18,502 bases of DNA from Chthonomonadales bacterium (GTDB lineage Bacteria; Armatimonadota; Chthonomonadetes; Chthonomonadales; Chthonomonadaceae), in assembly GCA_038217285.1 (NCBI GenBank), contig JBBQPO010000109.1:1-18502 (forward strand), in the 5' to 3' direction. The translations under genes and the position numbers were made by a program. The notes below the pieces were generated by a model that saw nothing but the letters and a program-made list of their open reading frames with translations, did not search any database and was not told the origin of the DNA. This document shows positions 1-18,502 of this stretch, one piece after another; positions within the stretch are counted from its first letter, which is position 1; each line of letters starts with the position of its first letter.

Positions 1-310
1 GGCTGTCGAGGAGGGTATGGCCCCCTTGCTGGAAGTCTTCCTGGACTTTGACCTCGCAGGGTCTTCCCTGGAGCGCGCCGAGTTGGTTGGCGAGTTTGAG
101 GCGATAGGATCGGAACTCGACGCTGACGCACGAGAGGAAGACCCGCATGCTCGGATTTGACTCGTTATCCGGCTCTCCCGCAGGCTGTGACTCGAGCGAG
201 TCAGGTCCGGAGGGTTGCAGTGTGACGGGCAGAGCCGGCTCCGGCAACTGCGGATCGGGAGCAACGGGATCGCCTGTCTGTTTGGAGAAGAGCCGCTTGA
301 ACCAGTTCAT
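1..310 (-). CDS. DUF4062 (TIR-like) domain protein, 5' part only; runs off the left edge of the window
   Basis: Not in the ORF track; translated by hand from ATG at 310 (AGGAG RBS 5 nt upstream): MNWFKRLFSKQTGDPVAPDPQLPEP...NPSMRVFLSCVSVEFRSYRLKLANQLGALQGRPCEVKVQEDFQQGGHTLLDS. The frame is open to the edge. RVFLSCVSxEFxxxRxxL...QEDF matches the start of DUF4062/TIR-like domains, after a Pro-rich linker. Confidence 0.75.
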   Translation of the reverse strand, partial: MNWFKRLFSKQTGDPVAPDPQLPEPALPVTLQPSGPDSLESQPAGEPDNESNPSMRVFLSCVSVEFRSYRLKLANQLGALQGRPCEVKVQEDFQQGGHTLLDS

Positions 311-486
311 GTCTGCTCCTAGCCTTTCAAAGATGACCGAGGGTCACGGCCTAGCCATTCGCGAGTTTCCACCGTTTAGCTGCCGATGGACAACAGCGTC
401 TTTTGCGGGAACGGAAGTCCCAACTCCCCTACAGGCGCCGTGTGAAATCGTCCCTTGAGAAGTGAGCCGGGTCCGATGAGGCAATT

Positions 487-1554
487 CTAGTTCTTGATCT
501 CCTCGGGAGCCTCAAGCCCGCGCAAGAGTTGTTCCAAATCCTTTGCAAGCTGAGTGAACTTGCCATAATAGAGGCAGCGGTGCGTACTGAGGTCGAAATG
601 GACAAGTTCTCCCTTGCGGGCAAGCAGTATAACCGGTATGCCGCGGCCCCAGGCATAACCAACTTCGAGGTAAACGTTTGGGCGACCCTCCGTGAGATCA
701 GCGATTACGATGAAGGCTGTTTCGATGCCATGTCTGACGCGATGCAGGATGTCGCCTGTGAAATGGGTCTTGTCGACCCTTTCGCAGATGAAACCGCAGT
801 TGCGCACGGCGGGATAGATTCCAAATTCATAGACGTTTTCGAACTCTTCCGAGTAGGGCATGGCCACAAACACACTCTTCTTGCGCGCTACCGCATCTAC
901 CCGTTGTATCTCTTCCATAGACGCTGCGTCCGTCTGTCGTATCCCATGATCTTCCTTCTCCAGTTCCAGTTGGCCGGGATCTGTTGCAGCATGCGTAATC
1001 CCGACATGTTCAGAGTTTGGTATTTCTGCGGGGAGATCCATTTGGGTAAGTACTGACTCCAACGTTCGCTTTGCCCGCTCGTCATTGGTGAGGAATTCTA
1101 TCTTTCCGATATCGGTTGATGACGCTGCAGACAAACCTCTTTGGAATCCACATATCAAGCGTTGGAGGGATTCGCCTTCGTCCAATCCATATCCGCCTCC
1201 GTGGACCGTCGTCGTCAGCACCTTCAGTGGCATCGAGAGACTGGAGAGGATTTCGATGAACCTTTGCGCGAAGCCCTGTATCTCGTCGTAGTCAAATGCA
1301 GTCAAGTCCGGCGTACCGAGGAACATGACCCGGGCGGGAGCGAGCCTGCCTTGCGTCTCAATGATCTTGAAGTCTCCAGGCTTGAGCCTGAGATCCCTCT
1401 CATCGCATAGGCCGGATGAAACAAGCATAGTCATGACTGCCCTGTCGGCACCGTAGAACGATTGCGCATGTTTCAAAAGGAGCAAATCGGACGGCTCCAA
1501 GAGAACATCTCCGAGTCGAACCACATATTCCGGCGTGTTCATAGCTCTATTCAT
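487..1554 (-). CDS. Macro-like N-terminal domain fused to a nucleoside 2-deoxyribosyltransferase/TIR-like C-terminal domain
   Basis: 355 aa ORF; an alternative ATG at 1542 lies 12 nt after GGAGG. The C-terminal VFVAMPY...RVD...IADLT..RPNVYLEVGYAWG..PVILL...FDL is the typical NDT/TIR-like signature with its conserved Glu. The N-terminal VVRLGDVL..SDLLLLKHAQ..GADRAV and TTVHGGGYGLD resemble Macro-fold motifs (less certain). Confidence 0.7.
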   Translation of the reverse strand: MNRAMNTPEYVVRLGDVLLEPSDLLLLKHAQSFYGADRAVMTMLVSSGLCDERDLRLKPGDFKIIETQGRLAPARVMFLGTPDLTAFDYDEIQGFAQRFIEILSSLSMPLKVLTTTVHGGGYGLDEGESLQRLICGFQRGLSAASSTDIGKIEFLTNDERAKRTLESVLTQMDLPAEIPNSEHVGITHAATDPGQLELEKEDHGIRQTDAASMEEIQRVDAVARKKSVFVAMPYSEEFENVYEFGIYPAVRNCGFICERVDKTHFTGDILHRVRHGIETAFIVIADLTEGRPNVYLEVGYAWGRGIPVILLARKGELVHFDLSTHRCLYYGKFTQLAKDLEQLLRGLEAPEEIKN

Positions 1555-1617
1555 CCTCCATGGTAACTTTGCAGCATGCGTCGGACAATCGCTTCCACGT
1601 GTACCCGGTCACGAATC

Positions 1618-1911
1618 CTATCGGGTTTCGGGAGGTACGATCCGGTACCCGAGTTTAAGAACCGCCTTTACCGTGCCGAGCGCAGTGATGCGGTCATACT
1701 CCTTTTCACTCTCCGGCAACGCGTCATAGGGTACGAGGCCGGGATGGAGTTTGTGGGTATCGTCCCGCTGCGCGCCATAACGCCATCCCTCGGCGGTACG
1801 CTGCACGGCCCAGAGGTCGTGTATATGTTCCGCGAGGCGTTCGGTCAAGGGCAATAGTTCTTGGGGAATCTCTACGCCATCGGTGAAGATCGGACTGGGT
1901 TCGTAGCTCAT
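1618..1911 (-). CDS. Standalone RyR (ryanodine receptor repeat) domain protein, 97 aa
   Basis: MSYEPSPIFT..VEIP.EL..L.ERLAEHIHDLWA..R..EGWRYG..RDD..KLHP.LVPYD.LPESEKEYDR......GYRI follows the RyR repeat consensus. Start moved to ATG 1911 (AAGGA RBS). Confidence 0.9.
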   Translation of the reverse strand: MSYEPSPIFTDGVEIPQELLPLTERLAEHIHDLWAVQRTAEGWRYGAQRDDTHKLHPGLVPYDALPESEKEYDRITALGTVKAVLKLGYRIVPPETR

Positions 1912-2004
1912 GAGTAATCCTTCTATTTCTCGGCGCGTCCCGTCAGCGGCCGAGATACGGTACGCGTACGCTGTTGGACGTAAGCGCTGCATACCCGGCC
2001 TTTC

Positions 2005-2034
2005 AGTATAGCAAAATCTGACGGGGAATCGGAA
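2005..2034 (-). promoter_or_regulatory. Putative sigma70 extended -10 promoter for the RyR/Macro-NDT/DUF4062 module
   Basis: Minus strand reads TTCCGA-N18-TATACT with TG at the extended position (TGCTATACT), inside the 136-nt JAB-RyR intergenic gap. Confidence 0.5.
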
Positions 2035-2047
2035 ACTCCAGAGAGGA

Positions 2048-2779
2048 TCAGACCAGGGACCATTGTGAACAGGGGTGTCCCTCGGCTCCGAAGAAGAAGC
2101 CGACCGCGTGAGAGATAGGATCGATCACCAGGGCGATCTGCCAGTCATGGAAGAAGACGCCGCGCTGCGTCTCCAAATCGGTGGAGGAGAGAAACACCCC
2201 CATACCAGGGTGGGAATGGTAGGAACCGAGCAAGGTCCATGTCGTCGGCAGAGACTGCAACTGAGGCGTGAGAGCCTGCCACGTCGCAGCGGTATAGGCA
2301 AAGGTAACGGCAGTGCCCTCGCCATCGTGTGCCGGCAGAGCCTCTTCCACGACCACACAGTAGAGATCGAGATCTGCATCGTAGATGGATTCGCCGATCA
2401 GCAGACCGCCGAGTTCTATCCGGGTGTCACTGCGCAGGTGCCTCTGTAACTTTTCGAAGGCAGCCCGACGCACGAGACAGCAAGAGGAGCCGCGCCGCAG
2501 ATCCGGCATGCGCTCCGGCGACAGCGCGCTCAGAAATTCAGAGGCGCGCGCGCGTTGGGGCCGATAGACGTCCTCCTGATCGACCCACTCGATCTCATCG
2601 AGTTCCGGAACGACAGGCGGAGTTTCCAGGCCAGCCTTGCTCTCCCGTTCCAGTCGCTTCCTCAGCACGGACGCAACAAACGCCTCGTCCTCCTGCCGCG
2701 CCAGCAGATCCGGGTCTGCCGCATTCGGTATCGAGGGCACAGCCCGGTCTTCCGTTTTTCTCTTCCAGAAAGGACGCAT
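2048..2779 (-). CDS. JAB/MPN (JAMM) metallo-isopeptidase, deubiquitinase-like, with N-terminal extension
   Basis: ELGGLLIG ... YHSHPGMGVFLSSTD (E...H-x-H-x7-S-x2-D) ... ALVIDP is a complete JAMM motif. The ATG directly abuts the E2 stop codon. Confidence 0.93.
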   Translation of the reverse strand: MRPFWKRKTEDRAVPSIPNAADPDLLARQEDEAFVASVLRKRLERESKAGLETPPVVPELDEIEWVDQEDVYRPQRARASEFLSALSPERMPDLRRGSSCCLVRRAAFEKLQRHLRSDTRIELGGLLIGESIYDADLDLYCVVVEEALPAHDGEGTAVTFAYTAATWQALTPQLQSLPTTWTLLGSYHSHPGMGVFLSSTDLETQRGVFFHDWQIALVIDPISHAVGFFFGAEGHPCSQWSLV

Positions 2780-3382
2780 CTACAGATCCTTCCAGACGAC
2801 GGTGCTGTCCTCCTCCGCCTCATTCCGGGGCGAGAGAAAAGGCAGGTCGTCCAGGAGAGGCGTGAAGGAAGGAAGGTTGGCATCAGGCGCTTTCCGGACG
2901 GGCGGATCGTTGACAAAGGTGCAGTGGTCGGTCGGGAAAAGGAGGCGGTTCTTTTTCGCCCACTCGGCCGCCGCCTCGTTGGCAGGATCCTTGATCGCAA
3001 GATATTCACGCTCGAACTGCAGGAGCGCGCCCAGCCGAAGCGCGAACCGGTCCAAAAATTCGCTCGTCTGCCAGTTTCCCATGCAGACGACCAGGTTCTT
3101 ATAGACGTGAGGATGGTACAAGGGGGTCAGCAGTTGAACCACCGGCGGTGCGATCGGTGCGGGATATTTTGATGGCAGGCGGATAGAGACGCGGTGCATT
3201 TCTCGGTAGACCGGTCGCCCCTTCTCCAGTCGCTCGATGCCCCGACACCGATAGACCAGAACGTACTGATCGATCGGCCGCCCTTTGACCGACTCCATCA
3301 TGAGCGTTCCACCGCTTCCGTGGGCAAGCGCCCGCAGGTGGAGGTAATCTGACTGAAGACGCAGGTCTCGCGCGTTCGCCAT
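2780..3382 (-). CDS. Ubiquitin-conjugating E2 (UBC-fold) enzyme
   Basis: UBC hallmarks: N-terminal RL..D helix, IRLPSKYP...PPVV...TPLYHPHVYKNLVVC (HPx-x7-Cys), W, and DPANEAAAEW. Start is ATG 3382 (GGGGAG RBS) or GTG 3391 overlapping the Ubl stop. Confidence 0.9.
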   Translation of the reverse strand: MANARDLRLQSDYLHLRALAHGSGGTLMMESVKGRPIDQYVLVYRCRGIERLEKGRPVYREMHRVSIRLPSKYPAPIAPPVVQLLTPLYHPHVYKNLVVCMGNWQTSEFLDRFALRLGALLQFEREYLAIKDPANEAAAEWAKKNRLLFPTDHCTFVNDPPVRKAPDANLPSFTPLLDDLPFLSPRNEAEEDSTVVWKDL

Positions 3383-3387
3383 ACCGA

Positions 3388-3651
3388 TCACTCCCCGCCG
3401 TGCGTTGCCAGCGGTTGAATCATCAGGGTGTCGTGGTCGCGCACTCTCTCTTCGGTCAGCATCTCAAAAGGAAGCAACTGCCGGTTCAAAGAGAGGTTCG
3501 TGACGACGTAGTTCGAGCCGAAGAGCATCTTCCAGCGTTTGGTCGAAGCGCGTATCAGGTCCTGCGCGGTCATCGTGCGTGGAAGCACGATCTCCGCTTT
3601 GCGTGTTTTGTCCGCAGTCTGCAAATAGAAAACAACTCGTTCTCCGCTCAT
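3388..3651 (-). CDS. Ubiquitin-like (beta-grasp) modifier protein, 87 aa, C-terminus HGG-E
   Basis: Size and pattern fit Ub/YukD-like folds (beta-beta-helix ... L...EMLTEERVRDHDTLMIQP...GG). It has a di-glycine one residue before the stop and lies between E1 and E2 with 3- and 5-nt gaps. Confidence 0.85.
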   Translation of the reverse strand: MSGERVVFYLQTADKTRKAEIVLPRTMTAQDLIRASTKRWKMLFGSNYVVTNLSLNRQLLPFEMLTEERVRDHDTLMIQPLATHGGE

Positions 3652-3654
3652 GTT

Positions 3655-4818
3655 TCAGCCTTTCCAGCCCTCGCCAAAGAGATCGCCTCCGGACAGTTGG
3701 AGGAAACGCCTGGTCCCCTCCCCTTGAATGCTCACGACGGCGCCGTTCGGAAGCCCCATCCGTGCCAGTGAAACGTCCGCATAGGGTCCTGCGGCGTCCA
3801 GCCAGTTCACGGCCTCCGGTTGGCGACTGCGCGTTTTGCAATCGGGACAGAACGTCCACTCCATACCGCACCGTTCCAACGGCTTCAAAACCGTCTCTAC
3901 CGCGCCACACTCCACGCACCGCATCTGCGTCAGAAGATCGAAGCCCAGTTCGACCGCCCCGCCCGACTCGCCCGCAAGGTCCAGCAAAAGACGGGGCGTT
4001 GCTATCTCTTTTGACTGCTCGATACCCTCGATAGGTTCCCAGGTATCATGGGCCAGGCACTCACTATTTTCCGGCAGGTCGTAAACCCCGAAATGATAGG
4101 GCTTCAGAGTCAGATAGAGCTTCTGAGAGAAGGCCAGCCCCTCTTTTTGCAGTGAGCCGGCGGCATGCAGCAGCAGCAACGCCTCATTGACGAGATACCC
4201 TGCAACGATAGAGGCGACCACGGCGGTCGTCGGCATCTTCTGATCGGCCTCCTCGGCGCGCAGGCCGCCGCAGGCGAATCGCCGGTTGCGCTCCTCCCAC
4301 ATCGCCGCCGACATGGCGCACTCGTAGCAGGCTCCCGATCTGCCGTCAAACAGACTGACCTCCGCAATCGTGGCTTCGATACCGCCGTTCAGCCAGGGAA
4401 CACCCGCCCGTCGGCAAAGGCGATTCAGGGCCAGACGGGCCTGCACACTGTCGAGACAGCCGATGACGACATCCATGTCCCGATAGACGCCAAGACCGAC
4501 ATCGAATTCGAGATCACCGACGAGAGAGCGAACCCGGATGTCAGGATTGATTTCGGCAGCGCGCTCTGCCGCCACCTCTGCCTTCGCCCGCCCGTGGTCT
4601 GCGGCGCGAAACAACACGCTGCGGGTTAAGTTCGATAGCTCGACCGTATCGCTGTCCACAATGACGAGATGTCCGACACCGATGAGCGCCAGATTCTTGA
4701 TGACCTCGTTGCCGATGGCCCCCGCGCCGACCACCATGACACGCGCGTGGTGCAGACGCTCCTGGTCCCACCAGTCGATCAGCCGATGCCGCGTATAACG
4801 ATCCTCTTCGGAATTCAA
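3655..4818 (-). CDS. Ubiquitin-activating E1-like enzyme (ThiF/MoeB/E1 adenylation domain, catalytic Cys, C-terminal Zn-ribbon/ubiquitin-fold-like extension)
   Basis: Motifs DRYTRH, VVGAGAIG, D.DTVELSNLTR, KAE, CLDS..AR, CYEC, downstream FAC (candidate thioester Cys), CLAH, then CVEC...CPDC. Start reassigned to TTG 4818, which overlaps the upstream TGA (TTGA) after a GA-rich RBS; 387 aa. Confidence 0.92.
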   Translation of the reverse strand: MNSEEDRYTRHRLIDWWDQERLHHARVMVVGAGAIGNEVIKNLALIGVGHLVIVDSDTVELSNLTRSVLFRAADHGRAKAEVAAERAAEINPDIRVRSLVGDLEFDVGLGVYRDMDVVIGCLDSVQARLALNRLCRRAGVPWLNGGIEATIAEVSLFDGRSGACYECAMSAAMWEERNRRFACGGLRAEEADQKMPTTAVVASIVAGYLVNEALLLLHAAGSLQKEGLAFSQKLYLTLKPYHFGVYDLPENSECLAHDTWEPIEGIEQSKEIATPRLLLDLAGESGGAVELGFDLLTQMRCVECGAVETVLKPLERCGMEWTFCPDCKTRSRQPEAVNWLDAAGPYADVSLARMGLPNGAVVSIQGEGTRRFLQLSGGDLFGEGWKG

Positions 4819-5159
4819 AGGTGCGTCTCTCTCTCCCGGAAGGGCACCACGGAGCCAGCCTTCCGGCAGTGACAGCAGCGCCCTTTGTCCGTATCCCGAA
4901 GAAAGGCCCAACCTTCGGCGCTATAGGCCGTATTGCAGTTACGGCACAGATAGAGGAAACTGCCTGTTTGCAGCGACTGGCGGGTGACAGGGCAGACCAG
5001 GGCGGTGTCTATGCCGAGCGCGGCAGCCTGGGGCGGACTCAACGAACGAAATTCGACGTTGGGATCGTCCGGCAGTTCGGCAGCATCGCGCGACGATTGC
5101 AGTGTGTTATCACGCAGGAGCCCCATTCTCATCAGCAGTGCTGTCAGTCGTTCCCGCAT
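4815..5159 (-). CDS. Small Cys-rich protein with a degenerate RING-like finger (candidate E3)
   Basis: 114 aa from ATG 5159 (AAGGAGG RBS). Contains CPVT-x12-CRNC-x3-YSAEGW-x10-CCHC. Translationally coupled to E1. Confidence 0.7.
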   Translation of the reverse strand: MRERLTALLMRMGLLRDNTLQSSRDAAELPDDPNVEFRSLSPPQAAALGIDTALVCPVTRQSLQTGSFLYLCRNCNTAYSAEGWAFLRDTDKGRCCHCRKAGSVVPFRERETHL

Positions 5160-5187
5160 CGTCACCACCCTCCTTGCACCCTCTCCC

Positions 5188-5526
5188 CTACAGTGCGTCA
5201 TCTCCTCGCTCCTCGGTACGCACACGGACGGCGTCTTCCATTGGCAGCACGAAGATTTTACCGTCGCCCTGTTCGCCTGTATGCGCATGGCGTTCTATCG
5301 TAGTGACGATCTCATCGATGTCTTCGTCACGCGCCACGATCTCGATCTTGATCTTCATAGGCAGTTCGATCGCGTACTCCACGCCCCGAAAACTCTCCCG
5401 ATGACCACGCTGCCGCCCACTGCCCCGCACATCCGACACCGAGAGCCCCGTCACCCCGATCTCCCCCAGCGCAATCTTGACCTCATCCAACTTGAGCGGC
5501 CGAATAATCGCCTCAATCTTCTTCAT
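5188..5526 (-). CDS. glnB: P-II family nitrogen regulatory protein (GlnB/GlnK)
   Basis: Canonical 112 aa: MKKIEAIIRP, GRQ39, RGVEY51, K58, TGEQGDGKIF, RVRT. glnB versus glnK cannot be resolved; no amtB is adjacent. Confidence 0.95.
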   Translation of the reverse strand: MKKIEAIIRPLKLDEVKIALGEIGVTGLSVSDVRGSGRQRGHRESFRGVEYAIELPMKIKIEIVARDEDIDEIVTTIERHAHTGEQGDGKIFVLPMEDAVRVRTEERGDDAL

Positions 5527-5575
5527 CTCCTAGCCCTTTCCTGCCTTCCTGTTCGTATCCCTTTCTTTTTTCCTG

Positions 5576-6526
5576 TTATTGTTCGCGCAGCACCCGCACG
5601 GCGACATCCATTGCGCGGGCAAAAGGGCCTCGGTAGATCCCGCGTATCGGTGGAACGTCCCCATAATCCCGCCCGAAATGGACCTTCACGTAGTTCTGAT
5701 TGGTCAGCAGATTGTTCGTCGGGTCGAAGCCATGCCATTTGCCGTCCGACAGCAGACATTCGACCCAGGCGTGCATGGCGTCTCCGCCGGTGGGACTGGT
5801 GCGAAGTGAGTAGGACGGCTTCTCGTCCACGCTATCCTCCGGTAGTTCCGTGACAGGATAGTCTTCCGCGCGTTCGCCGGTGTAGAGATAGCCGCTGACG
5901 TAGCGCGCAGGAATGTGCTGGCGACGACAGACGGCGAGCATGAGATGGGCGAAGTCCTGACAGACGCCACTTTTCTGTTCAAGCACCTGCTGAATCGAAG
6001 AGTTGACGTTGGTCGCTCCCGGCGCGTAGGCGATCACATGGTAGAGCAGCCGCGTCAGAGCGATCAGAAAGGAGGCGGAACCGACGTCTGCCTGCTTGTG
6101 CGCCACGACCGCGATGCGCTCCGTCTCCGGATGGAGGAGCACCCGTTCGGTCGGAGCCAGATACTCGCCATAGCGCTCCCGAACTGTCGGCTGCCGATAG
6201 AACGCGCTGTCGTCTTCGGTCAGGTTGAGTCCCGCGAACGGGTCGTGGCGATGCGTGACGACCAGCGACTCGGCCATAATCGCCAGTTCGTGGTGCGCAG
6301 AGCGGACGCCGAAGTGGTGGACGCGACCGGTGGGCAGATCGTACTCGAAAACCGGTGTGGACGGCAGGACCGTCAGGCGGAAGTCGAGGCACGTCTGATC
6401 GCCGTCGCTCAAGGGCATCAGTCGAACTTCGTTGTGACTCTCCGTCGCGGGAGTCGTGTAGCTGTATCGGGTCGTATGGTAGAGGCGCAGGCGCACGGTG
6501 GCAGTTTCCCTGTTCCGGAGAGACAC
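5576..6526 (-). CDS. Transglutaminase-like protein (bacterial transglutaminase N-terminal domain plus catalytic core)
   Basis: N-domain H.TRYSY...NEVRL.P; catalytic triad in GVCQDFAH, HAWVE and FDPTN; also ARYVSGYL and GRDYGDV.P. The start may be GTG 6496. Confidence 0.93.
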   Translation of the reverse strand: MSLRNRETATVRLRLYHTTRYSYTTPATESHNEVRLMPLSDGDQTCLDFRLTVLPSTPVFEYDLPTGRVHHFGVRSAHHELAIMAESLVVTHRHDPFAGLNLTEDDSAFYRQPTVRERYGEYLAPTERVLLHPETERIAVVAHKQADVGSASFLIALTRLLYHVIAYAPGATNVNSSIQQVLEQKSGVCQDFAHLMLAVCRRQHIPARYVSGYLYTGERAEDYPVTELPEDSVDEKPSYSLRTSPTGGDAMHAWVECLLSDGKWHGFDPTNNLLTNQNYVKVHFGRDYGDVPPIRGIYRGPFARAMDVAVRVLREQ

Positions 6527-6532
6527 GATCTC

Positions 6533-7564
6533 TCAGTAGGAGAGATAGGTGCGTGTGATCGCTCGGCCGACATCGTCGCAGCGTCCCTGTACGCTGTCCA
6601 GAAACTGATGCAGCCCGCTGCGGATGATCTCGTCGGAGCGTATATAGGTCAGGTCGGCGCGCAGTCTGCCGAGGAGACGTTCCGGATCGGTCGTCGGTTC
6701 GTCGCGCATATTGCCGCTAATGCGCTTCTGGCAGCCCTCGACGCGCCCGATCCCATGCCGCACCGAAGCCGGGAAGGTGGGGTTGAGCACCAGGAAATCG
6801 ACGATGCTGGCTGGCCGGATCCCGTCGTGGTGCGTTTTACGATACATTTCGAAGGCGCTGACCGATTTCAGCACCGCAATCCAGCCGTGCATATCCAGCG
6901 GCCCGCCGACTCCGTAAGGGTTGGGCTGTCGTTCCGCCGACGGCGCATGGTCGGTTTCTGGAATGTCGGTGACGTAGACCGGCAGCAGGTCGTGGTACTT
7001 CACATCCAGTAGACGCGCTGTCTGAATGGCGCGCTCCAAAAAGCGCCCGGTGTCGAGCCAGTCACGGGGTTCGCTCATCAACATCGTGCGATTGAGGATG
7101 CCCTGAAACAGGTGGGAGGCGTTCTTCACGGCTTGAAAGAACTCGTGTGGAGAGCCGGCCAGCACGCGGTCCACGTTCCACTCCCGCAGCTGCAAGTAAA
7201 AGACGTTCAGGCTCTCCCACATCTCCGAGGCGATCTGCTCTCGAATCGAACGGGCATTTTCCCGGGCTCCGGTCCAGACCCGCAAAATCGAACCCGGATT
7301 CTCCATATCGAAAACGAAAAAATGGATTACGTCCCGGTCGTTCTCCGTGGCATAGCGCGCATGATAGTCTTTCGTGCTGCCGGAGATCGCGAGCAGCGAC
7401 GCCCAGCGCATCGGCGTAAACGCGTCCTCTCGATCGAGATCGGCGGCGGGAAGCGTCGTCTCCAGCGCGGCGTGATAGTGAACATCGACCATGCGGGCGG
7501 TCGCTTCGGCGCGTTCGACGTAGCGGCCGATCCAGTAACAGGAGTCGGCATCTCGACTGAGCAT
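6533..7564 (-). CDS. Alpha-E domain protein (DUF403)
   Basis: MLSR.A...YWIGRYVERAE.TAR, ARENARSIRE.I..EMWE and GRFLERA..TARLLDVKY: the repeated ER motifs of alpha-E proteins. The ATG overlaps the upstream TAA. Confidence 0.93.
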   Translation of the reverse strand: MLSRDADSCYWIGRYVERAEATARMVDVHYHAALETTLPAADLDREDAFTPMRWASLLAISGSTKDYHARYATENDRDVIHFFVFDMENPGSILRVWTGARENARSIREQIASEMWESLNVFYLQLREWNVDRVLAGSPHEFFQAVKNASHLFQGILNRTMLMSEPRDWLDTGRFLERAIQTARLLDVKYHDLLPVYVTDIPETDHAPSAERQPNPYGVGGPLDMHGWIAVLKSVSAFEMYRKTHHDGIRPASIVDFLVLNPTFPASVRHGIGRVEGCQKRISGNMRDEPTTDPERLLGRLRADLTYIRSDEIIRSGLHQFLDSVQGRCDDVGRAITRTYLSY

Positions 7565-9144
7565 TACGAGCCTCCTTCCGGTTCGGTCGTCGGAGCCGGT
7601 TTGCCGAAGCTCTGCGTCATGCCGCCCAGCGACTGCGCCATTCCCGTTCCGGTCATCATCTGACTCATGCCATTCCTCTGCTGGCTAAGGCTCGCATTGT
7701 CGTGCGCGAGCACCCAGGTGTCTTTGCTGCCGCCCCCCTGCGAGGAGTTGACGACATAAGAGCCTTTGCGCAACGCGACCCGTGTCAGGGCGCCGGGAAT
7801 GATGGTGATCTCCTTCTGTCCATACAGAATATAGGGTCGCAGATCGATATGTCGCCCCTCCATGTTGGTTTCGTCGATAAAAGAGGGCGCTTGCGACAGG
7901 GAGATGAGCGGTTGGGCAATGTAGTTGCGCGGATTCGCCTTTATCTTCTCGGCGAACTCGGCGCGTTCGGCCTGGCTCGCCTGCGGCCCCATCAGCATCC
8001 CGTAGCCGCCCGACTCGTTGGCGGCTTTGACCACCAGTTTGTCGAGGTTGGCCAGAATATACTGCCTCTGCGTCGGCTCCGAGGCGAGAAAAGTTTCGAC
8101 ATTATCGAGGATCGGCTTCTCGCCCAGATAGTACTCGATGATGCGCGGCACGTAGGCGTAGACGACCTTGTCGTCCGCAACGCCCGTGCCGATGGAGTTC
8201 GCGAGGGCGACGTTGCCACTGCGGTAGGCATTGACCAGTCCCGCCGCGCCGAGCGCCGAGTCGCCGCGGAACACCAGGGGGTCGAGAAAGTCGTCGTCCA
8301 CCCGGCGATAGATCACATCGACCCGTTCCGGTCCTTTCGTGGTCTTCATGTAGACGATATTGTTGTCTACAAACAGGTCGCGCCCCTGCACCAGTTCGAT
8401 GCCGAGCTGTTGGGCGAGAAAGGCGTGTTCGAAATAGGCGCTATTGTAGACGCCGGGGGTGAGCAGCACCACATTGGGAGAGTCCCGGCGGCCCTCCGGG
8501 GCGAGCTCGCGCAGATTGTTCAACAGTTGCGTCGTATAGTGATCGACGGGTCGCACGGGCAGGTCACGGAACATCTGCGGCAGCACGCGCGTCAGGATGA
8601 TCCGGTTTTCCAGCACATAGGAGACTCCGGACGGCGTACGCAGGTTGTCTTCGAGGACTTTGTACGTTCCGTGCTGGTCACGGATCAGGTCGCTGCCGCA
8701 GATATGCACATAGATACCGCCGGGCGGATCGGCGCCCAGGAACTCGCGCCGGAAGTAGGCGGCGTTCACAATGAGGTCACGCGGAATGACACGGTCCGCC
8801 AGGATCTTCTGGTCGTGGTAGACATCGTGAATGAACAGGTTCAGGGCGGTCAGACGCTGCTTGAGGCCGCGCTCGATCAGTTCCCATTCGTCGGCCGGAA
8901 TGATCCTCGGAATCAGGTCGAAGGGGAAGGGCTTTTCCACCCCCTGCTCGCCGCCATAGACCGCGAACGTGATGCCCTGATTAATGAGAGTCAGCTCGGC
9001 CAACTGGCATCGACGGCGGAAGTCTTCGAGAGACAGGCCGGTGAGACGCTGGAACAGTTTCCAGTAGTGGGGGCGTGGTTGGCCGTCCGGCTGAAACATT
9101 TCATCGTAGAAGCCATTGGTCTGATAGTTGTCGAATAGTGGCAT
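7564..9144 (-). CDS. Circularly permuted type 2 ATP-grasp peptide ligase (DUF404/DUF407 type)
   Basis: YDEM, GITF.VY, PFDLIPR, LEDNLRTPSGVSY, NSAYFEH, RVDVIYRR, GVADDK, SGGYGM, DLRP, VVNSSQGGGSKDTWV. Start reassigned to ATG 9144 behind AGGAGG; 526 aa. Confidence 0.95.
   Translation of the reverse strand: MPLFDNYQTNGFYDEMFQPDGQPRPHYWKLFQRLTGLSLEDFRRRCQLAELTLINQGITFAVYGGEQGVEKPFPFDLIPRIIPADEWELIERGLKQRLTALNLFIHDVYHDQKILADRVIPRDLIVNAAYFRREFLGADPPGGIYVHICGSDLIRDQHGTYKVLEDNLRTPSGVSYVLENRIILTRVLPQMFRDLPVRPVDHYTTQLLNNLRELAPEGRRDSPNVVLLTPGVYNSAYFEHAFLAQQLGIELVQGRDLFVDNNIVYMKTTKGPERVDVIYRRVDDDFLDPLVFRGDSALGAAGLVNAYRSGNVALANSIGTGVADDKVVYAYVPRIIEYYLGEKPILDNVETFLASEPTQRQYILANLDKLVVKAANESGGYGMLMGPQASQAERAEFAEKIKANPRNYIAQPLISLSQAPSFIDETNMEGRHIDLRPYILYGQKEITIIPGALTRVALRKGSYVVNSSQGGGSKDTWVLAHDNASLSQQRNGMSQMMTGTGMAQSLGGMTQSFGKPAPTTEPEGGS
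7612..7671 (-). repeat. Three G-M-x-Q coding repeats in the ATP-grasp C-terminal tail
   Basis: GGC ATG AGT CAG, GGA ATG GCG CAG and GGC ATG ACG CAG within ...NGMSQMMTGTGMAQSLGGMTQSFG... Confidence 0.7.
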
Positions 9145-9326
9145 CGAAAGAGACGCACCTCCTGCGGGTTTCGACTCCGCCTTGGAGCCGTGCAGACTTT
9201 TCACCGAGGGGCACCATCGCCTGGACCGGGCGCGAAGGCCGGTAAACCGCTTCGCAAAAGGGGAAAAACAACGATGCACCGACAGCGACTGCAAAATGCA
9301 GCAGGGATTACCGCTATCGTTCGCCT

Positions 9327-9356
9327 ATTATAACCCGTCTCGCACTATAAAGTAAA
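9327..9356 (-). promoter_or_regulatory. Putative sigma70 promoter for the long minus-strand operon
   Basis: Minus strand reads TTTACT-N18-TATAAT in the AT-rich divergent intergenic region, about 180 nt upstream of the ATP-grasp start. Confidence 0.5.
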
Positions 9357-9469
9357 GATGCCGTCAATGTAAAATAGACTCGACAGAGCATCGCAATCTC
9401 CCCTCGCTTTCCTGTAAAGCCGAGACGGGAGAGAATAGAAACGCCGACCATAGGTCGCAGGAGAGCCGA

Positions 9470-10549
9470 ATGAGTGAGCTGAATTTCGATTTGTTGAAAC
9501 GAATCTGCGAGACACCTGGCATTCCAAGCCGGGAAGAGGCCATCCGCAAGCTGGTCATTGCGGAGCTGAGACCGCTGTGCGACACGCTGGAGGTCGATGT
9601 GATGGGCAACGTGATCGCGTTCAAGAAGGGCGCGAGTGATGGCCCGCGCGTCATGATCGCGGCACACCTCGACGAGATCGGTTTCATGGTGAAGCATATC
9701 GACGATCGGGGATTTATACGGCTTCTGCCGGTCGGCGGCTGGGACCCACGCGCCATGGTGGCGCAGCGTGTGCTGGTACACGGCTTCGCGGGCCAGACGC
9801 TCCGCGGCACCCTGATGCCGGGGATCAAACCGACCCATCTTTTGACGACGGAGGAGGCGAACAAATCCCCGAAGATCGAGGAGTTTTTCGTCGATCTCGG
9901 ACTCTCCGGCGAAAAGGTCAAGTCGCTCGTCGAGTTGGGCGACATGGTCACGATGGACCGAACGGCGGAGCGGATAGGCGATATGGTCGTGAGCAAGACC
10001 CTCGATGACCGCCTTAGCGTCTTCATTCTGATCGAAACGCTCCGCAAACTCCAGAATACGCCGACGAAAGCCCATATCCTCGCCGTGGCCACTACGCAGG
10101 AAGAGGTCGGCCTGCGCGGCGCGACGACGGCAGCCTACGCCCTACAGCCCGACATCGGCATTGCGCTCGATGTGACGCTGGCGGTCGATCTCCCCGGCGT
10201 TCCCGAGCAGGATCAGGTGACGCGGCTTGGAAACGGCACGGCGATCAAGATCGTCGACTCCTCCCTGCTCTGTCATCCCAAACTCGTCCGCCACTTCCGG
10301 GACGTCGCCGAGGCGAAGGGCATCAAATATCAGTTGGAGATTCTTCCACGGGGCGGCACCGACGCGGGCGGAATCCAGCGCAGCCGCGGCGGCGTTCCCT
10401 CCTTCACGCTCTCCATTCCGACGCGTTACATCCACACCGTCAACGAGATGGCCCATGTCGACGACATCCAGGCCTCCATCGATCTGCTGGCCGCCTACCT
10501 GCCCGAAGCCCACACCCGCCCCTACGGCTACGCCGAAGAGGTCGAGTAG
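9470..10549 (+). CDS. M42 family metallo-aminopeptidase (TET/FrvX-like)
   Basis: Metal and catalytic motifs AAHLDEIG, KTLDDR, QEEVGLRGA, IALDVT, GGTDAG, PTRYIHT; AGGAG RBS. Confidence 0.95.
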   Translation: MSELNFDLLKRICETPGIPSREEAIRKLVIAELRPLCDTLEVDVMGNVIAFKKGASDGPRVMIAAHLDEIGFMVKHIDDRGFIRLLPVGGWDPRAMVAQRVLVHGFAGQTLRGTLMPGIKPTHLLTTEEANKSPKIEEFFVDLGLSGEKVKSLVELGDMVTMDRTAERIGDMVVSKTLDDRLSVFILIETLRKLQNTPTKAHILAVATTQEEVGLRGATTAAYALQPDIGIALDVTLAVDLPGVPEQDQVTRLGNGTAIKIVDSSLLCHPKLVRHFRDVAEAKGIKYQLEILPRGGTDAGGIQRSRGGVPSFTLSIPTRYIHTVNEMAHVDDIQASIDLLAAYLPEAHTRPYGYAEEVE

Positions 10550-10628
10550 CGAATCTTTCCCGCCGCTCCGGTTTCTCCCCAGGAACCAGGGCGCGCTGGG
10601 AGACCCCATTTTGAAAGGAGAGGCATTC

Positions 10629-11363
10629 ATGGAACGATCATGGCGAATTATGCTGGGATTTTATACCGTCTGGCTGGGAACCTTTTTTTTGACCGCGTCT
10701 TACACGGCATGGGCAGGTCCCGGCGGCCTGATCAAGGACGCTGTCATGACCCCGATAGGCCGCATTCTCTTCCTTATCCTGGCGGTTCTGCTCTCCCCAT
10801 TCATCGTCTACTATATGATCAAACGCGCGATACAGATCCGGCACACACGGGAGGATCTGGTCCGACTGGCCGCTCTCTATCCGCAGTATCGATGGCTGGA
10901 CGTAAAGGATCGTGCGACAGCGGCATTCCAGTGGGTCTGGTCCGCGTGGGGCAAACAGAAGATGGAGTCGGCCTCCGCCTTCACAACCTCCTGGTATATG
11001 CAGAACCAGCAGATGCTGCTGGACGACTGGTCGGACCGAGGACTGGAAAACGTCTGCCAACTCAAGTCTATCAAGCGAATCGAGCCTCTCTTCGTCCAGC
11101 ACAACGAGGCAGGTGACGGCCAGGGTTCGCGGTTGACTCTGGTCATTACGGCCAGCGTGGTGGACTACCTGCGGGACAAATCGACCGGGAAGATTGTCGA
11201 GGGAGACAAGAAGATCGACGACTTACAGACTGTCTGGACGTTCGTCTGGCAGGAGAACGGTTGGCTCCTGAATCTCATTGAGCCGAGTACGACGGAGTGG
11301 TCCTATCTGACGATGCCAAACGAACTGCCCGCCTCGCTCACGCCACAATCGTCACGGGCCTGA
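10629..11363 (+). CDS. Membrane-anchored Tim44-like domain protein
   Basis: Start reassigned to ATG 10629 (AAAGGAG RBS); 244 aa. A signal-like segment (AWA/GPGG) and a hydrophobic helix precede a domain with AF..V..AW, DY.....GKIVEG and WTF....GWLL..I, typical of Tim44-like domains. Confidence 0.75.
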   Translation: MERSWRIMLGFYTVWLGTFFLTASYTAWAGPGGLIKDAVMTPIGRILFLILAVLLSPFIVYYMIKRAIQIRHTREDLVRLAALYPQYRWLDVKDRATAAFQWVWSAWGKQKMESASAFTTSWYMQNQQMLLDDWSDRGLENVCQLKSIKRIEPLFVQHNEAGDGQGSRLTLVITASVVDYLRDKSTGKIVEGDKKIDDLQTVWTFVWQENGWLLNLIEPSTTEWSYLTMPNELPASLTPQSSRA

Positions 11364-11505
11364 ACCTCAGTGGTAACTATTCACCCAGGCCTTTCGGTGA
11401 AACTCTTTGAGGTATAGCAGTGTGCCACCAGGGCGTATGCGCGAACTTGCCAACCTCGACACACCGTGAGAATATTGCGGCGACCGTTGCGACGAACCAG
11501 ACGAC

Positions 11506-11544
11506 CGACGCTATTCGGCCCCGTGAAAAAACCGAATAGCATCG
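11506..11544. terminator. Inverted repeat between convergent transcription units (possible terminator)
   Basis: GCTATTCGG-N13-CCGAATAGC perfect 9-bp stem, extendable by 3 bp past one mismatch. No strong U tract. Confidence 0.4.
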
Positions 11545-11587
11545 TCAATCTATGAGGAGAGCGAACGAAGTCAATGTCGCGCCAGTG

Positions 11588-11810
11588 TTACTCGTTCGGA
11601 GTGGCGATGTAGCCGTGCGTAATACCGCTGGCATCCGTATACGTATCCATGTGCATGCCCATCTTTGCCATCGCGTACCCCGGCAATATCGCCATCATTG
11701 TTGATGCCGAGAATGCCGGTGAAGTAGATGGCTCCTGGTGCGTCAACCGACCTGAAGTGATAACGGGCTTGCCTTTGAGCGATCGCGTGGCAGGGTAGGA
11801 ACGGTGACAC
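11588..11810 (-). pseudogene. Internally deleted remnant of an extracellular beta-repeat (HAF-repeat-like) protein gene
   Basis: One frame gives YHFRSVDAPGAIYFTGILGINNDGDIAG..DGKDGHAHGYV (first repeat). A shifted frame continues YTDASGITHGYIATPNE* (typical last repeat). The two are joined out of frame at about 11641. Confidence 0.65.
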
Positions 11811-11824
11811 GGCGCAAACGTTTC

Positions 11825-11840
11825 TGTGATTTACATCACG
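11825..11840. promoter_or_regulatory. CRP/FNR-family-like binding site
   Basis: TGTGA-TTTACA-TCACG, a 9/10 match to TGTGA-N6-TCACA, in an AT-rich intergenic patch. Confidence 0.5.
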
Positions 11841-11909
11841 CTTGTACTTTTTTGGGTAGCGCGGCGTTTTTTCGGAGCCTCCGCCTCGACGACGGTTTCG
11901 GCGACAGCC

Positions 11910-12488
11910 TCAGTTGCCTCCGCTTCCGGCGCGATTTTCAACTGTAGAGGGTGTCTCGGTAAGTGACTCCATCGTTTTGGCCTCATAGAAACGGCCGGAC
12001 TTCTTAATCGACGTCAATATCTCGGAGTATTCGCGCTTATAATTTGCCCCGATCCAGACTGGATTGGCCACGAGGCCATCACAGACATACACGCCCCGAA
12101 AGCGAACGACCCCTGTTCGCAGCACGACTCCTGTTCCTCCGACGATGTCACGCAGACGCTCCGTGAGGCCAAGAACGGCATAAGCCTCCTTACCGTCCGG
12201 CTCAATAAAAATTGAGTATTTCGTTGTGTCGCGCAGGAAGATCCATTGCCGCACCTTGAGGGATCGAACGGCGTCAAGCACATCTTCCGGCAGGGGGCGA
12301 CCTTGTCCTTCAAGACTTAAGGCCGCGAGATCGAGGAGTAATGGATTGGCGACGACGGCGTCGCGCGCGGCGCTCAGCATCTCGAGAAGTTCCATTTTGC
12401 GCGCACCATCCGAAAGGATATGCACTTCGGCAAGCAGACTCGTATAGCTATTTATGAACTGTTTCGCGTCTTTTGGATTAATGACCAT
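11910..12488 (-). CDS. Hypothetical protein, 192 aa
   Basis: Start reassigned to ATG 12488 because the upstream ORF extension overlaps the SDR. Globular composition (WIFLRDTTKYSIFI, YAVLGLT, FRGVYVCDG, IGANYK). No function recognised. Confidence 0.7.
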   Translation of the reverse strand: MVINPKDAKQFINSYTSLLAEVHILSDGARKMELLEMLSAARDAVVANPLLLDLAALSLEGQGRPLPEDVLDAVRSLKVRQWIFLRDTTKYSIFIEPDGKEAYAVLGLTERLRDIVGGTGVVLRTGVVRFRGVYVCDGLVANPVWIGANYKREYSEILTSIKKSGRFYEAKTMESLTETPSTVENRAGSGGN

Positions 12489-12520
12489 GTGCGTACTTTC
12501 CAACGTCTGTGAGCAGGCTC

Positions 12521-13297
12521 CTAGAGTGAGCGAATGGTGAGGCCGCCGTCGGCGATCAGGGTTTGGCCGGTGATGTAGGAGGCGGCGGGCAGGCAGAGGA
12601 AGGCGACGAGAGCGCCGATCTCTTCCGGACGGCCCGGCCGCTTCAGAGGCACACGGGAATCGAGGTTGCGCCGAAAGTCGGGGTTGTTCATCAGCGGCTC
12701 GGTCAGCGGCGTCTCGATGAAACCGGGCGCGACGGTGTTGACGAGAATGCCGTCCGGTGCCCATTCCAGCGCGAGGCCCCGCGTGATCTGCGCCATCGCC
12801 GCCTTGGTGGCGGCGTAAGGAATCCCGGTCGGAATCGCCCGCTCGCCCGCAATGGATCCAATGAACACGACACGGCCTTGCCCGCTCTGTTTCAGAGAGG
12901 GATGGCAGGCGCGAACGAGCGCGAACGCGGAGAAGAGATTCGTCTGGAAGATATGGGCGATCTCCGCCTCTGTGTAGTCGAGCGCTTGCTTCCGAATGTT
13001 CGTGCCGACGTTGCTGACCAGGAGATCGAGACCGCCGAGATCCTCGTTGATCGCTGCAAGCATTGCCGCCTGCCCCGCGTCAGTCGCGACATCCGCCGAC
13101 AGGGTGCGGATCGGCAGCCCTGCTGCGCGGAACTCCTGCGCGCTCGCCTCCAGATCGGCGGCGTTACGCGCGACCGACAGCACCTCTGCTCCGAAATGGA
13201 GCAGTTCCCGCACTGTCGCGAGCCCGATCCCTTTCGAACCCCCTGTCACCAGCGCCTTGCGCCCCTTTAGCTGCCAGCGCGCGCCTACATTTTCCAA
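12521..13297 (-). CDS. SDR family oxidoreductase, tropinone reductase-like
   Basis: RWQLKGRKALVTGGSKGIG, NVGTNIRK, YAATK, VAPGFIETP, FLCLPAASYITGQ; TTG start after AAGGAG. Confidence 0.93.
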   Translation of the reverse strand: MENVGARWQLKGRKALVTGGSKGIGLATVRELLHFGAEVLSVARNAADLEASAQEFRAAGLPIRTLSADVATDAGQAAMLAAINEDLGGLDLLVSNVGTNIRKQALDYTEAEIAHIFQTNLFSAFALVRACHPSLKQSGQGRVVFIGSIAGERAIPTGIPYAATKAAMAQITRGLALEWAPDGILVNTVAPGFIETPLTEPLMNNPDFRRNLDSRVPLKRPGRPEEIGALVAFLCLPAASYITGQTLIADGGLTIRSL

Positions 13298-13335
13298 GCG
13301 ACTTTCTCCTTACCGTCGATAGTGACGTACTGTTC

Positions 13336-14901
13336 CTATTTCGCGCCGATGCAGACCACTTCCTTGAGGCTCCGGTGAAACAGTTTGCCGTTGGCGTAGC
13401 TGATAGAGTTCAGGCTCCACGTTGAGTCCGCCGGCCCCAGGTCGTTGACGGCCAGCAGCGCCTTGGCGTCGAGCACTTTGGCGCGGGCGTCGATGACATA
13501 GGTGAGGCCGAGCATCGTCGTGATGTAGATCTTGCCGTCCACACAGGTCGGGCTGCCGAGGTAACACCAGTACCAGCCGTCCCGTTTCGAGCGAGGATCC
13601 CCGGCGGCGTCGATTCCACGGGAGTTCATGGTAGAGGAAGGCTGCGACTGTCCCCAGATAAAGCGGTCGGACTGACCGGGAGCGCGGACGACGGAGACGG
13701 GTAGCTCAAGATACTCGACTTTGTCGGTGGCGATGTTCACTCGGCCGATACAGTGGGCTGGGCCGAGATGCTGAGAGGCGTCGGTGAAACAGAGGAAGTA
13801 GTGGTAACCCTCGGTGACGATGTTGCAGAACTGCGACGGGAACACGACCGTCGGCGGGTTGGCCAGCTTCAGGTTGACATCGGGCAGGAACTGGTACTGA
13901 CCGCTCTTCGGGTCGAACCAGCGGTAGTCCACTTTATCGACCAACGACTGCGTTTTGACGAGTTTGCCGGTTTTTATGTCGATGACCTGATGATCCGACG
14001 TCTCTTGCGCGATCCAGTAGGCATACTGATTGTCCCAGTGCTGGGTGTAGAGCGCTTTACCGACGGCATCGAACCTCCAGAGAGACTTCCCTTCCTGCCC
14101 TGGGGCGAGGCTGGTCAGAGTCAGACCTGTAGGCCGTTCCGGGACGTCGTGATACCCACCCCGGCCCTGCAGGATCGCCGCTCTTCCACCGGGGAGGTGT
14201 CCGAATACGGGCGTATTGTAGTGCGTCAGCGAGTCCTCGGAGACCCATAGGGTTTTGCCGGTGGCCTTGTCGAGACCACGCAGGTAGTTCCAGGGATCTT
14301 TCGCCTCACGTTTCGGATCGCCGACGTCTCGCGGCTCCATGTTCACAACGGTGTTTCCGAGGAGCATCGGCTCAAACTGTTTGTTGAAGGGCCGGCCGTT
14401 CGTGGGCTGCCAGCGGCGCATCCAGACCGGCTTGCCGGTGAAATCGTAGCAGCCGAGGGAGCCGCTGGTATTGTAGAACCAGACGTGTTTGCCATCAGTG
14501 ACCGGTGAGGCAGACGTCGAATCACTGAACCCGTAGGCGTAGACGCTGTCCTCGGTTCCGGGCAGATCGACGGTCCAGAGAATTTTGCCCGTGTGGCTGT
14601 TGAGGCAGTACCCGACGACCTCGTGCCCTTCCTTTTTATCGGATTCGGATGCCAACGGCTTCATCGTCGTGAGGAAGAGACGATCCCCCCACACGGCGAT
14701 GCCGCTCTGCCCCTCTTCCGGCAGAGTGGTACGCCAGACAATGTTTTCGTGGCGCGTGACGCTCCAATGGACAGGCACATTGTGCCCGGCCGCCGTCCAG
14801 TTGCCATTAGGTCCGGCAGGCTGGGGCCAGTTATCGGCAGAAGCCAGCGTCACAAGCGCGGCCAGCGCCACCAGAACACTCATCATCAAGCGGGTTTTCA
14901 A
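13336..14901 (-). CDS. Secreted PQQ-binding-like beta-propeller repeat protein
   Basis: Signal peptide (..LASA/DNWPQ), NIVWRT.LP..GQS, TGKILW, SPVTDG, TGKTLW, SPT..DGKIY, N.L, GKLFHRS...VVCIG. Likely TTG start at 14901 (GGAG/GAGG RBS); the ORF extends to 14931. Confidence 0.85.
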   Translation of the reverse strand: MKTRLMMSVLVALAALVTLASADNWPQPAGPNGNWTAAGHNVPVHWSVTRHENIVWRTTLPEEGQSGIAVWGDRLFLTTMKPLASESDKKEGHEVVGYCLNSHTGKILWTVDLPGTEDSVYAYGFSDSTSASPVTDGKHVWFYNTSGSLGCYDFTGKPVWMRRWQPTNGRPFNKQFEPMLLGNTVVNMEPRDVGDPKREAKDPWNYLRGLDKATGKTLWVSEDSLTHYNTPVFGHLPGGRAAILQGRGGYHDVPERPTGLTLTSLAPGQEGKSLWRFDAVGKALYTQHWDNQYAYWIAQETSDHQVIDIKTGKLVKTQSLVDKVDYRWFDPKSGQYQFLPDVNLKLANPPTVVFPSQFCNIVTEGYHYFLCFTDASQHLGPAHCIGRVNIATDKVEYLELPVSVVRAPGQSDRFIWGQSQPSSTMNSRGIDAAGDPRSKRDGWYWCYLGSPTCVDGKIYITTMLGLTYVIDARAKVLDAKALLAVNDLGPADSTWSLNSISYANGKLFHRSLKEVVCIGAK

Positions 14902-14980
14902 CGGCCTCGTCTCCCTAACTTCATAGATCAAGCTTGGCGTCGGTTTTCCACAGCGCCCACTGGAATTCCTGCGTCGCGAC

Positions 14981-15010
14981 TTGACAATGACAGATACTGA
15001 ACGATATAAT
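14981..15010 (+). promoter_or_regulatory. Consensus sigma70 promoter for lacI-family/GH unit
   Basis: TTGACA-N18-TATAAT with both hexamers perfect. Confidence 0.85.
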
Positions 15011-15018
15011 ACCGTCAG

Positions 15019-15044
15019 TGCGCAATCGTATGCGCAAATTGCGC
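15019..15044. promoter_or_regulatory. Putative LacI-family operator(s)
   Basis: TGCGCAAT-CG-TATGCGCA is an imperfect palindrome with central CG just downstream of the -10. It overlaps a second palindrome, GCGCAA-A-TTGCGC. Confidence 0.65.
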
Positions 15045-15087
15045 CTATGATTTTTTAACGCCCATCCAGCGAGAGATTGGAGAGCGG

Positions 15088-16077
15088 ATGCCTGTTACCG
15101 CGAGGGATATTGCCCGCGAGTTGGGCCTGTCACAATCGACGGTATCGCGGATTCTAAATGGGGATGAGCGGCATCGCGTCTCCGTACAGACGCGGGAGCG
15201 CATCCTGGCGACCGCGCGAAGGCTGGATTACCAGCCGAACGCCCTGGCGCAGTCGCTGCGGCGCGGCCGGACGAACATCGTCGGCCTCTACACGAATCAC
15301 CGCTACGATGCGCGCAACGACTTTCTGGCGGAGATACTCGGGGGTTTGCAGTTGGGCTGCGCCTGCCACCATCTGGACCTCCTGCTGCACTGCGGCTATG
15401 CAGGTCGAACGCTGGACGACACCTTCAACGCCCTGCGCGATGGCCGTATGGACGGCCTTTTCCTGCACACAGCCCCCGACGATCCGCTGGTGGCGAGGCT
15501 GAGCGCCTCCGAAATGCACGTCGTCGCGCTCGCCGATGCGCTTCCCAATCTGCCCGCCGTCACCTGCGACGACGCCGACGGGATGCGGCAGATCATCGAC
15601 GAGACTCAGGCGCGCGGCTATCGGCGGTTCGCTTTTCTGGCGCCGCAGTTCGTATTGGCCTCCGTGGAGAGACGGCGGGAAACCTGGGAACGAATACTGC
15701 GGGAGCAGGGCGTGCCGCCCGACGCGGCCCGCGTGCTCCGTGTTCCTATCGAGGATGCGAACACCGTCCTCGAAGAACTCCTGGCCGAGCGCGATGACCG
15801 CCCGACTGCAGTCGCCTGTTGGAATGATCGCACGGCCTATAGCCTGTTGCGAGCGTGCGCGGAGCGCAGTATACGCGTCCCAGAGGAGATAGCCGTTACG
15901 GGATTCGATGGATTTCTCGACGACAAGCTGCCCGCCCGTCGCCTGACAACGGTCCATTGTCCCTGGGTCGATGTCGCTGTGCAGGCCGTCGAACTGTTGG
16001 TGCGCGGCATCGGAGGAGAAGCGATTCCCGCCGAAACTATGCTGCCGGTGACACTATTGTCCGGCGATACGCTGTGA
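15088..16077 (+). CDS. LacI/GalR family transcriptional regulator
   Basis: HTH and hinge VTARDIARELGLSQSTVSRILN...YQPNALAQSLR; periplasmic-binding-protein-like core with ND..A and VPEEIAVTGFDG..LTTV. Confidence 0.96.
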   Translation: MPVTARDIARELGLSQSTVSRILNGDERHRVSVQTRERILATARRLDYQPNALAQSLRRGRTNIVGLYTNHRYDARNDFLAEILGGLQLGCACHHLDLLLHCGYAGRTLDDTFNALRDGRMDGLFLHTAPDDPLVARLSASEMHVVALADALPNLPAVTCDDADGMRQIIDETQARGYRRFAFLAPQFVLASVERRRETWERILREQGVPPDAARVLRVPIEDANTVLEELLAERDDRPTAVACWNDRTAYSLLRACAERSIRVPEEIAVTGFDGFLDDKLPARRLTTVHCPWVDVAVQAVELLVRGIGGEAIPAETMLPVTLLSGDTL

Positions 16078-16139
16078 ACGAACGCTGTATTCTCTCCCGA
16101 TTCCGGGAGACACCACGATGGAGAGATCAGGAGCATGAT

Positions 16140-18005
16140 ATGAACCGAACACGAGGTTCGCAGGTGTGGATAGGGGTTCTGCTGGCAGGCGGTCTGCTGC
16201 TGGCAGGAGGGCAGATTCAGGGAGCGCGAGCAGCAGACACAAAGCCGTCGATCGTCAAGATCGTCGAGGAGAACGGGGCGTTTCATCTGATGCGAAACGG
16301 CGCGCCCTACCTGATCAAAGGCGGCGGCGGCGACGGCGCTCGGCAGCTCCTCCACGACAGCGGCGGCAACTCCTTCCGAACCTGGGGGGCGGACAATCTC
16401 GGCGCACAGCTCGATGAGGCACAGCGCCTGGGCCTGTCGGTCACCGTCGGTATCTGGCTTGGGCACAAAGAGCATGGCTTCGACTATACCAATGCCGATC
16501 AGGTGGCGGCGCAGTATGAGGTGGCGAAGAAGGCTATTCTGAAATATAAGGACCATCCCGCCCTGTTGATGTGGGGCATCGGCAACGAGATGGAAGGTTA
16601 TGAGAAGGGCGACAACGCGGCGATCTGGTCGGCGATCAACAATATCGCCTCTATGGCGAAGCGTCTCGATCCCAATCATCCCACGATGACGGTGGTGGCA
16701 GAGATCGGCGGCGACCGCGTAAAGAACATCCAGCGCCTCTGCCCGGACATCGACGTGGTCGGCATCAACTCCTACGGCGGCGGCGCATCGATCCCGACAC
16801 GGTATAAGCAGGCGGGCGGCACGAAACCCTATGTGCTGACGGAATACGGCCCGCCCGGCGTATGGGAGACAGGCAAAAACGATTTTGGGGCGACGCCGGA
16901 GCTGAGCAGCACCGCGAAAGCCGTCCTCTACCGCAAGACATGGGACCAGGCGATTGCAGGACAGAGCCTCTGTCTCGGCGGGTACGCTTTCGCGTGGGGC
17001 TATAAACAGGAGGCCACGGCGACCTGGTTCGGAATCCTGCTTCCGGACGGCAGCAAACTCGGTGCGGTCGATGCGCTGACAGAAGCCTGGACCGGCAAGC
17101 CACCCGCGAATCGTTGTCCCGATCTGAAAAGCCTCAAGATCGAAGGCAGCGATCAGGTCGAACCGGGCGCGACGGTCAAAGCGGTCCTGAATGTGATGGA
17201 TCCGGACGGTGACCCGCTCAAAGTCGTCTGGGTGCTCCAGAGCGACAATGCGCGGATGAATACAAACGGCGACAAAGAGAACGCGCCGCCCACCTATGCC
17301 GATGCCATCGTTCATGGCAGCAACACCGGGGCGGAACTGCACATGCCGAAAGCAGGCGGCATCTATCGCCTCTTCGCATACGCCCACAACAGGCACAACG
17401 GCGCCGCCGTCGCCAACGTGCCTCTGCTGGTCAAAGGCACAGACAAGGGGCCTCTCGCGAAGGGCGGCGCGAACACCCCCCTCGTGAGCGGCAAAGCCAC
17501 AACGCTGCCCTTCACGGTCTACGCCGAAACCACAGCGCCTACCGGACAGGTCTTTATACCCTCGGGCTACATGGGCAACACAGCGGCGATCAAGGCAGAC
17601 GAAGCCTGCACGATCAAGCCCCACACCGGTAAGACCTGCATGCAGTGGAAGTACAATGCCAACGACAACTGGGGCGGCGTCGTCTGGCAGAGTCCCGCCA
17701 ACGACTGGGGCGATCAGGCCGGCGGCAAGAACCTGACCGGTGCGACCAAACTCACCTTCTGGGCGCGGGGCGAGGCGGGCGGCGAGGTCGTCTCCTTCCT
17801 CTGCGGCATCATCAATCGCGACAAACCATTCTACGACACGGTGCAGGCCAAACTCGACAAGGTCGCATTGACACCGGAATGGAAGCAGTACACCATCGAT
17901 CTGAAAGGCAAAGACCTCACCCGCGTCAAAACCGGCTTCGGATGGACCCTCGCCGCCACCGGCCAACCCATCACCTTCTATCTCGATGACATCCGCTACG
18001 AGTAG
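16140..18005 (+). CDS. Secreted clan GH-A glycoside hydrolase (GH2-type TIM barrel) with Ig-like linker and C-terminal CBM-like domain
   Basis: ATG 16140 after AGGAG; signal peptide ending ARA. Motifs NG.PY.IKG, GGNSFRTW, HPALLMWGIGNE (acid/base) and LTEYG (nucleophile). C-terminal Trp-rich beta-sandwich NWGGVVW...LTFWARGE.GGE...W.QY.IDL...FYLDDIRYE. 621 aa. Confidence 0.85.
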   Translation: MNRTRGSQVWIGVLLAGGLLLAGGQIQGARAADTKPSIVKIVEENGAFHLMRNGAPYLIKGGGGDGARQLLHDSGGNSFRTWGADNLGAQLDEAQRLGLSVTVGIWLGHKEHGFDYTNADQVAAQYEVAKKAILKYKDHPALLMWGIGNEMEGYEKGDNAAIWSAINNIASMAKRLDPNHPTMTVVAEIGGDRVKNIQRLCPDIDVVGINSYGGGASIPTRYKQAGGTKPYVLTEYGPPGVWETGKNDFGATPELSSTAKAVLYRKTWDQAIAGQSLCLGGYAFAWGYKQEATATWFGILLPDGSKLGAVDALTEAWTGKPPANRCPDLKSLKIEGSDQVEPGATVKAVLNVMDPDGDPLKVVWVLQSDNARMNTNGDKENAPPTYADAIVHGSNTGAELHMPKAGGIYRLFAYAHNRHNGAAVANVPLLVKGTDKGPLAKGGANTPLVSGKATTLPFTVYAETTAPTGQVFIPSGYMGNTAAIKADEACTIKPHTGKTCMQWKYNANDNWGGVVWQSPANDWGDQAGGKNLTGATKLTFWARGEAGGEVVSFLCGIINRDKPFYDTVQAKLDKVALTPEWKQYTIDLKGKDLTRVKTGFGWTLAATGQPITFYLDDIRYE

Positions 18006-18052
18006 TCGGGCGGACGCGCCGTTCAACAAAGAAAACCGCCTTGTGAAACAAA

Positions 18053-18091
18053 TACGTTAATTCTGACGTACGTTAATATTGACGTACGTCA
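18053..18091. repeat. 28-bp near-perfect palindrome within a 16-bp-period tandem repeat (probable operator)
   Basis: TGACGTACGTTAATATTGACGTACGTCA (18064-18091; one T/G mismatch pair). Units: TACGTTAATTCTGACG / TACGTTAATATTGACG / TACGTCA. Confidence 0.8.
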
Positions 18092-18121
18092 TTTTCAACG
18101 TAGACAGGAGCGGAGAGAACG

Positions 18122-18502
18122 ATGAAGACACAGCAAGCAAATCCCGGCGGTATCCTTGCGCCTGATGAAGTGGTCGGACGCGACATTTTGGTAGCGCGCC
18201 TTTGGAAGATTCTGGAGCGACGCAGTCTCTACATCACGGCGGAACGGCGCATGGGCAAGACGTCTGTCGTGCGCGAAAAAATGGGAAATGCTCCCCCTAC
18301 AGGCTGGACCCTCCTCTATCTCGACGTCTCTAAAGCCGTGACGCCGCTCCAGTTTATCGACGCATTGCTGCATACCGGCCAGGAGCATCTGAACGCTGGA
18401 GCGAAGGCGAAATTTGCCTTCCACAAATTGACAGCCAAACTGACCGGGTTAGACGTCAAGGCAGGGATTGGTGTCAAACTTCCCGACCATCTTGCCCCGG
18501 AC
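18122..18502 (+). CDS. P-loop ATPase (archaeal-type ATPase/STAND-like), 5' part only
   Basis: Not in the ORF track. ATG 18122 after AGGAG/GGAG: MKTQQANPGGILAPDEVVGRDILVARLWKILERRSLYITAERRMGKTSVV...LLYLDV. Has the xGR motif and Walker A variant AERRMGKTS; open to the window edge. Confidence 0.85.
   Translation, partial: MKTQQANPGGILAPDEVVGRDILVARLWKILERRSLYITAERRMGKTSVVREKMGNAPPTGWTLLYLDVSKAVTPLQFIDALLHTGQEHLNAGAKAKFAFHKLTAKLTGLDVKAGIGVKLPDHLAPD

Follow-up and report, generated by a model that had tools for sequence, protein, structure and literature searches.

A bacterial five-gene cassette with the features of a eukaryote-like ubiquitin-like conjugation system

The window, the whole 18,502-nt stretch of DNA analyzed here, carries on its minus strand (2048-5159) five coupled open reading frames that, taken as a whole, are best explained as a thioester-based, eukaryote-like cascade for the conjugation of a ubiquitin-like protein (Ubl). 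We consider this reading probable from conserved motifs and structural models. The initial annotation had proposed such a pathway, with an E1, an E2 and a candidate E3, and the in silico evidence agrees with it: family and PDB matches, predicted folds, a predicted E2-RING interface and conservation of the module. The cassette is not an undescribed kind of system; it is a known operon type, here with a single conserved Gly in the Ubl and a single-zinc RING-like protein.

Cassette layout and catalytic components

The genes run RING-like-E1-Ubl-E2-JAB along the strand (Table 1), at the coordinates first assigned to them. All junctions were read from the sequence, which bears out the tight coupling originally described, with gaps of -4, 3, 5 and 0 nt. 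The sequence aaggaggg stands before the ATG of the RING-like gene at 5159; the stop codon of this gene, at 4817-4815, shares TTGA with the E1 start, giving the 4-nt overlap. The only alternative in-frame E1 start is TTG 4911; the family-invariant residues R7 and R10 come right after 4818, and the E1 start also lies inside a 4-nt overlap in two homologous loci (GTG in L001, ATG in L019). The E1 stop at 3655 is followed after 3 nt by the Ubl ATG at 3651. Beyond the Ubl stop at 3388, E2 may begin at ATG 3382, leaving a 5-nt gap, or at GTG 3391, within a GTGA overlap; ATG 3382 is favored because most homologues have 196-200 residues. The E2 stop, TAG 2780, directly abuts the JAB ATG at 2779.

Table 1. 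Positions of the cassette genes and of the genes preceding them in the window
Feature	Coordinates	Strand	Details
JAB/JAMM metallopeptidase	2048..2779	-	243 aa, N-terminal extension of ~100 residues
E2 (UBC-fold) conjugating enzyme	2780..3382	-	200 aa from ATG 3382 (alternative GTG 3391)
Ubiquitin-like modifier precursor (Ubl)	3388..3651	-	87 aa, ends ...THGG-E
E1-like Ubl-activating enzyme	3655..4818	-	387 aa from TTG 4818
RING-like protein	4815..5159	-	114 aa; candidate E3 adaptor
PII (GlnB-type) signal protein	5188..5526	-	Pfam P-II 1.5e-30; 28 nt upstream of RING-like gene
Transglutaminase-like	5576-6526	-	Pfam Transglut_core 7.5e-20
Alpha-E	6533-7564	-	Pfam Alpha-E 3.6e-92
Circularly permuted ATP-grasp	7564-9294	-	Pfam CP_ATPgrasp_2 5e-166

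E1, E2 and JAB exceed their Pfam gathering cut-offs and the gene order is conserved across phyla, which places the cassette far beyond chance. A gene-order survey of the kind suggested at the outset covered 32 related loci from four bacterial groups, and 17 of these carry all five genes. In 9 further loci, a contig end cuts off the missing side, and 6 of the 32 (L005, L009-L012 and L016) have partial sets despite adequate flanks. The RING-E1 junction is tight in all 9 loci examined.

The E1 (Pfam ThiF, 1.3e-52) has a single adenylation domain, a crossover-loop cysteine (Cys183), a C-terminal four-Cys module and a tail; its C-terminal domain may be a UFD. The motifs noted in the initial annotation are present as GAGAIG (G31 to G36), C164-x2-C167 and the downstream C183. 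C164, C167 and C183 are kept in 23/23 aligned E1s, and C254, C301, C304, C324 and C327 in 22 of 23 sequences. The best PDB relatives are UBA7 (8.5e-34) and UBA1 (4e-28), with MoeB/ThiF behind at ~1.5e-21. The E2 scores 32.3 bits with Pfam UQ_con (8.8e-8; cut-off 27) and, in the PDB, matches eukaryotic E2s from 3.7e-4; some of its 83 homologues are named as ubiquitin-conjugating enzyme E2 from Chthonomonadaceae. The annotated E2 motif is found as H90-P-H-x7-C100, with the catalytic Cys within HPHVYKNLVVC and HPH in place of HPN; P91, H92, V93 and C100 are invariant, with at most one exception, across 33 sequences. JAB passes the cut-offs of both Prok-JAB (2e-8) and JAB (3e-5), and its closest PDB relatives are Rpn11 (3.7e-10), the Rpn11-like chain 6fjv (4e-10), whose sequence also occurs in the Caldiarchaeum entry 6fno, and then CSN5. 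It holds the full JAMM motif attributed to it (E122, H188-S-H-x7-S198-x2-D201); E122, H188, H190, S198 and D201 are invariant, with at most one exception, across 27 sequences. The relatives in which the catalytic residues of these enzymes are invariant span four bacterial groups.

The Ubl has no Pfam match and no PDB sequence match. Its AF2 model (pLDDT 80.1; order beta-beta-alpha-beta-beta-beta) gives 301 PDB matches at E<=1e-3 in Foldseek, headed by SUMO, ubiquitin, ISG15 and NEDD8, and the protein is thus predicted to fold as a SUMO/ubiquitin-like beta-grasp. The profile and structure checks proposed initially are answered for E1, E2 and JAB by Pfam, and for the Ubl and the RING-like protein by predicted fold. 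The window Ubl does bear the GG ascribed to it, ending in THGGE, but the di-glycine is not the family signature: G85 alone is invariant (24/24 rows), position 86 varies, and the tails have 0-14 residues. As read from the aligned sequences, the conserved signature is one C-terminal Gly rather than GG. An invariant C-terminal Gly followed by variable tails calls for a processing peptidase, and JAB is likely the enzyme that both processes and deconjugates the Ubl.

Genomic neighbors and possible role

The ATP-grasp, Alpha-E and transglutaminase genes lie together on the same strand (5576..9294; intergenic gaps -1, 6 and 49 nt). In the window, as in 4/32 loci, this trio and PII lie ahead of the cassette. 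Two promoter-like sites lie upstream of the first gene of the trio (9373-9327, minus strand), and the trio may be co-transcribed with the cassette. The account of the Anbu operon in PMC5666114 lists ATP-grasp, Alpha-E and transglutaminase proteins as operon partners. PII occupies the same position in four of the 32 loci (L001, L002, L015 and L018); it is a conserved neighbor and at most a candidate link to the system. In all three Chloroflexota loci that have the relevant flank, the gene immediately after the RING gene encodes a ClpB-like double AAA+ ATPase. In the other loci, most flanking genes have housekeeping functions and follow the synteny of their sublineage (DAGK/YegS, alanine racemase, DAHP synthase, APS kinase, tRNA synthetase), with transposase, integrase, RHS or Gp49-like genes only occasional.

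The role is the weakest part of the reading. Our best guess is that the cassette is chromosomal, is inherited with the lineage and regulates the fate of proteins (turnover or unfolding), and that it does not form a dedicated antiphage island. In the lineage of the window, the adjacent PII gene may link this role to nitrogen or energy status. It is rather unlikely that the same chemistry serves an antiphage or conflict system like Bil, Bub or type II CBASS, tagging phage or host proteins on infection. That reading draws on the relevant sections of PMC10557695 and PMC11601596, in which the characterized bacterial ubiquitin-like conjugation operons all serve phage defense and the uncharacterized RING-containing families are predicted to do so too. 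The next same-strand genes in the window also fit it: they encode a protein with a RyR domain and another of 355 aa, which matches a PADLOC TIR effector model (1.8e-13) and whose nearest cluster is nucleoside 2-deoxyribosyltransferase-like (0.98). Across the 32 loci, however, no counterpart of either protein occurs. The PADLOC matches of the cassette are partial and limited to generic E1-E2 and JAB models, with none for the Ubl, E2 or RING-like protein; the flanks elsewhere are of the housekeeping, sublineage-syntenic type described above; 50,697 phage records contain no E2 match; and the Pfam matches of the flanking genes include no CapW- or CapH/CapP-like regulator. The TIR-like or nucleoside 2-deoxyribosyltransferase-like protein downstream in the window does speak against a housekeeping role, as does the patchy spread of the family over four bacterial groups from distant phyla, with one relative on a mobilizable plasmid; the latter distribution also suits the antiphage reading.

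The RING-like protein and its predicted docking on E2

The protein was initially described as Cys-rich and RING-like. Six Cys among its final 60 residues and a RING/U-box-like fold uphold this description, but with one zinc site it is not an eight-ligand RING. The window protein has no Pfam, NCBIfam or PADLOC match. In its AF2 model, residues 50-110 (pLDDT 80-95) form a zinc-finger domain, whereas confidence is low for the first ~50 residues. The top Foldseek list consists entirely of RING, U-box or SP-RING proteins, with a best E-value of 2.3e-3 and none reaching 1e-3. C72, C75, C95 and C98 are invariant and C56, P57, T59, R60, W84 and C96 nearly so; the family alignment contains no conserved His. 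SP-RINGs keep just the second zinc site, and SP-RING and Rtf2 domains bind one zinc. The domain is a single-zinc, U-box/SP-RING-like variant with the second zinc site only. R99, directly after the last Cys, sits at what we take to be the place of the RING "linchpin" Arg/Lys.

Among 49 relatives, 12 weakly match Rtf2-RING (best 1.1e-5) and 11 weakly match Prok-RING_1; the window protein itself does not match the latter, for which the highest score among the relatives is 16.5 bits (cut-off 29.1). Searched against PDB sequences, the family profile yields mainly spurious C2H2-linker matches, the only RING/U-box-type ones being NOSIP (0.0022), at the CPVTR motif of the family, and NOT4 (0.076). The nearest language-model clusters, Prok-RING_1 and archaeal zf-RING_2 (scores 0.80-0.87), are a lead only. 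Single-zinc and zinc-free RING relatives comprise SP-RING (Nse2/PIAS), U-box and Rtf2/NOSIP-type domains; Nse2 SP-RING and U-box structures align with the model, in which only the second zinc site is kept. These are eukaryotic families, however, and the likeness is structural, with marginal sequence support.

Complex prediction with E2(1-165) and RING(48-114) gave an ipSAE of 0.76 (runs 0.76, 0.78 and 0.75), compared with at best 0.01 in three controls. The runs share at least 94% of contacts, with a partner pLDDT of 80. The mark used for this score is passed by 58/80 solved complexes and 2/110 mismatched pairs, counts that are only approximate here because our own alignments were used. Predicted contacts join E2 residues 1-15, 72-77 and 105-109 to RING-like residues 57-61, 77-91 and 94-99, and the most conserved RING-like residues (CPVTR, W84, F86, C96 and R99) lie in or beside this interface. 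These models predict that the RING-like protein docks on E2 via the canonical RING-E2 surface, although the pass may reflect likeness, because RING-E2 complexes have already been solved.

Alternatively, the small Cys-rich protein might serve as an accessory of zinc-ribbon or treble-clef type, such as a cofactor of E1 or JAB, a regulator or a substrate, and E2 would pick its targets directly. We regard this as improbable. It would fit the missing family match of the window protein, the single conserved zinc site and weak structural E-values, and the occurrence of partial and RING-less cassettes; the passages on Bil in PMC11601596 describe a system that functions without an E3 and propose direct E2 targeting. 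Yet RING, U-box and SP-RING structures consistently head the list of matches, the predicted interface, strongly separated from the controls and rich in conserved residues, occupies precisely those E2 surfaces bound by RINGs, and the gene is kept beside E1 or JAB in 17/32 loci. An E3 role is the preferred reading; the E3 may be dispensable, because partial sets exist and no RING-like gene was found among the six annotated genes tested of a plasmid-borne cassette described below.

These observations allow us to propose a mechanism. JAB would trim the 1-2-residue tail of the 87-aa Ubl precursor, exposing Gly85 (or Gly86). E1 would adenylate this C-terminal Gly and then load the Ubl on the crossover-loop Cys183, from which it would be handed on to Cys100 of the UBC-fold E2. 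The RING-like protein would bind helix 1 and loops 4 and 7 of E2 via its CPVTR loop, central helix and C-terminal zinc knuckle, and this binding would promote discharge of the Ubl to lysines of substrate proteins. JAB would also undo the mark.

Relation to known systems

Membership of the cassette in the sulfur-carrier, Bil, Bub or CBASS classes was rejected on models and defining features; the PADLOC comparison envisaged in the initial annotation gave no match to Bil or Bub models. A sulfur-carrier route as in ThiF-ThiS or MoeB-MoaD, in which the E1-like enzyme would adenylate the small beta-grasp protein and the resulting thiocarboxylate would feed the synthesis of cofactors or thionucleosides, is scarcely credible: the E1 does belong to the ThiF family, with partial NCBIfam matches to ThiF, MoeB and SAMP-E1, and the Ubl has a terminal Gly, but no NCBIfam equivalog reaches its cut-off and every score falls far below it (e.g., ThiF 137 vs 275), the E1 is nearer UBA7/UBA1 than MoeB or ThiF, it is co-conserved with an E2 that has an invariant Cys, with the RING-like protein and with JAB, the neighbors showed no rhodanese, MoaE, ThiG or similar gene, and SUMO and ubiquitin best match the Ubl model.

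Among the closest described arrangements is the Ub/E1/E2/small RING finger (srfp)/Rpn11 operon of Caldiarchaeum subterraneum (Nunoura 2011, PMC3082918; Hennell James 2017, PMC5654768), for which the literature reports in vitro reconstitution that works in the way proposed here and a requirement for srfp, a small RING-type partner, in substrate modification in vitro (PMC5654768). As described there, the two share five functions in one compact cluster, a tailed pro-Ubl, an Rpn11-like JAMM enzyme, and separate E1 and E2 enzymes with catalytic Cys. They differ in that the window host is bacterial and has its five genes on one strand in the order RING-E1-Ubl-E2-JAB, while in the archaeon Rpn11 is oriented divergently; identity to ubiquitin exceeds 30% for CsUb, whereas the window Ubl has no detectable sequence similarity to it; and srfp has the full eight-ligand motif, in contrast to the four invariant Cys of the window family. 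The window JAB matches the CsRpn11 chain at 4e-10, and the Ubl model aligns with CsUb at TMq 0.77 (Foldseek). A 2018 study by Fuchs (PMC6043591) is said to concern the same archaeal system.

Burroughs, Iyer and Aravind reportedly predicted RING-containing bacterial Ub-like operons in 2011 (Pfam Prok-RING_1, PF14446). PMC5654768 and PMC10557695 cite bioinformatic work that reported rare RING E3s and complete operons in bacteria. The initial suggestion of an undescribed system is therefore not sustained: operons of this kind were already predicted for bacteria, and one archaeal example has been shown to function. The cassette is thus a good, though not new, candidate for study, and our literature search found no experiment on a bacterial RING-containing operon. 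According to the part of a review that treats bacterial RINGs, these lack two zinc-ligand pairs and keep the central-hairpin and C-terminal pairs (PMC11354881), which is the pattern of the window family.

Bil, as presented in PMC10557695 and PMC11601596, likewise encodes E1, E2, Ubl and a JAB-type DUB as separate, eukaryote-like proteins, with thioester chemistry and lysine isopeptides. It has no E3, and its E1 has an IAD-AAD-CYS architecture (PMC11601596), in contrast to the single ThiF stretch in the 387 residues here; a review gives its E2 a CEHH motif (PMC11354881), whereas the window C100 is followed by MGNWQTSEF, without the Glu/His pattern. Bub (6E/DUF6527) also encodes a Ubl, E1, E2 and peptidase together, but PMC11601596 describes it as having fusions (Ubl-E2 or E2-E1) and a serine protease of the DUF6527 family, and as lacking a catalytic Cys, its intermediates being Tyr/Ser oxyesters. 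The window genes are separate, both Cys are invariant, and Pfam gives no DUF6527 match. Type II CBASS Cap2/Cap3 shares an E1-type adenylation domain and a JAB, and the PADLOC E1-E2 and JAB models match partially. Cap2 is an E2-E1 fusion acting on CD-NTase, without a Ubl or RING; the window matches extend only over residues ~6-150, the adenylation part, and a CD-NTase gene is absent.

The relative on a mobilizable plasmid is pCRI9333.03 of Crinalium epipsammum PCC 9333 (NC_019754.1), on which a ThiF E1, two small hypotheticals, a "ubiquitin-conjugating enzyme E2" and a Mov34/MPN protein are consecutive. It differs from the window cassette in its location and its two Ubl genes, and the six annotated genes tested include no RING-domain match. 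Its E1, E2 and JAB match those of the window at 4e-81, 3e-21 and 7e-33, and both small proteins match the Ubl profile at ~2e-8.

Gene architecture and conserved residues of the cassette

The initial annotation, judged from sequence alone, described a ubiquitination cassette encoding a RING-like E3, an E1, a Ubl, an E2, and a JAB protein. The ORFs, their junctions, the Pfam families, and the conserved residues confirm this observation. Five consecutive ORFs, all on the minus strand, lie within 2048-5159. Direct reading of the sequence reproduces the junctions that had been claimed: the RING-like and E1 genes overlap in TTGA, 3 nt separate the E1 and Ubl genes, and the ATG of the JAB gene directly follows the TAG of the E2 gene. 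An E2 start at ATG 3382 leaves a gap of 5 nt after the Ubl gene, and a start at GTG 3391 gives a GTGA overlap. Two observations support placing the E1 start at 4818: the family-invariant residues R7 and R10 immediately follow it, and in homologous loci E1 opens within, or shortly after, the RING-gene stop codon.

Coordinates of the cassette genes, their neighbors, and related features elsewhere (L numbers denote related loci recovered in searches with E2)
Feature	Location	Strand	Remarks
RING-like protein	4815-5159	-	114 aa
E1	3655-4818	-	387 aa, counted from TTG start
Ubl	3388-3651	-	87 aa
E2	2780-3382	-	200 aa
JAB	2048-2779	-	243 aa
PII gene	5188-5526	-	
Trio (ATP-grasp, Alpha-E, transglutaminase-like)	5576-9294	-	ATP-grasp circularly permuted
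RyR-domain protein	1618-1992	-	1.9e-30
355-aa protein, TIR-like / nucleoside 2-deoxyribosyltransferase-like C-terminus	487-1554	-	PADLOC TIR effector 1.8e-13; nearest Atlas cluster 0.98
Partial ORF	2-310	-	without family match
M42 aminopeptidase	9470-10549	+	
ClpB-like ATPase	L020:10281-12137, L023:10128-12074, L025:6407-8302	RING-gene strand	AAA, AAA_2, ClpB_D2-small
Long RING-like forms	L013:5546-6301, L014:5354-6106, L015:5871-6542, L017:5516-6289, L018:5714-6403		223-257 aa
JAB protein, MAG labelled Cyanobacteria	L019:6632-7885		417 aa
Crinalium epipsammum plasmid cassette (L033)	NC_019754.1 38825-42302		

Three of the proteins belong to known Pfam families: E1 to ThiF (1.3e-52), E2 to UQ_con (32.3 bits, the cut-off being 27), and the JAB protein to both Prok-JAB and JAB. 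The solved structures nearest to E1 are the active adenylation domains of UBA7 and UBA1 (8.5e-34 to 4e-28), with MoeB and ThiF ranking behind them in the PDB comparison (~1.5e-21). The PDB matches of E2 are eukaryotic UBC enzymes. JAB is best matched by Rpn11 and CsRpn11, the Rpn11 homologue of the archaeal Caldiarchaeum system, and also matches CSN5. The catalytic motifs reported as intact are indeed so, and their residues are invariant across the aligned relatives. They comprise G31, G33, and G36 (GxGxxG), D123, C164, C167, and C183 in E1 (23 aligned sequences); P91, H92, V93, and C100 in E2 (33 sequences); and E122, H188, H190, S198, and D201 in JAB (27 sequences). The E2 motif reads HPH-x7-C100, the third residue of the HPN-type motif being His rather than Asn. 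E1 stands alone, with a single ThiF stretch, an adenylation domain, and the candidate catalytic residue C183; in the alignment, its C-terminal part contains a conserved four-Cys module (C301, C304, C324, C327) followed by a tail.

Outside these motifs, E2 has a poorly conserved C-terminal tail of ~45 residues ending in an invariant W197 (...VVWKDL), and JAB has an N-terminal extension of ~100 residues with an invariant W65. The JAB protein from the MAG labelled Cyanobacteria carries a C-terminal CxxCxxCC domain (PF03692, 9.5e-6).

The Ubl has no Pfam match, and its sequence matches in the PDB include no ubiquitin or Ubl chain even at E ≤ 10. AlphaFold2, given a 24-sequence alignment (8 of 31 close homologues plus 16 sequences from related loci), predicts a β-grasp fold with a mean pLDDT of 80.1. 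A Foldseek search with this model returned 301 PDB matches at E ≤ 1e-3, headed by SUMO, ubiquitin, ISG15, and NEDD8; Caldiarchaeum ubiquitin is also among the matches (TMq 0.77). The Gly-Gly pair attributed to the Ubl is present in the window protein. It is not a family signature, since G85 is the sole invariant Gly of the pair and position 86 varies among the 24 sequences. In the same alignment, tails of 0-14 residues extend beyond the Gly, implying processing, for which JAB is the obvious candidate enzyme. Profile searches and structure prediction, as the initial annotation had proposed, identified E1, E2, and JAB through Pfam, while the Ubl and RING-like protein were not placed by sequence family and are assigned by their predicted folds.

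The RING-like protein and its predicted contacts with E2

The 21 close homologues of the RING-like protein are either unnamed or termed "hypothetical." Searching 1.84 billion representatives with a profile extended the family to 73 relatives at E ≤ 1e-3. In many of these, which are 200-250 aa long, the domain is C-terminal; some bear a SWIM finger at the N-terminus. Only C72, C75, C95, and C98 are invariant in 49 members; C56, P57, T59, R60, S80, G83, W84, F86, G93, and C96 are near-invariant, and no His is conserved across the 49. Searches of Pfam, NCBIfam, PADLOC, and PDB sequences yielded no usable match for this protein or for the Ubl. The window protein does not match Prok-RING_1 (PF14446) at E ≤ 0.01. 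At E ≤ 1, this family is matched by 11 of the 49 relatives (best 1.7e-4), and the protein from locus L002 scores 16.5 bits against a gathering cut-off of 29.1. Rtf2-RING is matched weakly by 12 of the 49. The nearest language-model clusters, Prok-RING_1 and archaeal zf-RING_2, score <0.9 and serve as a lead only. Matches to PRDM9 with the protein, and to Aart/PRDM9 with the family profile, were set aside as C2H2-linker look-alikes.

AlphaFold2 models residues 50-110 with confidence. The Foldseek matches to this model consist throughout of RING1B/Bmi1/PCGF5, U-box, TRIM, Rad18, RNF20, TRAF6, and the Nse2 SP-RING, with weak E-values (best 2.3e-3). When E2(1-165) was modeled with the RING-like domain (48-114), the predicted complex scored 0.76, whereas none of three controls exceeded 0.01. 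Of 80 solved complexes, 58 attain this mark, as do 2 of 110 mismatched pairs; these counts apply here only approximately, since our own alignments were used. At least 94% of the contacts agree between runs, and the partner pLDDT is 80. Helix 1, loop 4 (72-77), and loop 7 (105-109) of E2 are predicted to contact RING residues 57-61, 77-91, and 94-99; in the model, these contacts form the classical E2-RING surface. Because E2-RING complexes are already among the solved structures, the docking speaks for likeness and is not proof.

We read the RING-like protein as a RING/U-box-type domain that retains the second zinc site alone. A review states that bacterial RING domains likewise keep only this site (PMC11354881); the statement was not found in Pisano 2018, the source that the review names for it. 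The earlier proposal of a candidate RING E3 therefore holds with respect to the predicted fold and the predicted docking to E2. It does not extend to the eight-ligand motif, as only four Cys are invariant.

Longer family members were also observed. In five related loci, the long forms have an N-terminal CxC...CxH region, which in L015 passes the Pfam SWIM cut-off (22.2 bits versus 19.6). This region may serve the candidate E3 in binding substrates or nucleic acids. In the Chloroflexota proteins (L020, L023, L025; 300-341 aa), the domain lies mid-protein.

Distribution and relation to known conjugation systems

A scan with the E2 profile, using one genome per species, yielded 32 loci. Eighteen are from Chthonomonadales, other Armatimonadota, or untitled sources; the remainder are from Betaproteobacteria (7), Chloroflexota (5), a MAG labelled Cyanobacteria (1), and one labelled "bacterium." The gene-order survey called for by the initial annotation found the complete five-gene set in 17 of the 32 loci. 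Fourteen of the 17 share the RING-E1-Ubl-E2-JAB order of the window, and the other three, the Chloroflexota ones, have the order E1-Ubl-E2-JAB-RING. In nine loci, a contig end truncates the side of the missing gene. The remaining six have partial sets despite adequate flanks, which were examined; all are from Chthonomonadales/Armatimonadota. Three of these (L009, L010, L011) have only Ubl-E2, after an ApbE gene; L012 and L016 have E2-JAB, with a Ubl in L016; and L005 has E1-Ubl-E2. According to a survey, no bacterial genome holds a complete Ub toolkit (PMC4327156); the 17 complete loci argue against this statement.

The E2 matched no phage record and one plasmid record. The latter is a related cassette on the mobilizable plasmid pCRI9333.03 of the cyanobacterium Crinalium epipsammum PCC 9333, with the order E1, two small proteins, E2, and an MPN/JAB protein. 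Both small proteins match the Ubl profile (~2e-8), and one ends in ...AEGGY. None of the six annotated genes that were tested matched a RING domain.

Families, predicted folds, predicted E2-RING docking, and co-conservation support the eukaryote-like pathway of E1, E2, and candidate E3 that had been claimed. By analogy, the cassette appears to be of the same kind as the Caldiarchaeum Ub/E1/E2/srfp/Rpn11 system (srfp, small RING finger) and is predicted to operate alike. The two share a separately encoded E1 that contains an adenylation domain and, in the window, the invariant C183; a UBC-type E2 with a Cys, albeit with HPH in place of HPN; and an adjoining Rpn11-like JAMM peptidase, whose motif is invariant in the window JAB family. 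The predicted β-grasp fold, C-terminal Gly, and family tails of the window Ubl would add to this likeness. However, Caldiarchaeum subterraneum Ub is >30% identical to eukaryotic ubiquitin, whereas the window Ubl has no detectable sequence similarity to it. The srfp type has eight ligands (C-X2-C-X11-C-X2-C-X4-H-X2-C-X10-C-X2-C), in contrast to the four invariant Cys of the window family, although the predicted fold of the window protein is RING-like. Host and gene order also differ.

Known bacterial systems fit less well. Bil, as described, has no E3, and its E1 comprises inactive and active adenylation domains and a CYS domain (PMC11601596); the window has a co-conserved RING-like gene and one ThiF stretch. 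A CEHH motif in E2 is a feature of Bil (PMC11354881). On these three grounds, assignment to Bil was rejected. The comparison with defence-system models that had been suggested gave only partial generic E1-E2 and JAB matches in PADLOC and none to a Bil-type model, in a 2023 library that possibly holds no Bil models. Bub types I and II are described as having Ubl-E2/E2-E1 fusions, a DUF6527 protease, and Ser/Tyr replacing the catalytic Cys (PMC11601596); the window genes are separate, DUF6527 is not matched, and C183 and C100 are invariant. Type II CBASS Cap2/Cap3 was rejected as well: Cap2 is an E2-E1 fusion with a CD-NTase substrate, while the PADLOC matches are partial and confined to the adenylation region, and the window holds no CD-NTase. 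A ThiF/MoeB/UbaA sulfur-carrier or SAMP E1 was dismissed because all 24 NCBIfam matches fall below their equivalog cut-offs (best TIGR02356, 137.2 versus 275.25).

The cassette is thus a well-preserved example of the predicted RING-containing bacterial Ub-like operon and not, as first suggested, an undescribed system. Rare bacterial RING E3s in such operons are credited to Burroughs et al. 2011, with "some examples of complete operons" in bacteria (PMC5654768, PMC10557695). An E1/E2/RING cascade was reconstituted from Caldiarchaeum, the sole such reconstitution described being this archaeal one (PMC5654768). The bacterial ubiquitin-like conjugation described as experimentally shown is that of E3-less systems: Bil, Bub, and CBASS Cap2 (PMC10557695, PMC11601596). 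No experiments on a bacterial E1/E2/RING operon were reported in the literature searched. With its predicted canonical E2-RING interface, the compact cassette would allow the existence of RING-type E3 catalysis in bacteria to be tested, and it lends itself to a first biochemical examination of a RING-type cascade from bacteria. It would also bear on the requirements of a functional one-zinc RING and on the direction of operon movement between bacteria, archaea, and the eukaryotic stem.

Genomic context and possible role

Upstream of the cassette and on the same strand lie the PII gene and the trio, with gaps of -1 to 49 nt; two promoter-like sites precede the first gene of this block. The same block stands ahead of the cassette in 4 of the 32 loci (L001, L002, L015, L018). 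According to PMC5666114, the trio usually accompanies Anbu, and Pseudomonas putida expresses Anbu more strongly when nitrogen is limiting. The window itself lacks an Anbu gene; an ORF at 9314-10075 (-) was rejected for this role, having no Pfam match and overlapping the opposite-strand M42 peptidase gene. Terminator-like sites in the window are not above chance (6 observed versus 7.6 expected), and those inside E1 and JAB (two) were disregarded. In all three Chloroflexota loci that have the flank, the gene immediately after the RING gene, in the same orientation, encodes a ClpB-like double AAA+ ATPase. Flanks elsewhere are mostly housekeeping genes, syntenic within sublineages.

We tentatively favor a role in regulating protein fate rather than in defence. 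A defence or conflict role would accord with the RyR-domain and TIR-like / nucleoside 2-deoxyribosyltransferase-like neighbors, which lie with the partial ORF downstream of the cassette on its strand, and with the related RING-less, two-Ubl cassette on a mobilizable cyanobacterial plasmid. However, when the RyR-domain and 355-aa proteins were used as queries, neither had a counterpart in any of the 32 loci, and the three downstream ORFs may be a separate conflict module. Within regulation of protein fate, a specific but improbable version is that the Chthonomonadales cassette, instead of forming a defence island, is a bacterial "ubiquitin" pathway with a housekeeping function. It would mark cellular proteins for unfolding or turnover, would be wired to nitrogen/energy status through co-transcription with PII and the trio, and would have the Chloroflexota ClpB-like ATPase as its tag reader or unfoldase. 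If true, it would be a bacterial analogue of ubiquitin-dependent proteolysis with a single-zinc RING as E3. Concrete, testable ideas on function come from the links with PII, the Anbu-operon trio, and the Clp-type ATPase.

The remainder of the window, 9470-18502, resembles ordinary chromosome. Long antisense ORFs in this region (e.g., 15837-18029, minus strand) have no family match. Besides the M42 aminopeptidase, it encodes a Tim44-like domain protein, a short-chain dehydrogenase, a PQQ/BamB-like β-propeller protein, a LacI-family regulator, and a GH2-like glycosidase.

Follow-up and report, generated by a model that had tools for sequence, protein, structure and literature searches.

Described Ubl operons and the Chthonomonadaceae cassette

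Bacterial operons encoding a ubiquitin-like protein (Ubl), an E1, an E2, a RING E3 and a JAB protease have been predicted but are uncharacterised (PMC10557695, PMC4197634, PMC7159879). Prokaryotic Ubl-E1-E2-RING-JAB operons were predicted by Burroughs, Iyer and Aravind in 2011, as recounted in later papers (PMC4197634, PMC10557695, PMC7159879, PMC5654768). The RING operons were still uncharacterised according to a 2023 preprint (PMC10557695), and no reconstituted bacterial RING-E3 cascade was found in the searchable literature. We analysed an 18,502-nucleotide stretch of DNA (the window) from a Chthonomonadales bacterium and find that its five-gene cassette is a variant of these operons in the Chthonomonadaceae. 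As far as the later papers outline them, the predicted operons have in common with the cassette the same five components in one operon, a YukD-like Ubl and a RING homologous to Prok-RING_1. Compared with the operons so outlined, the cassette has one soluble RING with no membrane helix, and no trypsin, FHA, or second E2 or JAB; its RING is without zinc site I and is fused to SWIM in some genera. Most relatives of the cassette are membrane-anchored and multi-gene. Larger relatives with a canonical Prok-RING_1 are found across the phylum, and the cassette E1 shares 38-42% identity with E1s from such larger Armatimonadota operons. The original prediction of an undescribed system goes too far: operons with these components had been predicted, though not characterised, and it is the variant anatomy and vertical inheritance that are distinctive.

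The cassette is not Bil, Bub or CBASS. The Bil systems (BilABCD, types I and II) likewise have separate E1, E2, Ubl and JAB genes, cysteine thioester chemistry and pro-Ubl trimming, but BilD has an IAD-AAD-CYS architecture without a UFD and Bil has no E3 (PMC10557695), whereas the cassette has one adenylation domain, a UFD and a RING. Bub and CBASS share E1, E2 and JAB-type parts with the cassette. Bub (6E/DUF6527) is characterised by Tyr/Ser oxyesters, fusions and DUF6527, in contrast to the invariant cysteines of E1 and E2 and the separate genes seen here, and DUF6527 was not matched among the window proteins scanned. Type II CBASS Cap2/Cap3 combines an E2-E1 fusion with a CD-NTase, neither of which is present in the cassette with its separate genes; in a PADLOC run the CBASS E1-E2/JAB models were matched in part only, and coverage of the Cap2 models was incomplete. 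The reconstituted operon of Caldiarchaeum subterraneum (PMC5654768) shares a JAMM-trimmed Ubl precursor, an E1 with a C-terminal Ub-like domain, a separate E2 and a small soluble RING. It differs in being archaeal and in having true ubiquitin, a di-Gly end and a two-zinc RING-H2, where the cassette has a YukD-like HG Ubl and a one-zinc RING. The eukaryotic SUMO pathway (SAE2 UFD, Siz/PIAS and Nse2 SP-RING, SIMs) has in common the UFD fold, a single-zinc site-II RING and possibly SIM-like motifs. This likeness is one of analogy or convergence. The cassette has a JAMM rather than a Cys protease, and no PINIT domain was seen in it. The eukaryote-like E1-E2-E3 reading put forward originally is supported by the RING fold matches, the E1 UFD and the mismatch to Bil and Bub.

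The five proteins and their conserved sites

All five genes lie on the minus strand, in the order RING (5159-4815, 114 aa), E1 (4818-3655, TTG start, 387 aa), Ubl (3651-3388, 87 aa), E2 (3382-2780, 200 aa) and JAB (2779-2048, 243 aa), with spacings of -4, 3, 5 and 0 nt. The genes, coordinates, spacings and catalytic motifs first reported are borne out by ORF checking, Pfam and ortholog conservation, and profile searches, structure comparison and a gene-order survey recovered the cassette parts and a conserved order. Pfam matches the E1 to ThiF (E 1e-52), the E2 to UQ_con (9e-8) and the JAB protein to Prok-JAB (2e-8); among the window proteins scanned, the RING and Ubl have no Pfam match, and no cassette protein reaches an NCBIfam cut-off. 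Among 19 ortholog loci, 10 have the RING-E1-Ubl-E2-JAB order intact, 4 are truncated where the contig ends and 5 have the order broken up. Comparison with a same-genus genome gives dN/dS values of 0.06-0.21 for the cassette, at a dS of 1.05-1.79 that is near saturation. The order kept at these loci and the low dN/dS argue that the operon is not a chance arrangement. A GTG at 3391 was ruled out as the E2 start because orthologs begin at the ATG. Promoter and terminator scans gave no excess over shuffles (1 against 1.3 and 4 against 2.7, respectively).

The E1 has one ThiF stretch (the adenylation domain) and a zinc site composed of C164, C167, C254 and H257. Its motifs G31xGxxG36, C164xxC167 and C183 are conserved, with C164, C167 and C183 invariant in 12/12 sequences, and C183 is the likely catalytic cysteine judging by these motifs. 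A C-terminal UFD spans approximately residues 258-382 and contains an inserted zinc ribbon (C301, C304, C324, C327). The top seven fold matches to this domain are all UFD-containing chains of SUMO/NEDD8 E1s, with Z-scores of 6.0-7.6 that, being below 8, are middling.

The Ubl is a YukD-like beta-grasp protein. Its orthologs match YukD at E-values of 1e-7 to 1e-4, and it has an Atlas score of 0.94 to clusters in which YukD makes up 22-33% of the members. The mature protein is predicted to end at ...T-H-G85, with G85 invariant and a GE propeptide beyond it. The Ubl was initially described as GG-bearing; a following glycine is indeed present here, but it is incidental and the domain end is conserved as HG. 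Among 114 homologs the domain ends in HG in 105 and AG in 8; a G follows in 39, a different residue in 59 and a stop in 15. Di-Gly was ruled out as the mature end since HG dominates the homologs and the next residue varies. No lysine is invariant (the most conserved, K18, is present in 13/19), and Ubl chains are therefore not evident.

The E2 contains H90-P-H-x7-C100, in which C100 is invariant (20/20) and the His of HPH is present in 20/20 (HPH in 15, NPH in 5), together with a loop-4 P70xxY73P74 and a variable linker that leads into the C-terminal motif TVVWKDL. Distant Armatimonadota E2s keep HPN (18/18). HPH also replaces HPN in UBE2W (PMC4630614, PMC9527308), which has both this feature and a flexible C-terminus in common with the cassette E2; by analogy, the E2 may be UBE2W-like and tag protein N-termini instead of lysines. 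UBE2W itself is absent among the best 60 of 141 PDB matches to the E2 profile, the best being UBE2L3, UBE2T and UBE2L6. The JAB protein has a JAMM motif, E122...H188xH190x7S198x2D201, that is invariant in 16/16 sequences.

The remaining protein had been called Cys-rich and RING-like. The RING fold is upheld. Of the eight canonical zinc ligands, just four form an intact site: site II (C72, C75, C95, C98) is retained, and site I is reduced to C56, T59, S80 and G83. An hhalign comparison with Prok-RING_1 (E 1.9e-5, probability 78%) aligns the two ligand for ligand, placing T, S and G at ligands 2, 5 and 6 of the Prok-RING_1 scheme. Searched directly, Prok-RING_1 (PF14446) has no hit in the window RING and gives 13-17 bits for orthologs against a cut-off of 29.1, and its eight C4HC3 ligands are not all present. 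The top matches in a fold search with the RING model are only RING, U-box and SP-RING proteins, at a middling Z of 6.2 (below 8), with rmsd 2.6-3.6 over 57-69 aligned residues. The best ESM Atlas score is 0.87, and Prok-RING_1 clusters at 0.86 are a lead only. By its sequence, the protein is a single-zinc RING of the SP-RING/Miz type, with zinc predicted in site II and polar residues standing in for site I. The single-zinc form is already in print, in that PMC11354881, citing PMC6274744, states bacterial RINGs without two zinc-ligand pairs as known; a text search of PMC6274744 did not bring up such a form. All 32 sequences compared have T59, W84 and four Cys, and the E2-binding positions V58 and W84 are retained; the equivalent Ile and Trp are required by the archaeal Caldiarchaeum RING (PMC5654768). 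The protein probably acts as an E3. It has no transmembrane helix and is fused to SWIM in 8/19 orthologs. Invariance of the linchpin Arg99 is confined to close homologs, with D, G, H or Q in other genera, and the RING gene ranks with the faster-evolving ones (dN/dS 0.17 in the same-genus comparison, where dS is near saturation).

Distribution and neighbourhood

Of 61 genomes, 20 have an E2 ortholog, the Ubl is present in exactly those 20, and 18 of them also have the RING; the two genomes without it are MAGs of 67% and 73% completeness. Orthologs are patchy among the other genomes of the family (18/36). A tree of the E2, a single gene without a species tree alongside, follows genera, with 6/6 multi-genome genera forming starred clades. 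In two genera with a broken operon, the E1 and the RING are retained elsewhere in 5/5 genomes, and the JAB likewise. The co-occurrence, the genus-consistent tree and the retention after break-up suggest that the cassette is vertically inherited, and make a modifier with a housekeeping or regulatory role more likely than a mobile defence cassette. The phage collection gave no E2 match; plasmids gave one full-length E1 match, and a relative is plasmid-borne.

A glnB (P-II) gene (5188..5526, minus strand) lies outside the core, 28 nt upstream of the RING gene, and is probably co-transcribed with the cassette; this linkage is seen at 5/19 ortholog loci. Further upstream are genes for a circularly permuted ATP-grasp, an Alpha-E and a transglutaminase protein (5576..9144, minus strand), a linkage that is also present at 5/19 ortholog loci (3 genera). 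The cassette is joined to glnB and the ATP-grasp, Alpha-E and transglutaminase genes in 3 genera. On the other side, a 247-bp direct repeat without strand (1963..2209) covers the 3' end of the JAB gene, is 95% identical to G000:C275:6037-6283 and marks the boundary of an insertion that came later. The RyR-domain and TIR-like genes (487..1911, minus strand) are cargo of this insertion, outside the cassette; they were rejected as cassette effectors, being absent from the 19 ortholog loci searched and lying behind the repeat.

Proposed pathway and alternatives

In our reading, the cassette encodes a soluble pathway for E1-E2-E3 protein conjugation that is inherited vertically; we give this a probability of roughly 0.58. 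That conjugation occurs is very probable, and mainly endogenous targets are somewhat favoured. The most likely role of the pathway is to mark the cell's own proteins reversibly, for regulation or under stress, perhaps in connection with nitrogen status. In the proposed pathway, the JAB would cut the pro-Ubl after His-Gly85, as the conservation of this site implies. A homodimeric E1 would use its observed motifs to adenylate Gly85 and form a thioester at C183, and its UFD would bring in the E2 for transfer to C100. The single-zinc RING would bind the E2 via V58 and W84 and promote transfer to an amine of a host protein, with the SWIM finger, where present, binding the substrate. The JAB would also remove the mark.

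The E2, JAB and RING have a common short acidic-hydrophobic motif in a flexible segment. In the JAB it is DEIEWVDQ, N-terminal and with W65 invariant, and in the RING it is the N-terminal PNVEFRSL (33-40); the E2 carries it in its C-terminal tail. Compared with the SIM consensus, the shared motif appears SIM-like. A profile built from the JAB sites only scores at least 2 on 19/20 E2 tails against 2.2% of 4036 background tails, with motif patterns chosen after viewing the sequences and kin that are not independent; the 20th tail lay outside the scored coordinates and has the motif. The JAB-based profile is weak on the RING (top site in 13/17, scores -3.5 to 10.6), and E1 windows score up to 10.5 at scattered places. 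An operon on a cyanobacterial plasmid likewise has operon-specific motifs, with 10 hits spread over 5 proteins, and so do other Armatimonadota, with 17 hits in 14/36 proteins; the Ubls never have any. The motif would dock on a basic groove of the Ubl in the way that SIMs bind SUMO; Ubl binding of this kind is plausible, at somewhat below even odds. The groove (beta2-alpha1) has been described (PMC12687455), and the one feature that supports docking there is the basic charge of this segment (net +4 to +8 in 18/19). A complex prediction for Ubl 1-85 with JAB 48-82 scored 0.26 against a mark of 0.32, with controls not folded. A bolder version, tentative and built on analogy, is an independent SUMO-like housekeeping modifier with a UFD E1, a single-zinc SP-RING-type (SWIM-)RING E3, a network of SIM-like motifs bringing the E2, E3, protease and accessory proteins to the Ubl in an operon-specific 'dialect' for each lineage, and a UBE2W-like E2 that maybe tags N-termini. 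If the SIM-like code or N-terminal conjugation is true, such eukaryotic devices exist in bacteria too.

The cassette could instead serve anti-phage or anti-plasmid defence as Bil does; the Ubl would be placed on proteins of the invader, and the RING/SWIM would be the adaptor that gives specificity. Every bacterial Ubl system that has been characterised is tied to defence (PMC10557695, PMC12687455), a role also predicted for the uncharacterised RING operons (PMC10557695); the patchy distribution, the plasmid-borne relative and the TIR-like and NB-ARC/TPR-type genes directly downstream also point this way. We consider it unlikely: those downstream genes are found at 0/19 ortholog loci and lie behind the 247-bp repeat, PADLOC sees only partial CBASS, and keeping all parts after dispersal together with a genus-consistent tree would be unusual for a mobile cassette. 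Less likely again is a degradation tag that sends marked proteins to the 20S proteasome, for example in nitrogen starvation. The genome has proteasome subunits and two Pup-ligase-family genes on one contig, a distantly related operon of the family includes a proteasomal ATPase, and proteasomal routing has been proposed for related Ubls (PMC7159879). The ATP-grasp, Alpha-E and transglutaminase genes are also constituents of the Anbu operon, in which nitrogen limitation induces the Anbu gene itself (PMC5666114). Against this reading, a tag is already provided by the Pup system, the cassette operon has no proteasomal ATPase or receptor, and the Ubl has no invariant lysine.

The loss of zinc site I, the varying linchpin and the faster evolution of the RING would fit a vestigial protein or non-E3 accessory, with the E2 selecting targets as proposed for Bil. 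The invariant residues and the retention of the RING when detached from the operon make this very improbable, as does the finding that single-zinc Miz domains are active E3s (bioRxiv 10.1101/2025.10.14.682297). Hardly any weight falls on a sulfur carrier pathway (ThiS/MoaD/CysO-type thiocarboxylate): ThiF-family E1s and JAB trimming proteases also serve such carriers, but the E1 is far below the ThiF/MoeB equivalog cut-offs, an invariant-Cys E2, a RING and a UFD are all present, and the window genes scanned include no rhodanese or sulfur-acceptor gene next to the cassette. The inheritance of the cassette suggests that bacterial Ubl conjugation extends beyond phage defence, and as its five proteins are small and soluble, the question of a bacterial E1-E2-RING E3 cascade becomes directly testable.

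Gene content and inheritance of the cassette

The cassette consists of five minus-strand genes running from 5159 to 2048, with the originally noted spacings of -4, 3, 5 and 0 nt: RING (4815-5159), E1 (3655-4818), the ubiquitin-like protein Ubl (3388-3651), E2 (2780-3382) and JAB (2048-2779). Pfam identifies ThiF in E1 (1e-52), UQ_con in E2 (9e-8) and Prok-JAB in JAB (2e-8), with no match for the RING or Ubl, and no cassette protein reaches an NCBIfam cut-off. Purifying selection acts on each of the five (dN/dS 0.06-0.21, against one same-genus genome and with dS near saturation).

E2 matches occur in 21 of 61 genomes, 20 with orthologs and one with only a distant type, and the Ubl is present in the same 20. 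The RING was found in 18 of these, the other two being MAGs 67% and 73% complete. Ten of 19 ortholog loci retain the full gene order, four are truncated where their contig stops and five are broken up; in the five broken-operon genomes, from two genera, E1 and RING orthologs are located elsewhere (5/5 for each) and JAB is likewise retained elsewhere. In the E2 tree, which covers that gene alone, each of the six genera represented by several genomes forms a starred clade. A phylum-wide E2 profile matches 62 of 401 genomes, 15 of them with orthologs; from the remaining 47, 14 loci were inspected, five of them over their full gene lists, and these hold larger operons.

Structural and sequence features of the five proteins

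The AlphaFold model of the RING has a pLDDT of 72.5 overall and above 90 in the core. It matches RING, U-box and SP-RING chains (best Foldseek E 2e-3; VIA-align Z 6.2, 57-69 residues aligned), which bears out the earlier description of a RING-like protein; the scores are middling, yet nearly all 50 rows belong to a single fold class. Aligned with canonical Prok-RING_1, ligands 2, 5 and 6 are replaced by T59, S80 and G83, and C72, C75, C95, C98, T59 and W84 are invariant (32/32). Judged from its sequence, the RING is predicted to take the SP-RING/Miz form, with one zinc in site II and a polar site I. This form is capable of E3 activity (bioRxiv 10.1101/2025.10.14.682297, partial text), and bacterial RINGs of the single-zinc kind are already known according to a review (PMC11354881, partial text). 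An archaeal RING requires an Ile and a Trp (PMC5654768, partial text), to which V58 and W84 probably correspond. R99 occupies the linchpin position and varies beyond close kin. An N-terminal SWIM finger is present in 8 of 19 RING orthologs, with one further ortholog cut by a contig end; these 19 comprise the 18 genomes plus genome G368, with G031 (127-aa frame) left unparsed by the script. A membrane helix is absent from the window RING. An extra cysteine, C96, is found in at least 90% of homologs where RINGs usually have proline.

In E1, residues C164, C167, C183, C254 and H257 are invariant (12/12). Its C-terminal domain is modelled with a pLDDT of 92.7. The seven best structural matches of this domain are all to SUMO/NEDD8 E1s, either whole chains or the ubiquitin-fold domains (UFDs) within them (Z 6.0-7.6), and a second structural search gave the same result. 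The Ubl is YukD-like, with an invariant G85 at which 5 of 19 aligned Ubls end. It had been described as GG-bearing; among 114 homologs, however, the domain ends in HG in 105 and AG in 8, and the next position is G in 39, a stop in 15 and some other residue in 59. Since HG/AG is kept while the following residue varies, we infer that the mature end is HG. The asparagine of the E2 HPN motif is replaced by histidine in all 20 orthologs and kept in 18 of 18 distant E2s of the phylum. HPH marks UBE2W, which tags protein N-termini (PMC9527308, PMC4630614, partial texts); because the matches listed show no further resemblance of E2 to UBE2W, this likeness is only a hint. The JAMM motif of JAB is complete in 16/16. 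By eye, JABs of several genera (loci L029, L032, L033, L034 and L039) have a hydrophobic, membrane-anchor-like N-terminal stretch that the window JAB lacks.

A shared short motif and related operons

A short motif lies outside the folded domains of JAB (invariant W65, in DEIEWVDQ), the E2 tail (W197, TVVWKDL) and the RING (F37, PNVEFRSL). The best window of a profile built from 16 JAB sites falls on the E2 tail in 18/20, and the tail scores at least 2 in 19/20, a level reached by 2.2% of the 4036 ORFs in a crude background set; the remaining tail is clipped by coordinates yet has the motif. The RING site ranks first in 13/17 with weak scores, and high-scoring E1 windows are scattered. No Ubl contains the motif. 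The beta2-alpha1 segment of the Ubl carries a basic charge (+4 to +8 in 18/19), for which the SIM (SUMO-interacting motif) groove of SUMO provides a comparison (PMC12687455, partial text). We suggest that the motif may dock on the Ubl in a SIM-like manner, at somewhat less than even odds.

Related operons are found elsewhere. Large Armatimonadota operons (L075 8007-18476; also L076, L077, L079 and L081) encode one or two E2s, as many as three JABs (LysM-fused in one case), trypsin and FHA proteins; for two of the operons, Pfam searches bore out the presence of canonical Prok-RING_1, JAB-LysM, trypsin and FHA proteins. They also carry up to five membrane-anchored Prok-RING proteins and have a D-L/I-x-I-x-L motif in common. 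A plasmid operon of the cyanobacterium Crinalium (L089, NC_019754.1, 8995-16070) has the order E1-Ubl-Ubl-E2-JAB, with a coupling-protein-like ATPase and, downstream, degenerate RING-like proteins; one of its Ubls lacks a terminal Gly, and an L-x-W-R-D motif is repeated. LxW[RQ] occurs 10 times there, in 5 of 11 proteins scanned, and D-L/I-x-I-x-L type motifs 17 times in 14 of 36 proteins of four other Armatimonadota operons, against 0.17 and 0.08 per 1000 aa in the window's genome for these patterns, which were chosen after looking at the sequences. A second, distant Ubl system of the family (L040 3766-9853; also L041, L042 and L084) comprises RING-like, E1, E2, unknown, Ubl and JAB genes, and adjoins a proteasomal-type AAA ATPase with OB domains.

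Comparison with known systems and genomic surroundings

The cassette is real and tractable and is one of the predicted RING-containing prokaryotic Ubl operons (PMC4197634, PMC10557695, PMC7159879, partial texts), with a predicted mode of action like that of the archaeal/eukaryotic E1-E2-RING cascade. It falls outside Bil, in which BilD lacks a UFD (PMC10557695, partial text) whereas the cassette E1 has one; outside Bub, as defined in PMC11601596 and PMC11601603 (partial texts); and outside CBASS, whose PADLOC models it matches, but only partially. The original suggestion of a candidate undescribed system goes too far: the kind was already predicted, and the novelty lies in its variant traits, of which the SUMO-like and UBE2W-like ones are worth testing. 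In the literature searched, largely the main texts of papers outside subscription, no experiments on a bacterial RING cascade came to light and these loci go unmentioned; PMC1779556 (partial text) has nothing to add on the cassette operon.

Upstream of the RING gene, ATP-grasp, Alpha-E and transglutaminase genes (5576-9144, minus strand, in the window) occur together with glnB both here and in 5 of 19 ortholog loci; in the window, glnB takes the place that Anbu often occupies. The first three are Anbu operon genes, and expression of Anbu itself rises when nitrogen is limiting (PMC5666114, partial text). Contig C88 of the same genome holds a Pup-proteasome locus (825-7023) with two Pup-ligase-family genes and two proteasome subunits.

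A 247-bp direct repeat spanning the JAB 3' end (1963-2209) is 95% identical to 6037-6283 of L043, a locus on contig C275 of the same genome, where it directly precedes a YegS/DAGK gene, which in relatives of the same genus is the downstream neighbour of JAB. Lying between the two copies, with the YegS/DAGK gene beyond, the RyR, TIR-like and NTPase-TPR genes would therefore be a later insertion; this reading joins two contigs that share no overlap and rests on their inferred adjacency. RyR and TIR-like genes were found in none of 23 loci searched, and no integrase was seen in the parts of the insertion examined. Also of note are two minus-strand stretches, window 1-310 and L043 6388-8190. The product of the TIR-like gene (487-1554, minus strand) is 355 aa long. 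An N-terminal domain is followed in it by a C-terminal one of the TIR-like/nucleoside 2-deoxyribosyltransferase kind (match to the PADLOC TIR effector, E 1.8e-13).

Follow-up and report, generated by a model that had tools for sequence, protein, structure and literature searches.

The 18,502-nucleotide stretch of DNA analysed here (the window), from a soil-type bacterium of the Chthonomonadaceae, contains all the genes of a ubiquitin-like tagging system, placed immediately after a nitrogen-sensor (P-II) gene and a peptide-ligase operon. Nine genes occupy the minus strand from 9144 to 2048, in the order ATP-grasp, alpha-E, transglutaminase, P-II, RING-like, E1, ubiquitin-like protein (Ubl), E2 and JAB (Table 1). 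We think it slightly more likely than not that these genes form a super-operon of two separable modules with P-II between them, and that its expression is tied to nitrogen and energy status; the first module is the known ATP-grasp/alpha-E/transglutaminase amidoligase triad and the second the ubiquitination cassette. GC content is ~0.60 in both modules. The parts are already known, and their conserved combination appears to be undescribed in the literature searched.

Table 1. Features of the nine-gene block, from the leader and promoter matches to the last gene
Feature	Position	Strand	Evidence
Two overlapping sigma-70-like promoter matches	9327..9373	-	consensus scan
Leader, ~182 nt, conserved in relatives	9145..9326	-	alignment
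Circularly permuted ATP-grasp amidoligase, 526 aa	7564..9144	-	PF14403 E 3.8e-166
Alpha-E domain protein, 343 aa	6533..7564	-	PF04168 E 3.6e-92
Bacterial transglutaminase-like protein, 316 aa	5576..6526	-	PF01841 E 7.5e-20 + PF08379 E 4.7e-17
P-II signal protein, 112 aa, canonical-looking T-loop	5188..5526	-	PF00543 E 1.5e-30
Purine-rich spacer, 28 nt, with AAGGAGG	5160..5187	-	sequence; hairpin scan
RING/U-box-like putative E3, 114 aa, short form, Cys-rich	4815..5159	-	AF2 model; Foldseek
E1-like adenylating enzyme, 387 aa, single ThiF-type domain	3655..4818	-	PF00899 E 1.1e-52
Ubiquitin-like protein (Ubl), 87 aa, end ...THG-GE	3388..3651	-	AF2 model; PDB fold matches
E2 conjugating enzyme, 203 aa	2780..3391	-	PF00179, 32.3 bits vs cut-off 27
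JAB/Rpn11-like metallopeptidase, 243 aa, HSHPGMG...S.TD motif	2048..2779	-	PF14464 E 2e-8

A first-pass annotation of this DNA had described the five genes from ATP-grasp to RING-like as co-oriented, with gaps of -1, 6, 49 and 28 nt, and all five lie on the minus strand at those places and distances. The ATP-grasp stop and the alpha-E start share 1 nt (TGATG), and the E1 start codon, TTG, overlaps the RING-like stop as TTGA. The 28-nt gap after the P-II stop is purine-rich, as had been claimed, with AAGGAGG 11 nt before the ATG, and scanning it for terminator-like hairpins gave none. The same annotation had P-II and the Ubl cassette standing in place of the peptidase Anbu; they do, and the cassette runs on past the annotated region to the JAB gene.

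The genes for the permuted ATP-grasp, Alpha-E and Bact_transglu_N plus Transglut_core proteins are adjacent and co-directional, which makes them an amidoligase operon. Strong Pfam matches place the same three domains here in the same order as in the 'Anbu operon' (Iyer 2009, as cited in the accessible text of PMC5666114). The nitrogen-limitation background that the annotation had given for such operons is in print: as far as the accessible parts of these papers go, the triad is accompanied by Anbu and is up in nitrogen-limited P. putida (PMC5666114), and a B. cenocepacia cluster of DUF404/407, DUF403 and transglutaminase genes is NtrC/sigma-54-dependent (PMC5491218). Unlike that operon, in which Anbu is frequent rather than universal, the window has P-II next and lacks Anbu, with no proteasome-type family match among the 23 window ORFs scanned; an M42 aminopeptidase gene also lies divergently upstream in three of the five linked genomes. 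Anbu was likewise not found in the scanned flanks of the four other linked loci (L001, L002, L015 and L018), whose ATP-grasp proteins are 77-94% identical to that of the window. P-II is absent within 5 kb of all four plasmid-borne triads inspected, taken from 114 records with an alpha-E match, and thus does not seem to be a general member of the triad.

The P-II domain is well above its Pfam cut-off (PF00543, 106 bits vs 25), and equivalog-level matches to GlnB/GlnK failed (NCBIfam NF008111, 124 bits vs 202; NF007946, 116 bits vs 181). In a five-copy alignment GRQRGH, Y51 (in an F-x-x-x-Y context), K58, GDGK and RVR, which we take to be T-loop and effector-site residues, are kept in the window, L001, L002 and L015, and the corresponding residues of L018 are degenerate. 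P-II proteins report 2-oxoglutarate and ATP/ADP status, and their genes are often co-transcribed with their targets, for example in glnK-amtB.

Thirty-two related loci were compared, eight of which are full Chthonomonadaceae cassettes with upstream sequence. The identical nine-gene order occurs in four of the 32 (L001, L002, L015 and L018, from four other species-level Chthonomonadaceae genomes), and the junction therefore in four of the eight full cassettes; such recurrence means that chance alone does not account for the arrangement. The proposed attachment of the two gene sets to each other thus stands for these relatives, but it is confined to one family, in which it was lost at least twice (L004, and L013/L014/L017). 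Nitrogen genes were not seen near the cassette outside the Chthonomonadaceae, and the 21 other loci for which 1.1 kb or more of upstream sequence is available carry no P-II or triad gene (E <= 1e-4).

All five genomes have a tight junction, with P-II to RING gaps of 28 nt in the window, 29 in L001, 29 (or -1) in L002, 37 in L015 and 42 in L018, and this spacing of 28-42 nt persists while the E1 proteins drop to 45% identity with that of the window. The transglutaminase to P-II gap is 49 nt in the window, 121 in L001, 81 in L002, 3 in L015 and 76 in L018. On a rooted E1+E2+JAB tree the linked loci form three separate basal branches, and their monophyly is rejected (AU test, p 0.0007). As the linked genomes do not form a single clade, the junction looks ancestral, or at least old, in the Chthonomonadaceae and subsequently broken at least twice; the cassette thus functions, or has at any rate survived, in its absence. 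The upstream flank of the block is an M42 peptidase gene in the window, L001 and L002 and Obg in L018, and the downstream flank is variously RyR, DAGK, an RHS fragment, SUKH, or PHP plus APS kinase. Because the flanks vary, it is the nine-gene block that is conserved as a unit.

Neutral hitch-hiking is a possible but clearly less probable explanation of this pattern. An ancestral cassette would have landed behind a glnB-like gene and be read through from the upstream promoter, with no functional tie to nitrogen or the triad, its order being kept by vertical descent. The restriction of the junction to one family and its repeated loss are consistent with this, as are the occurrence of the cassette among unrelated housekeeping genes in other phyla, the existence of triad and cassette each alone elsewhere, and the parallel drop in protein identities across the block from L001 to L018, which vertical descent predicts. 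Simple descent accounts less readily for a block left intact while both flanks changed several times, for a P-II to RING spacing that barely moves despite the E1 divergence, and for a linked state that reaches across the deepest splits in the cassette tree of the family.

The two promoter matches of the window, TTTACA-18-TATAGT and TTTACT-18-TATAAT, each agree with the consensus at 10/12 positions. They belong to the sole coding-strand sigma-70-like site common to the five genomes, 154-182 nt upstream of the ATP-grasp ATG, which is also present in L001, L002 and L018 and reaches a 12/12 match in L015. Neither internal spacer (transglutaminase/P-II or P-II/RING) has such a site in the five genomes scanned, the scan being a crude consensus match that leaves room for promoters inside coding sequence. 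An unrecognised promoter could lie in the spacers of 76-121 nt before P-II in L001, L002 and L018; the P-II to RING gaps are too short for one. Two of four unlinked cassettes (L013, L014) have an 11/12 site 83-105 nt before the RING gene. In the leader, RNAalifold predicts 31 pairs, one of them covarying, with an MFE z-score of -1.87.

The first-pass annotation had suggested one shared transcript under nitrogen control. The single shared promoter-like site speaks for the transcript, but positions 9144-9470 hold no sigma-54-type site, and the leader has no Rfam match. From the sequence, co-transcription of the nine genes is likely: all would be read from the promoter upstream of the ATP-grasp gene, and cassette expression in this lineage would therefore depend on the upstream operon. 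The two modules may also be under nitrogen control and functionally coupled; given status sensing by P-II and induction of the triad by nitrogen limitation in Pseudomonas and Burkholderia, their co-expression with nitrogen and energy status would be the most likely logic.

P-II might instead be the first gene of the ubiquitin-like operon rather than the last of the triad. A promoter within the spacer that separates it from the transglutaminase gene, or ahead of that spacer, would then drive P-II through JAB, and P-II would gate the E3 or E1 directly. The short, constant gap on the RING side of P-II, compared with 3-121 nt on the transglutaminase side, would suit such an operon, as would the common co-transcription of P-II genes with their targets and the lack of P-II in the four triads inspected elsewhere. 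However, the required spacer has a promoter-like site in none of the five genomes and shrinks to 3 nt in L015, none of the 21 unlinked cassettes has P-II, and none of 22 RING-family relatives scanned is fused to it; this arrangement is improbable.

The cassette itself, judged by its predicted proteins, is complete and eukaryote- or Caldiarchaeum-like, with a RING/U-box-like E3, E1, Ubl, E2 and Rpn11-like JAB peptidase whose catalytic motifs are intact. The best PDB matches of the E1 are UBA7 and UBA1 (E 8.5e-34); its invariant motifs are GxGxxG, C164xxC167 and C183, the first and last being present in 23/23 rows. The Ubl model (AF2, pLDDT 78) has 231 PDB fold matches at E <= 0.001, including SUMO, ubiquitin, ISG15 and Caldiarchaeum Ub, and its ...HG end is conserved, with G85 invariant and 0-14 extra residues past it in relatives. 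The E2 matches UBE2A/B/N in PDB profile searches (E 8e-9), and its catalytic C103, which follows HPH, is invariant in 44/44 rows, with H95 near-invariant. The JAB protein matches both PF14464 and PF01398 and is classed as a JAMM metalloprotease; in the PDB it matches Rpn11 of yeast (E 3.7e-10) and an Rpn11-like protein of Caldiarchaeum, 6fjv (E 4e-10).

The RING-like protein has no Pfam match at E <= 0.01, PF14446 (Prok-RING_1) included; two of 22 relatives scanned (P0154, P0156) reach 26 bits with that family, for a cut-off of 29.1, and among named Atlas clusters the nearest ones carry Prok-RING_1 (score 0.86). Residues 51-110 are modelled by AF2 with pLDDT 83-97, and C72, W84, F86, L87, G93, C95, C96 and C98 are invariant. 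Foldseek gave no match at E <= 0.001 (best E 3.7e-3); among the matches listed, the top ones are all RING, U-box or SP-RING (TM by target 0.4-0.72), and at the level of fold the annotation's RING-like call probably holds. The domain has six Cys, of which C72, C95, C96 and C98 are invariant, and lacks the eight-ligand RING cross-brace; it is thus closer to the U-box or SP-RING types.

In the favoured super-operon, the pro-Ubl would be trimmed by JAB to its ...HG end, adenylated by E1 and then carried on Cys183, and passed to Cys103 of E2; the RING-like protein would aid transfer to lysines of targets, and JAB would remove the tag again. The purpose may, speculatively, be protein turnover.

An operon of Caldiarchaeum subterraneum encoding Ub, E1-like, E2-like, small RING finger and Rpn11 proteins has been reconstituted (PMC5654768, with Rpn11 work in PMC6043591, both as far as accessible). 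The window shares with it the same five functions in one compact cluster and pro-Ubl residues past the C-terminal Gly for a JAB/Rpn11 enzyme to remove; besides the 6fjv match, the Ubl model resembles Caldiarchaeum Ub (6fno_D) with TM 0.77. It differs in being bacterial, in its order RING-E1-Ubl-E2-JAB on one strand, in an E3 without the full cross-brace, in a Ubl ending in ...HG rather than strict GG, and in its position downstream of P-II and the amidoligase triad.

Prokaryotic RING finger operons were reportedly described by Burroughs, Iyer and Aravind in 2011 (Mol Biosyst), their RING family being Pfam Prok-RING_1. These too are reported to have a bacterial RING-type gene beside E1, E2, Ubl and JAB genes, but the window protein lacks the corresponding Pfam match.

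Bil (BilABCD) and Bub systems also encode a Ubl, E1, E2 and JAB peptidase together in bacteria (accessible text of PMC11601596 and PMC11601603). By the definition in the former, Bil has a tandem-domain E1 and no E3, and the window cassette, with one ThiF domain in its 387-aa E1 and a RING-like gene, is not a Bil system. Nor is it Bub (6E/DUF6527): those systems have fused proteins and a DUF6527 protease according to the same texts, and the window has no DUF6527 match and separate genes rather than Ubl-E2 or E2-E1 fusions.

An antiphage system of the Bil kind, to which the neighbouring genes would be irrelevant, is nevertheless conceivable, if unlikely. The accessible part of PMC10557695 predicts an antiviral role for uncharacterised bacterial Ubl/E1/E2/RING/DUB operons, E1 and JAB match PADLOC Cap2/Cap3-type models in part (E 1.2e-21 and 8.2e-8), and genes for a RyR and a TIR-like protein follow JAB, in the window only. 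Against this, the E2, Ubl and RING-like protein match no PADLOC model, the E1 and E3-like gene depart from Bil as described, and the cassette lies on the chromosome, where it is passed on vertically and keeps fixed positions between housekeeping genes. The conserved arrangement in four related species is a hint that the cassette serves in housekeeping and is not purely antiviral, and a role other than phage defence is plausible from context.

A more specific proposal, which we consider doubtful, is that the Chthonomonadaceae E1-E2-E3 Ubl cascade is part of the nitrogen/energy stress response, co-transcribed with and gated by P-II, and tags proteins for turnover or remodelling under nitrogen limitation alongside the triad. 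If true, bacteria would have a counterpart of the ubiquitin signalling that starvation sets off, and bacterial ubiquitination would gain its first role outside defence. In all three Chloroflexota loci whose sequence extends past the cassette, a gene for a ClpB/ClpC-like AAA+ protein comes after it, which also argues against defence; this Clp-like protein would in that case be the matching unfoldase.

Twelve genes follow one another on the minus strand between position 9144 and the left edge of the window. The first nine comprise the triad of ATP-grasp, alpha-E and transglutaminase genes, a P-II gene, and a ubiquitin cassette encoding a RING-like protein, an E1, a ubiquitin-like protein (Ubl), an E2 and a JAB peptidase (see table). 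The first-pass annotation described this cassette as attached through P-II to a nitrogen-linked peptide-ligase operon, and the joining of triad, P-II and cassette genes is confirmed: the gaps given from the triad through P-II to the RING-like gene (-1, 6, 49 and 28 nt) were exact on re-measurement, and the 28-nt spacer is indeed purine-rich and hairpin-free, with AAGGAGG present. The cassette is packed equally tightly, the TTG start of E1 overlapping the RING-like stop (TTGA), with gaps of 3 nt between E1 and Ubl, -4 nt between Ubl and E2 and 0 nt between E2 and JAB.

Features of the window and of related loci (L numbers)
Feature	Position	Strand	Match or remark
Circularly permuted ATP-grasp	window 7564-9144	minus	Pfam E 3.8e-166
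Alpha-E	window 6533-7564	minus	Pfam E 3.6e-92
Bacterial transglutaminase	window 5576-6526	minus	PF01841, PF08379
P-II	window 5188-5526	minus	Pfam E 1.5e-30
Cys-rich RING-like protein, 114 aa	window 4815-5159	minus	no Pfam match
ThiF-type E1	window 3655-4818	minus	PF00899
Ubl, 87 aa	window 3388-3651	minus	no Pfam match
UQ_con E2	window 2780-3391	minus	PF00179
JAB peptidase	window 2048-2779	minus	PF14464
RyR-domain protein	window 1618-1992	minus	
355-aa protein, TIR-like C-terminus	window 487-1554	minus	PADLOC E 1.8e-13; weak Nuc_deoxyrib_tr match
Open 103-aa N-terminus	window 2-310	minus	
Leader, promoter-like site to ATP-grasp start	window 9145-9326	minus	
M42 (TET-type) aminopeptidase	window 9470-10549	plus	
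M42 (TET-type) aminopeptidase	L001 2765-3844; L002 2885-3964		
P-II, degenerate	L018 7339-7671		
RING-like protein, long form	L013 7546-8301; L014 7360-8112; L015 7777-8448; L017 7522-8295; L018 7714-8403		223-257 aa
RING-like/AAA+ region, Chloroflexota	L020 11235-14137; L023 11158-14074; L025 5477-8302		
SUKH/SMI1_KNR4 gene	L015 11336-11818		immunity-type
RHS-repeat fragment	L002 12000-12278		
Partial cassette, Ubl-E2	L010 9672-10480; L012 9731-10480		
Alanine racemase and transglutaminase-domain genes	L004 5195-8196; L008 2842-5885		

The E2 has 83 homologues at E <= 1e-3 bearing Chthonomonadaceae names. Species-representative genomes were scanned once with the E2 alignment; of 77 pattern matches, 32 loci were confirmed, every one of them in a MAG, and these were compared by tblastn with all twelve window proteins. 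The expectation that the two gene sets stay together in relatives was borne out in part. The complete nine-gene order recurs in four of the 32 loci (L001, L002, L015 and L018), which amounts to four of the eight Armatimonadota loci that have both the complete cassette and sequence upstream of it; P-II, ATP-grasp, alpha-E and the block transglutaminase had no match at E <= 1e-4 in 21 further loci with at least 1.1 kb upstream. Five loci (L003, L006, L007, L008 and L021) start within E1, so that their upstream genes are not readable, and two (L024, L032) have less than 600 nt upstream.

In the five linked genomes (the window, L001, L002, L015 and L018, in that order), the gap from P-II to the RING-like gene is 28, 29, 29 (or -1), 37 and 42 nt, and that from transglutaminase to P-II is 49, 121, 81, 3 and 76 nt. 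The flanks vary: a divergent M42 peptidase gene lies upstream in the window, L001 and L002, Obg in L018 and other genes in L015; downstream are RyR and TIR-like genes (window), DAGK (L001), an RHS fragment (L002), SUKH followed by PHP and APS kinase (L015), and PHP and APS kinase (L018). The nine genes thus form a conserved unit, and the best reading, to which we give slightly better than even chances, is that this unit is probably co-transcribed.

Only one sigma-70-like site on the coding strand is common to all five linked genomes, a 10-12 of 12 match located 154-182 nt before the ATP-grasp start, and the scan found none in either internal spacer of these genomes. In two of four unlinked cassettes (L013 and L014), a site matching at 11 of 12 positions lies 83-105 nt ahead of their own RING-like gene; the scan showed none before that gene in the other two (L017, L004). 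This pattern fits a cassette that would depend on read-through where it is linked, these scans being crude and leaving room for promoters inside coding sequence. A promoter-like match at the alpha-E/transglutaminase junction of L001 and L015 was discarded, as the sequence there is conserved and coding and the window scan shows no such match. Terminator-like matches near the 3' part of JAB (window 2195-2218; also L001, L004, L015 and L018) are actually coding sequence for an HPGMGVFLS motif. The sigma-54 motif gave 12 matches against 7.5 expected, with none in the promoter region. The leader of about 180 nt is conserved in L001, L002 and partly L015; one of its 31 pairs covaries and its MFE z-score is -1.87. 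This covariation is too sparse for a structure call, and no riboswitch is claimed; Rfam had no family in the window, in the four linked loci or, at E <= 1, in the leader.

The E1-only tree was unresolved. With E1, E2 and JAB concatenated, a 14-row tree built from uncut cassettes, with cyanobacterial and Chloroflexota loci as the root, places the unlinked L004 as sister to the window, L001 and L002 (support 95/93), while the linked L015 and L018 and the unlinked L013/L014/L017 form separate basal branches. A single clade of linked loci, defined from synteny ahead of tree building, was rejected by the AU test (p 0.0007). A single ancestral junction with two or more later breaks is far more probable than three independent gains of an identical gene order. 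The link is therefore old and long retained, yet dispensable.

The background on which nitrogen control had been proposed, that the triad is often accompanied by Anbu and responds to nitrogen limitation, is in print (available text of PMC5666114 and PMC5491218). Anbu is frequent in triad operons and is increased in nitrogen-limited Pseudomonas putida, according to the available portion of PMC5666114; in a Burkholderia cenocepacia ntrC mutant, the DUF404/407, DUF403 and transglutaminase genes are down 6- to 9.4-fold, as stated in the accessible part of PMC5491218. Triad domains also track urea-metabolism domains in marine metagenomes (excerpt of PMC3597751). The P-II of the window appears canonical in alignment and scores under the cut-offs of the E. 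coli GlnB/GlnK equivalogs. P-II is no general triad member: alpha-E matches occur in 114 plasmid records, and in the four triad regions inspected among these P-II had no match, the neighbours being amidases and C-N hydrolases. Functional coupling of the cassette to nitrogen status is an attractive, tentative idea. The P-II of L018 has a shortened, degenerate T-loop in which the GRQxGH motif and the Tyr are missing, and Leu takes the place of the GDGK lysine. In three of the five linked genomes, the M42 aminopeptidase gene is divergent from the ATP-grasp promoter region, and its product may be a peptidase partner replacing Anbu.

Among PDB entries, the E1 is closer to eukaryotic UBA7/UBA1, at their active adenylation domain (E 8.5e-34), than to MoeB/ThiF (E 1.5e-21); it retains the nucleotide loop and two CxxC pairs, and Cys183 is invariant (23/23 relatives). 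The E2 profile matches UBE2A/B/N, and HPH precedes a Cys103 that is invariant; the JAB peptidase matches yeast Rpn11 and a Caldiarchaeum Rpn11-like protein. The Ubl is modelled as a beta-grasp (pLDDT 78); at E <= 0.001 its fold matches in the PDB number 231, with SUMO, ubiquitin, ISG15 and Caldiarchaeum Ub among them. Its relatives share a conserved ...HG end followed by 0-14 additional residues (two, G-E, in the window); processing by JAB is therefore likely, judging from these termini.

The RING-like protein had no significant match in Pfam or PDB sequence searches; the best match of its profile in the PDB, to a PHD finger, reached a non-significant E of 0.074. Residues 51-110 are modelled confidently, and the top Foldseek matches are all RING, U-box or SP-RING (best E 3.7e-3, none at 0.001). 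It is no canonical eight-ligand RING, since no more than four of its Cys are invariant. Prok-RING_1 is present in its neighbours in the Atlas, which score below 0.9, a lead only, and two of 22 scanned family members score just below the PF14446 cut-off. The "RING-like" label is fair, and the protein is a putative E3. The short form (108-119 aa) occurs in the window, L001, L002 and L004; the long forms have a module at the N-terminus whose CxC...CxH pattern is SWIM-like by eye. A search for longer fused forms found none, a negative of little weight because it also missed the known 223-257-aa forms.

The bacterial ubiquitination-like systems with a shown function are all phage defence to date, and RING-containing operons are uncharacterised, according to the available text of PMC10557695. 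In PADLOC, E1 and JAB are partial matches to Cap2/Cap3-type models, and no model was matched by E2, Ubl or the RING-like protein. The cassette contexts are chromosomal, among housekeeping genes. In Chloroflexota, the RING-like gene follows JAB and encodes a fusion with an OB-fold domain at the C-terminus, and a ClpB/ClpC-like double AAA+ gene comes directly after it in all three loci with sequence there, which points to a proteostasis role for the cassette. Against housekeeping stand the RyR and TIR-like genes 3' of JAB, found in the window alone: the three genes past JAB (2-1992), co-directional with it, were tblastn-negative in all 32 loci, and GC is 0.53-0.57 over the RyR/TIR-like region versus about 0.60 in the block. 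They have the look of conflict-type genes inserted in the window only. The SUKH gene of L015 and the RHS-repeat fragment of L002 also lie just beyond the 3' end of the block, whose downstream edge seems to gather conflict-type genes.

By published definitions, the cassette is outside both Bil and Bub, and its place is among the bacterial RING-type operons called 'rare' in PMC10557695 (available text); by analogy, it would work like the E1/E2/RING/Rpn11 system of Caldiarchaeum, reconstituted according to the accessible part of PMC5654768. Grau-Bove et al. found no complete ubiquitin toolkit in their sampled bacteria (excerpt of PMC4327156). Our literature search for Chthonomonas with ubiquitin, or P-II with ubiquitin-like/transglutaminase operons, found no prior report; an earlier mention may exist, for example in Burroughs 2011. 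A complete, chromosomal and vertically inherited cassette, apparently fused ancestrally to the metabolic sensor gene and nitrogen-linked operon that precede it, with a Clp-like unfoldase beside it in another phylum, is a concrete lead towards a role in housekeeping or proteostasis that can be tested, and bears on the pre-eukaryotic use of ubiquitin signalling. It also connects P-II, in a new phylum, with the poorly understood triad.

Several loci carry partial cassettes. In L010 and L012, Ubl-E2 alone follows SBP and ApbE genes. L011 (E2-JAB, Ubl tblastn-negative) and L016 (Ubl-E2-JAB) have no E1 or RING-like matches and a DAHP synthase gene downstream; L011 also has ECF sigma and anti-sigma genes on its upstream side. 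In the unlinked Chthonomonadales loci L004 and L008, JAB is followed on the same strand by genes for alanine racemase and a different transglutaminase-domain protein of 547-562 aa.

Follow-up and report, generated by a model that had tools for sequence, protein, structure and literature searches.

Prokaryotic RING E3 ligases encoded in operons with E1, E2, JAB, and ubiquitin-like modifier (Ubl) genes are not a new concept, having been predicted in 2011 according to papers that cite Burroughs 2011, and the accessible part of one of these (PMC7159879) places prokaryotic RING E3 genes next to JAB, E1, and E2/Ubl genes. The RING family of this kind most relevant here, Prok-RING_1 (PF14446), has the ligand configuration C4HC3, as stated in the available portion of a review (PMC11354881). 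An archaeal counterpart, the RING-H2 E3 srfp of Caldiarchaeum subterraneum, was reconstituted in 2017, and the accessible text of that report describes activity in vitro and a requirement for I30, W58, and R69 in ubiquitylation (PMC5654768). Its motif is given, in the accessible part of another report, as C-X2-C-X11-C-X2-C-X4-H-X2-C-X10-C-X2-C (PMC3082918). Bacterial operons of the Bil (BilABCD) type, in the accessible part of their description, and a cluster on a Crinalium plasmid likewise unite genes for an E1, one or two Ubl units, a UBC-like E2, and a JAB/MPN protease but encode no RING-like protein. In a literature search whose coverage did not extend to the Burroughs 2011 and 2012 texts, no paper was found on the protein subfamily described below or on a Chthonomonas ubiquitin system.

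We analyzed a window of 18,502 nucleotides, the whole stretch of DNA under study, from a Chthonomonadales bacterium (contig JBBQPO010000109.1, positions 1 to 18,502). It contains a tight array of five genes on the minus strand, in the order putative zinc protein (first), E1, Ubl, E2, and JAB, with overlaps or gaps of no more than 4 nt throughout. The first gene (4815..5159) encodes a protein of 114 aa and is followed by the gene for an E1-like activating enzyme of 387 aa with a TTG start (3655..4818; Pfam ThiF, 1.3e-52), whose best solved relatives are UBA7 (8.5e-34) and UBA1 (4e-28), with MoeB/ThiF at 1.5e-21. The 87-aa protein encoded between E1 and E2 (3388..3651) ends in ...HGGE and is 83 to 89% identical to its counterparts in two related loci, L001 and L003, the C-termini being GGE, GIG, and GGG; its only family signal is a weak match to ThiS (E = 0.1), no solved relative was found by sequence search, and we infer that it is the Ubl of the array. 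The UBC-type E2 (2780..3391; Pfam UQ_con, 8.8e-08, above the cut-off) probably starts at the ATG at 3382, which gives a protein of 200 aa like its homologues. Its profile matches UBE2A/B and UBE2N at about 2e-8, with HPH replacing HPN and C103 invariant, and some of its 83 homologues are annotated [quoted passage not shown] The last gene (2048..2779) encodes a JAB/MPN metalloprotease (Pfam Prok-JAB, 2e-08; JAB, 3e-05) with H-S-H-x7-S-x2-D in its translation, a putative Ubl-processing enzyme and deconjugase. By their Pfam and solved-structure matches, both E1 and E2 belong to the eukaryote-like type whose partners are RINGs. No tRNA, Rfam family, or meaningful repeat was found in the window, and promoter and terminator scans were near chance (5 found versus 2.8 expected).

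The order zinc protein-E1-Ubl-E2-JAB is preserved in two of the three real related loci (L001 and L003), so that the matches of the neighboring genes and the synteny together describe a neighborhood of the Prok-RING_1 type (E1, E2, JAB, and Ubl). Five of the seven homologues of the zinc protein on contigs of at least 8 kb come from a contig of the same length as that of an E2 homologue, which suggests that the two genes share a contig. A fourth candidate locus, L004 (Aurantiacibacter), was rejected as a chance match (57 aa, E = 3e-4, with no corresponding open reading frame). Whereas the Bil and Crinalium clusters are without a RING-like protein, the window array adds one, upstream of E1 and overlapping it; an E3 is not obligatory for such operons, since the Crinalium plasmid E1-Ubl-Ubl-E2-MPN cluster has no zinc protein. 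The start of the E1 gene overlaps the zinc-protein stop codon by 4 nt, as it does in L001, and the zinc-protein gene is translationally coupled to this eukaryote-like E1. Such an arrangement could mean that the protein partners E1 rather than E2, as its cofactor, as an assembly factor, or in the regulation of Ubl activation, and the third related locus, L002, fits this idea in retaining only the zinc protein and E1. A gene for a Leu/Phe-tRNA protein transferase comes next there, and no Ubl, E2, or JAB lies within 8 kb, although the rest of the L002 genome may hold an E2. The homology of the protein, described below, is to RING fingers, and adjacency to E1 is what would be expected of a RING E3 in such an operon, because the gene for the functional Caldiarchaeum E3, srfp, also adjoins the E1 gene according to the accessible part of PMC3082918. 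We therefore regard a role confined to E1 as unlikely.

The start of the zinc-protein gene was placed at the ATG at 5159 because the aligned Met opens 20 of 21 close homologues; the remaining one, P0021, is shorter (84 aa). The original prediction had drawn attention to a motif, C-P-V-T-x12-C-x2-C-x4-S-x2-G-W-x10-C-C-H-C, at 4866-4994, and the minus-strand translation of these positions, CPVTRQSLQTGSFLYLCRNCNTAYSAEGWAFLRDTDKGRCCHC, agrees with it exactly and corresponds to residues 56 to 98 of the 114-aa protein. The part common to all relatives, which we treat as the RING-like domain, spans residues 53 to 106 (4842..5003; profile positions of about 50 to 108 are covered). Within it, the four cysteines of the putative retained zinc site (4866..4946) occupy RING ligands 3 and 4 (C72, 4944-4946; C75, 4935-4937) and ligands 7 and 8 (C95, 4875-4877; C98, 4866-4868). 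The positions of the other site (4911..4994) are C56 (4992-4994) and T59 (4983-4985) at ligands 1 and 2 and S80 (4920-4922) and G83 (4911-4913) at ligands 5 and 6, a mapping taken from the hhalign alignment with P0178, a Prok-RING_1 member, and from the srfp motif. Toward the N terminus, the protein carries a short motif, V-E-F-R-S-L-S-P (5034..5057), with the family consensus I-x-F-x-x-L-x-P. Its F37 hardly varies in alignment A2, F stands in 59 of the 66 rows that have a residue at this column, and the same motif precedes a SWIM-like insert in long forms of the protein; it may serve in docking of a partner or substrate.

The protein has 21 homologues at 58 to 94% identity, and a profile search at E ≤ 1e-3 returned 73 representatives, of which 51 reached E ≤ 1e-10. 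Three of the 73 (P0073, P0074, and P0077) are spurious, being repeat proteins without the Cys motif. Searches of plasmid and phage collections yielded no relative of the zinc protein. Conservation was counted in a set of 94 domains, obtained from 101 hmmsearch rows by removing four that matched the N-terminal motif only and three from P0084. The cysteines of the presumed retained site are present in every aligned domain: C72 and C75 in 94/94, C95 in 93/94 (one gap), and C98 in 92/94 (two gaps). At the positions of the other site, C56 was found in 76, T59 in 82, S80 in 76, and G83 in 74 domains, and the combined state C/T/S/G occurs in 74/94. Other states at these columns include D-x-H-S/T in some domains and C/D/H/C in two, P0087 and P0178. 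W84 is conserved in 83/94 domains and C96 in 75/94, whereas the His of the C-C-H-C element is not (H in 14/94, G in 27, N in 16), so this part of the predicted pattern survives in its Cys ligands and not in its His. Since that His is not conserved, the ligand pair is C95-x2-C98, and C96 is a family-specific extra Cys. Judged from its homologues and the profile searches, the motif is well beyond chance. A tree of the 94 short domains is weakly resolved (SH-aLRT below 80 on 58 of 91 inner branches), and the branch separating the C/T/S/G group has a value of 72.

As had been anticipated, standard RING profiles overlook the window protein, which has no match in Pfam (0 families at E ≤ 1), NCBIfam, PADLOC, or PHROGs, and none of 63 relatives passes the cut-off of a RING family. 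Sub-threshold matches to Prok-RING_1 were seen in 15 of these relatives (best 26.5 bits versus a cut-off of 29.1) and to the Rtf2 RING finger in nine (best 25.4 versus 27.4 bits). The family profile (A2), however, aligned over the whole domain, 63 columns, with P0178 (hhalign probability 97.3%, E = 1.8e-11), and P0178 itself matches Pfam Prok-RING_1 with 32.8 bits against the cut-off of 29.1, over model positions 4 to 36 of 54. The alignment sets T59 opposite D, S80 opposite H, G83 opposite C, and W84 opposite W. The family profile also aligned with P0087 (hhalign, 96.6%). In a feature-based comparison, the nearest named clusters were Prok-RING_1 (0.86) and archaeal zf-RING_2 (0.84 to 0.85). 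RING matches among solved structures were weak (NOT4, E = 0.054; NOSIP, E = 0.0072). The ESM Atlas model of P0018, a relative with 66% identity, is of low confidence (pTM 0.36, pLDDT 0.52), and its structural neighbors, of which all seven Pfam-carrying rows are RING-type at TM scores of 0.39 to 0.58, are no more than leads; their families are zf-RING_2, Rtf2 (TM 0.46), SWIM plus zf-RING_2, zf-NOSIP/RING_UBOX, zf-C3HC4, and RINGv.

These searches also bear on a different reading, in which the protein would be an ordinary zinc ribbon with four Cys, or a finger resembling C2H2 that binds nucleic acid and might, for instance, act as a small regulator of the operon's transcription. Its top solved-structure sequence matches are the C2H2 arrays PRDM9 and Aart, with whole-sequence E values of 1e-7 to 6.6e-6, and scattered sub-threshold matches to zinc-ribbon Pfam families occur among the relatives. 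The E values, however, are summed over repeats, each single stretch having E ≥ 15, and the matches span only some 20 to 25 residues, comprising the linker and first knuckle without the two His. We rejected assignment to the C2H2 fingers themselves, as the pattern C-x2-4-C-x12-H-x3-5-H is absent, there being no His pair after the first knuckle, and the matches are partial and summed. The zinc-ribbon matches are also partial and all below cut-off, whereas the alignment over the full domain is with a Prok-RING_1 member, and all named neighbors of the P0018 model, for all its low confidence, are RING-type. A ribbon or C2H2-like finger is thus highly improbable.

The original prediction saw a one-zinc RING variant of the SP-RING or U-box kind, with Cys at ligands 3, 4, 7, and 8, Thr, Ser, and Gly at ligands 2, 5, and 6, and the Trp after ligand 6 kept. 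The ligand assignment is borne out by both the alignment to P0178 and the column counts, and the losses are indeed confined to one site, the four Cys of the other being present in every aligned one of the 94 domains. With Thr, Ser, and Gly at ligands 2, 5, and 6, the protein is predicted to lack one of the two zinc sites. Residues of the Cys/His type thus stand at ligands 3, 4, 7, and 8 and, in C56, at ligand 1, in place of the eight ligands of a RING, and the C4HC3 set of Prok-RING_1 is broken by the replacement of its His by Ser80 and of a Cys by Gly83 in 74/94 domains. The ligand spacing is nevertheless that of a RING. In the window protein it reads C-x2-T-x12-C-x2-C-x4-S-x2-G-x11-C-x2-C (x2, x12, x2, x4, x2, x11, x2, versus x2, x11, x2, x4, x2, x10, x2 in srfp), and over the inner part, C-x2-C-x4-[S]-x2-[G], the two proteins are spaced identically. 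Together with the whole-domain alignment to P0178, this srfp-like spacing speaks for the one-zinc RING reading. With Prok-RING_1 the protein shares a knuckle-hairpin-[YH/YS]-x2-[C/G]-W-...-CxxC layout; it differs in that it and its 63 relatives fall below the family cut-off, in the Thr, Ser, and Gly at ligands 2, 5, and 6, and in the conserved C96 between ligands 7 and 8 and the conserved N-terminal I-x-F-x-x-L-x-P motif of its family.

The proposed kinship with SP-RING and U-box domains fared less well. SP-RING domains (zf-MIZ, PF02891; zf-Nse, PF11789) and Rtf2 retain the zinc site of ligands 3, 4, 7, and 8 and have lost the other, as the window family appears to have done. The U-box is a RING-fold E2 adaptor that starts with a C-P-[IV]-[ST]-like turn, has a conserved aromatic residue on its helix, and binds no zinc, and it provides an analogy for metal-free stabilization of a former zinc site. 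Yet neither zf-MIZ nor zf-Nse matched the window protein, and neither matched any of the 63 relatives over the full domain: the sole zf-MIZ match (P0057, E = 0.025) falls elsewhere in the protein and far under the cut-off, and the sole zf-Nse match (P0083, E = 0.091) covers 20 residues and is also far under it. At E ≤ 0.1 the U-box profile (PF04564) matched neither the window protein nor any of the 63 relatives, and four invariant Cys remain. With no relative passing the cut-offs of the SP-RING or Rtf2 families, the one-site loss looks like convergence with them and not membership. The kin are to be sought in Prok-RING_1, and the assignment that holds on the evidence of these profiles is that of a degenerate Prok-RING relative predicted to keep one of two zinc sites, for which SP-RING and U-box domains are only analogies.

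We therefore favor, at a probability of roughly 0.6, the reading that the protein is a small adaptor of RING type that descends from the prokaryotic RING lineage, is closest to Prok-RING_1, and has lost its first zinc site while keeping the second. Most likely it is the E3-type adaptor of the E1/E2/Ubl/JAB cascade, its fold, its content of one zinc per protein, its binding to E2, its target, and its E3 activity all being predictions. In such a cascade, JAB would trim the Ubl to a GG end, and E1 would adenylate it and pass it to Cys103 of E2. In the RING-like domain, C72/C75 and C95/C98 would hold one zinc, and the former site 1 positions C56, T59, S80, and G83 would be stabilized with no metal, in the manner of SP-RING, Rtf2-type, and U-box domains. 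The domain would then bind E2~Ubl through a face made up of V58, W84, and the C95-C98 loop, with R99 as the linchpin, and promote Ubl discharge onto a target lysine, the target being recruited by the helix at the N terminus together with the I-x-F-x-x-L-x-P motif (in longer relatives, by the SWIM-like module).

By equivalence with RING E3s, the E2-contact-type positions (4863..4988) are V58 (4986-4988), W84 (4908-4910), C96 (4872-4874), and R99 (4863-4865), and they supply the expected hydrophobic residue two positions after ligand 1, an aromatic residue after ligand 6, and a basic residue after ligand 8. Like srfp, the window protein is a small stand-alone RING-type protein encoded beside E1 in a Ubl/E1/E2/JAB cluster. 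By the published positions, its V58, W84, and R99 are the equivalents of srfp I30, W58, and R69, and by analogy they may play the same role. The two proteins differ in that srfp has eight ligands and the window protein four plus C56, the latter being a candidate E3.

Among the observations that weigh against the E3 reading, R or K occupies the linchpin position in only 48/94 domains, and L002 pairs the zinc protein with E1 alone. The protein might instead have a RING-derived fold and yet be a noncatalytic Ubl or E2 binder, such as a receptor, scaffold, or regulator. Degenerate RING or U-box-like domains can lose ligase activity and retain binding, and here one zinc site is predicted to be gone and the linchpin is variable. 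On the other hand, SP-RINGs, with one zinc, and U-boxes, with none, are active as ligases, and the E2-contact positions of this family are kept, with position 58 V, I, L, or F in 94/94 domains, W84 in 83/94, and R99 invariant in the clade of the window protein (22-sequence alignment A1). Also in keeping with a binder are the related bacterial operons that have no such protein, the description of Bil systems, in the accessible part of one report, as limited to E1, E2, Ubl, and DUB (10.1101/2023.09.26.559546), and a ubiquitin-binding U-box-like domain reported, in the available part of the source, in IFT172. On balance a nonligase binder seems unlikely, and an E3-type adaptor is the reading we retain.

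A more elaborate variant would assign a function to the two additional cysteines. C56, the orphaned ligand 1, and C96 would lie on the E2-facing side and might form a redox or metal switch or a thioester relay, which would turn the protein into an E3 that is regulated or itself catalytic, working within a complete eukaryote-like E1-E2-E3-DUB cascade in free-living Armatimonadota. Both residues are mostly missing from the D-x-H-S relatives, and we consider this variant very unlikely.

The C/T/S/G subfamily is well defined, comprising 74 of 94 domains, and could serve as a search profile. Surveys are likely to undercount proteins of this kind, as a candidate E3 that has lost half its zinc ligands falls under every curated profile. 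The family would also provide a bacterial example of one-site zinc loss in a RING, the same loss as in eukaryotic SP-RING, Rtf2, and U-box domains. Should the protein prove active, the free-living Chthonomonadales would possess a full E1-E2-E3-deconjugase cascade built of eukaryote-like parts.

Translation of positions 4866-4994 on the minus strand yields CPVTRQSLQTGSFLYLCRNCNTAYSAEGWAFLRDTDKGRCCHC, which reproduces the pattern given for this stretch in the original prediction, and the motif occupies residues 56-98 of a 114-aa ORF (4815-5159, minus strand), here called the Zn protein. A 157-aa reading starting at 5288 lacks support and the start was set at 5159, because 20 of 21 close homologues begin at the Met encoded there. 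Pfam (searched at E ≤ 1), PADLOC, NCBIfam, and PHROGs gave no match to the protein, in line with the expectation that standard profiles could miss it. A word-indexed search returned 21 proteins of about 114 aa that are 58-94% identical to it, and searching 1.84 billion representatives with a profile returned 73 relatives at E ≤ 1e-3 (51 of them at E ≤ 1e-10), three of which were discarded as repeat proteins lacking the motif. The part common to the relatives is the C-terminal ~55 residues.

Sub-threshold matches to Prok-RING_1 were found in 15 of 63 relatives (best 26.5 bits, cut-off 29.1) and to the Rtf2 RING finger in nine (best 25.4, cut-off 27.4), and none of the 63 reaches either cut-off. 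P0178, a protein reached via the distant relative P0087, scores 32.8 bits for Prok-RING_1, above the cut-off, and its alignment with the family profile spans 63 columns with 97.3% probability (E 1.8e-11; 96.6% for P0087). P0178 is the decisive link between the family and Prok-RING_1. In the P0178 alignment the four cysteines coincide and T59, S80, G83, and W84 are paired with Asp, His, Cys, and Trp, respectively; since C, D, H, and C are thereby placed at the first zinc site, P0087 and P0178 plausibly retain that site. Independently of this alignment, the RING motif of Caldiarchaeum srfp, published as C-X2-C-X11-C-X2-C-X4-H-X2-C-X10-C-X2-C (PMC3082918), lines up with C-x2-T-x12-C-x2-C-x4-S-x2-G-x11-C-x2-C in the Zn protein. 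Because the two comparisons agree, the proposed ligand assignment is right: the domain retains ligands 3, 4, 7, and 8 together with the Trp that follows ligand 6, and lacks ligands 2, 5, and 6.

Conservation was scored over 94 domain instances (101 hmmsearch rows minus four with the N-terminal motif only and three from the relative P0084). C72 and C75 are present in all 94, C95 in 93 (one gap), and C98 in 92 (two gaps). At the former first site, C56 is found in 76 (D in 16), T59 in 82, S80 in 76 (H in 15), and G83 in 74 (S in 13, T in four, C in two), and W84 and C96 are found in 83 and 75. The His of "CCHC" is incidental, as H97 occurs in just 14 of the 94. The first site reads C, D, H, C in P0087 and P0178, D-x-H-S/T in a middle group, and C-T-S-G in the group of the Zn protein. 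On a domain tree built with the four first-site columns removed, C-T-S-G arises by a single change on a weakly supported branch (SH-aLRT 72), and the Zn protein falls within a 22-member clade (support 99). Homology and ligand logic together support the predicted identity of the Zn protein as a one-zinc RING derivative.

The fold leads bear on whether the domain might instead be a zinc ribbon or C2H2-like regulator, which we consider very improbable. In a sequence search of solved structures, C2H2 arrays rank first, solely via summed partial matches to a linker and first knuckle, and are followed by NOSIP (0.0072) and the NOT4 RING (0.054; residues 51-102 of the query against 7-58 of the chain). 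The ESM Atlas model of P0018, a homologue 66% identical to the Zn protein, is of low confidence (pTM 0.36, pLDDT 0.52), and its ten neighbor rows are leads only; seven carry a Pfam family, all RING-type, and three are unnamed bacterial clusters. The seven are viral zf-RING_2 (residues 51-110, TM 0.58 by row, the family being on 19% of cluster members), archaeal zf-RING_2 (residues 50-105, TM 0.53 by row), Rtf2, SWIM plus zf-RING_2, zf-NOSIP/RING_UBOX, zf-C3HC4, and RINGv. Language-model features, also leads, place Prok-RING_1 (0.86) and archaeal zf-RING_2 (0.84-0.85) nearest among named clusters.

About 20 relatives of 200-280 aa have in common with the Zn protein an N-terminal helix and an I-x-F-x-x-L-x-P motif, followed by a SWIM-like insert and then the domain; SWIM matches are sub-threshold in five of 63 relatives. 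In long forms of 200-283 aa (P0036, P0040, P0042, P0043, P0045, P0046, P0051, P0052, P0054, P0056, P0057, P0059, P0060, P0063-P0065, P0068, P0069, and P0071), a SWIM-like C-x-C...C-x-H module separates the N-terminal motif from the RING-like domain, and a viral cluster of SWIM plus zf-RING_2 architecture is one of the structural neighbors of the P0018 model. In the distant relatives P0082, P0085, P0088, and P0089 the domain occurs two or three times in tandem; P0082 has three copies and C-terminal TPR repeats.

The Zn-protein gene is the first of a closely spaced minus-strand array. It is followed by genes for an E1 (3655-4818; ThiF 1.3e-52), whose TTG start and the stop of the Zn protein overlap by 4 nt, an 87-aa ubiquitin-like modifier (Ubl) ending in HGGE (3388-3651), a UBC-type E2 (2780-3391; UQ_con 8.8e-08, above cut-off), and a JAB protease (2048-2779; Prok-JAB 2e-08). 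Against solved structures, the E1 is closest to eukaryotic UBA7 (8.5e-34) and UBA1 (4e-28), with MoeB/ThiF more distant (1.5e-21). A profile of the E2 family finds UBE2A/B and UBE2N at about 2e-8. In this family Cys103 is invariant, HPH replaces the HPN of eukaryotic UBCs, and a ~50-residue C-terminal tail ends in an invariant Trp, W200.

Scanning of species genomes returned four loci, of which L004 was a chance match. In L001 and L003 (Chthonomonadaceae and Chthonomonadales MAGs), all nine genes from ATP-grasp to JAB are in order. The Ubl termini vary between these close relatives (HGGE at 3388-3396 in the window, HGIG at ~9770 in L001, HGGG at ~9708 in L003), so the requirement for JAB trimming may differ among them. 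For five of seven Zn-protein homologues on contigs of at least 8 kb, an E2 homologue lies on an equally long contig, which suggests that the two perhaps share it. L002 (another Chthonomonadales MAG; 8016-10131) encodes a 119-aa Zn-protein homologue, 30-40% identical, and retains only this protein and the E1, followed by a gene for Leu/Phe-tRNA protein transferase, an enzyme of the N-degron pathway (Pfam 7.8e-65); the 8 kb around contain no homologue of the Ubl, E2, or JAB. This pair and the Zn-protein/E1 gene overlap would fit an accessory protein acting on E1, but the archaeal srfp gene adjoins E1 too, which weakens that reading, and we regard it as unlikely. A mobilizable Crinalium epipsammum plasmid (NC_019754.1, 4239-7716) carries E1-Ubl-Ubl-E2-MPN, with the E2 annotated and no Zn or RING-like protein encoded in the cluster; one Ubl paralogue ends in AEGGY and the other is without GG.

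Upstream of the array, also on the minus strand, lie genes for a circularly permuted ATP-grasp protein (CP_ATPgrasp; 7564-9294), an Alpha-E protein (6533-7564), a transglutaminase-like protein (5576-6526), and a PII protein (5188-5526), separated by 0-49 nt. Their order is kept in L001 and L003, not in L002, and promoter-like sites near the array on this strand occur only upstream of 9294. The whole may be one long operon in which the Ubl system is linked with PII and a peptide-ligase-type cluster, or the gene order may only reflect shared ancestry. Downstream of JAB on the minus strand are a partial ORF (2-310) and genes for a RyR-domain protein (1618-1992; Pfam RyR 1.9e-30) and for a protein of 355 aa (487-1554) whose C terminus is TIR-like (PADLOC TIR effector model 1.8e-13, Nuc_deoxyrib_tr 6e-4). 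The RyR-domain and 355-aa proteins each match function-unknown PHROGs families. This segment (2-1992) has a GC content of 0.53-0.565 versus ~0.60 in the operon, is absent from L001 and L003, and may be an inserted defense-type segment; a YegS-like lipid kinase gene follows JAB directly in L001 and after two unassigned ORFs in L003. An intergenic 16-nt tandem repeat (2.3 copies) lies at 18053-18089, near the end of the window.

According to one study, ubiquitylation of targets in vitro requires archaeal srfp, in which three residues matter: I30, a hydrophobic residue following ligand 1; W58, the Trp that follows ligand 6; and R69, the basic linchpin behind ligand 8 (PMC5654768). Because V58, W84, and R99 of the Zn protein stand at these positions, we infer that it is a RING-type adaptor. 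Position 58 is hydrophobic in all 94 domains; R or K stands at position 99 in 48 overall, and R is invariant there within the clade of the Zn protein. Such an adaptor would bind E2~Ubl and favor discharge to a lysine, with C72, C75, C95, and C98 holding a single structural zinc and the former first site metal-free. JAB would expose the GG end of the Ubl and undo conjugation, and targets would likely be recruited by the N-terminal motif or, in long forms, by the SWIM-like module. That the protein is a RING-fold binder devoid of ligase activity is improbable, if slightly less so than an action on E1, and an E3 function is plausible from sequence.

A "prokaryotic RING-type E3 component" accompanied by JAB, E1, and Ubl-E2 genes is described in an earlier publication (PMC7159879); RING-type E3s have thus already been predicted for such operons, and the Zn protein adds another member. 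The literature searched, which did not extend to Burroughs et al. (2011), contained no account of this subfamily or of a ubiquitin system in Chthonomonas. A survey based on Pfam thresholds detected no complete Ub toolkit in bacteria (PMC4327156), and the locus described here shows why.
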